Notes: generated by a model not told the origin, from the letters alone. 64,000 nucleotides of DNA from Octopus vulgaris (GCA_951406725.2 OX597828.1:19220001-19284000); one strand, 5' to 3'. Positions 1 through 64,000 are shown, numbered from the stretch's first letter. A program made the numbers and translations.

Positions 1-154
1 TGCAGAAATTTGTTGATGATTTATTCAAGACAATCTTAACTGTCGACAATGCATTGCCGCCAGTTGTGAAGTATCTTTTTGATTATTTGGACGAAGCAGC
101 TCTACAGTACAATATCACAGATGCTGAAGTTGTGCATACATGGAAAAGCAATAG
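1..154 (+). CDS. PlexB: Plexin (plexin-B-like) cytoplasmic RasGAP-like domain, internal exon (5' part outside window)
   Basis: Frame from 3 reads [50 protein letters not shown](S), a hallmark plexin motif; donor AG|GTAAGT at 154/155. B-type assignment is from recalled similarity to invertebrate PlexB. Confidence 0.93.
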
Positions 155-197
155 GTAAGTTTTGAATACACACAGTAGAACACAAATATGTTTAAAA

Positions 198-268
198 TTT
201 CCTACAGCTGTTTCAGTAGAGTTTTATTGATGTATTCATAGAACATAAATCCACCATCATCAGGTAAA
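198..268 (-). ncRNA. Degenerate minimal type I hammerhead ribozyme motif (Penelope-like remnant)
   Basis: Minus strand: CTGATGA-T-GGTGGA...TCTACT-GAAA-CAGCTG-TA-GGAAA; stem II pairs, palindromic stem III, imperfect stem I. Confidence 0.5.
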
Positions 269-762
269 GATTTTAAACTCATATAAACAGGCAAGGTGAA
301 ACCTCGATGACGACATATTCAAGAACAGACATTATGAATAATATCCAAAGAAATTATTACTAATATGATAAATTAAATAACTCATCATCATGTATCCCAA
401 GAGAGATGAAATTCTTTTTGTTTAAGTTTTTTTATACATGCAATGAATAAATTACTGTGAATATTGTTTTCTGCCAAACATTTTGTGTAAACACACCAGT
501 ACTGGTGACACATAAAAAGCACCAAGTCCACTCTGCAAAGTGGTTGGCATTAGGAAGGATAACCATTCCAAAGCAGACCTTGCCAGTAGTGGTGCCACAT
601 AAAAAGCCCCCACCCCACTCAGTAAAGTGGTTGGCATCCAGCTGTAAAAAAAAAACCATACCAAAGCAGACAGTGGAGCCTTGTGCAGTCCTCAGACTTA
701 CCACCTCCTGTGAAACCATCCAACATATGCCAACAGGGAAGACAGACATCAAATGATCTATG

Positions 763-987
763 CAAGCTGGCAGAAACGTTAGCACGCCAGGCGAAATGTG
801 TAGCCGTATTTTGTCTGCCGTTACGTTGTGAGTTCAAATTCCGCCGAGGTCGACTTTGCCTTTCATCCTTTCGGGGTCAATAAATTAAGTACCAGTTATG
901 CACTGGGGTCGATGTAATCGACTTAATCCCTTTGTCTGTCCTTGTTTGTCCCCTCTATGTTTAGCCCCTTGTGGGCAATAAAGAAAT
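763..987 (+). mobile_element. tRNA-derived SINE with Nin/Deu-like core (representative; many copies, e.g. 4020-4620, 15070-15490, 16130-16880, 24390-24770, 29995-30630, 33410-33620, 39450-39680)
   Basis: A/B-box-like head (AGCTGGCAGAA...GAGTTCAAATTCC) and core GTCGACTTTGCCTTTCATCCTTTCGGGGTCGATAAATTAAGTACCAG recurring on both strands. Confidence 0.8.
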
Positions 988-991
988 ATAT

Positions 992-1169
992 ATATTTGGA
1001 GAGAAGATTTTTTCTCAAGGAGTTAAGATTGAGAGAAGAACGTTTTTAGAAAGTCGAAAGGCACTATCCTTTAGGACTCTTCCCAAAGGTTAATGGTGCC
1101 TTTCAACTTTCTAAAAAAGGTTCTTTTCTCAATCTTAACTCTTTGAGAAAAAATCTTCTCTCCAAATAT
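992..1169. repeat. Fold-back inverted repeat (~80-bp arms) between TA-rich flanks
   Basis: ATATTTGGAGAGAAGATTTTTTCTCAAGGAGTTAAGATTGAGA... is the near-exact reverse complement of ...TCTCAATCTTAACTCTTTGAGAAAAAATCTTCTCTCCAAATAT. Confidence 0.8.
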
Positions 1170-1234
1170 TATAACTCTATCAAGGAATTTCCAAAACACT
1201 CCAAATATATATACATATATATATTCTGAGACCC

Positions 1235-1557
1235 CCTTCAGTCACAACACAGACCATGGGATTGCACCTAGAAAGTTACCCTCCCAGGCACAAGTCTGGG
1301 CAAGGTGGTTTTTTATAGAAGACCAGCAGTCACCCATGCATACCGGCCTCCCCTCTCCATGCCACCAGTGTTATCCAAGGGAAAGGCAACGGCCGATACA
1401 GCTTGGCACCAGTGACGTCGCAACTCATTTCTACAGCTGAGTGAACTGGAGCAACATGAACTAAAGTGTCTTGCTGAAGAACACAACACGCAGCCCGGTC
1501 CGGGATTCGAGCTGACAACCTCACGATTGTAAGCTTGATGCTCTAACCACTGAGGCA
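1235..1557 (-). mobile_element. tRNA-derived SINE, second family (also 34160-34410 and 38899-39220 on +)
   Basis: Minus-strand head GCCTCAGTGGTTAGAGCATC...GCTCGAATCCCGG followed by CAAGACACTT core. Confidence 0.7.
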
Positions 1558-1627
1558 TGCACCTTCACATACATACATATATATATATATCCTCTCATAT
1601 ATATATATATTTCCTTTTATCTTTCAG

Positions 1628-1775
1628 TTTACCTCTACGATTTTGGGTCAACATAATTAAAAATCCTGATTTTGTATATGATATCAACAAGCCCCATATT
1701 GTTGATTCCTGTCTATCTGTGATAGCACAAACCTTTATGGACAGCTGTTCAACAACAGAGCATCGACTTGGAAAG
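1628..1775 (+). CDS. PlexB: Plexin exon: (S)[49 protein letters not shown]
   Basis: Acceptor tttcAG at 1626-1627, donor GTAAGA at 1776; phase matches the previous exon; conserved [11 protein letters not shown] motif. Confidence 0.95.
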
Positions 1776-2836
1776 GTAAGAGCAGTAACTTATTAATACT
1801 TTAATCTAGACAAACTCATTTTGATTTCATACGTCCTGATGGTTAATTCTTCTCTCCACATCGAAAAGAAGATACTTCAGTCAAGGGTCAGCACCACTAT
1901 TCAATTACTCGATCTGGTGAAGTTAGCAGCTAAATATCCCTTAAGTAAAATCCTACCCTCTTTTAGGCCAAAAAAAAAGGTTGCAAAATATACTGTAATC
2001 TCTGGTACTGAAGATTTTTTACAAACTACAATGAAATGACCATGGATCTTTATCTTTTACTTTCTTTCAGTCATTGTACTGTGGCCATGCTGGGGCTCTA
2101 CCGTCAGACGGTTTTTAGTCTTGATCTCTTTTGCTGAGATCACTTAGCTAAGGGAACATAACCAAACCAACATTCGTTGTCAAGTGAGGGGGAACAAACA
2201 TACACTAACACTCACACACATACATACACGTATGCACATTTACATATGACAGTCTTCCATGCAGATTCTGTGTACCAAATTCATCCACAAGTTATTGGCT
2301 GGTCCAGGGGCTCTGGTAAAAGACACCTACCTGAGGTGCCACACGCTGAAACGGAAACCAATTCCACATGCTTACGAAGCAAACTTCTTGATCTCACAGC
2401 TATGCCTATGTCTATACTTTCAATCTTGTTAGTAAGGCAGTGAACTGATAGAATGGTTGACATGCCAAATATGATGCTTAGGTGCATTTTGTCCATTTCT
2501 ACAATTCTCTGTTCAAATTCTTCCAAGACCAACATTGCCCTTCAACTTTTCAGGGTCAATGAAAGAAGTACCAGTTGAGCACCAGGTTCGATGTAATCAA
2601 CTAACTCAAGGCCCCAAAATTTCAGGCCTTGTGCTTTTAGTAGAAAGAATTATTCAAGTGTCTCAATGGTGGGATGCACTCCTCCCACACTACAGAACCA
2701 GGTTCATTTCCTGGCTGATGCGCATTTGTTTTAGGGCAGCATGCTAGCAGAATTGTTAGAGGTCAGTGTAGCCAACTTACCCCTCCCCCCACCAAACATG
2801 CTGGCCTTGTGCCAAAATTTGAAGCTGTTATAATTA

Positions 2837-2883
<47 letters not shown>

Positions 2884-3117
2884 TTCATTACTAAAGACAG
2901 TGAGCTGGCAGAAAGGTTAGCACACCAAAACAATTGCTTAGCAGCATTTTGTCCGTCTTTATGTTCTGAGCTCAAATTCCGCTGAGGTTGGCTTTGTTTT
3001 TTCTTCCTTCCACACTCAATAAAACAAAAACCAGTTGAGCACTGGGATTGATGTAATTGACTTATCCCCATCTCCAAATCTGCTGGCCTCATGCCAAACT
3101 TTGAAATCATTATTGTT

Positions 3118-3158
<41 letters not shown>

Positions 3159-3200
3159 CATCATCATTATTATTGTTATTATTATGATTATTATTTCCAG

Positions 3201-3341
3201 GATTCACCATCAAATAAACTGCTGTATGCAAAAGATATTCCAAATTACAAGAAATTAGTTGAACGATATTATAATGACATATTGGAAATGCCGCCAGTCA
3301 GTGACCAAGATATGAATTCCTATTTAACAGAAGTCTCACAG
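3201..3341 (+). CDS. PlexB: Plexin exon: [47 protein letters not shown]
   Basis: ttccAG acceptor at 3199-3200, GT donor at 3342; 141 nt, phase 0; [14 protein letters not shown] plexin motif. Confidence 0.95.
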
Positions 3342-6300
3342 GTATATATGTTTCCAAAATATTTCGCTACCTTTAACCTTTTATTTGTTCCAGTCATAGG
3401 ACTGCAGCCATGCTGGGCCACTGTCTTGAAGGGGTTAGCTGACCAAATCAACCCCAATGTTTAATTTCTTTTTTTCTTTTTATTGGCTTCGTTTGCTGAA
3501 CTACTATGTTATGAAGATGAAGTGGTGGGGAGAGGGGCAAATACACACACACACACATAAGACAGGCTTCCGCACAGTTTCCTTCTACCAAATTCAGCCA
3601 CAAGGCACTGGTTGTCCTGTGGCTTTAGTAGAAGACACTTACCCAGGTTGCTACATGGTGGGATTGAACCCAAGACCACATGGTTGCAAAGCAAGCTGCT
3701 TAACCACTCACCCATGTCTGTGCCTATTCTTTGCTTGTTTCAGTCATTTAACTGTAGCCATGCTGGAGCACCATTTTGAAGGGTTTTTAGCTGTAGAAAT
3801 CGACCCCGGGACTTATTCTTTGTAAGCCAAGTACTTTTTCTTTTTTCCTTTTAGCCTGGTACTTATTTTATCGGTCTCTTTTGTTGAACCACTAAGGTAC
3901 GGGAACATAAACAAACCAGTGATGGCAGTGGGACAAACAGACACATACACACATATACACAACAGGTTTCTTTCAGTTTCTTATTTCTTTATTGCCCACA
4001 AGGGGCTAAACATATTATTAAGGCAGTGAACTGGCAGAATTGTTAGCACACTGGACAAAATGCTTAGTGGTATTTCGCCTGTCACTCCGTTCTGTGTTCA
4101 AATTCCACCAAGGTCGACTTTGCCTTTCATCTCTTCGGGGTCAATAAAATAAGTACCAGTTACACACTGAGGTTGATGTAATCGACTTAGTCCCTTCCCC
4201 GAAATTTGAGGCCTTGTCCTTCCAGTAGAAAGGATTATTATTATTTTTATTATCATTTAAGGAGGTAAGCTGGCAGAATTGTTAGCATGCTGGACATAAT
4301 TCTTAATGGTATTTCAACCATTGCGGGCAAAATGCGTAGCCATATTTCATCTGCCGTTACCTTCTGAGTTCAAATTTCGCCGAGGTCGCCTTTGCCTCTC
4401 ATCCTTTTGGGGTCGATTAAATAAGTACCAGTTATGCACTGGGGTCGATATAATCGACTTAATCCATGTGTCTGTCCTTGTTTGCCCTCTCTGTGTTTAG
4501 CCCCTTGTGGGTAGTAAAGAAATAGGTATTTCGACCGTTGCTACATTCTAAGTTCAAATTCCACCATCGTTGAATTTGCCTTTCATATTTTGGGGATTGA
4601 TAAAATAAGTACCAGTTGAACACGAAGGTGGTGGGTGGGGTGCGATGGACTGGGTTGGATTATAATATTTAATGTGACATGCAACACACATTACCATATT
4701 AGTATTGTATGCATGTTAGATATTCTCCAGCCATTGTGATGAAATTTGATATGGGCTATTTATGGACATGGTCAGTCTAAGACAGTAATGTTCAGTTGTT
4801 GCTATCTAGCATAGTAGGGGAACTGTACTGGAAAATAAACATTGCCAGACATCATGGTCCGTTGTCATTTCCTCCATGAGGCCCAATATCCTGAGATCGG
4901 TCCTTACCACTTCATCGTATGTCTTCCTAGGACTCCCTCTTCTGCGGGTATGATAACCATGAGATAATAATAGAACAACAGTAAGAGGGTTAGGATTATA
5001 ATAATACTGGAATGGAAATAAAAAATTAAAGTTAAAAATTAAGGATTAAAATGATTAAAAGAATAAAATAGAAAGAAAGAAAGAAAATTTTTAAAATTAT
5101 TTTAATTAATTTAAACCCATGGAAATATATATACACATAGATGCCAGTGCCGCCCAACTGGTGCCTGTACTGGTGGCACATAAAAAGCACCATCCAAACG
5201 TGATCAATACCAGTGCTGCCTGACTGGCTTCCATGCCAGTAGCATGTAAAATGCACCTACTACACTCTCAGAGTGGTTGGCATTAGGAAGGGCATCCAGC
5301 TGTAGAGACCTTACCAGATCAGATTGGAGCCTGATGCAGCCTACTGGCTTGCCAGTCCTCAGTCAAACTGTCCAACCCTTGCCAGGATGGAAAACAGACG
5401 TTAAATGATGATAATGATGATGATGATGATGATGACATACACATTTACGTGCACAAACACACACACACATATATGTACATATATACACATATATGCATGA
5501 ACAAACATGCACACATATAGCTATGAAATATAAAAACTTAAGTAAAATAGAATAAATTAATGTAAACTTTCAAACATTTTAATAACGAAATGAAGCTAAA
5601 TTAATTAAATAGAAAACCTATAAACACATGTAGAAAAAGAATATTAGGTAATTAACATTTATTGCTTGGGCATCACACCTGTCCCAACCTATGCCTGTCA
5701 CTATATTTAATAACATAGTGACAGGCATAGGTCAAGTTAACCCCTTGACAATGGTTGACACAAATATGCGATCACACTTTTGCTTGCCTACTCACAGTTA
5801 ATGTAAATATACGATGTAGAGCTGCCCTACATCTATCAAGGACTTTTTAGTGGCTGATGTACGTTTACGTTCGCTATCGTGTACTTTACCTCTTGAGGTG
5901 CGTGCACTCACCATCCCATGCATTATCTTAGCTATTTTAGGTTATGTTCAAGTCATGAGACTAGCAGTAGACCATTGACATGTGGATACTCTACATGCAT
6001 AATACCATGTTTTGAGTTGTACCACACGCAAGCTATTTTTTTAACTTGAGCAGAATAACTCGTGTATATCATATTATGATAAATAGCTTCACATAGTTCA
6101 TTTTCATAAACTGGTAGACGTAAATGTACACCGCTATGTTATTATATATTATATATATTATATATATATATATACATACTTTACATGACTTGCCAGCTTT
6201 CATTATATATATATATATTTATTTATTTATGCTTACTGAATCTCAGTTTGCAGTTGGGTATATCAGTCAAGGTCTTATGGATCCACTTTTGATTTTGGAA

Positions 6301-6632
6301 TACAGCTACGCCTCAACTAATGACGGAGCTCAGTTTTGACTGACAGGTCATATGTCGATCTGATCATATGTCGGATTTGTATTTTTTAGCACTACTTTCA
6401 TTCATGCAACTGATGTTTGAAAGTGACTGAGTGAGAGACAGTGACAAACAGTGGATGCCTGGGTCTGAAAGAGGCCTGCGTTGCCAGATGTTGCCATAGT
6501 TATCATGCGCTCAGCTGCCCAACATCTGAAAATCAATTTTTTAATTATTTTTTTTCATTGTTGTGGTTGTAAGTCAAGGAGAAGGTGAACTATGCTAGCC
6601 AGGATCTAGCACGATGTGCTAATGAGGCGACA

Positions 6633-6858
6633 CTGTAAATGTAATATGTGATAATTATTCGGTAGCCATGATAAAACTCTGAGTTTCGGATGTCGGGGTG
6701 GAGATCCACGCCACCATCTCTTCAGTTATCCAGCAATTAGGACATTTTTTCTGATGGCCGGATAACTGAAGAGATGGCGGCGTGGATTTCCACCGTGACA
6801 TCCGAAACTCAGAGTTTTATCATGGCTACCGAATAATTGTCACATATTATACATTTAC

Positions 6859-6860
<2 letters not shown>
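6633..6860. mobile_element. Palindromic Penelope-like pseudo-LTR remnant with one hammerhead motif per arm
   Basis: ~110-bp inverted arms abutting (TA)n; each arm carries GATAA-CTGAAGA-GATG...CATCC-GAAA-CTCAGAG-TT-TTATC. Confidence 0.7.
6761..6821 (+). ncRNA. Type I hammerhead ribozyme motif (mirror copy on minus strand at 6670-6730)
   Basis: Stem I GATAA/TTATC, intact CUGAAGA and GAAA cores, stem II closed by a GTGG-ATTT-CCAC hairpin, minimal stem III CTC-A-GAG, predicted cleavage after GUU at 6816. Confidence 0.7.
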
Positions 6861-6894
<34 letters not shown>

Positions 6895-7008
6895 TAGAGT
6901 AAGCACATAATGCAAAACAAGGTGGAAAAAATAGTTTTCAAATATGAAAGGTAGAGTGATATGTGTTTTATTGAAGCCAAAACCAATTCTACACACACTG
7001 TGATCACT

Positions 7009-7048
7009 ACTGTCCAAAGAATGGTAACATGAAACTCTGAGTAACAGT
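7009..7048 (+). ncRNA. Degenerate minimal hammerhead motif
   Basis: ACTGT-CCAAAGA-ATG(GTAA)CAT-GAAA-CTC(T)GAG-TA-ACAGT: all three stems pair, but the CUGANGA core is mutated to CCAAAGA. Confidence 0.5.
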
Positions 7049-7079
7049 TTTTGAAGAATTTTTCGGCTTTAATAAAAAG

Positions 7080-7133
<54 letters not shown>

Positions 7134-8246
7134 AAGATAGATGGATGGATGGATTGACGGACGAACGGACAGATGGATGTGTGTATTCTACAATGGGTTT
7201 TTCATGGTTTTGAAATATTATTTCAATAAAACATATCATAATACTATATTGTTATATTTCAGGATAGTCTTTGTTGTTTTTTTTTCTTTTTTTTAAATAA
7301 ACACATGCACTATTTGTTCATTCTTCTGAATTATTATTGTTCTTATTTTATTATCCTTTGTCTGGAAATCTTTTGTCACATATCCTGTGACCTCTTCACC
7401 AACTCTCCACCCCATGTGTCTCCTCTTGTTCTGTTTAGTCCATTCTCAGAATGTGTATGTGTTTATTTAGCAAAAAAATTTGTTAAATGACTATCTCGAA
7501 ATATAACAATATCTGTTTCAACATAGGATTTCACACCGAGAATCTTACAAAACAAACTCATAAATTTTATTGTGTCTGGGGAGAGTCATTCTCTTTTAGT
7601 GCCCTTTTATTTAACACACTCACTGGTTCGATTTCCACTCATTTACTTATTTATGCAAAAATGAAATTCATAACTGTAATATATATAATATTACTTTTTA
7701 AAAAAGAAAATGTAATATTCCCTTAAAATTCAATTAATCGCTCAGCCAAAGAAACTGGAGTCTGGTGCAGCCCTCAGCTTACCAGCCCTGGTCAAACCGT
7801 CCAGCCCATGCCAATATGGACAACGGTCATTAAATGATGATGAGGATTCAATCAACTGTTACAATTGATCAAGCAATTGCTTTTTTTATATTTTGTTTGG
7901 TATTGTTTTCCTTCATTTTTTCAATGAAATGTTTTTTGATAAAGTGTATTGTGATCAAGTGTCAACATAATGTCTTATCAATAGATTTCTTCATTCTATA
8001 TATATATATTCATCACACCCCTGATGAATTGACAAAGATAAAGTCATATTGTTAACCTTACTAAGGTGTATGATTAAATTATTTGAAAAGTTAAATGACT
8101 CATTAAAATATCATAGGAAGAAAGGTTAATGGCTTGTTTAAATTATATATATATACACACACTTGACATGACACGCCAGCTTTCAGCTTTCATTACCCAA
8201 ATCTACACTCTTAACTAAAGTTTAAAACACAAGAAATTATGATCTC

Positions 8247-8287
8247 TTGTGTGTGTGTGCATATATGTGTATATGTGTGTGTGTGTA

Positions 8288-8343
<56 letters not shown>

Positions 8344-8427
8344 GTGTGTGTGTGTATATATATATGTATATATATATATATATATGTATGTATATATACA
8401 TATATATATATATGATGATGATGATGA

Positions 8428-8469
<42 letters not shown>

Positions 8470-8476
8470 ATGATGA

Positions 8477-8521
<45 letters not shown>

Positions 8522-8570
8522 TAAATACATTTGCTCTATATGTGACCATGTGTATATATATATATATTGG
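8247..8570. repeat. Compound (TA)n/(TG)n/(GAT)n microsatellite (similar tracts at 8725-8790, 9070-9130, 9815-10150, 21235-21540, 48880-48940)
   Basis: Directly visible simple repeats; they account for the YIYI/HTHT ORFs. Confidence 0.95.
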
Positions 8571-8723
8571 TGGCATGTAAAAAGCACCATTCAAATGTTG
8601 GACAATGCCAGTGCCACCTGACTGGCACCTGTGCTGGTGGCAGGTAAAATGTATGCACTACAGCTCTAGAAACCATGCCAAATCAGCATGGAGAACAGAT
8701 GTTAAACAACAACGATGATGATG

Positions 8724-8790
<67 letters not shown>

Positions 8791-9085
8791 GTATTTGTAT
8801 ATGTATATGTATGAATGTATGAGAGTATTGTAGTTCGCTTGAAGCATTGTGTATTGTTTGTAAAGAATAAAAAGTTTTGAATGGTACAACAATACACTAT
8901 AATATAAACAATAGGCTATATACCTGTTGTAACTTAGTTATCCCTAGTCTGATAATATTTCAGAATAATATTCCTTCTTCAGATATTCTTAGATGGAGTC
9001 GCTGCTATAATCGGTTTTCTAACGACACATACTTATATATATTTGCATTTGTAGTATGTGTGACCACACATACATACATACATAT

Positions 9086-9134
<49 letters not shown>

Positions 9135-12100
9135 AAATACAGGATGTGTTTGTGTGTATGTGGGTAGATATAGGAACAAATAAACATATGTATGTATGCA
9201 TGTACATGCACATTTTATGCATGTGACAAATCGTTATAAAATTAATTTCAGTGTTTATATACAATATAAACACTGGACAGTAAATACCAAGCTCAGTATT
9301 TAGGGGCATCCCTTTACTTCCTGATGTGTTACCCTCACTGAGGTTGTCATCTTCAGGGCATGGGTATGGGTACACTGGGCAGATACCCAGGGGCTTTCAC
9401 TGGTCTAGGGGTCCAATTCTGATCTATATATCTTATGGCTTGCTGGCAATAAAAAAGGGCCCAGGGTACTGATTTGCATAAGGTCATATAAAGCTACTAA
9501 AATGGCCCTAGTCACCTTTAAACTTCCTCATCCCCAGAGTCAATAACACAAGCAGCATCCTAGTGTACCCCAAAGAGGCATGGAGTAACAGAATCTGTAA
9601 ATTGGTAGAGAATCTATATATTGCTGTAGTGGTGTATGGTATTCATAACTTTTGTATAGGCACAGGTGTGACTGTGTGGTAAGCTTGCTTCCCAACCTCA
9701 TGGTTCCAGGTTCAGTCCCACTGTGTGGCACCTTGGGCAAGTGTCTTCTACAATAGCCTCAGCTGATAAAGCCTTGTGAGTGGGTTTGGTAGATGGACAC
9801 CGAAAGAAGCCTATCGTGTGTGTATGTATGCATATATATACATACATATGTGTATGCATATCTATGTATATGTATATATATATATATGCATGAGCACACA
9901 TGTGCATGCACATTTCATGTGCACACATGCATAATCACACATGCACACATACACACACAAACATATGCAAACACACATGCAAACATGCACACACACGCAT
10001 GTATATACACACATACACATGCATACATGCACATGTACAAACACATGCATGCACATACTTGCACACATGCATGCCCGCATACATACACATGCACACACAT
10101 GCATATACACACACACATGCATGAACACTCACACACATACACACACACAGTGGGCTTCCACATACCTTCTTCCAAATTCACTTTTGCAGTTTCTGTTTTT
10201 CCAAATCCACTCATGAGACTTTGGTCAGCTGAGCAGCACTATAATAGAAGACACTTACCCAAAGTTCCACACAGTGGAACTGAACTCCAAACCTCATGGT
10301 TCAAAAGCAAGCTCTTCAACCACATAGCTACTCCTACACCTATGATTTTAATTAAGCATGATCAAAATTCAAACCTATTATAGAGAAGCCAGTTAGTGAC
10401 GAACTGTACCTGGGGCATAAATGGGTGACATCCGGTCATCTGACTGTTGAAACACTCTGAAACTCAAATACCATACTGGAGCAATCAGGGCCTATTGGTT
10501 GATAACCAAGACAGATGGAGGAAGGAGGTTATGTCTTCAACTGTGCCTTTGTGGCCTCCCTGCACAACAGTTTCATCATCATCATCGTTTAACATCCACT
10601 TTCCATGCTGGCATGGGTTGGACGATTTGACTGAGGACTGGTGAACCAGATGGCTGCACCAGGCTACAATCTGATCTGGCAGAGTTTCTACAGCTGGATG
10701 GCCTTCCTAACGCCAACCACTCTGAGAGTGTAGTGGGTGCTTTTACGTGCCACCAGCACAAGGACCAGTCTGGCAGTGCTGGCAATGAATATCATTAACT
10801 GATATTTATTTAAAACTGGTTCCCAACCAAGGTCCACGTGATTCTTAGGGTCCACATGACCCTCAGAGGTTTATATGACCCTTGGGGGTTTATATGACTA
10901 TTGAGGGTTCTCATAACTTTTGGAGATCCACATAACCCATTGGGGGTGGGGACGACATACGGTTTTGTTGCTAATATTCTTGTGCAATAAACTGATTATA
11001 TTTCTAGAATACAAAATATATTTCAACAAGTTTCTTAACTCAGTTCCTAATAATATTTAATTTCAAAAATATAATGGAATTTTTTTTTAAATATTGAATA
11101 GATAATGGGGTCCAGTAGAGCAAAATAGAAATCGAAGGGGTACAAAGGTAAAAATTGGTTGAGAACACTTGATTTAAATGATATTTTCCTTTGGTATATA
11201 TAAACACAACCTGCTCACCTGGCCAGCAGGGTGGCATCATTTGAAGGCTAAAACAATGCAAAAGCACATTGTGACCAGTGATGTATAACAACATCTGATA
11301 GCCTGGTCAGTCCTGTGGTCACAATTACATGCTCATGGTCACATGACATGTAAACACAACAAACCTTTATAACATGTTCACCTTACAAGAAATAACAGCA
11401 TGTAAATGATTGTTCAGTTGGGTAGAAATAGCAGCCAAATTTCCCTCAAATTACACTTTAATCTCTTTAGCATTGCTGAGAAATAGTTATTTTTCTACAT
11501 GGTTGCTCCACTTAGAATTAACAGATCAGAACCAAAAAAATCACATTAGATAGTGTTCTTCAGGAAAAAGACAAGAGAGTCACATTTGGAATGTCTTTGA
11601 TTATAGATTGACACAGTTGTAAGCCTACTGGCCGGTTATGGTTATAGTTACTTTGATCATAGGTTTGCCCACTCAGTTCTGGTTGGCCTGTGGTTAAACA
11701 ACAACAAGTAGGTTTTTATTCAAGTAAATCTACTCATCCTTGTTATCTTGCTTGCAAAAATTGCTGATGTATAGAAAATCAAAATCAATCGATATGTGCT
11801 ATGGACAATAGATCAATAAGATACTGAATATGGTGGATGCAGAAAACAATTTTTTATTTAGTAGTTGCTGATATTATTTAACTCCAAGTCAGTTCTAATC
11901 AAATAAACCTATTATACTCAGAGACAATCTATACTTGACCACCACCACCTTTTGTTTTGTTTATTTTACCAGACAAACTATATACCCTAGACATCATTAT
12001 CCAAACAGGTCTGCTCTAAATCCAATAGATACCGATATCTAACAAGTCTCCTTTAGCATTTAATCTGACCATATCCAGCCCAAATGTTCTTCTAGTTTTA

Positions 12101-12476
12101 CACTCAAACTGGCCACATCTGTCCTCTCACACTTACACTACAATGTCATTCTAAAATCAAACAATCACATCATCAAATTCTCAAAAAAAAAGTACAAGAT
12201 TAAAATACATGATTAATTCGAAAGTGTGAATAAATAAGTGTTACATTTGACAGAGTAATCTGAATGCTGAAGGGTTAGGTGGGGGCGAGGGGGGAATAAT
12301 GTGTGGTTTAGGGAAATTTAGCTGCTTTTTCTGCCATGTCAAGCAATTCCCTCACTAGCTTCTTTAAAATTGATGTATATAATAAAGGGAAGGAATTTTT
12401 TTAATTATTTTTTTTTTCTTTCTTGATAAATTTTTTCTGTTTTAATTTGATTTTATTTGTATGTATATTTTTTTAG

Positions 12477-12551
12477 ATGCCTACTGGAATGTTCTATGTT
12501 CCAAGTGCACTCGTTGAACTCTACAATTATATTTCTAAATATAATAAAGAG
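12477..12551 (+). CDS. PlexB: Plexin exon: MPTGMFYVPSALVELYNYISKYNKE
   Basis: Polypyrimidine tract plus AG at 12475-12476, GTAAGC donor at 12552; 75 nt, phase 0; matches plexin F..SAL.ELY.Y..KY pattern. Confidence 0.88.
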
Positions 12552-14399
12552 GTAAGCCATATATATAACAATTACTACTTAGTGATAAGGTGATCATTTA
12601 GTACCATTTTGTTTTGTTTTTCTGTTTTCTTTTGTTTGTTTGTTTTTTATTTTCTCCCACATTTCGATAAAGATATCAAATGATATCAAAATCATCATTA
12701 AGCCTCATTTAGCTTTATATATATTTCATCTTCACATGAAACATCACTGCAAAATCATTATAAAATAACATAATTACTGAAGTTAAAATACATTATTAAT
12801 TAATAGTATGAAAGCAGTAAGCTGGTAGAATCGTTAGCGCATCAGACAAAATGCCTTGCTGTATTTATTTCAACTTATTACATTCTGGGTTCAATCTGTA
12901 TTCAAATCTAACTAAAGTCAGTTTTACCCTTCATCCTTATGAGGTTGGGTCAATAAAATATATAGCAATAAGTGAGGTCTGCTCAATCAATTTTGGGGAA
13001 TTTGTTTGATTCCCCAAGTTTGATTTCTGTGAATATAAATAAAGTTCGATGTCTTAAGACATAAGTCCTTTGATGATGGTCTTGTATCTGAAATGAAGGA
13101 TGCAGCCCTTTTTAACTCCTCAAAGACCTTGTGTTTGAAACACCAGAAAGTTTCCTCTCTTTGCAACAACTAAATTCATGGGCACCTTGAAACTTTTCTT
13201 GAACATTTTTAAAATACTGTTTCCACTGCAGACCTACTCAAATTTCCTCAAAAACTTGGTTTTCTTTCAATCAATGCTTGGCCTAGTTTCAATGTAAGGT
13301 GTTTGATTGAGTAGCTAGAAATAATAGCCTGGTTTTTTCAAGTCACAGCCTTTCAGCCCTCCAGTATCAATAAAATAAGGGTGCGCGTCATGTGCTGAGG
13401 TCTAACAGGACCGACTCACCCTGTTTTGGAATGATCTAAATTAAAACATTCTTCTATCAAAAGTTCTTGATAATTCACATTCCAAACACCACCTTAATAA
13501 TGGTTAAGTTATTTTATTAAATATTTTCTATATTTTACATGTTTCAGTCATTAGACTGCCACCATGCTGGGTCTTGGAGAATTTTAGTCAAGCAAATCAA
13601 CCCTGATACTTTTTTTTAAGCCTGGTACTTATTCTGTTGGTCCATTTTGCTGAATTGTTAAGTTACAGGGATGTAAATGCACCAACACTGGTTTTCAAGT
13701 TGTAGTGTGAGACAAACAGACACACACACACACACACACACAACAAGCTTCTTTCATTTCTTGTGTACCAAATCCACTGCGAAAGCTTTGGTCAGTCCTA
13801 GGTTGTAGCAGAAGATACTTGCCCAAGGTACCACACAGCAGGACCAATCCCAGAACCATGTGGTTGGGAAGCAAACTTCTTTTATTCATTACATTGGCCA
13901 TAAAGGTCTTACGTGGAAAGGAAGTTACGGGCTGGACGTAAACATAATGATATGAATGACAAATGAAATGGGGGGAAAATGAGGGCAACAAGCAACGCCC
14001 ACCAATTGCTGTTTACCTGAGAACATTGTTCTTTTTAAGTTTCATACTCAAGGCAATAAACCTCTTACATTTTTTACAATACACAAACCATGAGGTAATA
14101 CAATTCAAATGAGGCAATACAATTCACTACAATAACAAACTTCTTACCATACAGTCATACCTGCAGCTTCCTTATATTGCATTATTTCCAAAATTAATTG
14201 AAACAAATCCAGTGCATTTTAATGAAATATGATACAAAAGAGTTAAAATGATTTAAATTAAAACTTTGCTTCAAAATTTCATGTTAATTTATGTTCTAAT
14301 TATCAACTTAACAGTGACAAAGTTACTTAACTAAATACTTCATTATTTTCAAAATTAATTGAAATAAAGCCATTTTATTACAATAGAAATTAGTTTTGT

Positions 14400-14650
14400 T
14401 TAGTTTGGTTGACCTCCTGGCTGCTTCAATGATTTCACGCTAGCATACCATCCATCATGGTCCCCCATGCATGTGCTTAACTCATCAACATTTGTCATTC
14501 CACTGCCCTGAAGCCAGTCGTCCATATAAGTTAGATGTTTTCTTCCCCTGTTGATTCTTCCTTCAACTGACTGCCATAAGACCAGTTGACACACAGATTC
14601 TTCTGGATGCCTGATCCAATGAAGAGTAATTCTCATTCTTCTTCACTGAA
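14400..14650 (-). mobile_element. RTE-clade LINE 3' fragment
   Basis: RHPEESVCQLVLWQSVEGRINRGRKHLTYMD resembles the RTE ORF2 C-terminus. Confidence 0.6.
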
Positions 14651-15499
14651 TCAGTAATATGATATAAAAGGATTAAGTAGTGTTTTTTTTTCTCTTTCCT
14701 TAAACCTTTCTACATAAAAGTAAAAATTTAAACTGCCCCAAAAATATATAAGAAATTGATGATAAACTTCCCATAAATTTCTATTTTCACAATATTTTGT
14801 TTACTTTTATTCTTTGTTTATTATGGTTTTTGTTGTCTTCTTTTTTATTTAGTTAGATTTTGGGGATATTTTTTTTTTTCTATTTTCCAATAAATTGTTG
14901 AGCTAATGGGCTGATGGGAAATAATAATAATTTATTTTGTATGTAAACAAAAGTATAATCATGTGACCAAGAAGTTTACTTTGCAACCTGAAAGATGTGG
15001 TTTCAATTCCATGACTTGGTACCTTACACAAGTGTCTCTTACTGCAGCCTAAATGTAGCTTTGGCACAAAGGCGGCAAGCTGGCAGAAATGTTAGCACAC
15101 AGGGCGAAATGCTTAGCAGTATTTCATCTGCCATTACGTTCTGAATTCAAATTCCGCCAAGGTCGACTTTGCCTTTCATCCTTTCGGGGTCGATAAAAAA
15201 AGTACCAGTTATGCACTGGGGTCAGTGTAATCGACTTAATTCATTTGTCTGTCCTTGTTTGTCCTCTCTGTGTTTATCCCCTTGTGGGTAGTAAAGAAAT
15301 AGGTATTTCGTCTGCCATTACATTCTGAGTTCAAATTCTGCCGAGGTCGACTTTGCCTTTCGTCCTTCCGGGGTCGATAAATAAAGTACCAGTTACGCAC
15401 TGGGGGTCAATGTAATCGACTTAATCCCTTTGTCTGTCCTTGTTTGTCCCCTCTATGTTTAGCCCCTTGTGAGCAATAAAGAAATAAGAAATGTAGCTT

Positions 15500-16328
15500 T
15501 GGCACATTTGTCAAGCCCAAATCCCATTTTGATCCTATCACTAAACTGTTTGTATATCAGAGTGCTTGCAATTATTGATCATTTTTTGCAAACAGTTATA
15601 AATCATGGAGACAATTAACTGCTTTTCCATATATCCTATATCCATAATTTATTTAATTCAGGACTTTGATTAGAGGAAACAGTGCTAAACAGAATAACAA
15701 AAGGAGATAAGGAGTCTCCTTGAAAGATTCCACAATGTGTATTGAGTTGTCCAGTGTTAATATTTGTAGTGGCAGTATTGAGATTTGATGTTCTATTCCA
15801 GAGCTTCATAGCACGAGATTCAAAATTCCTGATTACTGGTAAAATTTTGAACAAACACTTCTTTCTCTGAGAAGACTATGAAAGGCCTTCTTGTAGTCTA
15901 GAGATGTTTTTTCCTGTTGTGAAAATCTTCAAAAGTCCTTTTGTTAATCAACAGTTGATCCTTTCTTCCATAAGAGTTGGAGACTGAGGGATGATTTTTT
16001 TTTTTTTTTTTTTTCCTTTAAAAAATCCTTTTGTTAATTAACAGTTGATCCTTTCATCCACAAGACACACGTTTACATCCTTTTTATTCAAAAGGGAAGC
16101 TGTTGTTGTCAATGAGTTGCTATTATTGCAGGCAGAATCGTTAGCAGGCTGGACGAAATGCTTAGTGGTATTTTTGCCCATTGCTACATTCTGAGTTCAA
16201 ATTCTGCTGAGGTCGACTTTGCCTTTCATCCTTTCAGGGTCAATAAACTAAGTACCAGTGAAACACTGGGGTTGATGTAATCGACTAGTCCCCTTCCACC
16301 AAATTTCAGGCCTTGTGCTTATAGTAGA

Positions 16329-16385
<57 letters not shown>

Positions 16386-16405
16386 CATTATTATAATTAT
16401 TGTTA

Positions 16406-16440
<35 letters not shown>

Positions 16441-17862
16441 GTTAAGGTGGCAAGCTTGGCAGAATCATTAGCACACTGGATGAAATGCTTAGCAGTATTT
16501 CACCCGTTGCTACATTCTGAGTTCAAATTCCGCCGAGGTCAACTTTGCCTTTCATCTTTTTGGGGGTTGATGTAATCTACTTGTCCCCTCCCCCCCAAAT
16601 GGCTGCCCTTGTGGCAAAATTTGAAACCATTATCATTATTATTATCGTTAAGATGGCAAGCTGGCAGATTCATTAGCATGCCAGGCAAAATGCTTAGCGG
16701 TATTTCGTCTGCCGTTACATTCTGAGTTCAAATTCCGCCAAGGTCGACTTTGCCTTTCATCCTTTCGGGATCGATTAAATAAGTACCAGTTACACACTGG
16801 GGTCAATAAAATTGACTTAATCCGTTTGTCTGTCCTTGTTTGTCCCCTGTGTGTTTAGCCCTTTGTGGGTAGTAAAGACATAGGTATTTCGTCTTCCACT
16901 ATGTTAATTTTTGTAGGCATTCTAACTTCAATCTTTTTGAGTCACATTGGTAGTTGAATGCCAATGCTTCCAAGTTAGCCAGTTACTATTGGTATCACAT
17001 TCATTGCCCACAACCTGCATATTTCCCACTTCAATTTATCATGCTGTTCATTTTTTTATCTTCTTCTTTCTTTTCAATCTTGTTGTCACCAGGACATAAG
17101 TCAACTATCAGGCATGTTTTTTTTGTTTTTTTTCTGATCACCACAACAATATCAAGTTTCTGATGTCTAATCTGATTGGTTTCACTGAATCAGTGCATCT
17201 CACAGGTTTTTCCAATCTTCATTTTCAGTAATTCCCTCTGGGATTGAATCATACCACGTCTTTTGATCTTTCTAGACCATAATTTCAACAGAACTTCCAA
17301 TGGATCATCATTGCCACATTATCATGTCATCTTTTACATTTCATGTGCCATACTGTTTCACTCCTCTCAACTCACATTCTGCATTTGTCACTCTCAAAAT
17401 GTATTATCAATTCTGAACTTCATGTAACTTGTCCTTAATGTTTGTACTATTATTTTGGTTTAGCTCAGGTTTGGTCTTATTCCTGGAAAGATTTATATTG
17501 GTAGCAGGTTACTACCTATAACCTTAGGTATCCAACAAGCTTTCAGCAGTCTTTCAAGTGTTTAGAACCCTCTTGATAATTCTTGCTATCCCTAAGAGGA
17601 TAGCAAGAATTATCTTTCTACTGGGCTCTACTGGGCATTCTGTTTCAGTCTACTTTAGCCATTTGTCTATATTTTGGCTTCTATATCTTTGTATTATTAT
17701 TATTATCATCATTGCCTTTGCACAGCTTCTAACGCTGGAGATGTACTACGGTGTCAGCTGTTCACTATCAGTGAACTAAGGTAACACCTCTTATTTTTCA
17801 AGCACCTTCCGGAGTATTCGAGCAGTTCCAAGCATTGCTGTTTTCTGCAAGTGCTCCATCCA
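15500..17862 (-). mobile_element. Fragments of R4/Dong-type (RLE) non-LTR retrotransposons, interrupted by SINEs
   Basis: GIFQGDSLSP and KDQLLINK RT motifs (15640-16080); degenerate RHDNVA..IHW and PDI motifs (17100-17340); C-terminus EHLQKTAMLGTARILRKVLEK* (17790-17860) next to (ATT)n. Confidence 0.65.
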
Positions 17863-18665
17863 GATGGCAGAATTGTTAGTACACTGGATGAAATGCTTTG
17901 TGGTATTTCACCTGTCACTATGGTCTGAGTTCAAATGCCACCAAGGTCAACTTTGCCTTTCATTCTTTCAGGGTCGATAAATTAAGTACCAGTTGTGTAC
18001 TGAGGTTGATGTGATCGACAAGTCTCCTTCTTCAAAATTTCAGGCCTTGTGCCTATAGTAGCAAGGATTATTTCTATTATTTATTATGATTGAGAGAGAG
18101 AGCAGTGCATGCCATCAAAGTGACACTGGGGTAAAATATATGAAGCTCAGTATACCCATCATGACTACCCATCTGATAAGGGTACACCAGGCACATGCTT
18201 CACAACCATATGTGTGCAACATGGTGATCTCATATCAAGATAAACAGCACATGACCACAGGTGGGACCTAGTTAGAATTTTCTTCTGGTCAAGTAACCCA
18301 TCCCACTCAAAAGGTCCCTGAATAAGAGTTGTTTAAGGATATTGAACAAAACACCTATGTTTCCAGAGGTGAATTATTCAAACCCCAAAGAATCCCTCTC
18401 AACACATGGCCATGATGCTCCCCCACTATTTCTGATCATGATCAGAGATGCAGATATCGTCAGCCACTAAGGGACATGCTCAACTGGTTAAGGTCAAACA
18501 ACTGACAAGCAAATCTGTGGTATTGAGCAGAATATTTGCTGTAGCCCATCTTTTATACCAAGACAAAACAATGTACATGATAACACTTCCAATCAGTTAA
18601 GATCTTATTATTATTATCATTATCATTATTATTATTATTAATTTTTATTTTATTTTATTTTCCAG

Positions 18666-18776
18666 ATTCTACTTGCATTAGACAATGAGGTTTTAACACA
18701 CAAACAACAGTTGTCACACAAATTAGGACAAGTCATTGCTATGATAGAAGGTCAACCAAAAATGGCATATTTGTGA
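18666..18776 (+). CDS. PlexB: Plexin terminal coding exon: ILLALDNEVLTHKQQLSHKLGQVIAMIEGQPKMAYL*
   Basis: ttccAG acceptor at 18664-18665; matches plexin C-terminal I..AL......K.QL..KL.QV pattern; TGA 18774-18776; A-rich 3'UTR follows with AATAAA clusters near 18945 and 19670-19695. Confidence 0.88.
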   Translation: MLLALDNEVLTHKQQLSHKLGQVIAMIEGQPKMAYL

Positions 18777-19817
18777 GCGGGAGAAGAAATGATGTATTTA
18801 CGTTCTTTTTTTTTTTACCAATTTTTTTTTTTTTTGTTCCACAATGGACAGTGTGTATGAACAAAGAGCAAACGAAACAAAATGTTGGCTAGTAAATGAA
18901 TGACACAGCACCGATGATCTGTTATGTACCCATTTGAAAAAAAAATAAATAAGAACCCCCAAGATGATAATAATAATATTAATAATAATAATAATGATAA
19001 TAATAATAATAAAATTAAGAAATTTTAAATTATATATTTTTTCTTAAAACTGACTAAAGAAAAGAAAAGAAAAGAAAGAAAGAAAAATGGGTGAAACAAA
19101 ACAACGATAGTGAGTTTTTTTTGTTGTTGTTGTTTGTTTATGTTTTTTTTCAATAAATAAACTCACAAAAAAAAAGAAAGAAGAAAAAAAGGTTTTAATT
19201 ACTATCCGACATTCACAGTCAACATATGCAATCTCGTTGGATTCATATATGTACGTATGTGTGAGTGAGTGTACGTGTGTGTATATATTATTTGTGTGTG
19301 GGGTTTTTGTAAGTGTACGAAAACAAAACAAACAAAACAGACAAACAAATATAAAACAAGAAGAAGAAAATAGAAAGGAAGATCAAATCAAATTTTGAAA
19401 AAAGAAAAGAAAAAAAAACATCAAAAAACACTCACTTGCATTAGATAAATTGCAATGGTTCTATTTGAAGAAAGAAAGGAAAAAAAAAAGAGCAAACACA
19501 CAAAAAGGATAAAAAAAAAAGAAGAAAACAAGGTAAACGGCAAACATTTGGTGTGTGTATATGTGAAATAAAGCGGAAACACAAAAAAAATATATATATA
19601 AATAAAACAAAATATTAACAAAAACAATATAAAACAAAGATGAAAAAAAAATCAAAAACAAATTGAATATTAAATAAAAATAAAATAAATAAAATATGAA
19701 ATTGTCAACAAGATAAAAAAAATTTGTGGTGCAATCTCTTGTTTTGATGCTACTCTGCTGTTACAAAACCATAATGATGTGTGTAATATACATGTGTGTG
19801 TGTGTATGTATATGTAT

Positions 19818-20041
19818 CTCTTTTACTCTTTTATTTGTTTCAGTCATTTGACTGTGGCCATGCTGGAGCACCGCCTTTAGTCAAGCAAATCAACCCCAGG
19901 AATTATTCTTTGTAATCCTAGCACTTATTCTATTGGTCTCTTTTGCCGAGTTACTGGGACGTGAACACACCAGCATCGGTTGTCAAGCGACGTTGGGGAG
20001 GGGGGGCAAAGACTGACACACAAACATATATATACACACAC

Positions 20042-20102
<61 letters not shown>

Positions 20103-20266
20103 TATATACGATGGACTTCTTTCAGTTTCCGTCTACCAAATCCACTCACAAGGCTTTGGTTGGCCCAAGGCTTTAGTAGCAGACACTTGCCCAAGGTGCC
20201 ACACAGTGGGATTGACCCTGGAACCATGTGGTTCGTAAGCAAGCTACTTACCACACAGCCGCTCCT
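19818..20266 (-). mobile_element. tRNA-derived SINE, third family with internal (CA/TA) tract (also 35000-35433 +, 37570-37974 -, 9658-9830 +, others)
   Basis: Head GGCTGTGTGGTAAGTAGCTTGC...GGTTCAGTCCC, core CACCTTGGGCAAGTGTCTTC, tail GACTGAAACAA(G)TAAAAGAG. Confidence 0.8.
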
Positions 20267-21233
20267 ATGTATATATAATTATAATAAAAGCTGAAGGAAT
20301 AAGATAAATGTGGAGAAAATTAATAGAAATATATATTTTAAAAAGTAAGATGTATTTTCCCTTAAGAAGAATATCCACCCTCTCTCTAATCTCTCAGTAA
20401 TCTGTCTCTCTCCTCTTCCTCTTCCTACTCCACCTCTTACTCTGTAAGCAACTATAAGTGGTAACAGCAATTAAGTTCCAGTCAAATACCCATGCACATG
20501 TTAAACGCTGATCGAATTCTAAATACTTCATGCAAAACTGATGGCAAAAGCACCATGGCAGCATGAAATATATTGGAAAGTGATCCTAAGTCATCTCGGT
20601 GTGATAAGCAACATGGGAAAGGTAAAATGAATATATGAAAAAAAAATAAATAAAAAGAAAACATCCAGAATTCATTAATTCACTAATTAGTCAATTGGTT
20701 TAACGTGTGTATATACCTTAAAAATACTGTGAATACATGATGATAAAAAAAAAGAGTTCAGTGACTTTGTGTAAGAGTGATAGATTTCTGAGATCTCCAG
20801 GTTACAATATTCCTTGTTTTTACAGGGAAATTCATTATCTTTAGGAGTTTCCAATAGAGTTGGAATGATAGCAGTTCAATCATAACTACCCACAAATGTA
20901 TGCAACCAGTGATGTCCATTTGGATTTATTGGGATTTTTAAATACGTGTGTATGAAAGTAGCACCACATTTTGAAGGAGTTTGAGGTTATTACCGATAAA
21001 TGCTCATATGGTGCTGCTTGTAGACCAATGTATTTTGAAAGCAATGTCATTCATTTGGCATTGCCGGTCAACCAGACACAAATCTGTGTTAGGACAGTTA
21101 CATGGTTTTCTTGAGATACTAGAATTGATTCCACTATGTTTGCTCATTCCTTCGCCTTTTATTAAATATTCTTTATCAGAGATATCCTGATGACTGGCTC
21201 TAACTAGTGAATTCTACAACCATTTTCATTATT

Positions 21234-21275
<42 letters not shown>

Positions 21276-21822
21276 ATAGAATATAAATGTGTATGTGTGC
21301 AGTGCATATATATATATACATATATATATGTATGTATATATGTACATATACACACATATATATACATACACACACACACATATATATATATATACAGTAT
21401 ATATACAAATATATCTATATGTATAATATATACATACATATATATAAACATACATATATGTATATCTATATATATATGCATATATATATATATATATATA
21501 TGCATACATATATATATTTATATATATACATACATACATACAAATAAGACTCCATAAAGAAGAATGAAGAAAACAAATTTTGAGGATGTATAATTCCTCA
21601 TTCTTTCATATGATGTCTTAATTATATAATTTGTATGCTTTATATAAAATCCAATGAGGCAAACTCAAGATTTACCTACCAAGTGAAATACCTTGTAATT
21701 GTTTATCTCAAACAATTTTATGTGTTCCATATCATTTGATGTGGTTAGCCAGAACATGGATTATATCAGAGAGCTAAGTACCTACCCAAATTCCAAATCC
21801 TTATTCCTTTATATTTTATATA

Positions 21823-23050
21823 TCAGGTCATCCCATAAGTTCTGTCCGAATTTTGAATAAAGAAAACAAGTGATCAAAAGTTATATTTAATTGAAATTTT
21901 AAATCAATGTACTTTCTGTGATTATTTATGACTTCCTTCCATCTATTTACAAGCTTTTTAATCCCATCAATGTAAGTTTCCTTATTATTATTTTAAAACT
22001 CTTTTGGTTTCAAAGTGAAGAATTTGAAAATGTCAGTTTCGACCTCCTCCTGGTTTGCATAAGTTATGTCCCCCAAATGGTTTTGTAAACTACGAAACAA
22101 ATGGTAGTCTGAAAGAGCAAGGTCAGGAGAATAGGGTGGATGAGGAATTTTTTATCAACCAAGCTCTTCAATCTTCTGTGTTGTGATCTTTGAAGTGTGG
22201 GGTCACTCATTGTCCTGATGAAACATCACTCCTTTTTGATTCACTAAAGCAGGTCTTTTTTTCTTCAAAGCTTGGTTCAAAAGCTCTAATTGCTTACAGT
22301 AGACTTGAGCATTGATTGTTGCATTAGGTGGTAACAATTCAAAGTGAATTACTCCTTTGAAATCCCACCAGATAGAGAGAAGAACCTTTTTCCCATGAAG
22401 TTCCCTTCTCACCAAGCCACTGTTTACAACATTTAACATTTCGATAGAAGATCCATTTTTTGTCACCAGTCACAAGTCTATCCAAAAAGGGTGAAATGAG
22501 TTCATGAGAATGCAGAGAAGAGCAGATGTCAACTCAGGATTTGCAGTTGCTTTCGGACAATTCATGAGGCACCCATTTTCCAAGTTGTTGAAGATGATGA
22601 TGAACAGTTGTATAGTTTGAACTAAGCTTTATTGCCAATTCTTCAACTGATAATGCAGGATTTTCTTCAAGTAATGCTTCAAGGAGCTTATCATCAAACT
22701 CAACTGGACGTCCTGTTCGGTCTTCATCTTCAAGGCTGAAATCTCCACTTCGGAATTTTGCAAACAATCTTTTGCAAGTTCTTTCACTCGAGCATTCTTT
22801 CCCATAAACTGAGTGTATGTTTCGGGTCACTTTGGCTGCAGGGTTTCCTTTTTTGTACTCATAAAGCATTATGTGCCTCAAATGCTCTTTGGATACTTCC
22901 ATGTCAGAAAGGGTTTTAATCAAAGAAATTCTAATTCTATTATTCTGTAAAATAATATTTAATTAGTTTAAATGTACACAAATGCATAAAAATAATTTTT
23001 ATTTAATTTTAAAAAAGGTAAAATTGGACAGAACTTATGGGATGACCTGA
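21823..23050 (-). mobile_element. Full-length but decayed mariner (DD34D) transposon
   Basis: TIRs TCAGGTCATCCCATAAGTTCTGTCC / GGACAGAACTTATGGGATGACCTGA in TA context; transposase from ATG 22902 (MEVSKEHLRHIMLYEY, WVPHEL, FHQDN, HPPYSPDLALSDYHLF) with stops and frameshifts. Confidence 0.92.
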
Positions 23051-23058
23051 CATATATA

Positions 23059-23094
<36 letters not shown>

Positions 23095-24942
23095 CTATGT
23101 ATATATGCATGAATGTATGTATGTCTATATATATATATATATATATATAATTCACTGCTAGCTCAAATGGTCTTTAGCACAACTTGTTTCTCTTTCTCTA
23201 TCTTCTAATAATATATATTCATTCATATGTTTTATATCCATTTTTTTTGCAGTGCTAGTGTAGGTATTGAGGTGCTGTTTCACAGCCAAATGCCCTCCCT
23301 GTTGCTAATCCTTACTAGTTCTTCAAGTAAAGGATTCTTCATTCTTTCAGAGCAAGTAGAAAGTCATTGACCAGAGCATCAACAACACAGCCTGAATGTG
23401 ATAAGTTCCAAATGAGCGAGCACAGACATAAACATACACATATGGATACATGCATATATGCCTGTGCAAATGCATATGCACACACACACACACAGATATG
23501 CAAGAATATATAAATGATAGGTTTCTTTTTGTTTCCATCTGCTAAATCGATCACAAGGAGCTATTGCAGAAAACACTTTCTGAAGGTGCTGTGCAGTGAG
23601 ATTGAACTCAAAATCATGTGGTTAAAAAGCAAACTTCTTAACCACACAACCATGCCAGCACCTATACATACAGACATTCATGCATAAATTTGTGTCTATC
23701 ATCATAGGTGCATCAGGTTATGTACCAACAAATTTGCACAAAAACCTAGAATTACTTGGTTTCACAGAGAAAGAGCAAAAGAAACTGACATGGTTTCTCC
23801 AAATCCAATTTGTTATTGAAATAGTGAAAGATTTGTAAAATATTCCCCAAATTCTCCAACTGAGATTCTTATGTAAATTGACGCACACACTTGGGTGTAT
23901 ACAGCAACAGTTCAACCAACACACCGACAGACACAGAGAACTTTCTCATCATCATCATTTAACGTCCGTTTTCCATGCTAGCATGGGTTGGACAGTTTGA
24001 CCGGTGTTTGGGAAGCCAGGAGGCTGCACCAGGTTCCAGTCTGATCTTGCAGTATTTCTACAGCTGGATGCCCTTCCTAGCGCCAACCACTGTGAGTGTA
24101 GTGTGTGCTTTTTACGTGCCACTGGCTTAGGAGCCAGAGGAGGCTGGCAATGGCCACATTTGGATGGTGCTTTTTACATGCCACCGGCATGGACGCCAGT
24201 CAAGGCGGCACTGGTATCGGCCACGTTTGGATGGTGCTTTTTACGTGCCATCAACACGGGTATCACAACTCAACTCAAAAAATTTTCTTGCCTTGCTAGT
24301 GACTGGCTTGGACTCTCTCAAGAAGAAATTCAGCTCAGCAAAAATTCATACTTACATATATAGTTACATACATACATATATACTTTTCTACTCTAGGCAC
24401 AAGGCCTGAAATTTTCCAGGAGGGGACCAGTCGATTAGACCAACTCCAATACACAACTGATACTTAATTTATTGACCCTGAAAGGATGAAAGGAAAAAGT
24501 CAGCCTTGGAGGAATTTGAACTCAGAATGTAAAGACAGACAAAATACCTATTTCTTTACTACCCACAAGGGGCTAAACACAGGGAGGACAAACAAACAGA
24601 TTAAGTCGATTATATCGACCCCAGTGCGTAACTGGTACTTATTTAATCAACCCTGAAAGGATGAAAGGCAAATTTGACCTCTGCGGAATTTGAACTCAGA
24701 GCGTAATGGCAGACGAAATGCAGCTAAGCATTTCGCCCGGCGTGCTAACGTTTCTGCCAGCTCACCACCTTCATAGATATATATATAGCTGCAAACACAT
24801 ACATATATTATAAAATGCATAAATTGGTTTTTCTAATTTACTGATTTCTCCCATATTTCACTTTTTCCTTGTTTCCAGTCCAGAAATGTGTTAAAACAAC
24901 AATAATAATAATAATCACACACACACACACACATATATATTA

Positions 24943-25885
24943 CTAGCAGTTTAACTCAGCCTTGCCCGGGATTAAGTTACGATTATTTAGCTAATCAAGT
25001 TCTTTATTTCAAGCCAAACTAAGTAATATCGACGTCAAATTTGGGCGAAATCCGTTGAAATTGGTAGGGTTATTTAAGGAAATAAAGATAACTTCTGTTA
25101 TATGCTTGACGGCTCTGCTGTCAGGTGTTTGTAATGTTCATGAGATATTTGAAAGGCAGTGCTGATATGTTAAATAAATGGATTCTCAACAAAACACTTT
25201 TTTACTCAGCGTAAAATAAAAACAAAACTCTTTCACACCCAAAGTAATATATGTGTGAGAGAGGCAGGTGGAGAAAGATGAAGGATTTAAAATGAATATA
25301 TTGTAATTGTTGTGTGAGAAAATTTATATACTCTGATTATAAAATATAGTGTTTTTCAAAAACATCCTAAATCTGAACACTATATCTCGTGTTTAAGAAA
25401 AAACAAAACATTTTATTTTTTATGAACGCTGTGACTTATTCTCCCTCCCCCCTCTCTCTCTCTCACTTTGTCTTTACCTTTTTTTTTGTTAGATCACTAT
25501 CAAACTATCTCCCACTCTTCATTACACATACTTTTACTTTACTATTTTTGTTAGACGTTTCGAAACACTCTCTCTCCCTCACACACACACACACACATAC
25601 ATCAACACACAACTTCTCTCTCTCCCTCACACACGCACTTTCACTTGACTATGGCTAGAAGGGACTTAACTTATGTTAACAACCTTCAAAATAGGTAAAA
25701 ACTATGGCTGAAAATAGATTTTTACCTGTATCCGTGGGTGCCTTGGGAAAAAAATAAGTTGACAAAACCCAGGTAGGATGTTGACGAATGTCCTCCTAAA
25801 ATTGGAGCGACATGCGTGCTAATTTGTGGACATGCATAAATTACAATTACGTACACACACACATCCTGCCTTATATATATAAAGA
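24943..25885 (-). mobile_element. Non-autonomous Helitron
   Basis: Minus strand starts A|TC TTTATATATATAAG and ends with a GC-rich hairpin-like CCCGGGCAAGGCTGAG then CTAG|T; related 3' end at ~46487-46515 and ~63766-63794. Confidence 0.65.
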
Positions 25886-27034
25886 TATTTATAGTGCAAC
25901 CCATGCCAGCATGGAAAACTGATGTTAAAGAATGATGATGATATGTACACAAGCACAAACATACACACACACACACAGACACATTCCAACTGAAGAAATC
26001 ATGCCAAAGGAGACACTGGAGCATGATACTGTCCTGGGGCCCATTGGATCCTGTCAAACTGTCCAAACCATGCTAGCACAGAACCTGCATGTTAAATGAT
26101 GATGATGAATGTAATTAAGAAGTCCTTTTAACATTTAAATGATGTTTACAACTTTTCTTTTTATTTTGTCAGGTTTCTTTGTTTTTATATATTTTCTATT
26201 CTAATTTCGCTTTTTTTTTACTGTGAATATCTTTGGGAGATGTGTGTGTACATGTGTATTTTAACAGTAGTTAAAATAGTTGAGGAAGTTAGGGTAAGGT
26301 AATTGATTAAGCTTAGACTAATTATAGCCAATTTTCTAACAACATTTATCTCTATACATCCACTGACCAGAAGGACAGCTGTTACCAATTGACTTTGTTA
26401 ACTATAATTAACAGCAACCTCATTATTGTGGTTGAAGATTTTAATAGACATACTGGACAAAACCATGAGGGCTTCTCTGATAGACCTGGTGGCATTGGTT
26501 TTAGTATGAGAAATGATGTATGATGAAGGTTATCAGAGTACTTTGAAAAGCACGTACTGTCCAGCTGCATAAGTGCAGGAACTAAAATATGATTAGTGGG
26601 TGCAAACCCAAGATGTCCAAAACATTTTAATTGCTCCTCCAAAAAAAATTTTAGGAGTTACCTTTGCATCTCCTGTTCCCAACCCTATATCCATCTGCTA
26701 CACAAACTTCAAGAAATCAGCCAACCATCTGATCCCCTTCCTAATTAGACAAATGCACAAGTCAGATAGATTTTATTCTCACCATGAAATGGGAGAGACA
26801 GATGTTTGTAAGTATTAATCATTTTTTGATTGGTGAATGCCATCACCCAGCATGTATTAGTGTTTTTAGTGACAGTTTCAGAAACAAAATATCAATACAA
26901 TCTGGAGAAAGAAGGTATGGAAACTAAAGGAATCCTCAGTCAATTAGAGATACATAAAAATTCCAGTTGATGCTGACAAGGGACTAGGAATTGTGGAAAT
27001 TTGCTGTACCTGAAAAGATGTGTCAAGCTAAGTA

Positions 27035-27600
27035 TTAGGTTGTCCAGAAAGTTCGTGCTGATTTTTAAAGGAAAGAAAAAGGTCAATAAATACTTGCCAT
27101 TACATTTTTAATCAACCAAATATGAACCATTTTGTTGCACAATGCCTCTCCATCTTTCCTTTAACTTGAAAATACCCTCTTTCCAGAATTGAGATTGTTT
27201 CATGGCAAAGAATTCATCAAGGTATCTTTTTACGTCATCTAAGAAATTGAAATTTTTACCATTAAGACTATTCTGCAGAGACCTGAATAAGTGGAAATCC
27301 GAAGGAGCAATATCTGGTGAATGTGGAGGGTGAGGTAACACATCCCAGCCGAGCTGCAGCAATTTTTGTTTGGTTCCCAAAGCATCAAGTGCCGAAAATG
27401 AACTTTCTTATCTTCCATTTTAAAGGGTTACAGAATTAACACAGGTTATAGGAACATGAACCTTCTTCTATGAAAAGATAGCTTAAACTGAGTTCTAAAT
27501 GGAGGTGTAGTCAAATCCTATTTCATGGACTCAACCATGTTCTAAAATAAGTCGCAAGATATGCTACTATAAATCGGCACGAACTTTCCGGACAACCCAA
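27035..27600 (-). mobile_element. Internally deleted mariner; extra copy of one end at 27709-27812
   Basis: TIRs TTAGGTTGTCCAGAAAGTTCGTGC / GCACGAACTTTCCGGACAACCCAA flanked by TA; C-terminal transposase LPHPPHSPDIAPSDFHLFRSLQN. Confidence 0.9.
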
Positions 27601-28635
27601 TATTTCTATGTTTTTATCATGAAACTCTGAATATAAATATGTGGATATTCGTATGGAATAATACCCCATGTGCTACATCTGAATTTTCTTGTCTGAATGC
27701 TTTAAGACAAATGGAGGTGTAGTCAAATCCTATTTTATGGACTCAACCATGTTCTAAATTAGGTCGAAAGGTAAGCTACTATAAATCGTCACGAACTTTC
27801 CGGACAACCTAATAAAATCACAATCTGTCACACATACTGGCTTGTCCTTTCAGGTGCTTGTGCCACATAAAATGCACCCATGACAGTGCTGCATAAACGC
27901 ACCTATGCCTGTGGCTGGTAAAAAGCACCCAACACACTGTTAAGTGGTTGGCGTTAGGAAGAGCATCTAGCTATAGAAACCATGCCACAGCAGTTGTAGT
28001 CTGGACAGCTCTCCAGCTGGCCAGCTTCATGTTAAACCGTCTGACCCATGCCAGCATGTAAAATAGATGTTAAACAATGATGATGATTATGCTTATGATA
28101 GTATATATATATCATCACACACACACACACACATATATATATATAGAAAGAAGTGTATTCCCACACAGAAAATAATATAGGAGAATTCGTTTTGGGTTGG
28201 AAAATGAACCTGAATCTCAAAACATCTAGTCATTTAAAAATTTTGTTTTAGATTTATTCAAATACCAAACCGGTTTCAACAATTTTTTTTTTTTATCAGT
28301 GATGGAAAGTAAATACATAAGGGATTTAGGAGAGTCTGAAATTACAAGGTAAACTTCAGAAAAATATGTTTAAACAATCAAATGTTCATAGAAATCTCAT
28401 TGAGTTTGAATGTTTGATAAAGATCATAACAAATATACATGATTGAAAGCCCAGTCATATTAAATTTTTATGAAAAATAAAGGAGAAAGAAAAAGAGAAA
28501 AGAGAAAAATGGAGAGAAAGAAAAAGCTTTTTCTACAGTTTCTGTCATAGTGCATGAAGGAGTTCACCAATTTTAGTTCTAGTACACAAAGTTCTTCTAC
28601 AAAGTGTTTTAAGTAAAAATTGTTTAGTATATATA

Positions 28636-29514
28636 CGCGGTCTGATCAATAAGTATCCGGCCTGTTGCCAAAGTAATGAAGCTAAAGCACACAGAGTGAA
28701 GATGCTGGGCACAAATTGACCTTGATCTCTGCTGTTTGTGCACACTAAATTTTAACATTCTAGCTCACTTCTGCTTTTTGCAGCAGTGCTTGGAAGGAAG
28801 GTGTGTAGCGTGTGATCATCACATTGGTCATGATGGAGAAAGTTGTCATGGCAATACCTACTCAGAGGCCTATGCAAAGTTGCAGGAAGTGTATGGAGAA
28901 GAATGTATGAGCCGCACACAAGTATACAAGTGGTTCAGATATTTTCAAGATGGCTGAAAAAATGTCAATATTGATGAATGTCCAGGGAGACCTGCAAACA
29001 GCAGAACTGAGAAAAACATTGCAGATATGCATGCAACTGTGAGGGGAAATTGTCGAATCACCATCTGTGAGTTATCAGAAGATGTGCAGATTAGTTACAG
29101 TTCAGTTCAGTCCATTATCACAGAAGATTTGGGTATGAGATGCATGTCTGCCAAGTTTATGCCAAAACTACTTTCAGCTGACCAAAAAGACACTCGGGTT
29201 TCAGTTGCACAGGATCTTGATTGTGTTGAGAACGATGAATATTTTTTGAAAACTTTGTGCAGACCTCTAAGCAGATATCACCGAGCTTTTGGAAAAATTT
29301 GATGCAGACTCCCTGCTCAACTTTCTCTGTTATGATTAATGCGACAATAATACACTATACACGTTCCTCCCAAGCACTGCTGTAAGCAGCAGAAGTGATC
29401 TAGAACATTAAAACATAGTGCATATGCACAGCAGAGTTCAAAGTCAATCTTTGTCAAGCAACTTCACTGTGTGTGCTTTAACTTTGTTACTAGTGCGACA
29501 GCCTGGATACTTAT
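28636..29514 (+). mobile_element. Deleted mariner-family element with long (~170 bp) imperfect inverted ends
   Basis: N-terminal transposase (EVYGEECMSRTQVYKWF...PGRP...RITICEL...SAKFMPKLL); 28650-28815 is inverted relative to 29350-29514. Confidence 0.8.
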
Positions 29515-32476
29515 GTCTTTTTTTGTTTTGTTTTTTGCCTTTGGTCAGTAAATGTTATCCCTATTTTCTATCTTGAAATCAAAGGAAATCACTATTATTC
29601 CCTTCAAACTTTGCTTATGTCACCTGGACATCAATGTTTTGAAACTGACCTATTTCGCCATTACGTTTCAGACAGATTCAGTGTCTGAGTTGCTGAAGCA
29701 GAAATATTGTTACAGCAAATACTCTGATCAATACCTCAGATTGGCTTCTCAGTTGATTGACCTTAACCACTTGAGCATGTCCCTTGGTGGCTGACAATAT
29801 GTACACCTTTGCTGATGAGCAGGAGTTGTGGGAGAACACCACAGTCATGTATTGAGAGGGATTCTTTCAGGTTTGAATAAATGTAACAAAAGCAAAGTTT
29901 GAAGGAAATAGTGTCCATTTTTCATGGTTTCTAGGGGTAAGCAAAAAGGAAATATCAGTTGCTACCCTAGGACACACTGTTATTATTATTATATCGAGCT
30001 GGTAGAAACATTAGCCCGCCAGGTGAAATGCGTAGCCGTATTTCGTCTGCCGTTACATTCTGAGTTCAAATTCTGCCGAGGTCGACTTTGCCTTTTATCC
30101 TTTCAGTGTCGATAAATTAAGTACCAGTTGCATACTGCGGTCCATCTAATCAACTGGCCGCCTCTCCCAACATTTCAGGCCTTGTGCCTAGAGTAGAAAA
30201 GAATATTATATCTGTTTAAGGCATTGAGCTGGCAGAATTGTTAGCATACTGGTAAAATGCTTAGTGGTATTTCATCGATTCTGAGATCAAATTCCGCTGA
30301 AGTCGACTTTGACTTTTATCCTTTCGGGGTCGATAAATTAAGTACCAGTTGCATATTGGGGTCAATCTAATCGACTGGCTACCTCCCCCAAAATTTTGGG
30401 CCTTGTGCCTAGAGTAGAAAAGAATATTATTATTTCTGTTAAAGGCATTGAGCTGGCAGAATTGTTAGCACACTGGCAAAATGCTTAGTGGTATTTCATC
30501 CATTCTGAGATCAAATTCTGCCAAGGTTGACTTTGCTTTCATTCTTTTCAGGGTCAATAAAACAAATACCAGGTGAGTATTGGGGTTGATGTAATCAATT
30601 ATACCCTTCCCACAAAATTTCAGACCCCATGCCTATCATAAAAAGGGTTAACATATTTATTTGTTTTGCTGTTAAGATTGAAAACAGTCGACTTTGTCTG
30701 TAAAAAAATTTGGACCTGGGTTTGGAGTCAAGCAAACTTCATTCTCCCACCACTGGATTTTTGTTGCTTATTGTTCACTCAATTGATATATTCATGAAAG
30801 AATAGAAACCTGACACTATTCATATATGTATGTATGGATGTATGTAGGTGTATTGTATACATTCAGGTCATGTAAAAATGAACGACGGCTTGTTTATGGT
30901 CCTCCATAAAAAACACAATGGAAGTTTCTGTCCTAAGTGATAATAATGCATAAGCAATCAAGGCTTTGTCTTTTTATATGTATGTCAGTGTATATTCTTT
31001 TTCACTCTTTTATTTGTTTCAGTCACTAGACTGAGGCCATGCTGGGGCACCGCATAAAAAGCTTTTAGTCAAATGAATCGACCCCTGTACTTTTCTTTTA
31101 TAAGACTGGTACACAAGTACCAGTCTTATAAAAGAAAAGTATGTTATATTCTTTGGACCCAGGTCCAAATTTTTTTACAGACAAAGTCGACTGTTTTCAA
31201 TCTTAACAGCAAAACAAATAAATATGTTAACCCTTTTTATGGTAGGCATGGGATCTGAAATTTTGTGGGAGGGGTATAATTGATTACATCAACCCCAATA
31301 CTCACCTGGTATTTGTTTTATTGACCCTGAAAAGAATGAAAGCAAAGTCAACCTTGGCAGAATTTGATCTCAGAATGGATGAAATACCACTAAGCATTTT
31401 GCCAGTGTGCTAACAATTCTGCCAGCTCAATGCCTTTAACAGAAATAATAATATTCTTTTCTACTCTAGGCACAAGGCCCAAAATTTTGGGGGAGGTAGC
31501 CAGTCGATTAGATTGACCCCAATATGCAACTGGTACTTAATTTATCGACCCCGAAAGGATAAAAGTCAAAGTCGACTTCAGCGGAATTTGATCTCAGAAT
31601 CGATGAAATACCACTAAGCATTTTACCAGTATGCTAACAATTCTGCCAGCTCAATGCCTTAAACAGATATAATATTCTTTTCTACTCTAGGCACAAGGCC
31701 TGAAATGTTGGGAGAGGCGGCCAGTCAATTAGATGGACCGCAGTATGCAACTGGTACTTAATTTATCGACCCTGAAAGGATAAAAGGCAAAGTCGACCTC
31801 GGCGGAATTTGAACTCAGAATGTAACGGCAGACGAAATACGGCTACGCATTTCACCCGGCATGCTAACGTTTCTACCAGCTCAATATAATAATAATAACA
31901 ATGTGTCCTAGGGTAGCAACTGATATTTCCTTTTTGCTTACCCCTAGAAACCATGAAAAATGGACACTATTTCCTTCAAACTTTGCTTTTGTTACATTTA
32001 TTCAAACCTGAAAGAATCCCTCTCAATACATGGCTGTGGTGTTCTCCCACAACTCCTGCTCATCAGCAAAGGTGTACATATTGTCAGCCACCAAAGGACA
32101 TGCTCAAGTGGTTAAGGTCAATCAACTGAGAAGCCAATCTGAGGTATTGATCAGAGTATTTGCTGTAACAATATTTCTGCTTCAGCAACTCAGACACTGA
32201 ATCTGTCTGAAACGTAATGGCGAAATAGGTCAGTTTCAAAACATTGATGTCCAGGTGACATAAGCAAAGTTTGAAGGGAATAGTAGTGATTTCAAGATAG
32301 AAGCAAATAGGGAATAACATTTCCTGACCAAAGGCAAAAAAACAAAAAACAAAAAAATAACGTAAGTATCCAGATTGTTGCACTAGTAACAAAGTTCAAG
32401 CACATAAACAGTGAAGTTGCTTGACAAAGATTGACTTTGAACTCTGCTGTGCATATGCACTATGTTTTAATGCTAG
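29400..32476. repeat. Large inverted repeat, arms ~29400-30721 and 31157-32476, 435-bp spacer
   Basis: Arms are reverse complements with scattered differences (mirror ORFs 29924+ / 31763- and 29552+ / 32084-). Confidence 0.95.
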
Positions 32477-33799
32477 TCTTATAAAAGAAAAGTATGTTAT
32501 ATTCTTTTGCCAAATGACTAAATTACGAGGACATAACCACACCAACACCAGATGTGAGGTGATGGAGGAGGACAAATATAGCAACAGACACACATACGCA
32601 TGCAAGCATGCACACACATACACACACATATATGTATATTTGACAGGCTTCTTTCAGTTTCAGTCTACCAAATCTACTCACAAGGCTTTGGTAGATCCAA
32701 GGTTATAGTGGAAGACACTTACCCAAGATGCCACACAGTGAGACTGAACCCAGAACCATGTGGATGGAAACCAAGCTTCTTACCACACAGCCATACCTAT
32801 GCCTGTGTGTGTATATATATATATATATATTGATGATGATATATATGTGTGTGTGTGTGCGTATGTGTATATATCATCATCGTCATCATTATCATTTAAT
32901 TCCCATTTTTCAAGCTGGCAAGGGTTGGGTGGTTTGATAGGAGGTGACCAGCTGAAGGGCTGTTCAGGGTTCATGTCTGTTTTGGCATAGCTGCTATGGC
33001 TGGATACCCTTCCTAATGCCAACCACTTTACAGAGTGTACTGGGTGCTTCTACACAGCTTTTTACATGGCACCATCACCTATGAGCCCACAAGATTAGGG
33101 ATGCTCAGCTGGAGAGGGTTGCAGGAGAAGAGCCTGTATGCAGGGGCAGCCACACTTTTACCTAGCTTGGCATGTCTTTTCAATGTGTGTGTGTGTAAGG
33201 ATATATCAAACAAAAAATATTTTAACAACTCATGGGGTCGATATATTTGACTAAATCTCTACAGGCAGTGCCCCAGCATGGCCACAGTCCAATGATTAAA
33301 GCGAGTCAAAGAATAACAGAATATGCATAACAATACATGTGGAACAGACCCTTTGTATTGAGGAAACTCCTCCAGGATTTGATCACTGAATCTACTGTGA
33401 TAAATATTTTTTTCTACTCAAGGCACAAGGCCCAAAATTTTTTTTTGCGGGCGGCTGTCGATTAGATCGACCCCAGTACTCAACAGGTACTTAATTTATT
33501 GACCCCAAAAGGATGAAAGGCAAAGTTGACCTCAGCAGAATTTGAACTCAGAATGTAAAGATGAAATACCGCTAAGCATTTCGCTCGGTGAGCTAACGTT
33601 TCTGCCAGTTCACCGACTTACTATGATAAATATTGTACATGAGAGATATGTGATTAACTATCAACACCAGTAGTAAACCTTTGATTCAGTTATTCACAGC
33701 TTGATTTAACTATGATGATATTATTTACACCAGGATACATATTGCATCCATTTACACACAATTAAATTGGTTCATAATTACAGCCAACTGTTACATGGG

Positions 33800-34990
33800 T
33801 ATAGGAGACGCTTTAGACAAATATAATTACAGAGATATATTATTGTTGGATCAGATCATGAAAGTTACAGAAAGAGTCATAGTGTAATTAATTAGGAAGA
33901 AAATTAGTCTAGATCAGACGCAGTTTGGTTTTGTACCAGTGAGGAGTATTACTGATGCTTTCTTTCTGGTAAGACAACTGCAAAAGTATTTAGCTAAAGG
34001 TCAGACATTATACTTGGCATTCGTCGACTTGGAGAAAGCCTTTGACAGGATCCTTTGTGATCTGGTGGTCTTGGAGGAATGACTTTTGAGAGTTATAAAA
34101 GCCATGTATATAGTCGCTGCCAGTAAGATGAAAGTTAGCTATGAGTACAGTGACAAACTGCAGAGGCACATGGCTTAGTGGTTAGGATGTTGGACTCATG
34201 ATTGTCAGACTGTGGTTTCAATTCTTAGACTGGGCAATGCATTGAGTTCTGGAACATAACGCTTCATTTCACATTGCTCCAATCCAATCCACTCAAGTGG
34301 CAAAACTAAGTAAACCTGTGGTGGACTAAAATCTTACTCAGGTGAGGAATGTTTGTGTCACTATTTATGACACAGAAGCCAAGAAACTCTATATGACTCG
34401 GGAAGAGTCTACAGTGACAAATTTATAGTATAGGTAGGAGCTCACCAGAACTCTGTTCTCAGTCCCCTCCTTTTTATTATTGCCTCCCAGGCCATAAAAA
34501 CAAAAGGTTCAAGACAGTTAGTCCCTGGGAACTACTGTATACAGATGATCTCATCCTCATAGTGGAATCTGTAAGAGAATCAGAAAAGATTTCCTGGTGT
34601 AGAAACAAAACCTGAAATCAAAAGATCTTAAAGTTAACTTTGCAAAAACCAAAGTCTTAGTAAGCAGGAAAACAGACAGAATTCTATTTCCTTCAGAGAA
34701 ATCGCTATGCTTGATGTGTGGAAAAGGTGGAAGCAAGAATTCCATATGGTGTATATAGAGCAAACTACGGACACACACGAAGTGCAGTGAAATCACAGGA
34801 AGGCTAATGGAGAAAGTAATGTTCATATGTAGCATGGAAAATGTACATGGAAAATACACCCTCAAAAAATCCAGGAAGCTCCCTGGAATGATGGATAGTT
34901 TCTGTTACCTGAATCACCTACTTAGTACCAGAGATGCATACTCTGAAAGTGTAACTGCTAGAAAAAGAATAGGATGGGAAAAGTTCAGGT
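33800..34990 (+). mobile_element. Decayed RTE-clade LINE reverse transcriptase fragment with nested SINE
   Basis: QFGFVP..SITDAFFLVRQLQ, AFVDLEKAFDR, HQNSVLSPLLF, LLYTDDL; nested SINE flanked by TACAGTGACAAA duplication (34146-34157 / 34410-34421). Confidence 0.85.
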
Positions 34991-36376
34991 AGTGCAGGAG
35001 GCGCAGGAGTGGCTGTGTGGTAAGTAGCTTGCTTACCAACCACATGGTTCTGGGTTGAGTCCCACTGTTTGGCACCTTGGTCAAGTGTCTTCTACTATAG
35101 CCTCGGGCTGACCAAAGCCTTGTGAGTGGATTTGGTAGACGGAAACTGAAAGAAGCCTGTCGTATATATGTATGTGCGTGTGTGTGTGTGTGTGTGTGTG
35201 CATGTGCTTGTGTGTGTGTTTGTGTGCCTGTGTTTGTCCCCCCCCCCCCAACATCGCATGACAACTGATGCTGTTGTGTTTACGTCCCCCGTAACTTAGT
35301 GGTTCAGCAAAAGAGACCGATAAAATAAGTACTAGGCTTACAAAGAAGAAGTCTTAGGGTTGATTTGTTCAACTAAAGGCAGTGCTCCAGCATGGCCACA
35401 GTCAAATGACTGAAACAAGTAAAGAGTAAAGAGTACTTAATGCAGCCAACTACTTCGAGTCGGTGAAGCTGTGTACACAGAGAACTGTGAGAAGTAAAAT
35501 GGGGGAAAGAGAATGTTAATGGGACAAGACATATTTCATGTCTGTGTGTGCATTTGCCCATCACTTTTGCTATGTTGTCTCTCTACCTTCTCTGCTCTGT
35601 AGCTATCTCTCTAGTTTCTCTCGGCCCACTGTTCGTGTCTGCCTACAGAACTGGTATTTTATTATGGCCCGTTCTAGCAAGAAGGATGGATATATCATTT
35701 ATAAGAGTACTTTATGTTCAGTGTGGTCACTTGTTGTCCATTTGAATTTCCCAGTGACACAGCCAGGTCAGAGGTCAAGTGGAAACTCATCAATCACTTT
35801 GAGAGGACAAAAAGATTTTCTCGCTTGGTAAGCAAGTAGCGGGTGGATCCGGCGAGCAAGAATTGTTAGATTCAGTTTCAAATCTCAGCCAGGAAAATGA
35901 AATGTGGTTTTAACAGATATATTCAACTGAATGTCTGAAGGCAGTACCCCAGCATGGCCACAGCCCAATGATTCAAACAAGTAACTGAATAACAGAATAT
36001 ATATAACAATACACGCAGAACAGACCCCTTGTATTTAGGAAACCACTCCAGGATATGATTGCGGAATCTACTGTGACAAACATGACACACAAAAGATAGA
36101 TATACGATTAGCTATCAACTCAAACACTAAACCTTTGATTCAGTTAGTCACTGCTTGATTTAACTATCAGGAAAACAAAAGTATGTCAAAGGAGAAAAAA
36201 AGGAAATAAAAAGTAAAAAAAACATCAATTCAATACTTAAGTGCTTCAACTGGTCCTTAGTGGTTGAAGGATGCTGTTTTGGTAATGGTCAGTATAAACA
36301 TTGATGGGCTTTGCTAGCCTCTCGGCTTTTCCTCCCACCTCTCTCTCTCTCTCTCTCTCTCTGTCCCTCTCTCTCT

Positions 36377-36410
<34 letters not shown>

Positions 36411-36576
36411 ATAGTTATCGCCATACTAATATGGCATTCTTATAAAAATAAGAAAAAAGCTGTCCGCTTATTAGCTCAATGAGGCCATTGCCTTAAGTTA
36501 GCTATTTGATACTCAAACTGTATCCATATAACCTTCGAACAAGGGAGGTCAGTCGCTCCACACTACTTGACCGGCA

Positions 36577-36618
36577 GCTACAGACGCGTTTCGGGGTATT
36601 GCCCCTTTTCAATGCAGC
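36577..36618 (-). ncRNA. Type I hammerhead ribozyme, U3-A8 core variant (copy 1)
   Basis: Minus: GCTGCA-TTGAAAA-GGGG(CAATA)CCCC-GAAA-CGCG-TC|TGTAGC; stem I extends via CTGGC/GCCGG. Confidence 0.78.
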
Positions 36619-36938
36619 GTAGCCAGCCAGTAGGTGTCGCTTCCGACAATCTCTGTTCGATGGTTTTATTTACCTAGTTTCGGTGGAATACATCCACTTG
36701 TTTTCAATAATAGAAATATTAAAATAACTAAGTCTCTCTAAAAGAGAACAGCGGCAGCGTTCCCGGAAAATAATAGTTATCGCCATACTAATATGGCATT
36801 CTTATAAAAATAAGAAAAAAGCTGTCCGCTTATTAGCTCCATGAGGCCATCGCCTTAAGTTAGCTATTTGATACACAAACTGTATCCATATAACCTTCGA
36901 ACAAGGGAGGTCAGTCGCTCCACACTACTTGACCGGCA

Positions 36939-36980
36939 GCTACAGACGCGTTTCGGGGTATTGCCCCTTTTCAATGCAGC
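36939..36980 (-). ncRNA. Type I hammerhead ribozyme, U3-A8 core variant (copy 2)
   Basis: Identical motif one period (362 bp) away. Confidence 0.78.
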
Positions 36981-37527
36981 GTAGCCAGCCAGTAGGTGTC
37001 GCTTCCGACAATCTCTGTTCGATGGTTTTATTTACCTAGTTTCGGTGGAATACATCCACTTGTTTTCAATAATAGAAATATTAAAATAACTAAGTCTCTC
37101 TAAAAGAGAACAGCGGCAGCGTTCCCGGAAAATAATAGTTATCGCCATACTAATATGGCATTCTTATAAAAATAAGAAAAAAATAAGAAAAAGCTGTCCG
37201 CTTATTAGCTCCATGAGGCCATCGCCTTAAGTTAGCTATTTGATACACAAACTGTATCCATATAACCTTCGAACAAGGGAGGTCAGTCGCTCCACACTAC
37301 TTGACCGGCAGCTACAGACGCGTTTCGGGGTATTGCCTCCCTTGTTCGAAGGTTATATGGATACAGTTTGTGTATCAAATAGCTAACTTAAGGCGATGGC
37401 CTCATGGAGCTAATAAGTGGACAGCTTTTTTCTTATTTTTATAAGAATGCCATATTAGTATGGCGATAACTATTATTTTCCGGGAACGCTGCCGCTGTTC
37501 TCTTTTAGAGAGACTTAGTTATTTTAA

Positions 37528-37570
<43 letters not shown>

Positions 37571-38339
37571 TCTCTTTTACTCTTTTACTTGTTTCAGTCA
37601 TTTGACTGTGGCCATCCTGGAGCACCGCTTTTAGTCAAGCAAATCTACTCCCAGGACTTTTTCATTTTTCAAGCCTAGTACTTATTCTATTGGTCTCTTT
37701 TGCCAAACCACTAAGTTACAGGGACGTAGACACAACAGCATCATTTGTCAAGTGATGTTGGAGGGACAAACACAGACACACAAACATATACACACACAAA
37801 CATATATGCATGTATACGACAGGCTTCTTTCAGTTTCCACCCACCAAATCCACTCACAAGGCTTTGGTCGGCCCGAGGCTATAGTAGAAGACACTTGCCC
37901 ATGGTGCCACACAGTGGGACTGAACCTGGAACCATGTGGTTGGTAAGCAAGCTACTTACCACATAGCCACTCCTATATATATATACATTTATCTATTTAT
38001 TTATACATACATATATATATATATTCTTTTGTTTGTTTCAGTCATTTGACTGCAGCTGCTTGAGTACTCCTTAAAATCTATATGAATATATACATTGTTG
38101 TTATTGATGGACAATTATGTAATCCGGTTCATTAACTGTTTTTGTGTTGTGTTTAAAATATGTTTTATTCAAAACATTTACTATTTTCTCCAACCCCAGT
38201 TGTTCATACATCTCCTCTGACACATCGTACACCGAAAACAGAACCTTTAAGCCATTAGGAGCCACTACAATACCAATAACAATAATACAATAACACTGCT
38301 TTAAAAAAAATAACATTTCTTAACTCTTTCCACCCAGAA

Positions 38340-38521
38340 CTTAATATATTCCCAGTTTCATTTCGTACAATTTATTTGGATAGAAGAAAAGAGACAAAAA
38401 AAAAAACCAGGCTATATACCCATTGTTTATTTTATCCTCTTGAATTATAAACTCATTATTATCAGCAAAGAACTTTAAACTTATCAACGAGACATATTTC
38501 ACCTTTTACTTCTCTCAACAG
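38340..38521 (+). other. Putative non-coding first exon of VWA5A-like copy 1 (5' boundary approximate)
   Basis: Ends in CAG|GTAAGT; exon and ~260 bp of intron conserved with 50580-51030 upstream of copy 2; matching acceptor TAG at 42429-42431. Confidence 0.6.
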
Positions 38522-39289
38522 GTAAGTAACAACTTACTGCGATAATTTTAAAGCTTCTTCATGGACCGTGATAATTGACAAATGACTTAATCTAAACAAC
38601 GGTCTTTTCTTATAATTAGTTTGTGCTCATTAGTTTTTCTATTGCTTTTAAACGTATTTTTACCCCTTTTGAAATCTATTTCCTCGAAGTTGGTGATATT
38701 GCTTTTACTTTTCTGTAAAAAGTTGCTAAAACATCTATATTGGACATCAATCATCATTGACAGGTGACCTGATCAATATTTATTTTTTCTATAAATGATA
38801 GGGGTTAATGTTTACAATGTTACCTGGAAACAAAAACAAAGAAAATAGAGCAACGGGTGAAATGGATATCTTCTAATGAAATTTTATATTAATATGAAGG
38901 CGCATAGCTTAGTGGTTAGGGCAATCGGCTCACGATTTTAAGGTCATGAGTTCAATTCCTGATGATGCGTTGTGTCCTTGAGCAAGACACCTTATTTCAC
39001 GTTGCTCCAGTCAACTCAGCTGGCAAAAATGAGTTGTACCTGTATTTCAAAGGGCTGGCCTTGTCACACTCTGTGTCACGCTGAATCTCCCTGAGAACTA
39101 CGTTAGGGGTACATGTGTCTGTGGATTGCTCAGTCACTTGCACGTTAATTTCACGAGCAGGCTGTTCCGTTGATTGTATCAGCTGGGATCTTCGTTGTTG
39201 TAACCAATGGAGTGATCCTATATTAATACCTTTCAAATGGCATGCCTTTCTATTCACACTCAAAACACTGAGCATATTTATATAAAATT

Positions 39290-41060
39290 TCATTGAAAGC
39301 TATCAGTTTTCCTCAAAGTTATGGGGAAAAAATTGGACCTTGTGAATTTTCTGAATGTCCTCTCTCCAACCTCTTTTAAAAGATTTTCCCCACAAATTTC
39401 TTTATTATCGTAATCTATTCCGTTTGCAAGCTATTTATATAAAATTTCTTCTTTCTTTATTGCCCACAAGAGGCTAAACATAGAGGGGATAAACAAGGAC
39501 AGACAAAGGGATCAAGTTGATTACATCAACCCCAGTGCGTAACTGGTACTTAATTTATCGATCCCGAAAGGATGAAAAGCAAAGTCGACTCTGGCGGAAT
39601 TTGAACTCAGAATGTAACGGCAGACGAAATAGCGCTAAGCATTTCACCCGGCGCGCTAATGTTTCTGCCAGCTTGCCGCCAGCTCACTATTTATATAAAA
39701 TTTCATTAAAAAAATGAAACCGATTTTCCTAAAAGTTATGAGGGAAAAACTCGGATCTTGTGAATTTTCCGAAAGTCCTCTCCCCACCCCACACTGTTCC
39801 TTTGTGCGCATTTTTGTATGGACTATTATGCTTTTGGAAAGCGAGGAATAGGTAGGGGTAAAGTAAAATTTTGAAAACGTGCAGCACAGAATTTTGTCAG
39901 TGAACAGGTCGCAGTCTCAAAGCAATGAAAATATTTTGGCCAATATAATGACCTTCACCCAAGAACAAAAGAAAGAAAAAAAATAACCAGCCTGGGGAGT
40001 GTTAACAAGTGAGTGGAAAACAAATATGAAAATAAAAAATGCACACTGATGACCCTGGGGTGGTGGGGGGAGGAGACTTTCGGAAAATTCACAAGATCCG
40101 ATTTTTCCGTCATAACTTCAGGTAAAAATGGATATATATTGATTTTTTTGGTTATGGATGATCCAATTCTGAAAAAAAAAATTTCAAAATCGCATTTTCA
40201 AAATTTCAATCCTCCACTCTTCATTTTGCATTTTTCAAGAACCTTTTTCTTTTTTTTGCAAAATACGTAGAAAAATACAAAGATTACGATTTTGGAAAAA
40301 AATCGTTTGTAAAATTTCAGTTTTTCAACAAGCAAAAAAAAAATATATAATATACTCTCAGGCTTTCAAGCCAGCTATCCACATGCTAGAAATAATAACC
40401 AAATCTCACAAAACATAATGAAATTTCAGAAATGTGATTTTTGAAATTTTTGTTTTTTCAGAATCGGATCCTCCATAACTAAAAATGTGGGATTCCGTAA
40501 AAAAAAATCAATATATATCTATTTTACCCGAATTTATGACAGAAAAATCGGACCTTGTGAATTTTCTGAAAATCCCCTAGAAACAACAGCCAACTCTCCC
40601 TTGAATTGCACACCTTTTCCTCTGAATATATTTATAAGTTTTCTTTATTTTTACTGAAAAGGCTCCTTCCATGGTTTTTAAGTGCAAAAATGAACTGGCC
40701 AAAATCGGTCCAGAGTGAGATGATGAAGGGAAGGGGGTTGTATAAAAAATTTTCAAAACTTTTTTCCATAAAATGATGACCCTCTCACCTTCACCCGCCA
40801 TCATTTTGAAGCTGTGGTGAAAAACAAATTGGAAAAGTCCCAACCAAAACAGAGAAATTCCAACTTATGTGGTCTTATTGATCCAAAACTCCTCTGGGAA
40901 AAAATTTTCCTCACAAATTTCTTTACAATCATAATCTATGCTGTTTGAAAGGGATTTGTAAAAACTTTCATTAAAAGATACCCATTTTCCTGAAAGTTTT
41001 GAGGGGAAAAAGCCAGGTTATGTGAATTTTCCGAAACTCCTCTTCCCAATCCCTCGGAAA
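39290..41060. repeat. Decayed repetitive element with recurring TTTTCCT.AAAGTTATG.GG.AAAA...TTGTGAATTTTC.GAA motif
   Basis: Motif (or its 3' half) at ~39305, 39725, 40540 and 40985 on +, and inverted at ~40080; family unassigned. Confidence 0.5.
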
Positions 41061-41374
41061 AATTCTTCTGACCTACCACTAGAACCTACCACTAATGCCC
41101 TGTCTCACTCGCATGTCTACATGCTTCCGTCCACTATTGCTGCCCAAGGTCAAAGAGACCCACACTGGTCTTTTCCTCTTCCAGTAGGGCCCTTCAGCCA
41201 TTGACGTCACTGCCCTGCCCTTTCTTTCTGGTTCACCTCATCCTCACACAGGATTATGTTGTCCGATGTGAATTTATTTAAGACTGTAGGGTGAAATTTC
41301 AGAAGAACTGGCTGCTATTTCGAGCAGGTCGAGCAACTGCGAAGGAGCTGCCTCGTTTATGCTGAAATACTTCT

Positions 41375-41426
<52 letters not shown>

Positions 41427-41648
41427 CCTCCCCTCTCTCTCCCTCAATCTCCATGTCTCTCTTTCACATGTAAATTCATTCACTCTGTTTCTTTTTCTCC
41501 CTCCTTCTCACACAGACATTCTGAGTTCATGCATAGTGTGTGTACGAGAGAGTGACAGGGAGAGAGAGAGATTCATGAGTTTCTTTCTAGGGAGGGCATC
41601 CAGCTTTTCTCTATGGCATAGCACCAAAGAGGTGGCCCTCTGGTTTTA

Positions 41649-42320
41649 ATGCCAACCGGGGGAAGAGGTGAAGCAAGGTTTACACAATTCAATATAGTCA
41701 ACTTTTATCTATTTATATCAAAAGGGCTGCTGGTCAAGGCACTTTCCTTAACTAAGGGCTTCATAGATATTAACAGTGGAGACATAGATGTTATCATACA
41801 TGCCAGGAGAACAGTGCTGTTCAGTAAAGATTTGACATGGGTCAAGCAATCCAACCCTTAGATTTCCTTTGATGGGGTAATGGGACCCCATGACAGCGCT
41901 CACATATGTGATCTCATAGGACTGTACATCATGACTACCTTAAGGAAGATGTTCCCGTAAGTCTACTTCGGTCTCTACAGAGATGACAGTCCGGCCATCT
42001 CTAAAGGAACCAATGGGCACACAATAGGCTCAGAAAGGACCTGATTATCACCCTAGGCTCTATGGGATACAAAATCACTATCAAGATTAATCTCACCACC
42101 GTAGATTTCCTAGATGTCACTCTAGACTTTGGTTCCAGTACACACAGGCCCTACTGCAAGCCAAACAAGAAGTTTTAAATTGGTCTCTTTCGACCCCTGT
42201 CATGTTCAAGTGGTGGTGGTATGGGTAGCAACAGCAGAAGCAGGGGCACTAGATTCCCCTCATCCACATGCCTCCAAGAACATTATCAGGATAACTGCTG
42301 TCAATGGACCTGGCAATTAG
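41649..42320 (+). mobile_element. Decayed Penelope-like (Neptune/Naiad-type) reverse transcriptase fragment
   Basis: FTQFNIVNFY..IS..LL.KAL, IIHARRTVLF, FDGVMGPHDSAHICDLIGLYI, GLYRDD, KITIKINLTTVDFLDVTLD across frameshifts. Confidence 0.75.
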
Positions 42321-42447
42321 AAGTCATATTTACTTAGCACTATCATCTCTCGCCAAAAATAAAATAACCTTTTAAATGCAACATGTATATATCATTTCTA
42401 AATAAGATGTTTCTCCTTCTATTTTATCTAGCACTTTCATTGCAAAC

Positions 42448-44724
42448 ATGAATAGACTAATGGTATTTGGAATCATCTGTGAAAATAAAACAAAGGTTTC
42501 TCTTCTCTATGCCACACACACGATTTCCATTAATGGTTTTACGTCACACGTCAACATCGAGGCTGAATATATAAATGAAAGCCAACACAAGACAGAAGCT
42601 AAGTTTGTTTTCCCTGTGGAAGAAGACAGTGCCGTATATAAATTCGAAGCTAAAATTGGTGATGTCCATTTAGTTGCCAAATCTAAAGACAAAGATGTTG
42701 CCAAAAAGGAATACAAAGAAGCTGTAGATAAAGGTCAGTCTGCTATTTTGTTGCGAGAGACAAGTACATCTGGCGATATTTTTGAGTATAGTTTAGGTAA
42801 TATTCCAGCAAATGAAAAGATCCTTTTACAAATATGCCTTGTTTCTGAACTTTCTTGTGAAGTTGATGGGGCAGTGAAATTTCATATGCCATTTGTGCTT
42901 AATCCCAGATATGGTCTTAAACCTGCAGATGAAAATTATCAAAATGCACCTAAACCAAAAGAGTTTAGTTTCAATGCCTCCGTCAACTGGAATTCACAAA
43001 TCAAAGACATCAAATCAGAACATCCAGTTAAGGTGGAATATCAGGATAACAAGTGTCATGCAACTGTGAGAATGGCAAAGGAATTCAGTTTTGAGAAAGA
43101 CCTTCTTCTGCAAGTGTACTATGAAGATGTAGAAAAACCACAAGTAATTTTAGAGAAAGGAGATGAGAATTCTAAAGGAATGTTTTCTAAAGATATTATG
43201 ATGATAAATGTATTTCCAAAACTCCCGCAAGTGAAACAATCTGCCGCTAATGACTATATTTTTGTTATTGATCGCTCAGGAAGCATGAGTGGAGAGAAAA
43301 TTGAAGCAGCAAAAGATACTTTGTTACTTTTCTTAAAAAGTTTACCTTTGGATTGCTCATTTAATGTTATCAGTTTCAATAATGATTTTGAATTTCTGTT
43401 CAAAGAAGGAAGCCGAGAATATAGTGAAGATTCTCTGAATGAAGCATTGAAATTCCAGAAAAATCTATATGCTTCAGGAGGGACAGAAATTCTTGATGCA
43501 CTGAAATCACTCTCTGACAAAAAACCATTTCAAAATTTCCATCGACAAGTATTCTTAATAACTGATGGTGAAGTCTACAACACAAACGATGTCATTCAAT
43601 TGGTCAAGTCACAAGTAAACAACACACGATACTTCACAATTGGTATTGGTTCTGGAGCTTCTACAGAATTGGTCAAAGGTATTGCCCGCGCAGGGAAGGG
43701 ACAAGCAGAGTTTGTGATGACAAACGACAACCTTAAGGCAAAAGTTATGCGTTTATTAAAATTGTCAATGCAACCATTTGTATCTTCGGTTTGTCTCTCT
43801 GCTAAACATGGTGAAAACAATAAAGAATTATCCTTTATTTCAGTTCCAGAAAGGCTGCCATGTATTTTCAGTGAAGAAAAATTAATCCTTTATCTAGTTT
43901 TGCATGAAACTGAGACTAGTTGCAAAAATGTGAAATTGAATCTTTGTGGTAAAATTGGTGAATCAGACTTTTCACTTGATTTTGAAGCAAGGTTGTTCAG
44001 ACAGAATGATAAAGAAATGACAATACACCGTCTTTGTGTGAAAAGGAAAATACAAGAACTGGAATTAAATGAAGATTTGGGTAAAGGCGATGAAATAAAA
44101 TCAGAGATTGTCAATTTGGGTACAGTGGCTAATTTGGTTTCAAAGTACACAAGTTTTATTGGTTTGAAGAAGCTTATTCCGGAATGTAAGCCAATGTCTC
44201 AAAGGGCTTCTTGTTCAGTGCCAGGATCACCACCACCACAGTATTTAGAAGAAGAGTTTGAATGCATAAGTTTTGATTCTGTAGATTCTAGTACTGATTT
44301 TGTGGATTCTGGTTTTGATTTTGTAGATTCTCGCTGCTTGTCTTGGGCATTTAGAAGATCATTAAATGTGAGTGATGTAGAATCCTTTATGTCTTCTAAG
44401 ACAACAAATGAGGACATTTTAACATGTTTGGTTGACCTACAAGCTTTCTCTGGTTTCTGGAATCTAGACGATCAATTGGCTCAAGCTCTCAATATTTCTC
44501 TTAAGGATCTGAACGATGAGAATCCATCTGTTAGTGATAAAGTATGGGCTACAGCTCTTGTTGTTGCTGTACTAAGAGAAAAATTAGCTTCCCAGCACTG
44601 TGAATGGGAATTTATTGAAAAGAAAGCAATTGTGTGGCTGGAATCTCAGAATATACAACCACTGTATTCAGAGAAGTTACTAGAAAAAGCTACAAACTTC
44701 ATAAAAAACAAAATGGTTGCCTAA
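42448..44724 (+). CDS. VWA5A: VWA5A-like protein (VIT + vWA + PARP4/VWA5A-type C-terminal domain), 758 aa, single coding exon
   Basis: VIT (EAKFVFPVEEDSAVYKFEA, YKEAVDKGQSA.LL, LGNIPA); vWA MIDAS IDRSGS, GGTEI, FLITDGEV, FTIGIG; NLVSKYTSF; C-terminal LQAFSGFWNL...WATAL...EWEFIEKKA..WL. Confidence 0.92.
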   Translation: MNRLMVFGIICENKTKVSLLYATHTISINGFTSHVNIEAEYINESQHKTEAKFVFPVEEDSAVYKFEAKIGDVHLVAKSKDKDVAKKEYKEAVDKGQSAILLRETSTSGDIFEYSLGNIPANEKILLQICLVSELSCEVDGAVKFHMPFVLNPRYGLKPADENYQNAPKPKEFSFNASVNWNSQIKDIKSEHPVKVEYQDNKCHATVRMAKEFSFEKDLLLQVYYEDVEKPQVILEKGDENSKGMFSKDIMMINVFPKLPQVKQSAANDYIFVIDRSGSMSGEKIEAAKDTLLLFLKSLPLDCSFNVISFNNDFEFLFKEGSREYSEDSLNEALKFQKNLYASGGTEILDALKSLSDKKPFQNFHRQVFLITDGEVYNTNDVIQLVKSQVNNTRYFTIGIGSGASTELVKGIARAGKGQAEFVMTNDNLKAKVMRLLKLSMQPFVSSVCLSAKHGENNKELSFISVPERLPCIFSEEKLILYLVLHETETSCKNVKLNLCGKIGESDFSLDFEARLFRQNDKEMTIHRLCVKRKIQELELNEDLGKGDEIKSEIVNLGTVANLVSKYTSFIGLKKLIPECKPMSQRASCSVPGSPPPQYLEEEFECISFDSVDSSTDFVDSGFDFVDSRCLSWAFRRSLNVSDVESFMSSKTTNEDILTCLVDLQAFSGFWNLDDQLAQALNISLKDLNDENPSVSDKVWATALVVAVLREKLASQHCEWEFIEKKAIVWLESQNIQPLYSEKLLEKATNFIKNKMVA

Positions 44725-45504
44725 CGATTTCTGTTTATTTCATACCTTAACATTTTAACTAGTATATCAATACTTTTACTCAGCTAATTTCTCTAACAGA
44801 TCAATAAACAAATATTTTATATATCTATAAAGCTTTAAAATATAATAAAATATAAAACCATAATCCTTATATTTATTGAACTTGTGTTATTTTCTGTGTG
44901 CAATATGAATATATGAAGTTTAAAGACATTCAAACTGAGTACTGAACATTTAACTCTGCATTGGAACTGAATTATTTAATTTTTTTCTTTTTTTAGCTGT
45001 AGGTGCAATAGTCACCAATCTTGGCTTTGCTTTTTATGCTTTTGATGTCCATAAAAGAATGGCCAATTAAGAAATAAAATTGATTAAATCAATTACATAC
45101 TCTACACACATTTCTGGCCCTGTACACGTTTTGTGAATCGGAATTTTAATGTAACTATGTGTATACCATATCCCGTCTTTTATCCACAACTCATTTTGGG
45201 CGTTGGACTGCAGCCATTCTAAGTCACAACCTAAAAGGCATTTTTTAGTTAAACACATCAACCCCAAAACTCATTTATTTTAAAATTAGGTAGTTATTCC
45301 ATCAGTCTCTATGGTAGAACAGCTAAATTATGAGGAGGTATAATAAACACACTCACACACACACACAAAATGGGCCTCCACCCTGTTCCTGTGTACCAAA
45401 CACACTCACAAGGAATTGGTCTGCTCTCGGCTATAATAGAAGACACTTGCTGAAGGTATTGTCTTGTGGGACTGAACCCTAAATATCATGGTTGTAAAGT
45501 TTTG

Positions 45505-46238
45505 TAACAAAAATAATTTTTTGTAACTAAACACTTTCAAACTTCGTATACTGGTAAGAATGTGTCACAGAAAATTCTCAAATTTTGGAAGTTATTTCTT
45601 GTTAAAGTTGTCATATTTCGGTAATTTCAACCAATCAATGACGTGTATTCAGATGAATAAAATTAATGCTGTTGTTTGTTAACAACTTCCGGCAGTGTAT
45701 ATTTCGTTTGTCGTTTTATTTATGACATATTTAATCTCAGTTACGTTTGTATGAATAAACGAGTGTATCTGAAGCATGTTTACTTTATAGCACCACCATA
45801 ATTGTTCGTGCTTCATTTTTCATTTTTTTCCGTAACCCTAACCCTAAAACCCCAACCCTAACCCTAAAACCTTAAACCTAACTCTAAAACCCTAACCCTA
45901 AAACCTTAACCCTAAAATCCTAACCCTAACACCTTAAAGCTAAAACCAGTACAAATGCATGAACAATGTCAAAAATAACAGTGACAAACACCGCCGATAG
46001 TTGTAGTTAACAAACGACAGCAGTAATTTTATTCAGCTGAATACACGTCATTGATTGGTTGAAATTACCAAAATACGACAACTTTAACAAGAAATAACTT
46101 CCAAAATACAGAATTTTCTCAACAACGCCAAGATTAAAAGATGTTTTATGTGACACATTCTACCAGTATACGAAGTTTGAAAGTGTTTAGTTACAAAAAA
46201 TTATTTTTTAAATCTGTCAGTCAAAAGGTAAAGATCCC
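45505..46238. mobile_element. Fold-back non-autonomous DNA element with central telomere-like (TAACCC/TAAAACCC)n; duplicated at ~62785-63517
   Basis: 45510-45690 is inverted relative to 46005-46210; degenerate CCCTAA array 45833-45945; further arm fragments at 48308-48493 and ~51640-51680. Confidence 0.7.
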
Positions 46239-46851
46239 CCTTCATTTTCTGGAAAAATGTCTAGATAGACTATTTTCATTTAAAAGTTATTAGTGTGGTA
46301 CACCCAAAAACTGAAGAATCTGAAATAAAAAAAAACGAAAGGACGTTACGCAAAATAATGACAACAAAACAATAGTGTTGCTATAGTATGCAAACCAGCT
46401 GGGAAAAGTTTTATCAAAATCGATTCACAGAAAACTGTGAAATCCTAAATTTCACTCCTAAGCTATTAGTGTGGTTTTAGGTGTATAGTAGCAATGCACC
46501 CCGGCGTTGCCAAGGTGTAATGACCTACAGTCACATTGTTTCTTTCTTACGGGCAGAATTAGCACACGTGGAACATGAAGCAAACAACTCTACCTTATGA
46601 ACATGCTTTTCGGTCATTTTGTGATTAACAACCCTGCAGTTTCCGTTTACCAAATTCAGTCAGATATCTATGGTTGATCTAGGGGCTATAGTAGAAAACA
46701 CTTGTCCAAGCTACCATGCAAAGGGACTGAACATGGAACCATATGGTTGGGAAGCAAACTTCTCAACTACACAATCATTCGTCCCACTATGTCTCCAAGT
46801 TAGAAGTTCATCAAGCAGAGATCTATAAAATAAATGCCAGATTGAAATACC

Positions 46852-47821
46852 AAAATCAAAACAAATCAAAATAGATGAACATCAATGGAATTTGTATCTT
46901 TGTGGTACCAGTGCCGTTGGCACACAAGAAAACCATCCGAACGTGGCCGTAGCCAGTACCGCATCGACTGGCCTCCGTGCTGTGGGCACGTAACAAACAC
47001 CATCCGATCGTGGCCGTTCGCCAGCCTCATCTGGCACCTGTGTCGGTGGCACATAAAAACACCATCCGAAGACCCGGCAAGACTAGTCAGGCCATAACCC
47101 GTGGCCCCTACCTGGGACGTAGTCAGTCCACCTGGGCATACCTTCCTTCTTGTGACACTTGTGAAGGCCTGTTGAGGCAAGTGAAAATCAAAATCAAAAC
47201 AAATCAAAATAGATGAACATCAATGGAATTTGTATCTTTGTGGTACCAGTGCCGGTGGCACACAAGAAAACCATCCGAACGTGGCCGTAGCCAGTACCGC
47301 ATCGACTGGCCTCCGTGCTGTGGGCACGTAACAAACACCATCCGATCGTGGCCGTTCGCCACCCTCATCTGGCACCTGTGTCGGTGGCACATAAAAAACA
47401 CCATCTGAGCGTGGCCGTCTGCCAGCCTCGTCTGGCACCTGTGTCGGTGGCACATAAAAAACACCATCCGAGCGTGGCCGTTCGCCAGCCTTGTCTGGCA
47501 CCTGTGTCGGTGGCACATAAAAAACACCATCTGAGCGTGGCCGTCTGCCAGCCTCGTCTGGCACCTGTGTCGGTGGCACATAAAAAACACCATCCGAGCA
47601 TGGCCGTTCGCCAGCCTCGTCTGGCACCTGTGTCAGTGGCACATAAAATCACCCACTACACTCTCGGAGTGGTTGGCGTTAGGAAGGGCATCCAGCTGTA
47701 GAAACACTGCCAGATCTGACTGGCCTGGTGCAGCCTTCGGGCTCCCCAGACCCCAGTTGAACCGTCCAACCCATGCTAGCATGGAAAGCGGACGTTAAAT
47801 GATGATGATGATGATGATGAT
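46852..47821 (+). mobile_element. SINE/RTE-tail element with Meta-like core, 338-bp tandem duplication and 5 x 63-bp internal repeats
   Basis: 46852 block repeats at 47190; GGCACCTGTG at 47371/47434/47497/47560/47623; GTGGTTGGCGTTAGGAAGGGCATCCAGCTGTA core; (GAT)n tail; related copies at 5140-5435, 10575-10785, 23945-24265. Confidence 0.75.
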
Positions 47822-48877
47822 TGCGGTCAGTATGACCAATTAAATTTTTGAAGGCGATACATCATCATGGCAACAGTCGAAAGAAAACCAAACAAAATAA
47901 TGTTTAACGACTTAATGGTTTCAAATTTAAGGTAATGGATTACTAACCACAGGATAATGAGTTCAAGACTTCGTATTGAACTTCCACTCTAAACGATAAC
48001 ACTATATGTGCATCTCAGTCTACTTGACTTCCAACAATTAACAATTGTAATCTGAAGTGGGATGGTTGGCCGTAAGAAAGATGACCAGATTTCTTTAAAA
48101 ATTATTGTGCAAAATATTCCGAGAGAAAGTATTTTTTTCCCCACAACAAAACACACTTGCACACACACACACACATGCACACACACATGCACGTGTGTGT
48201 CTGGTAACTTGAGCTACTACAAATAGTAGCAAATCTCTCTTAAAACACCCTTTCATCAAAAGAAACACACACATTTACAGTATTTCAGGGTTTAAAAAAA
48301 ATTCACCTCAATACACGTCATTGATTGGTTGAAATTGCTGAAATGCAAGAAATTAAACAACAAATAGCTTACAAACTACAGAAAGCCAAGAGAAAAAGAT
48401 GTTTTATAAACACATTCTACCGGTATACGAAGTTTAAAAGTGTTTAGTTACAAAGAAATTATTTTAAAAATCTGCCGGTCAAAGCGAAAAGATAACTAAA
48501 CCTCTGAAAACAGTGCCCCAACATGGCAGATGTCCAATAATTAAAACAAGTAATTGAATAACAGACTATACATTACAATGTATGCAGGATAGACCCCTTG
48601 CATTGAGGAAACCCCCTCCAGGATTTGATCACAGAATCTACAATGACAAACATGGCACACAAGAGATATACGATTAGCTATCAACACCAACACCAAATCT
48701 TTGGCTTATTCACAGCTTGGTTTAACTATGATAATATTATTTACACAAGGATACATATTGCATCCGTTTACACCAAATGAAACTATTTCGTTTCGCAATT
48801 AGTTTTTACATTCCTCATTTTTTGTTGTTTTTCCAATCGAAATATGTTTATTGTAGTATATCACTATATATAATGAG

Positions 48878-48941
<64 letters not shown>

Positions 48942-49032
48942 CATAAAATCACATTAAAATCCAAATCCAAACCGAACGCAAACAGGAGCGAAGAGGAGAA
49001 AAAAGGAAATAAAAAGTAAGAAAAATATCAAT

Positions 49033-50296
49033 TGAACACCAAAGCTATACGTCCCCTGCCCAATTCAAGATCACAACATACATGTACACTGCAATATAAT
49101 TTCTTTTCCTCAACAGGCCCTGCCCTATATAACATTGTCCCGAGGGAGATCAAAGAGGAAAAGGATCCCATCAACTTTAAACAGAGTCTGGATAGATTCC
49201 TTCAAAGAATACCAGATGAGCCACCCATAATTGGATACAACTCACCCAACAAGAACTCACTACTTGAACAAAACTAGATACAACACACCCAACAAGAACT
49301 CACTACTTGAACAAAACTGGATACAACTCACCCAACAAGAACTCACTACTTGAACAAAACTGGATACAGCTCACCCAACAACAAGAACTCACTACTTGAA
49401 CAAAACTGGATACAACTCACCCAACAAGAACTCACTACTTGAACAAAACTGGATACAACTCACCCAACAAGAACTCACTACTTGAACAAAACTGGATACA
49501 ACACACCCAACAAGAACTCACTACTTGAACAAAACTGGATACAACTCACCCAACAAGAACTCACTACTTGAACAAAACTGGATACAACTCACCCAACAAG
49601 AACTCACTACTTGAACAAAACTGGATACAACTCACCCAACAAGAACTCACTACTTGAACAAAACTGGATACAACTCACCCAACAAGAACTCACTACTTGA
49701 ACAAAACTGGATACAACTCACCCAACAAGAACTCACTACTTGAACAAAACTGGATACAACTCACCCAACAAGAACTCACTACTTGAACAAAACTGGATAC
49801 AACTCACCCAACAAGAACTCACTACTTGAACAAAACTGGATACAACTCACCCAACAAGAACTCACTACTTGAACAAAACTGGATACAACACACCCAACAA
49901 GAACTCACTACTTGAACAAAACTGGATACAACTCACCCAACAAGAACTCACTACTTGAACAAAACTGGATACAACTCACCCAACAAGAACTCACTACTTG
50001 AACAAAACTGGATACAACTCACCCAACAAGAACTCACTACTTGAACAAAACTGGATACAACTCACCCAACAAGAACTCACTACTTGAACAAAACTGGATA
50101 CAACTCACCCAACAAGAACTCACTACTTGAACAAAACTGGATACAACACACTCAACAAGAACTCACTACTTGAACAAAACTTGACTTAAACAAAACTTGA
50201 CTTAAACAGGATTCGAATAATCCTATCATGTGGTGCTATTAAGTTAGACATGGCCTGGACCAATCTTTGGTCGAAACATATCTAAGTTTATCTAAG
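49033..50296 (+). mobile_element. 3' fragment of a CR1/L2-group LINE
   Basis: GPALYNIVPREIK...FKQSLDRFLQRIPDEP..GY..NSLL ORF2 C-terminus; interrupts a sequence that is contiguous at 36190-36320. Confidence 0.7.
49233..50181 (+). repeat. Minisatellite, 22 x 43 bp (GGATACAACTCACCCAACAAGAACTCACTACTTGAACAAAACT)
   Basis: Period 43 (e.g. 49451 to 49494); span 949 = 22 x 43 + one 3-nt insertion. Confidence 0.95.
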
Positions 50297-50579
50297 AGGT
50301 CCCAAGTGGTTGTAGAAAGAGGTTTTCGTAATTGTCAATATAAATGTATTGATGGGCGTTGCTGGCCTCTCCCACGCCTCCTCTCTCTTTCTCTCTCTCT
50401 CTCTCTTCGTCCTCCCCTTCTCTGTCTAATTTGTTGTTGGTGGGGCACTATTATATAATCTGGTTCATCATCTGCTTTGGTATTATACTTAAAATTTGTT
50501 TTATTAATGAATTTACGTTTCTCGCTTAACCGGGTTGCTCGTACTTTTCTGTTGATGCATTTTACGTGGAGAACAGAAC

Positions 50580-50771
50580 TTCTAAGCTATTAAGATATTC
50601 AACCAATCTGTAAGATTACTTTCCACTTCATATATACGCAGTTCCGTTTCGTACAATTTCTTTTGGCAGAAAAGAAACCCGGATATATACCCGTTGTTTA
50701 TTTTATCCTCTTGAATTATAAACTTTAAACTTATCAACGAGACATATTTCACCTTTTATTTCTCTCAACAG
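50580..50771 (+). other. Putative non-coding first exon of VWA5A-like copy 2 (5' boundary approximate)
   Basis: Paralog of 38340-38521, CAG|GTAAGT donor; acceptor CAG at 59648-59650; the ATG lies 16 nt into the exon in both copies. Confidence 0.6.
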
Positions 50772-52057
50772 GTAAGTAACAACTTACTGCGATAATTTTA
50801 AAGCTTCTTCATGGACCGTGATAATTGACAAATGACTTAATCTAAACAACGGTCTTTTCTTATAATTAGTTTGTGCTCATTAGTTTTTCTATTGCTTTTA
50901 AACGTATTTTTACCCCTTTTTGAAATCTATTTCCTCGAAGTTTTTCTGTAAAAAGTTGCTAAAACATCTATATTGGACTTCGATCATCATTGACAAGTGA
51001 CATAATCAATATTTATTTTCTCTATAAATGATTTATATTCATTATTTGGGAAATGCTTTTTAATTTTTTAATTCGGACTTATTTTCCGCCCTTGTCTATG
51101 AAGATATATTTTCCACTTGAAATTATAGGATGGCGATATTGACGCCTTTAATTTCATTGCAATTCGCTTTCACTTTTATATTGACACTATTTTCTTTTTT
51201 CATCTGTAAACTGCACGTTAACCCGTTGTTTTGCCATGGGGCCAGTTGTTACCTTTCTTTTATCTTTTACTTGTTTCAGACATTTGACTGCGGTCATGCT
51301 GGAGCACTGCCTTGATGTGTTTTAGTCAAACAAATCGACCCCAGGACATATTTTTAAAACCTAGCACATATTCTATCGGTTTCTTGGTGGGGGTAAAGTG
51401 CAAGCTTTTTTTTTTTTATTTTCCATAACTTTCTTTGGATTCCTACGTTTTCGAAATCGGAGATTACGAGCGACTTTGCTTAAATAAAAATATGTTTTCA
51501 AAATTTTAATTCCCCACCACCCAATTTTTAAATTTTTCACTGATTTAAAAAAAATATTTTTTTCTGTTTAATCCTCCTGGAAACATACGGTGATTATGAA
51601 TATGGAAAAAAAAAAAGGATCCAATAATGTTTTCTTTTGACACATTCTACCAGTATACGAAGTTTCAAATTTTTTAGTTAACTAGAAAATTCCGTCCATC
51701 AAAAAGAAAAAATCCCAAAAGAATTTTTCATTTCAAATTTTCTTAGGAAACACACACACACTCTGGGCGTATATTCTGGATGTGCTTGGTGTGCAGTGCA
51801 TACCCATCGAAAATAGCAAATTCATTATAAATATTAATCTTACTTATTAATTTAATCACAAATTGTAATGGAAAACTTTTTTAATACCCCTGCTTGAAAT
51901 ATGGTAGCATTGGCTGTAGCAGCACACACAACTTGATACTGTAGCGATATCGTTACACTCATTGCTATCTTCACTGTTTGAGAAGAGTATTAAGAATAAT
52001 CTCGTTCGAGATTACAAACATCTTCGGCTAGTTTAACATTGTTGTAAACTCTAATTC

Positions 52058-52210
52058 GATTGGCTGACACGTGGTCTCTACTACGTTCGCACCGCTGGTT
52101 GTCACGTGACGCGATTTGTCTCCGCTTATTTTCGCGCCATTGTTCCAAGCAGCCAATCACAGCTTTCCATTTCTGAAGTTAGTTTTGAGCCACATAAACC
52201 TTATAAAAGA
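52058..52210 (+). promoter_or_regulatory. LTR U3 Pol II promoter-like cluster (duplicate at ~58021-58174)
   Basis: ATTGG, CACGTG, GTCACGTGAC palindrome, CCAATC, and TATAAAAG at 52202-52209. Confidence 0.6.
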
Positions 52211-52770
52211 AGTGTTCTCAGGAGGAAAATACAATGTTACTAAAACAAAGACACATTCACAAGTAGACAAACAAATGGTTTGATTAGGGTATAATCAATT
52301 TGGCGAGGAAACTAAAGAGAAAATATTACGACGATGACCACCACAGATCTACAATGGAAGAATTCACCACGTGTAGTTGAGGGTAAAAGAAATCGTTGAA
52401 CGACAGTAAGTACGTCCAAAATTTATAAAGCAGTGACATACATACATACATAGATACTTGTAGCACACATGTATATACGTGCAGAGTGAAAATAAATCAC
52501 ACTATTTAATGTGACGGACTACACTGCAAAAAAATCAAAAATTTCATTTCTGTTTACAAACTTTCTCCGTGTCTATACGCACAAATACTTTTATGTATAC
52601 ACACGCAATATTTAAGAAAAAAAGGAATATACACAAAAAAGAACGAAACATGTGTATATACACACACAATATTTAAGAACAAGGAATATACACAAAAAAG
52701 AACGAATCAAAAACAAATATTTTATATTTTACTTTTATCGTATTGTTGTTTACATTTTCTGTCTCTACGG

Positions 52771-53164
52771 ATGACCAGAACCAACAGAATCGCCATGGTG
52801 AAATCCATAGCGGCGTGCGATAAGACTGGTCGCTGCTCTAAAATAGAACACTGCCCAGAAAATCACACCTGCCACATCTGTACGGAACCCGAAAATACGT
52901 TCCGTAATCGCTGGGTCGAATGTGGGACATGTCTCATCTCTGTCTGCCTCCAATGTGCCACGGACTTTCAGAAGATCCCAGGCCCAAAAAAGAGCCATCA
53001 TAATGCTATGATGGATAGACTCTGGAAGATGGTTCAGCTTAAATCTTGGACTTTTCAGTGTCAGGCCTGCGTGCCTCCACAACCGACGATTGTGTCTCCC
53101 CCTTCCACTCCCGTGGAGGAGGCGGAACAGCAACAGCAGCAACAACAAAATCAACCACAACCAG

Positions 53165-53197
<33 letters not shown>

Positions 53198-54021
53198 TAG
53201 AGCAGCAGCAGCAGCAACAACAAAATCAACCACAACCAGAGCAGCAGCAACAACAAAATCAACCACAACCAGAGCAGCAGCAACAACAAAATCAACCACA
53301 ACCAGAGCAGCAGCAACAACAACATCAACAACAACAACAGCAACAACAAAATCAACCACAACCAGAGCAACAGCAGCAACAACAACAACACCAATTGACC
53401 AGTGCGGTTCTTGCAGAACTGCAACAATCGATCTGTGCTTTAAAAGGGGAAGTAGCAGGAATAAAAGCAACCATTCAGGTTGGACTCCACAATGAGGGGT
53501 CTTATCGGAATGCTCTGCTAAAGAACCTCCCTGTACCTGTACCTCTTGTCGCATTTAAGACCGCGGATTCTGCCACCCATGAAGTCATTGCCATTGGGGT
53601 ACAAGAAGACATGGCTGATCTTCAGGCTTTTGCTGCCAACTCAGCCAAAGACCTGGGCTGCGTTCCCCCAACGGGTGCTATCCGCCTTGGACGACCTGGC
53701 CCAAAACCTAGGCTCATCAAGTTGTCTTTTACCGACCCCACTGAGGCAACCTCTTACCATCTGGCCTCAGTTAAAGCTGGGCGGGAAAATCGGACCACCT
53801 TCCGAACACGCCCAGGCTTACCGTCCGATGTACGTCCGAAGCTACGTGTAGTGGCTTCCCTGAATAGGAACTCAGCTCTACAGGAAAGCTTCAGTCTTCG
53901 GGAAGATGGACAAATCTGGAGATTTGTCAAGACTGCTGAAACGTGGAAGAGAGATACCAGCTGGTCTGAGTGCTCTCTACCCACAATAACTAAAAAGACT
54001 ACAGCAACTCAGGGAAACTAA
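52771..54021 (+). CDS. LINE ORF1p: PHD-like Cys-rich finger, polyQ tract, coiled coil, RRM-like region
   Basis: CHIC...ECGTC..SVCLQC...FQCQAC; LAELQQSICALKGEVAGIK heptads; IAIGVQE and IRLGRPGPKPRLIKLSF motifs; ends QGN*. Confidence 0.85.
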
Positions 54022-56842
54022 GCCAGAACAACCTGCCATCCTCTACACACCATCATAAACTGCGAGCAGGGTACAAATTGTTGTCCTTAAATGCTCGCAG
54101 TTTATGCAACAAAATACATTTGTTCAACGCCTACGTCAGAAGTGTTGACCCTGACTTCATCACTGTCAAGGAAACATGGGCGCATTCCTTACTCTGTGAT
54201 GGGGTTTTCAACATTACGGGGTACAACCTCTTCCGTAAGGACCGCACTAACCGCCGTGGTGGTGGTGTGATGGTCTACGTTCGTTCAAATTTTTGGTAAT
54301 TCCTTGTGCCGATTTGAACGAATCACAAGAAGAAGTTTTTTTCTGTGACGTGCGTATGACCATGTCAACACTCCTGCTTGGCGTTGTTTATCGTCCCCCA
54401 AGTTACCATCGGGACACACAGCTTTGCAATGTCCTCCGAGCTGCTGCCAGGAAAACAGCCACTTATGTGTTTATTGCAGGCGATTTCAATCATCCTGAGA
54501 TCGATTGGGAGACCTTCCATTGGCCACAGAGTGCAAACGATTTTGTTGAGCTTGTGCTGGACTCAAACTGGTCACAAGTAGTCACCTCTCCAACAAGAGG
54601 CGACAACACCTTGGACCTGCTCTTCACCACAACTCCTGAAGCGGTTATCAATTGCACTACGGAGGAACCTCTAGGTGACTCTGATCATGCTATGATCATC
54701 GCCAATCTGGCTCTTGCGGGCAACAAAAACCTGAACCATCTCCAATCTGCTTCCTTCGATTGGAAGAGAGCAGATTGGAACCTGTACCACACTGAACTAC
54801 AGCACCCAAACTGGCGTGAATTCTACAACTCTGGAGATGTGAATACTATACTCCAGAGTATCCTGGACTCAATATGGGCAGCATGTGCAGCATCAGTGCC
54901 ACGTAAACAAAAAAAGAAGAACCGCCCCAAAAGGGCAATTTGGGAAACTTCAGCGGTCCGACTTGCCAGGAGGGAACGTCGGACTGCTGAACGGGAATAC
55001 AGGTTGCATAAATCAGACACCAACAGGAAGAAGCGGAATAAATCCTCCAACCATCTCAAGCAAGTGACAAAAAAAGCAGTGCTTGAATTTGAACAGTGCA
55101 TAGCAGCCAATCCTGACAGCAAGGTTTTCTGGAAATATGTGCACTCAAAGCAGAGACCTCACTCTCCAGTGGGCCCTCTTCGCAACCCTCACACAAACCA
55201 GATCACTGACGACCCCAAGGAATGCGCAGAACTCATTGCCGAGTACTATGCAAACATATTCACTGTTGAAAGTCAAAATGTACCATCTTCACCATCACTA
55301 ACAGCAAACTCCATAACAACTATGGAATTTACACCTGCAATGCTGCGACGTCACCTTCAAAATAAGCGCAACTATGCCTCCCCTGGTCTCGATGGAGTTA
55401 CATACCTGCTTCTCAAACGTGGCAGGCACTTCCTTTTACACCAGCTTTCTATTTTCTTCCAGTACTGTCTCAACAATGGTGCTACTCCGGAGCAGTGGAA
55501 AACTGCCAGTGTCATTCCTCTGTTCAAAAAGGGCGACCGCACATCACCTGTCAACTATCGCCCAGTCAGTCTCACTAGCTGTATTGAAAAATTGATGGAA
55601 TCGTGTGTCAGAGAAACACTCTGGAACTTCTGGAGCTCTCACAGTCTCATCCGACCCTCACAATATGGATTTGTCCCTAACTCCAGCTGCAGTGACCAGC
55701 TTGTCGAGTTCCTTGAGGACATTACTCAGATTACTGACAGTGGCTCATGGGTGGATGTTGTCTACCTTGACTTTGCTAAGGCTTTCAACTCTGTGCCACA
55801 CAAAAGGCTTATGGTGAAACTCTCTGCAATGGGTGTGGGGGATGACCTTTTTAACTGGTTGAAATCCTTCATCCTCAGCCGAAAGGAGGTAGTCACAGTT
55901 CTAGGACAGCACTCTACACCATATGAGATGTCATCGGGTGTACCACAGGGATCTGTCCTTGGTCCCCTCTTGTTTGTGGCATACATTAACGACATAGATG
56001 CCAATTTAAAGAATGCCACAGTATTGAAATATGCAGACGACATCAAGCTGTACCTTGAAATCAAGAGGACAGATCCTGATGTCTACAACTCTTTCCTGCA
56101 ATCAGACCTAGACACAATGCAGCAATGGATCACAGACTGGCAACTGAAACTGGCTGTGGACAAGTGTACCACCATGCATTTTGGGAGAAAAAACCCTGCG
56201 TTCACTTACTCCCTCCACAACACTGATATCAAGAAATCCTCTTGCGAGCGTGACCTAGGCATCACTGTCAGCAGTGATTTGCGTTGGTCAAAGCATATCT
56301 CTAAGATTGTCAGGAAGGCCGAGGGTGTCTTGGCATCACTCAGCAGGTCTTTTGTTAGCCGCTCTCCAGCCATCTATTTAAAACTGTATACAGCTATGGT
56401 ACGACCACACTTGGAATTCGCATCATCAGTTTGGAACCCCTATCTTGCACAGAACATTGACCTCCTGGAATCTGGCCAGAGACGTGCAACCAAACGCATA
56501 CCCTCCATCAGACACCTACCATATTCTGAGCGCCTTGTTTCCCTGGGCATGGATTCACTGAAGCTCCGGCGTTTGGCGACGGACTTGGTAAACACCCACA
56601 AAGTTATCAACCACCTCACCAACAACAACACTGAACACCTTTTTGATCTCCATGTGTCTAACACACGTGGACATGCCTACAAAGTCAGAAAACAATACAG
56701 CTCCCATGACTTTCGGAAACATTTTTTCACGCTCAGAGTTGCTGAAGCATGGAATAAACTGCCTGCGTCAGTTGTTGACTGCCATGACACTGCATCTTTT
56801 AAGGCCCTCATGCTTTCCGAAATCCGCCGAAACTACACCTGA
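53994..56842 (+). CDS. LINE ORF2p: APE endonuclease + reverse transcriptase, no upstream ATG, one -1 frame break at ~54290
   Basis: LNARSL, KETW, RKDR..RRGGGV, VYRPP, GDFNHP, LDLLF, SDH (APE); PGLDG, NYRPVSLTS, QYGF, YLDFAKAF, SGVPQGSVLGP, YADD (RT); frame opens after TAA 53991-53993. Confidence 0.9.
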
Positions 56843-58689
56843 TTATATATACACTTTAGATGAGTTGTAGTGCACCTGAGCACTGTACACAATTATTATT
56901 ATTATTATTATTTTAAATAGCCGTCTTAGGTTTTTAGTTCTTTTCAGAGCTAAACCTCTGACCACAGAGTTCGTCTTTGGTTTTAGTTCTTTTCAGAACT
57001 AACCTCTGACCACACAAAGTTCATCTTAGGTATTTAGTCCTTCTCAGGGCGAACCTCTGACCACAGAGTTCGTCTTTGGTTCTAGTCCTTCTCAGGGTGA
57101 ACCTCTGACCACACAGAGCATACTCGACCATGTTCCAGTTCGAAAGGCAGGCGACCACCATTAATACAAGATGTTACAGATACCTCTCATACTGTTAGTG
57201 TGAAAATATCACCACGAAAAGAACGGTTACAGGATATCTATAACTAGAGAAAAATAACCAAACAGAATATATAATGAAGACGCAGCAAAAACCAAGCGAC
57301 AGACACAACTCATCGCCAAACATCGTCTCTATCTACTAAGGTTTAATTTGTACACAAGACAACTACAGATTCAACTAAAGCGGTTAGGTGAAAATATCAC
57401 CACGGGAAAAACGGCTACAGTTGATATATCTGGAAGTACATTCATATCAAGAGAAAGCTAAAACACAACAAGTGATTCAATTAATCTCAACTACGAGACG
57501 CAACATCTTGATATGGAACGCTTACACTCCGTGTACGTCATAAACGGTAAATCAATTATCTGTTCTTGAGTTCTAGTTCTTCTAAGAACTTAGGCCACCT
57601 GCTGCTCAACTTAGAGATATGCGATTGTTACTGCTACTACCTGTTGCTAGGCTGATACCAACAACATGAACTGTGAATCAAATTCCATTGTTATTCCTCT
57701 GGTCACTATTTCTTATACTGGTGACCCCCTTTAATACGCAGCCATTCTGATATCCTGCGCGGCCAACGGTAAACATAAGTTACGGAACTGACACGAGAAC
57801 GCTGAAGAAGGAACTTTTTAAGAAAAACAAAAAAATATATATATAATAATATCAATTTTATCGCCGTTTTGTCTACAACAAAACGTCTGGCAAGAGGTTA
57901 TATGTAGCGATATCGTTACACTCATTGCTATCTTCACTGTTTGAGAAGAGTATTAAGAATAATCTCGTTCGAGATTACAAACATCTTCGGCTAGTTTAAC
58001 ATTGTTGTAAACTCTAATTCGATTGGCTGACACGTGGTCTCTACTACGTTCGCACCGCTGGTTGTCACGTGACGCGATTTGTCCTCCGCTTATTTTCGCG
58101 CCATTGTTCCAAGCAGCCAATCACAGCTTTCTATTTCTGAAGTTAGTTTTGAGCCACATAAACCTTATAAAAGAAGTGTTCTCAGACAAATATCCGTCTT
58201 AGGTTTTTAGTTCTCTTCAGAGCTAAACCTCTGACCACAGAGTTCGTCTTTGGTTTTAGTTCTTTTCAGAACTAACCTCTGACCACACAAAGTTCATCTT
58301 AGGTATTTAGTCCTTCTCAGGGCGAACCTCTGACCACAGAGTTCGTCTTTGGTTCTAGTCCTTCTCAGGGTGAACCTCTGACCACACAGAGCATACTCAA
58401 TCATGTTCCAGTTCGAAAGGCAGGCGACCACCATTAATACAAGATGTTACAGATACCTCTCATACTGTTAGTGTGAAAATATCACCACAAAAAGAACGGT
58501 TACAGGATATCTATAACTTAAGATGAATCCATTTTAGTTTCATCATGGGATAATATAGAACAAACACTAAAGACCAAAAGTACAACTTGTTGGGTAGTGT
58601 TGTAAGACACAGGAACATGTTGGAAGAGTTTTATCACAAAACTTATGGAATCCATATTCAGTGTTAGCAAAGTCAAATGTCTTCACCGA

Positions 58690-59312
58690 CATATTAAAGG
58701 TGATGGCAGCCGTTTTCCTAATGTTAGCCTCGTCCTTCTTGATGTAGTGAACAGTGGATCTGTTCACACTAAAATGGCAGCCTATGGCAGCGAAAGTTCT
58801 CCCTTCCTTCAACATATCCAGAAGTTTCACCTTCTCAGCAATCGACATCATTCTTCGTTTGCATTTAGGCTCAGTATCAGCCTTGGAAGGAGCAGCACGC
58901 TTGGGTGCCATTGCAGGGGATGAAAATGCAAAATTCAACACAAAGAAACAAAAAGAATTACACACTGCACAGCGTAAAATAGTACAGTAAACCACTCAGC
59001 GAGAAAGCCTGAAGCGAAAGGGAAGATGCTGCAGATCTGAGCGTCAGACAAAGCACCAATCACAGGCCAGATTACAAAATAGAAAGCTGCAATTCATCAT
59101 CTCTCTCCATTGCACCAATCACAGCCTGTCTTAAGTTCAAATACCCCTGTATATGCTTTTTTGCTATTTTATGCTTGTTTTGTTGTTCCTAGACTAGTAA
59201 ATAATATTTATTATTAATATTTTAATGGATTAAATGAAAAATTTTAGGTGTTCATATATATATATTTTAAAAATCTGCGATAGTTGAACTGCGTAGTAGC
59301 AAGGGATCAATG
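58690..59312 (-). mobile_element. Tigger/pogo transposon 5' fragment
   Basis: MAPKR...KRRMMSIAEKVKLLDMLKEG....IG.HF.VN.STV.YIKK CENP-B/psq HTH from ATG 58911; TIR-like TA|CATTGATCCCTTGCTACTACGCAGTTCA at 59312. Confidence 0.8.
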
Positions 59313-59666
59313 TATATAAATTTTATGTAATTGAATGGCCTGTGCCTCTCTTCACTTCACCAAACCTTTGGCAGGTCTTTGACAGATTTTACATCCTTCA
59401 ATGCATCCAGATAGCATCCTACCCACCAAGAACTCTTGGTGTTTTTGCCAGTTTAGTCGTTGACAGTTCAGATATGGTACAGACTGTACTAGGTGACATG
59501 TTACAAGTGGCAATCATGACTAATATGCCATATTTATATATGAATTTTTTTCCTATTTTGATCTTTACATGTAATTATCATCAGGATCCTCAATAATTCC
59601 ATTTTTGGGGGTTTTTTGCATTCATTTTTGTTTATTTTTTTTCTATACAGGTATTTTAAATACAAT

Positions 59667-61966
59667 ATGGATTGTTTAATGGTATTTGGAATCATCTGTG
59701 AAAATAAAACAAAGGTTTCTCTTCTCTATGCCACACATACAATTTCCATTAATGGATTTACATCACACGTCAACATCGAGGCTGAATATATAAATGAAAG
59801 CCAACACAAAACAGAAGCTAAGTTTGTTTTCCCTGTGGAAGAAGACAGTGCCGTATATAAATTCGAAGCTAAAATTGGTGATGTCCATTTAGTTGCCAAA
59901 TCTAAAGACAAAGATGTTGCCAAAAAGGAATACAAAGAAGCTGTAGATAAAGGTCAGTCTGCCATTTTGTTGCGAGAGACAAGTACATCTGGCGATATTT
60001 TTGAGTATAGTTTAGGTAATATTCCAGCAAATGAAAAGATCCATTTACAAATATGCCTTGTTTCTTAACTTTCTTGTGAAGTTGATGGGGCAGTGAAATT
60101 TCATATGCCATTTGTGCTTAATCCCAGATATGGTCTTAAACCTGCAGATGAAAATTATCAACATGCACCTAAACCAAAAGAGTTTAGTTTCAATGCCTCT
60201 GTCAACTGGAATTCACAAATCAAAGACATCAAATCAGAACATCCAGTTAGGTGGAATATCAGGATAACAAGTGTCATGCTACTGTGAGAATGGCAAAGGA
60301 ATTCAGTTTTGAGAAAGACTTTCTTCTGCAAGTGTACTATGAAGATGTAGAAAAACCACAAGTAATTTTAGAGAAAGGAGATGAGAATTCTAAAGGAATG
60401 TTTTCTAAAGATATTATGATGATAAATGTGTTTCCAGAACTTCCGCAAGTAAAACAATCTGCCGCTAATGACTATATTTTTGTTATTGATTGCTCAGGAA
60501 GCATGAGTGGAGAGAAAATTGAAGCAGCAAAAGATACCTTGTTACTTTTCTTAAAAAGTTTACCTTTGGGTTGCTCATTTAATGCTATCAGCTTCAATAA
60601 TGATTTTGAATTTCTGTTCAAAGAAGGAAGCCAAGAATATAGTGAAGATTCTCTGAATGAAGCATTGAAATTCCAGAAAAATCTATATGCTTCGGGAGGA
60701 ACAGAAATTCTTAGTGCACTGAAATCACTCTCTGACAAAAAACCATTTCAAAATTTCCATCGACAAGTATTCTTAATAACTGATGGTGAAGTCTACAGCA
60801 CAAACCATGTCATTCAATTGGTCAAGTCACAAGTAAACAACACACGATACTTCACAATTGGTATTGGTTCTGGAGCTTCTACAGAATTGGTCAAAGGTAT
60901 TGCCCGCGCAGGGAAGGGACAAGCAGAGTTTGTGATGACAAACGACAACCTTAAGGCAAAAGTTATGCGTTTATTAAAATTGTCAATGCAACCATTTGTA
61001 TCTTCGGTTTGTCTCTCTGCTAAACATGGTGAAAACAATAAAGAATTATCCTTTATTTCAGTTCCAGAAAGGCTGCCATGTATTTTCAGTGAAGAAAAAT
61101 TAATCCTTTATCTAGTTTTGCATGAAGCTGAGACTAGTTGCAAAAATGTGAAATTGAATCTTTGTGGTAAAATTGGTGAATCAGACTTTTCACTTGATTT
61201 TGAAGCAAGGTTGTTGGGACAGAATAATAAGGAAATGACAATACACCGTCTTTGTGTGAAAAGGAAAATACAGGAATTGGAATTAAATGAAGATTTGGGT
61301 AAAGGTGATGAAATAAAATCAGAGATTATCGATTTGGGTACAATGGCTAATTTAGTTTCAAAGTACACAAGTTTTGTTGCTTTGGATGAACATGTTCCAG
61401 TTGCTATTCAAACAGTCACTATGGCATTTATGTCTAAAGCCACGCGTTCTCGTAGTAAGAATGTTCCTGCAATAGTAAGAATGTTCCGTAAGTTTTACAA
61501 CAGAGTTTTACAACACTCTATGCCAATGCCAGTACGTCCGAGAGAAGATATAGCTGGAATGTATGCTTCCATAAATAATTCCTTAAGTATAAATGCTGAG
61601 AATTCAAGACAGTCACCTCACTCAGACTTAACCTCTTCAAAGGGAACAATTAAGGACATTTTAACAGGTTTGGTTGATCTACAAGCTTTCTCTGGTTTCT
61701 GGAATCTAGATGATCAATTGGCTCAAGCTCTCAATATTTCTCTTAAGGATCTGAACGATGAGAATCCATCTGTTAGTGATAAAGTATGGGCTACAGCTCT
61801 TGTTGTTGCTGTACTAAGAGAAAAATTAGCTTCCCAGCACTGTGAATGGGAATTTATTGAAAAGAAAGCAATTGTGTGGCTGGAATCTCAGAATATACAA
61901 CCACTGTATTCAGAGAAGTTACTAGAAAAAGCTACAAACTTCATAAAAAACAAAATGGTTGCCTAA
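59667..61966 (+). pseudogene. VWA5A: VWA5A-like copy 2 with nonsense codon and 1-nt deletion
   Basis: Near-identical to 42448-44724; GAA>TAA at 60066-60068; GTTAAGGTG>GTTAGGTG at ~60249; MIDAS region DRSGS>DCSGS; remaining ~570 codons open. Confidence 0.85.
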
Positions 61967-64000
61967 CAATTTCTGTTTATTTCATATTTTAAGACTTTCA
62001 CTACTGTATAACTGAGAAAAATACCTTAACATTTTAACTTGTATATCATTACTTTTACTCAGCTAATTCCTGTAACAGATCAATAAACAAATATTTTATA
62101 TATCTATACAGCTGTAAAATATAATAAAATATAAAACCATAATCCTTATATTTATTGAACTTGTGTTATTTTCTGTGTGCAATATGAATATATGAAGTTT
62201 AAAGACATTCAAACTGAGTACTGAACATTTAACTCTGCATTGGAACTGAATTATTTAATTTTTTTCTTTTTTTAGCTGTAGGTGCAATAGTCACCAATCT
62301 TGGCTTTGCTTTTTATGCTTTTGATGTCCATAAAAGAATGGCCAATTAAGAAATAAAATTGATTAAATCAATTACATACTCTACACACATTTCTGGCCCT
62401 GTACACGTTTTGTGAATCGGGATTTTAATGTAACTATGTGTATACCATATCCCGTCTTTTATCCACAACTCATTTTGGTCGTTGGACTGCAGCCATTCTA
62501 AGTCACAACCTAAAAGGCATTTTTTAGTTAAACACATCAACCCCAAAACTCATTTATTTTAAAATTGGGTAGTTATTCCATCAGTCTCTATGGTAGAACA
62601 GCTAAATTATGAGGAGGTATAATAAACACACTCACACACACACACAAAATGGGCCTCCACCCTGTTCCTGTGTACCAAACACACTCACAAGGAATTGGTC
62701 TGCTCTCGGCTATAATAGAAGACACTTGCTGAAGGTATTGTCTTGTGGGACTGAACCCTAAATATCATGGTTGTAAAGTTTTGTAACAAAAATAATTTTT
62801 TGTAACTAAACACTTTCAAACTTCGTATACTGGTAAGAATGTGTCACAGAAAATTCTCAAATTTTGGAAGTTATTTCTTGTTAAAGTTGTCATATTTCGG
62901 TAATTTCAACCAATCAATGACGTGTATTCAGATGAATAAAATTAATGCTGTTGTTTGTTAACAACTTCCGGCAGTGTATATTTCGTTTGTCGTTTTATTT
63001 ATGACATATTTAATCTCAGTTACGTTTGTATGAATAAACGAGTGTATCTGAAGCATGTTTACTTCATGGCACCACCATAATTGTTCGTGCTTCATTTTTC
63101 ATTTTTTTCCGTAACCCTAACCCTAAAACCCCAACCCTAACCCTAAAACCTTAAACCTAACTCTAAAACCCTAACCCTAAAACCTTAACCCTAAAATCCT
63201 AACCCTAACACCTTAAAGCTAAAACCAGTACAAATGCATGAACAATGTCAAAAATAACAGTGACAAACACCGCCAATAGTTGTAGTTAACAAACAACAGC
63301 AGTAATTTTATTCAGCTGAATACACGTCATTGATTGGTTGAAATTACCAAAATACGACAACTTTAACAAGAAATAACTTCCAAAATACAGACTTTTCTCA
63401 ACAACGCCAAGATTAAAAGATGTTTTATGTGACACATTCTACCAGTATACGAAGTTTGAAAGTGTTTAGTTACAAAAAATTATTTTTTAAATCTGTCAGT
63501 CAAAAGGTAAAGATCCCCCTTCACTTTCTGGAAAAATGTCTAGATAGACTATTTTCATTTAAAAGTTATTAGTGTGGTACACCCAAAAACTGAAGAATCT
63601 GAAATAAAAAAAAACGAAAGGACGTTACGCAAAATAATGAAAACAAAACAATAGTGTTGCTATAGTGTGCAAACCAGCTGGGAAAAGTTTTATCAAAATC
63701 AATTCACAGAAAACTGTGAAATCCTAAATTTCACTCCTAAGCTATTAGTGTGGTTTTAGGTGTATAGTAGCAATGCACCCCGGCGTTGCCCAGGTGTAAT
63801 GACCTACAGTCACATTGTTTCTTTCTTACGGGCAGAATTAGCACACGTGGAGCATGAAGCAAACAACTCTACCTTATGAACATGCTTTTCGGTCATTTTG
63901 TGATTAACAACCCTGCAGTTTCCGTTTACCAAATTCAGTCAGATAACTGTGGTTGATCTAGGGGCTATAGTAGAAAACACTTGCCCAAGCTACCATGCAA
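61967..64000 (+). repeat. Segmental duplication of the 3' flank of VWA5A copy 1 (44725-46720), offset ~17.28 kb
   Basis: Near base-for-base identity including TE remnants; runs off the window end. Confidence 0.95.

Follow-up and report, generated by a model that had tools for sequence, protein, structure and literature searches.

The window, by which we mean the whole stretch of 64,000 nucleotides of Octopus vulgaris DNA that was analysed, carries two copies of VWA5A on the plus strand, near-identical except for a loop between the conserved scaffold and the C-terminal domain (CTD):

38339..38521, + strand: probable exon 1 of copy 1, non-coding, with the splice donor ACAG/GTAAG at its end (donor at 38518)
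42448..44724, + strand: VWA5A copy 1, an intact single-exon coding sequence of 758 aa (VIT domain at residues 25-130, vWA domain at 271-422, then the loop and the C-terminal helical domain)
43270..43284, + strand: MIDAS motif DRSGS of copy 1 (D275, S277 and S279, with T346 and D373)
44158..44412, + strand: loop A1 of copy 1, acidic, 85 aa, predicted to be disordered
44413..44724, + strand: C-terminal helical domain of copy 1, identical to copy 2 over 44471-44724
44725..46721, + strand: 3' flank of copy 1, ~97-99% identical to that of copy 2, with one 37-bp indel
50625..50771, + strand: probable non-coding exon 1 of copy 2, terminating in the same splice donor as that of copy 1
59667..61966, + strand: VWA5A copy 2, broken in the window by a stop and a 1-bp deletion
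61376..61654, + strand: loop B of copy 2, basic, 93 aa, predicted to be disordered
61655..64000, + strand: C-terminal domain and 3' flank of copy 2, the flank continuing past the window end

Exon 1 of copy 1 is homologous to positions 50625-51032 upstream of copy 2. Before the start of exon 2, contigs of runs X1, X7 and X13 read ACAG (X7 and X13 being RNA by guess only), and DNA run X6 has the genomic CTAG. In copy 2, codon 134 is a stop (60066-60068), one base is absent at 60249, and the MIDAS reads DCSGS; the frame that is open from 60251 contains an annotated 558-aa product (P0019). All four public runs examined have intact letters at the lesion sites, so that assembly errors or a private allele are possible. 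The O. sinensis protein P0007 has the same start Met as the copy 2 product, which prompted the idea that there may be a common frameshift.

Pfam recognises the VIT (E 1e-27) and VWA_3 (E 2e-24) domains and no other, PARP included, and the five MIDAS residues are invariant in 98 of 98 aligned homologues. AlphaFold models residues 657-757 as helices with high pLDDT and gives the loop (578-654) a pLDDT below 50, a low value that also follows from a shallow alignment; the cassette thus appears as the disordered, exposed segment that had been anticipated, lying between the folded scaffold and the CTD. This helical CTD (~100 aa) aligns across the family, and on its own had no sequence match in the PDB. 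The top Foldseek matches were ITIH1 structures (6fpz/6fpy, E 7e-32). A family profile matched ITIH4 (E 9e-32), with the scaffold ending at ITIH4 residue 606, and placed the loop between PARP4 residues 1189 and ~1570; the link from the loop to the C-terminal part of PARP4 is weak (domain i-E 2.2). Pfam found no ITIH C-terminal domain, the CTD being of a VWA5A type absent from ITIH1, and scans of the window proteins and 139 representatives gave no NB-ARC/NACHT, CARD or death-fold domain. UBA or ZZ domains are present at the N terminus of some homologues, and one family member is a structural component of the flagellar doublet of T. brucei (9e5c). The CxEQ thioester motif is absent, Pfam reported no A2M family, and A2M/C3 are missing among the fold matches listed. 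A crude hydropathy scan for a signal peptide gave a best 10-residue mean of 1.68, and residues 17-29 are modelled as a beta-strand. With neither a thioester nor a sign of a signal peptide, octopus VWA5A is probably cytosolic and not an alpha-2-macroglobulin/TEP; judging by its CTD, it is not an ITIH either, and it may work like one.

The coordinates, lengths and boundaries that the preliminary description gave for the two cassettes were exact on recomputation, and both are in frame and stop-free. Loop A1 has 14 D+E and 8 K+R (net -6), loop B 6 and 13 (net +7). This opposite charge is real for the pair and is not a special trait, both signs being common in the family: among 196 non-redundant loops, net charge is -5 or lower in 44 and +5 or higher in 80. 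The claim that the loops are unalignable held, with a local alignment no better than chance (scores equalled or exceeded in 1397 of 2000 protein and 547 of 1000 DNA shuffles). A lenient global DNA score was slightly above chance (7/500), perhaps a remnant of ancient homology. Each loop contains internal repeats:

44275..44331, + strand: 21-bp tandem repeat in loop A1, encoding three DxVD-S motifs
61453..61515, + strand: tandem duplications of 20 bp and 13 bp in loop B

Either duplication alone would shift the frame; both together add 33 bp, and the basic Arg/Met/Phe stretch of loop B is read from them in shifted frames. The order of these events we infer from the present sequence. Only this short internal stretch of loop B derives from shifted duplications. 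As a whole, loop B is not a frameshifted loop A1, since stops interrupt all five remaining frames of each, none of which resembles the partner. Capture of loop B from another gene was also rejected, a search of longer proteins having matched only O. sinensis VWA5A (3 of 22 candidates, which is weak evidence). Neither loop has a second copy elsewhere in the window, Pfam and sequence searches of both against known proteins gave no match, and a protein atlas search returned no usable one.

The two loops belong to an array in which many loop types sit on a constant scaffold, as had been proposed. Far from there being two copies without diversity, at least six cassette types exist, and the two cassettes are seen again in other species of octopus and in sequencing runs. 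Loop A1 is 78% identical to the loop of O. bimaculoides P0002, and loop B is 91-95% identical to the loops of four O. sinensis proteins with the same scaffold. Contigs cross from the scaffold into loop B in all four runs, and loop A1 is found at the same boundary in X7 and X13. Such diversification, real in octopus, is not particular to cephalopods, since it is family-wide. Variation between runs is concentrated at one place:

61418..61443, + strand: hot spot within loop B, with 9 of the 10 listed loop variants, nearly all amino-acid changing

The ratio of amino-acid changing to silent variants was 10:0 in loop B (9:1 when counted in context) versus 14:12 in the scaffold, from 40 of 63 variant rows in which alleles and paralogs are mixed; relaxed constraint could account for the 10:0 count. 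The acidic octopus loop types are mostly only 27-65% identical to each other. DxVD-S is kept in all eight acidic loops examined, and lies 30-31 residues before the CTD in six of them. We take it, from its consensus, to resemble a caspase-3 site. The motif was chosen after looking at the sequences, is the sole bait signal of the octopus loops, and is not enriched outside octopus (2/189 versus 0.9 in shuffles). Two other candidate signals were dropped: LxGG, which lacked direction specificity (25 forward versus 20 reversed), and DxxD-G/S/A, which showed no enrichment outside octopus under local shuffles (14/200).

Outside the loop, the near-identity of the paralogs (~97%) was borne out, with 45 differences in 1710 bases 5' of the loop, 3 in 312 bases 3' of it, and an identity that extends at least 2 kb beyond the stop codon. 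Identical runs of 254 bp and 320 bp occur between the copies, and the one at 44471-44724 is, from its sequence, a probable recent conversion tract. One stretch adjoining the loop escapes this homogenisation:

43998..44157, + strand: 11 differences in 160 bp, versus 1 in the preceding 409 bp (permutation p 0.0009, for a segment picked after seeing the data)

Species-specific scaffold residues are common to different loop types, and loop and scaffold trees conflict (AU p 0.010 and 0.009); a tree built from the 87 residues that precede the loop had no resolution. The conflict between the trees indicates that the scaffold was homogenised around older loops. With conflicting trees and conversion tracts both present, the gene array is under concerted evolution: the scaffolds of neighbours are homogenised by gene conversion or unequal crossing-over and old loop lineages persist, the loops themselves change by short duplications and point changes, and copies arise and break. 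Recombination had been suggested as the means of diversifying the cassettes; it does take place, but it is mostly the scaffold that moves, around old loop lineages.

In 13 of ~246 homologues the loop contains a diverged piece of a host protein, and ~95% of family loops have no recognised host domain. The pieces derive from ubiquitin (P0050, P0264), synaptobrevin (P0040/42/48/53, P0230, P0260, P0247), histone H4 (P0062), actin (P0173) and nucleoporin FG repeats (P0135, P0143), in proteins most of which are unverified gene models. On the scaffold tree, SNARE inserts occur at four places and those of ubiquitin at two. By manual count, the ubiquitin insert of P0050 is identical at 47 of 76 positions and retains LRLRGG, and the H4 insert at ~53 of 100. 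A SNARE insert is common to several Mytilus species and one Logan record. Among 24 proteins scanned with Pfam, most of them picked by eye as suspected mimics, 11 look-alikes were not confirmed. Pfam and PDB searches gave no confirmation of t-SNARE, Pol II CTD, WH2 and ribosomal-stalk mimics, which amount to motif counts only; the stalk look-alike P0188 had no PDB match. As relatives carry look-alikes of ubiquitin, actin, histone and vesicle proteins in the same loop, the loop is probably a bait for enzymes, and possibly for those of pathogens.

This design has precedents. In ITIH4 the bait comprises residues 633-713, trapping needs the MIDAS, and the bait has been likened to that of alpha-2-macroglobulin (PMC7793589). 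ITIH4 has the same VIT-vWA fold and an intact MIDAS, and its scaffold is followed immediately by a long, variable region susceptible to proteases. It differs in being secreted into plasma and in having an unrelated C-terminal domain, whereas the octopus proteins look cytosolic, are arrayed and have different loops; moreover, its cleavage and trapping are demonstrated, and the octopus proteins are likened to it from sequence and predicted structure. Exon 30 of PARP4 (1223-1582) encodes a disordered region subject to recurrent positive selection (PMC4038475). It resembles the octopus loop in its equivalent position, its disorder, its fast evolution between conserved flanks and its proposed role as a host-pathogen interface. 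Unlike octopus VWA5A, PARP4 belongs to the vault and carries an ADP-ribosyltransferase domain; positive selection is shown for PARP4 only, and direct recognition of viral proteins was proposed for it, not a bait (PMC4038475). The closest relatives in architecture are VWA5A/BCSC-1 and Dictyostelium Vwa1-5, which, in the sections of PMC10539598 drawn on here, form the intracellular VIT-vWFA clade B2 and have the same VIT, hybrid domain, vWA with MIDAS, three-helix bundle, loop and CTD, no signal peptide, and lineage-specific expansions. In the AlphaFold models described there for Vwa1 of Dictyostelium and for human VWA5A, the CTD packs against the vWA domain and is tethered by a long disordered loop; unlike our reading of the octopus proteins, those sections do not treat the loop as functional. 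Octopus VWA5A has one coding exon and diversifies its loops via paralogs and recombination, whereas isoform pairs in abalone and amphioxus suggest alternative splicing. The preliminary description had compared the cassette with the bait of alpha-2-macroglobulin and TEPs; the idea of a variable bait between conserved domains stands, with ITIH4, of the same fold, as the closer precedent, and identity with that family does not, none of its own traits (an unrelated fold, a thioester, secretion) having been found in octopus VWA5A. Plant NLRs with integrated decoys and the protease tripwires NLRP1 and CARD8 have a conserved sensor into which copies of host targets, or disordered regions that can be cleaved, are built. 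They differ in their output domains, which octopus VWA5A lacks, and the copy of a host target within the sensor is seen in the 13 homologues, not in the two octopus loops.

On balance we lean, if only slightly, towards octopus VWA5A working in the cytosol as a bait-and-trap protein like ITIH4, its decoys being exchangeable; a function in immunity or protease sensing would follow by analogy. The CTD would rest on the vWA domain, with the loop as tether. An enzyme recognising the loop would cut or bind it: a caspase-type protease might act on acidic DxVD-S loops and a basic-residue protease on loop B, and, in other species, enzymes targeting ubiquitin, SNAREs, actin, histones or nucleoporins. 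The CTD would then be freed, and the Mg-MIDAS vWA domain would capture the enzyme as ITIH4 does in plasma, or a downstream response would start. Many loop types on one scaffold would broaden the range of enzymes caught, with pathogen enzymes as the likeliest selective force.

Alternatively, though we judge this unlikely, the loop may be a neutral spacer that needs only length and disorder and drifts by indels and substitutions. Loops too different to pair would leave conversion to polish the flanks and the loop to stand as an island of divergence; the variability of the loop throughout the family, the rise in divergence beside it, expected if heterology blocks conversion, the broken copy 2 of the window and the variant counts all fit neutrality. 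However, all loops examined are in frame, one of them despite two compensating frameshifting duplications, and DxVD-S keeps its distance from the CTD and is triplicated. Host-protein pieces, as tolerated accidents or gene-model errors, would hardly come from a narrow set of hub proteins, diverged yet with key ends kept as in P0050, or recur across Mytilus species and a Logan record; and the equivalent region of PARP4 is positively selected.

A loop that targets or regulates each paralog within the host's own cell, with no pathogen involved, seems rather improbable. SNARE, FG, poly-proline, actin and histone pieces would here anchor the protein to membranes, pores, the cytoskeleton or chromatin, as the flagellar family member and the UBA or ZZ domains of some homologues might suggest, and host caspases cutting at DxVD-S, a motif of host enzymes, would relieve autoinhibition in apoptosis or development. 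In line with this, Dictyostelium Vwa1 acts in development with an F-box protein, and autoinhibition by the CTD has been proposed. Such a role leaves unexplained the rapid turnover, the expansion of arrays in many lineages, the loop lineages that span species, the loop B hot spot and the divergence of inserts from highly conserved sources such as H4. Finally, an assembly chimera or collapsed repeat, which the repetitive array and the lack of the copy 2 lesions in all four runs might suggest, is practically dismissed for the loops by the recurrence of loop B on this scaffold in O. sinensis and of loop A1 in O. bimaculoides, and by the contigs that cross the boundary into them.

The bait-and-trap reading invites a broader and more tentative one, in which VWA5A could be an ancient, eukaryote-wide cytosolic decoy trap whose loop repeatedly captured proteins or motifs attacked by pathogen enzymes: ubiquitin ends, SNAREs, actin, histone H4, nucleoporin FG repeats, ribosomal-stalk-like tails and caspase sites. 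The attacking enzyme would spring an ITIH4-like vWA trap, and octopuses would recombine baits into a homogenised scaffold.

VWA5A is conserved from amoebae to human, and what it does is poorly understood. With two loops on nearly the same scaffold, the octopus pair amounts to a loop-swap experiment made by nature, and through the family survey the 'variable linker' becomes a specific hypothesis for which substrates can be named. Were the bait reading wrong, the locus would still be a clean case of concerted evolution around a divergent island. If it is true, it would reveal a new intracellular sensing or inhibitor system in invertebrate and vertebrate immunity, and would unite the ITIH4 bait and the positively selected PARP4 exon in one ancient design. 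A decoy trap, if confirmed, would be to animals what integrated decoys are to plants, and both VWA5A, an orphan tumour-suppressor candidate, and the selected region of PARP4 would gain a testable function.

The divergence of the loops in the tandem VWA5A pair is real. Copy 2 starts at 59667, 17,219 bp downstream of copy 1, which occupies:

42448-44724, + strand: VWA5A copy 1, an unbroken reading frame of 758 aa encoding VIT and vWA domains

As the preliminary description had stated, the hypervariable loop between scaffold and C-terminal domain has 85 aa and is acidic in copy 1, and has 93 aa and is basic in copy 2. Net charges are -6 and +7, the two loops align locally no better than chance (1397 of 2000 shuffles score as high for protein, 547 of 1000 for DNA), and the coding flanks are near-identical (45 of 1710 bases differ 5' of the loop, 3 of 312 3' of it). 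A lenient global DNA score of the loops was equalled by 7 of 500 shuffles. In the 5' part of the coding pair, 21 silent and 21 amino-acid-changing codons were counted and, since the neutral expectation is about 1:3, this points to purifying selection on the scaffold.

Identity between the copies begins at the start codon, and the introns immediately upstream are unrelated. Both copies also have a homologous upstream block ending ACAG/GTAAG (38518 and 50768). Because ACAG precedes the copy-1-type exon-2 start in contigs of three of the four public sequencing runs, where the DNA run (X6) has the genomic CTAG, the block is read as a spliced non-coding exon 1, the three runs not being on record as RNA. 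Further elements of the window are as follows:

3120-3464, + strand: plexin cytoplasmic-domain exon
22534-22962, - strand: Mos1-type transposase HTH remnant
45509-46208 and 62788-63487: inverted-repeat element in the 3' flanks of both copies, its middle a degenerate telomere-like AACCCT array
49232-50181: 22 copies of a 43-bp unit in tandem, with 98% matches and strong strand skew
52510-56842, + strand: LINE retrotransposon inside probable intron 1 of copy 2, with an 863-aa frame (endonuclease and reverse transcriptase) and a 503-aa ORF1-like frame without Pfam match
51940-52221 = 57903-58185 and 56915-57245 = 58188-58518: duplications near the LINE
58567-58995, - strand: second transposase-like HTH remnant

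The preliminary description had expected loop diversity among paralogs, and at least six long loop types and one short were found among octopus VWA5A proteins (P-numbers denote family homologues):

Loop A1: copy 1 and O. bimaculoides P0002
Loop A2 (doubled): P0003, P0017
Loop A3: P0001, P0006
Loop A4: P0004, P0010
Loop A5: P0005, P0018
Loop B: copy 2 and O. sinensis P0007, P0008, P0009, P0020
Short loop, 42 aa: P0012, P0013

From P0019 (the annotated 558-aa product of copy 2) and O. vulgaris CAI9733737, 742, 743 and 744, we infer that five loop types lie on one chromosome. Among Octopus long-loop proteins, scaffolds are 85-100% identical and loops of different types 13-65%. The doubled loops of P0003, P0017 and P0185 contain a decayed C-terminal-domain start (EILPCM), which is a footprint of unequal crossing-over. 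Short duplications also occur inside loops: A1 has a 21-bp repeat, and B has duplications of 20 bp and 13 bp that jointly restore the frame.

How the mosaic arose can be read from conflicting trees. In the C-terminal domain tree the partner of copy 1 is the B family (98/95); in the loop tree it is O. bimaculoides A1 (99/96). AU tests, run on 11 of 18 rows with near-duplicates and short-loop genes excluded, rejected a grouping of copy 1 with A1 for the C-terminal domain (p 0.010) and one of copy 1 with B for the loop (p 0.009), with groups chosen after the trees were seen and a poor loop alignment. At the DNA level, the copies show no difference over the 254 bp of 44471-44724 and one over the 409 bp of 43589-43997, against 11 in the 160 bp adjoining the loop (p 0.0009); their longest identical run is 320 bp (p 0.007). 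O. bimaculoides genes with unlike loops have common species-specific scaffold residues (493, 541, 690, 753). Taken together, the tree conflict, the identical tracts and these residues show that the scaffold was homogenised, by gene conversion or unequal crossing-over, around old and persisting loop lineages. The processes proposed in the preliminary description stand, with the scaffold being mostly what moves between copies.

Near-identical flanks around a divergent loop are not unique to octopus. Identities before, within and after the loop are 97/46/99% in a Potamilus pair, 90-94/37-54/88-91% in Oculina pairs and 80-97/34-82/70-98% in bat pairs.

Searches with the octopus loops matched no known protein. 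In other eukaryotes, two Pfam surveys (107 further matches, with precomputed annotation for all, 26 rescanned and P0062 searched separately; then all 139 new representatives) revealed host-protein domains in the loops of 13 of about 246 proteins overall, the remainder showing no recognised Pfam domain there. In the first survey, the loop of Mytilus californianus P0050 proved to carry a complete ubiquitin with the terminus LRLRGG (E 2e-20; 47 of 76 residues identical to ubiquitin by our own count). Synaptobrevin motifs occur in four loops (P0040, P0042, P0048, P0053), of which two pass the Pfam cut-off and two fall short of it; P0048 also has VAMP matches in PDB. The loop of Haliotis asinina P0062 contains an entire histone H4 (E 1e-25; identity about 53 of 100 by our own count). 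The histone piece is missing from isoform P0037 (X4), whose loop is otherwise identical to that of P0062 (X2), and looks like an alternatively spliced exon. Loop blocks also differ among the Branchiostoma isoforms P0059, P0061 and P0069-P0071. Host-protein domains of this kind were recognised in seven of the 139 new representatives:

Actin: P0173
Ubiquitin: P0264
Synaptobrevin: P0230, P0260, P0247 (loop start of P0247 not located by the profile)
Nucleoporin FG: P0135, P0143 (P0143 also with a Nup98 GLEBS motif)

On a FastTree phylogeny of 84 scaffolds, picked to include insert bearers and read from local supports only, inserts of SNARE type occupy four positions and those of ubiquitin type two. 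The actin of P0173 (residues about 621-1060) is circularly permuted, its N-terminal segment following the C-terminal part, with both junctions at the GVMVGMG motif of the DNase-binding loop.

Four short motifs, picked after inspecting sequences, were counted in 196 non-redundant loops (local shuffles; reversed): G[GS]LFG in 8 (0.3; 0), [DE]3-MG-[FLM] in 3 (0.1; 0), L[RK]GG in 6 (1.6; 2) and DxVD[GS] in 8, six of them octopus (1.3; 1). Ubiquitin-end-like LRGG/LKGG occurs in bat-clade VWA5A loops (P0072, P0079, P0091, P0093, P0097), and bat loops are 34-82% identical between scaffolds 80-97% identical. Pathogen enzymes commonly attack ubiquitin ends, SNAREs, actin, nucleoporins and the ribosomal stalk. 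DxVD-S was present in all eight acidic octopus loops examined, 30-31 residues before the C-terminal domain in six, and three times in loop A1; these occurrences are homologous to one another and do not count as independent events. It is absent from loop B, from the loop of Argonauta P0011 and from the short P0012 loop. The consensus site of caspase-3/7 is DxxD with a small residue after it.

The preliminary description likened the loop to the bait region of alpha-2-macroglobulins and TEPs. The two genes are neither alpha-2-macroglobulins nor ITIHs and are ordinary VWA5A family members by every feature tested. All 98 aligned homologues have an unchanged MIDAS, and of 236 proteins whose loop was located, 229 have DxSxSM, five of the seven exceptions being fragmentary octopus-type models without a vWA domain. 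The family profile aligns to ITIH4 269-606 and to PARP4 610-1189, weakly also to PARP4 1559-1639 (domain i-E 2.2). The best fold match is ITIH1 (E 7e-32), followed by a T. brucei flagellar vWA protein; PDB 9e5c chain 4s, a VIT-vWA relative aligned over much of the length, belongs to the flagellar doublet of T. brucei, which is a non-immune role inside the wider family. Distant homologues carry an N-terminal UBA (4 of 139) or ZZ finger (1 of 139; P0187, P0244, P0249, P0265 and P0255 together), which fits the reported link between Vwa1 and ubiquitin ligases. The loops, for which the preliminary description had raised disorder and exposure, are predicted to be disordered, with low AlphaFold confidence (copy 1: pTM 0.84, pLDDT <50 only at 1-5 and 578-654; B-type P0020: pTM 0.82, loop 577-662 <50), which may also reflect poor alignment depth.

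In position, the VWA5A loop is the counterpart of the ITIH4 bait and of the selected exon of PARP4. ITIH4 is cut within residues 633-713 and forms a MIDAS-dependent inhibitory complex (PMC7793589, whose accessible portion makes no mention of VWA5A). The PARP4 region of exon 30 (residues 1223-1582) is disordered and shows positive selection in primates and bats (PMC4038475). In the intracellular clade, according to PMC10539598, a long disordered loop tethers the C-terminal domain, which packs on the vWA domain away from the MIDAS, with autoinhibition proposed. We lean slightly towards VWA5A being a cytosolic bait-and-trap, in which an enzyme would attack the loop, the C-terminal domain would be released, and MIDAS-dependent capture or signalling would follow; the architecture, the recombination and the recurrent host-protein capture in homologues are established parts of it.

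That the loop is a neutral spacer appears doubtful. An endogenous address or switch is the more unlikely alternative. That the loop contrast is an artefact is scarcely credible. Among variants in the runs (40 of 63 rows examined, 37 coding, stop site set aside), loop B has 10, nine within 26 bp, all residue-changing taken singly and nine in context, as compared with 14 changing and 12 silent in the scaffold (Fisher p 0.015 for 10:0), which is compatible with selection or relaxed constraint. The preliminary description overlooked that copy 2 is broken in the window, by a stop at codon 134 (60066) and one base missing at 60249. Since all four runs have intact letters at 60066 and 60248, and an X1 contig that spans 59677-61400, with 8 other letters, is of copy-2 type and keeps an open frame into loop B, these lesions are probably an assembly error or else a private allele, with the caveat that contigs drop rare variants. 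Loose contig ends at loop boundaries include loop A1 (X7, X13), an A4-like start and two loop ends outside the protein set. Other loose ends, at 61195 in X6 and X13, match 58657-58686 exactly, near a shared TTCAC. They may come from an allele of copy 2 with a 2.5-kb deletion or from a truncated member of the array; in X7 a joint runs from 62100 back to 61195.

We found no paper on octopus VWA5A and no description of host-protein inserts or a bait role in the VWA5A loop in literature that mostly excludes subscription journals, and passages of PMC9087173 held nothing of relevance; what the loops contain may be visible in the supplementary alignments of PMC10539598. Taken alone, the octopus pair would offer a modest example of a variable linker surrounded by concerted evolution. 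It becomes more than that at the family level, because the loop matches the ITIH4 bait and the PARP4 selected exon in position and has repeatedly acquired pieces of hub host proteins.

Follow-up and report, generated by a model that had tools for sequence, protein, structure and literature searches.

The Window Contains a LINE Copy with Two Overlapping ORFs

The window, by which we mean the whole 64,000-nt stretch of DNA that was analyzed, harbors a LINE copy whose two ORFs overlap. Its features, numbered from the first nucleotide of the window, are:

52220 to 56914, + strand: LINE copy of the APE plus reverse transcriptase (RT) type, presumably CR1-like, 5′ truncated
52771 to 54021, + strand: ORF1, 416 aa, from ATG 52771, with a PHD-like Cys cluster, a Gln-rich repeat, a coiled coil, an RRM and a C-terminal domain
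53991 to 53993, + strand: TAA, last stop of the −1 frame used by ORF2, 6 codons upstream of the heptamer
54012 to 54018, + strand: slippery heptamer G_GGA_AAC, in phase with ORF1, candidate −1 frameshift site
54019 to 54021, + strand: ORF1 stop TAA, directly after the heptamer
54012 to 56842, + strand: ORF2 in the −1 frame, APE endonuclease and reverse transcriptase, broken near 54290 in the window copy
54060 to 54062, + strand: CTG in the ORF2 frame, ten codons upstream of the first APE motif
54270 to 54272, + strand: first ATG of ORF2, inside the endonuclease
54290 to 54299, + strand: one-base loss private to the window copy, then a premature stop at 54297–54299
56891 to 56914, + strand: (ATT)n 3′ tail of the LINE

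The element has the makeup of an APE-type non-LTR retrotransposon, with APE and RT domains in ORF2, no LTRs, a tandem tail and 5′ truncations. We call it CR1-like provisionally, from its RT motifs and the type of its ORF1. It belongs to a young, high-copy LINE family in genome G000 (424 candidates, the best 40 of the 424 at 99–100% identity) and aligns at 97.8–98.9% with all six longer copies that were fetched, three of which extend 5′ beyond the window copy with sequence in common. The window copy itself is dead: the loss of one base near 54290 ends its ORF2 at 54299. This base is present in 29 of 29 other copies as well as in contigs from all four sequencing runs, and in five of the six longer copies the frame runs for 943 codons from the GGG to the stop, the first Met being codon 87.

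The predicted model of the last 205 residues of ORF1 matches the human L1 ORF1p structures 2ykp (E = 2e-5) and 2yko (E = 5e-5), with a whole-chain TM-score of only 0.36. By this model, the coiled coil, RRM and C-terminal domain of ORF1 resemble those of L1 ORF1p, as in the type II ORF1 of the CR1/L2 lineage. The N-terminal Cys pattern aligns with a PHD finger, a feature of subtype IIC, and two homologues (P0011 and P0032) match Pfam PHD with E about 1e-3, short of the curated threshold, whereas the N terminus encoded in the window gives no match; a PDB sequence search with these 98 N-terminal residues returned only chance matches. The closest named homologue is an Octopus vulgaris protein and one other is named from the annelid Capitella teleta; similar clusters in the Atlas come from eukaryotes and carry no family name. 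The Gln-rich repeat (53125–53394) differs in length among copies, mostly in multiples of three. Separately, a predicted protein in G000 C2 (P0008; L169–L172) combines a fragment of the LINE ORF1 family with three unrelated exons, which is either exon capture or a gene-model artifact.

At its 3′ end ORF1 reads CAG GGA AAC TAA. The layout described in the first-pass annotation was borne out in full: the heptamer is phased with ORF1 and adjoins its stop, and the −1 frame is open from 53994 into LNARS, an APE motif whose N is at 54090, with no ATG until 54270, behind two endonuclease motifs. Pfam Exo_endo_phos positions 2–80 fall on 53994–54296 (E = 0.0076, below the cut-off), followed downstream by Exo_endo_phos_2 (E = 8e-14) and RVT_1 (E = 1e-36), and the best PDB match of ORF2 is L1 ORF2p. 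A protein begun at ATG 54270 would lack Exo_endo_phos profile positions 2 to about 75 and with them LNARS and ETW, the motifs that correspond to L1 Asn14 and Glu43. No protease is found among the Pfam matches of the element. Phased canonical heptamers occur at 10 of the 1,259 codon positions of ORF1 and ORF2 in the window element; a phased heptamer in a single copy is thus weak to modest evidence, and the weight comes from conservation.

The Heptamer Is Retained across Diverged Lineages

Sister lineages B and C, found in G000 by searches with diverged proteins, are 71–75% identical in DNA to the window element, which represents lineage A. We collected 150 G000 loci, of which 146 were anchored on the endonuclease motif, and collapsed them to 108 distinct places of lineages A and B. 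The heptamer is exactly GGGAAAC at 82 of these places, carries an extra G at 14 and a point variant at 8, and is truncated or unscored at 4. Five of the point variants (GGGAAAT at four places, GGGAAAA at one) still fit X_XXY_YYZ and another is G_GAA_AAC; the remaining two are synonymous G_GGG_AAC, a change that spoils the site and counts against frameshifting. In lineage C, three of the four copies reaching the site have the exact heptamer. That 30 of 30 young-family loci retain it was given no weight, since loci at 99% identity carry no information on conservation.

A metagenome scan was made with an ORF1 pattern from which the heptamer site was excluded. It gave four matches, two of them by chance and two from true LINEs (L091 and L092), and both LINEs carry the exact heptamer. 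The same pattern had no matches in viral contigs, and its two matches in prokaryote genomes were both dismissed as chance. The L091 junction reads CAG GGA AAC TAG, such that the stop adjoins the heptamer as it does in the G000 lineages; the L092 junction reads ACG GGA AAC, after which ORF1 continues for 16 more codons. The L092 endonuclease is only 26–31% identical to those of the other lineages.

Eight representatives of the five lineages (A, B, C, L091 and L092), four of which are related at 54–86% APE identity, were then compared. The codon before GGA is CAG, CTG, TTG, ATG, GTG or ACG, encoding Q, L, M, V or T, yet its final G is constant, and just 5–15 of the 30 bases upstream of the heptamer are identical between lineages. 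In all eight, ORF2 is in the −1 frame, which is closed 2–14 codons upstream and open for 25–39 codons to the first motif, and the heptamer falls within the overlap, after the last −1 stop and before that of ORF1. Seven have no in-frame ATG from the last −1 stop to the first APE motif, and the remaining one, L091, carries such an ATG just two codons ahead of the motif Asn. By a rough hand estimate based on the codon usage of the window element, the chance of finding the L092 codons and frame, given Thr-Gly-Asn, is ∼0.006. Two of the three observations that the first-pass annotation had named as evidence against frameshifting were looked for, and neither refuted it: an ATG before the APE domain is absent from the family, and instead of drifting synonymously the heptamer is retained at the DNA level in lineages whose neighboring codons have changed. 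These comparisons indicate nucleotide conservation of the heptamer beyond what the protein would need.

L092 combines an ORF1 of this family with a far-diverged ORF2, and the heptamer is still present. This ORF2 looks L2-like. The slip site may travel with the ORF1 module.

Gly-Asn Is Enriched in the Tails of ORF1 Proteins

ORF1 homologues comprised 60 proteins from a cluster-representative search, 7 from a profile search and P0002; the 59 with a conserved C-terminal Trp motif were scored and the 9 without it were left out. Gly-Asn is present in 44 of the 59 tails, which are otherwise unconserved (5,000 shuffles: mean 5.9, maximum 15), and the reverse Asn-Gly in 11. No Gly-Asn is preceded by a residue lacking a G-ending codon, though such residues account for 20% of tail positions; the corresponding p is about 4e-5 for independent proteins, and these proteins are related rather than independent. 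The dipeptide is found 3–33 residues past the last conserved Trp and 0–19 residues before the stop. Taken together, Gly-Asn, Lys-Asn, Glu-Asn or Gly-Lys occurs in 57 of the 59 tails (shuffles: mean 16.9, maximum 30). Indeed, 13 of the 15 tails without Gly-Asn hold one of the other three pairs, which fit A_AAA_AAC, G_GAA_AAC and G_GGA_AAR, respectively, with codons deduced from the protein. The earlier suggestion that Gly-Asn ends reflect a slippery site thus holds for the ORF1 family of the window, while the notion that Gly-Asn stands next to the stop as a general rule fails on the variable distance.

Two tails may be mentioned individually. That of P0068 (Capitella teleta) lacks Gly-Asn and has Ser-Gly-Phe, which would fit G_GGU_UUU; that of P0007 has Glu-Asn-Phe, which would fit A_AAU_UUY.

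No Conserved Structure Is Found at the Usual Distance Downstream

Two potential structures follow the heptamer in the window:

54032 to 54070, + strand: CCTGC/GCAGG stem
54054 to 54106, + strand: hairpin of 15 perfect base pairs that begins 35 nt downstream of the heptamer (z = −5.2), lineage A only

In representatives of A, B, L091 and L092, no hairpin or pseudoknot is conserved 5–9 nt behind the heptamer. The site thus lacks a conserved stimulatory structure at the usual distance, one defining feature of textbook −1 sites, and this is the main gap in the case for frameshifting. In A, B and L092 the first 45 nt after the heptamer show no structure; only L091 has a stem, of 6–8 bp and 11–13 nt downstream of the heptamer (z = −3.2). 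In a crude pseudoknot scan, one of six representatives scored above all its shuffles.

Several candidates were considered and rejected. Both arms of the weak CCTGC/GCAGG stem noted in the first-pass annotation exist (54032–54036 and 54066–54070), but the 60-nt fold is no better than its shuffles (z = 0.14) and the stem is missing from the lineage-A and lineage-B consensus folds. Of 58 loci, counted without deduplication, 53 have the 15-bp hairpin perfectly paired. It does not form in lineage B or L091, and at 35 nt it lies too far away for a standard stimulator, besides being confined to lineage A. Pairing with the 3′ end of the element, considered for A and B, is matched or surpassed by 25–88% of the element's 30-nt windows. 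Our best guess is that the ORF1 stop codon adjoining the heptamer acts as the stimulator in the G000 lineages. As a separate observation, the 15-bp repeat, which lies in the coding start of ORF2, has a mismatch in older lineage-A copies and none in the youngest subfamily.

Copies with an Extra G Derive from a Single Insertion

Where the heptamer has gained a G, at 14 places in G000 (L104, L109, L111, L113–L118 and L120–L124), ORF1 and ORF2 are in one frame. All 14 have the same 5′ junction, 54 codons upstream and inside a different type of LINE, and lack the ORF1 start. The RT motifs of the host LINE look RTE-like. The six copies that were fetched (L163–L168) all have a common 3′ flank and 6–10 kb of sequence in common. 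The common 5′ break and 3′ flank show that the 14 places represent one event, and they provide no evidence on whether a fusion works. We thus discarded these copies as a hard-wired natural fusion; they are one 5′-truncated lineage-B insertion carried as cargo, in a unit of 6–10 kb or more that has spread over many contigs and occupies at least 14 places. A weak search for a natural in-frame ORF1–ORF2 fusion protein of 722–2,060 aa found none among 7,992 candidates.

ORF2 Is Probably Translated by −1 Frameshifting

We consider it likely that a programmed −1 frameshift at G_GGA_AAC gives rise to an ORF1–ORF2 fusion. ORF2 has no start codon and is reached by moving one base back from a conserved heptamer, so ribosomes likely slip there. 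A minority of ribosomes would slip back one base on G_GGA_AAC and read on into ORF2, making a fusion of about 1,350 residues, and most would stop after the heptamer and yield the ORF1 protein. The slip would thereby set a fixed, low ratio of ORF2 to ORF1. Because no protease is encoded, the fusion would stay uncleaved and might, more speculatively, tether the endonuclease–reverse transcriptase to the ORF1 coat via the coiled coil. We would put at about even the chances of the wider proposal that −1 frameshifting is the normal route to the enzyme in a large part of the CR1/L2 group, with an ORF1 family that carries the slip site in its tail across many animals, ORF2s both CR1-like and L2-like, an uncleaved Gag-Pol-like fusion and no standard downstream structure.

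Ribosomes could instead terminate at the ORF1 stop and restart at a non-AUG codon, probably CTG 54060, to make a separate ORF2 protein, as has been proposed for mammalian L1, and we give this a small but real chance. Lineages A, B and C all have a CTG or TTG at the place equivalent to 54060, and starting there would keep the endonuclease whole; the distance from CTG 54060 to the first motif is about that from the L1 start to its first motif, which favors restart. However, L091 and L092 have no CTG or TTG at the equivalent place, and elsewhere the codon may persist merely as leucine. There is precedent in L1, whose ORF2 accepts any sense codon in place of its ATG (passages in PMC1965478 and PMC5009743), and in SART1, where restart is helped by downstream structure (passage in PMC3708506), such as the strong hairpin present here in lineage A. 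Nevertheless, restart leaves the heptamer, the constant −1 frame and the open stretch from the heptamer to the CTG unexplained. In addition, ORF1 in many homologues continues for up to 19 codons beyond Gly-Asn, which argues that Gly-Asn is not a termination signal.

It is quite improbable that Gly-Asn serves the ORF1 tail as a protein motif, for binding, cleavage or turnover, with the heptamer as a by-product. Gly-Asn is strongly enriched in the protein, and the 59 homologues were scored as protein. Yet its distance varies both to the folded domain (3–33) and to the C terminus (0–19), its replacements by Lys-Asn, Glu-Asn and Gly-Lys fit slippery sites, GGA AAC follows a G in all five lineages for which there is DNA, and ORF2 would still be without a start. 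Least credible is a fusion made at the RNA level, through splicing or through a polymerase that slips and adds a base in the G/A run: one lineage of genomic copies with an extra G attests that such insertions occur, but it is the single truncated insertion copied as cargo, and the G and A runs are just three bases long. The contigs of all four sequencing runs span the junction with no joint or insertion at 53990–54100, a weak argument, as these runs are presumed to be RNA and contigs drop rare variants.

Comparison with Known Recoding Systems

The legend of a review (PMC5911963) states that ORF2 of the Dictyostelium elements TRE5-A and TRE3-A needs a −1 frameshift; a −1 shift had thus already been stated for non-LTR elements, which the first-pass annotation did not mention. 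TRE5-A and TRE3-A are, like the window LINE, APE-type non-LTR elements with two overlapping ORFs (the overlap is also given in a passage of PMC5633606). In contrast to the window LINE, they inhabit another host kingdom, have an unrelated ORF1 and carry a zinc finger in ORF2, and the passages on them in PMC5911963 and PMC5633606 give neither a slippery site nor an assay. The frameshifting proposed at the window junction would be an established recoding mechanism, put forward earlier for one distant family of non-LTR elements, and it has comparative support here across an invertebrate ORF1 family.

In the retroviral and Ty3/gypsy gag-pol sites, as in the window LINE, a phased X_XXY_YYZ ends the structural gene and the enzyme gene lies in the −1 frame without a start. 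The window LINE differs in being a non-LTR element, with no Pfam protease and no conserved structure 5–9 nt downstream. According to the relevant section of PMC5009743, G_GGA_AAC and A_AAA_AAC are among the most shift-prone heptamers and G_GA is a tolerated first triplet; where that section turns to non-LTR elements, it mentions HeT-A, TART and L1.

Among LINEs, the closest likeness is to CR1- and L2-lineage elements with a type II ORF1 (a PHD plus a transposase-22-like coiled coil–RRM–CTD; subtype IIC in the survey text of PMC4120745), which have the same ORF1 layout (the PHD finger of the window LINE being putative), an APE plus RT ORF2 and a short tandem tail. The words "frameshift" and "overlap" are absent from the main text of this survey, and "frameshift" from the available text of PMC13343379 and PMC11203168. 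Our literature search, by titles and opening lines and mostly outside subscription journals, turned up no slippery site described for CR1/L2; CR1-type papers of the 1990s may have suggested overlap or frameshifting. Mammalian L1 and silkworm SART1 likewise have a bicistronic LINE RNA, and the ORF1p fold is common to L1 and the window LINE. However, L1 has a 63-nt spacer and an ATG and SART1 a UAAUG stop-start (passages in PMC5972666 and PMC3708506), unlike the window LINE, whose ORFs overlap and whose ORF2 has no ATG before the endonuclease. For Paramecium elements, +1 shifting, reinitiation or readthrough has been suggested (passage in PMC5405496). More generally, passages in PMC3894237 and PMC3708506 call LINE ORF2 translation an open question, and reinitiation, IRES and 2A are discussed for it there and in PMC5972666.

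If the −1 frameshift reading is correct, a dominant group of animal retrotransposons would use a retrovirus-like strategy, and its ORF2 protein would be an ORF1 fusion. Annotations that start ORF2 at the first ATG would then remove catalytic endonuclease motifs. A slip site that works without nearby structure would be of interest to recoding specialists, and with a conserved slip site the question of how LINE ORF2 is translated could be tested with one construct.

Sequences Flanking the LINE in the Window

The flanks of the LINE are repeated near-perfectly 1.3 kb downstream, 51940–52221 corresponding to 57903–58185 and 56915–57214 to 58188–58487. As the two flanks are copied in two adjacent downstream blocks, the LINE seems to lie inside one unit of a local tandem duplication. 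Farther downstream, 59562–61966 on the + strand contains a VWA5A-like gene with VIT and VWA domains; it spans two long open frames with few introns, if any, and may be a retrocopy or a gene that has been split. On the − strand, 58567–58995 contains a short frame that starts MAPKRAAPSKA and has a helix-turn-helix-like stretch, and it looks like the N terminus of a Tigger/pogo transposase.
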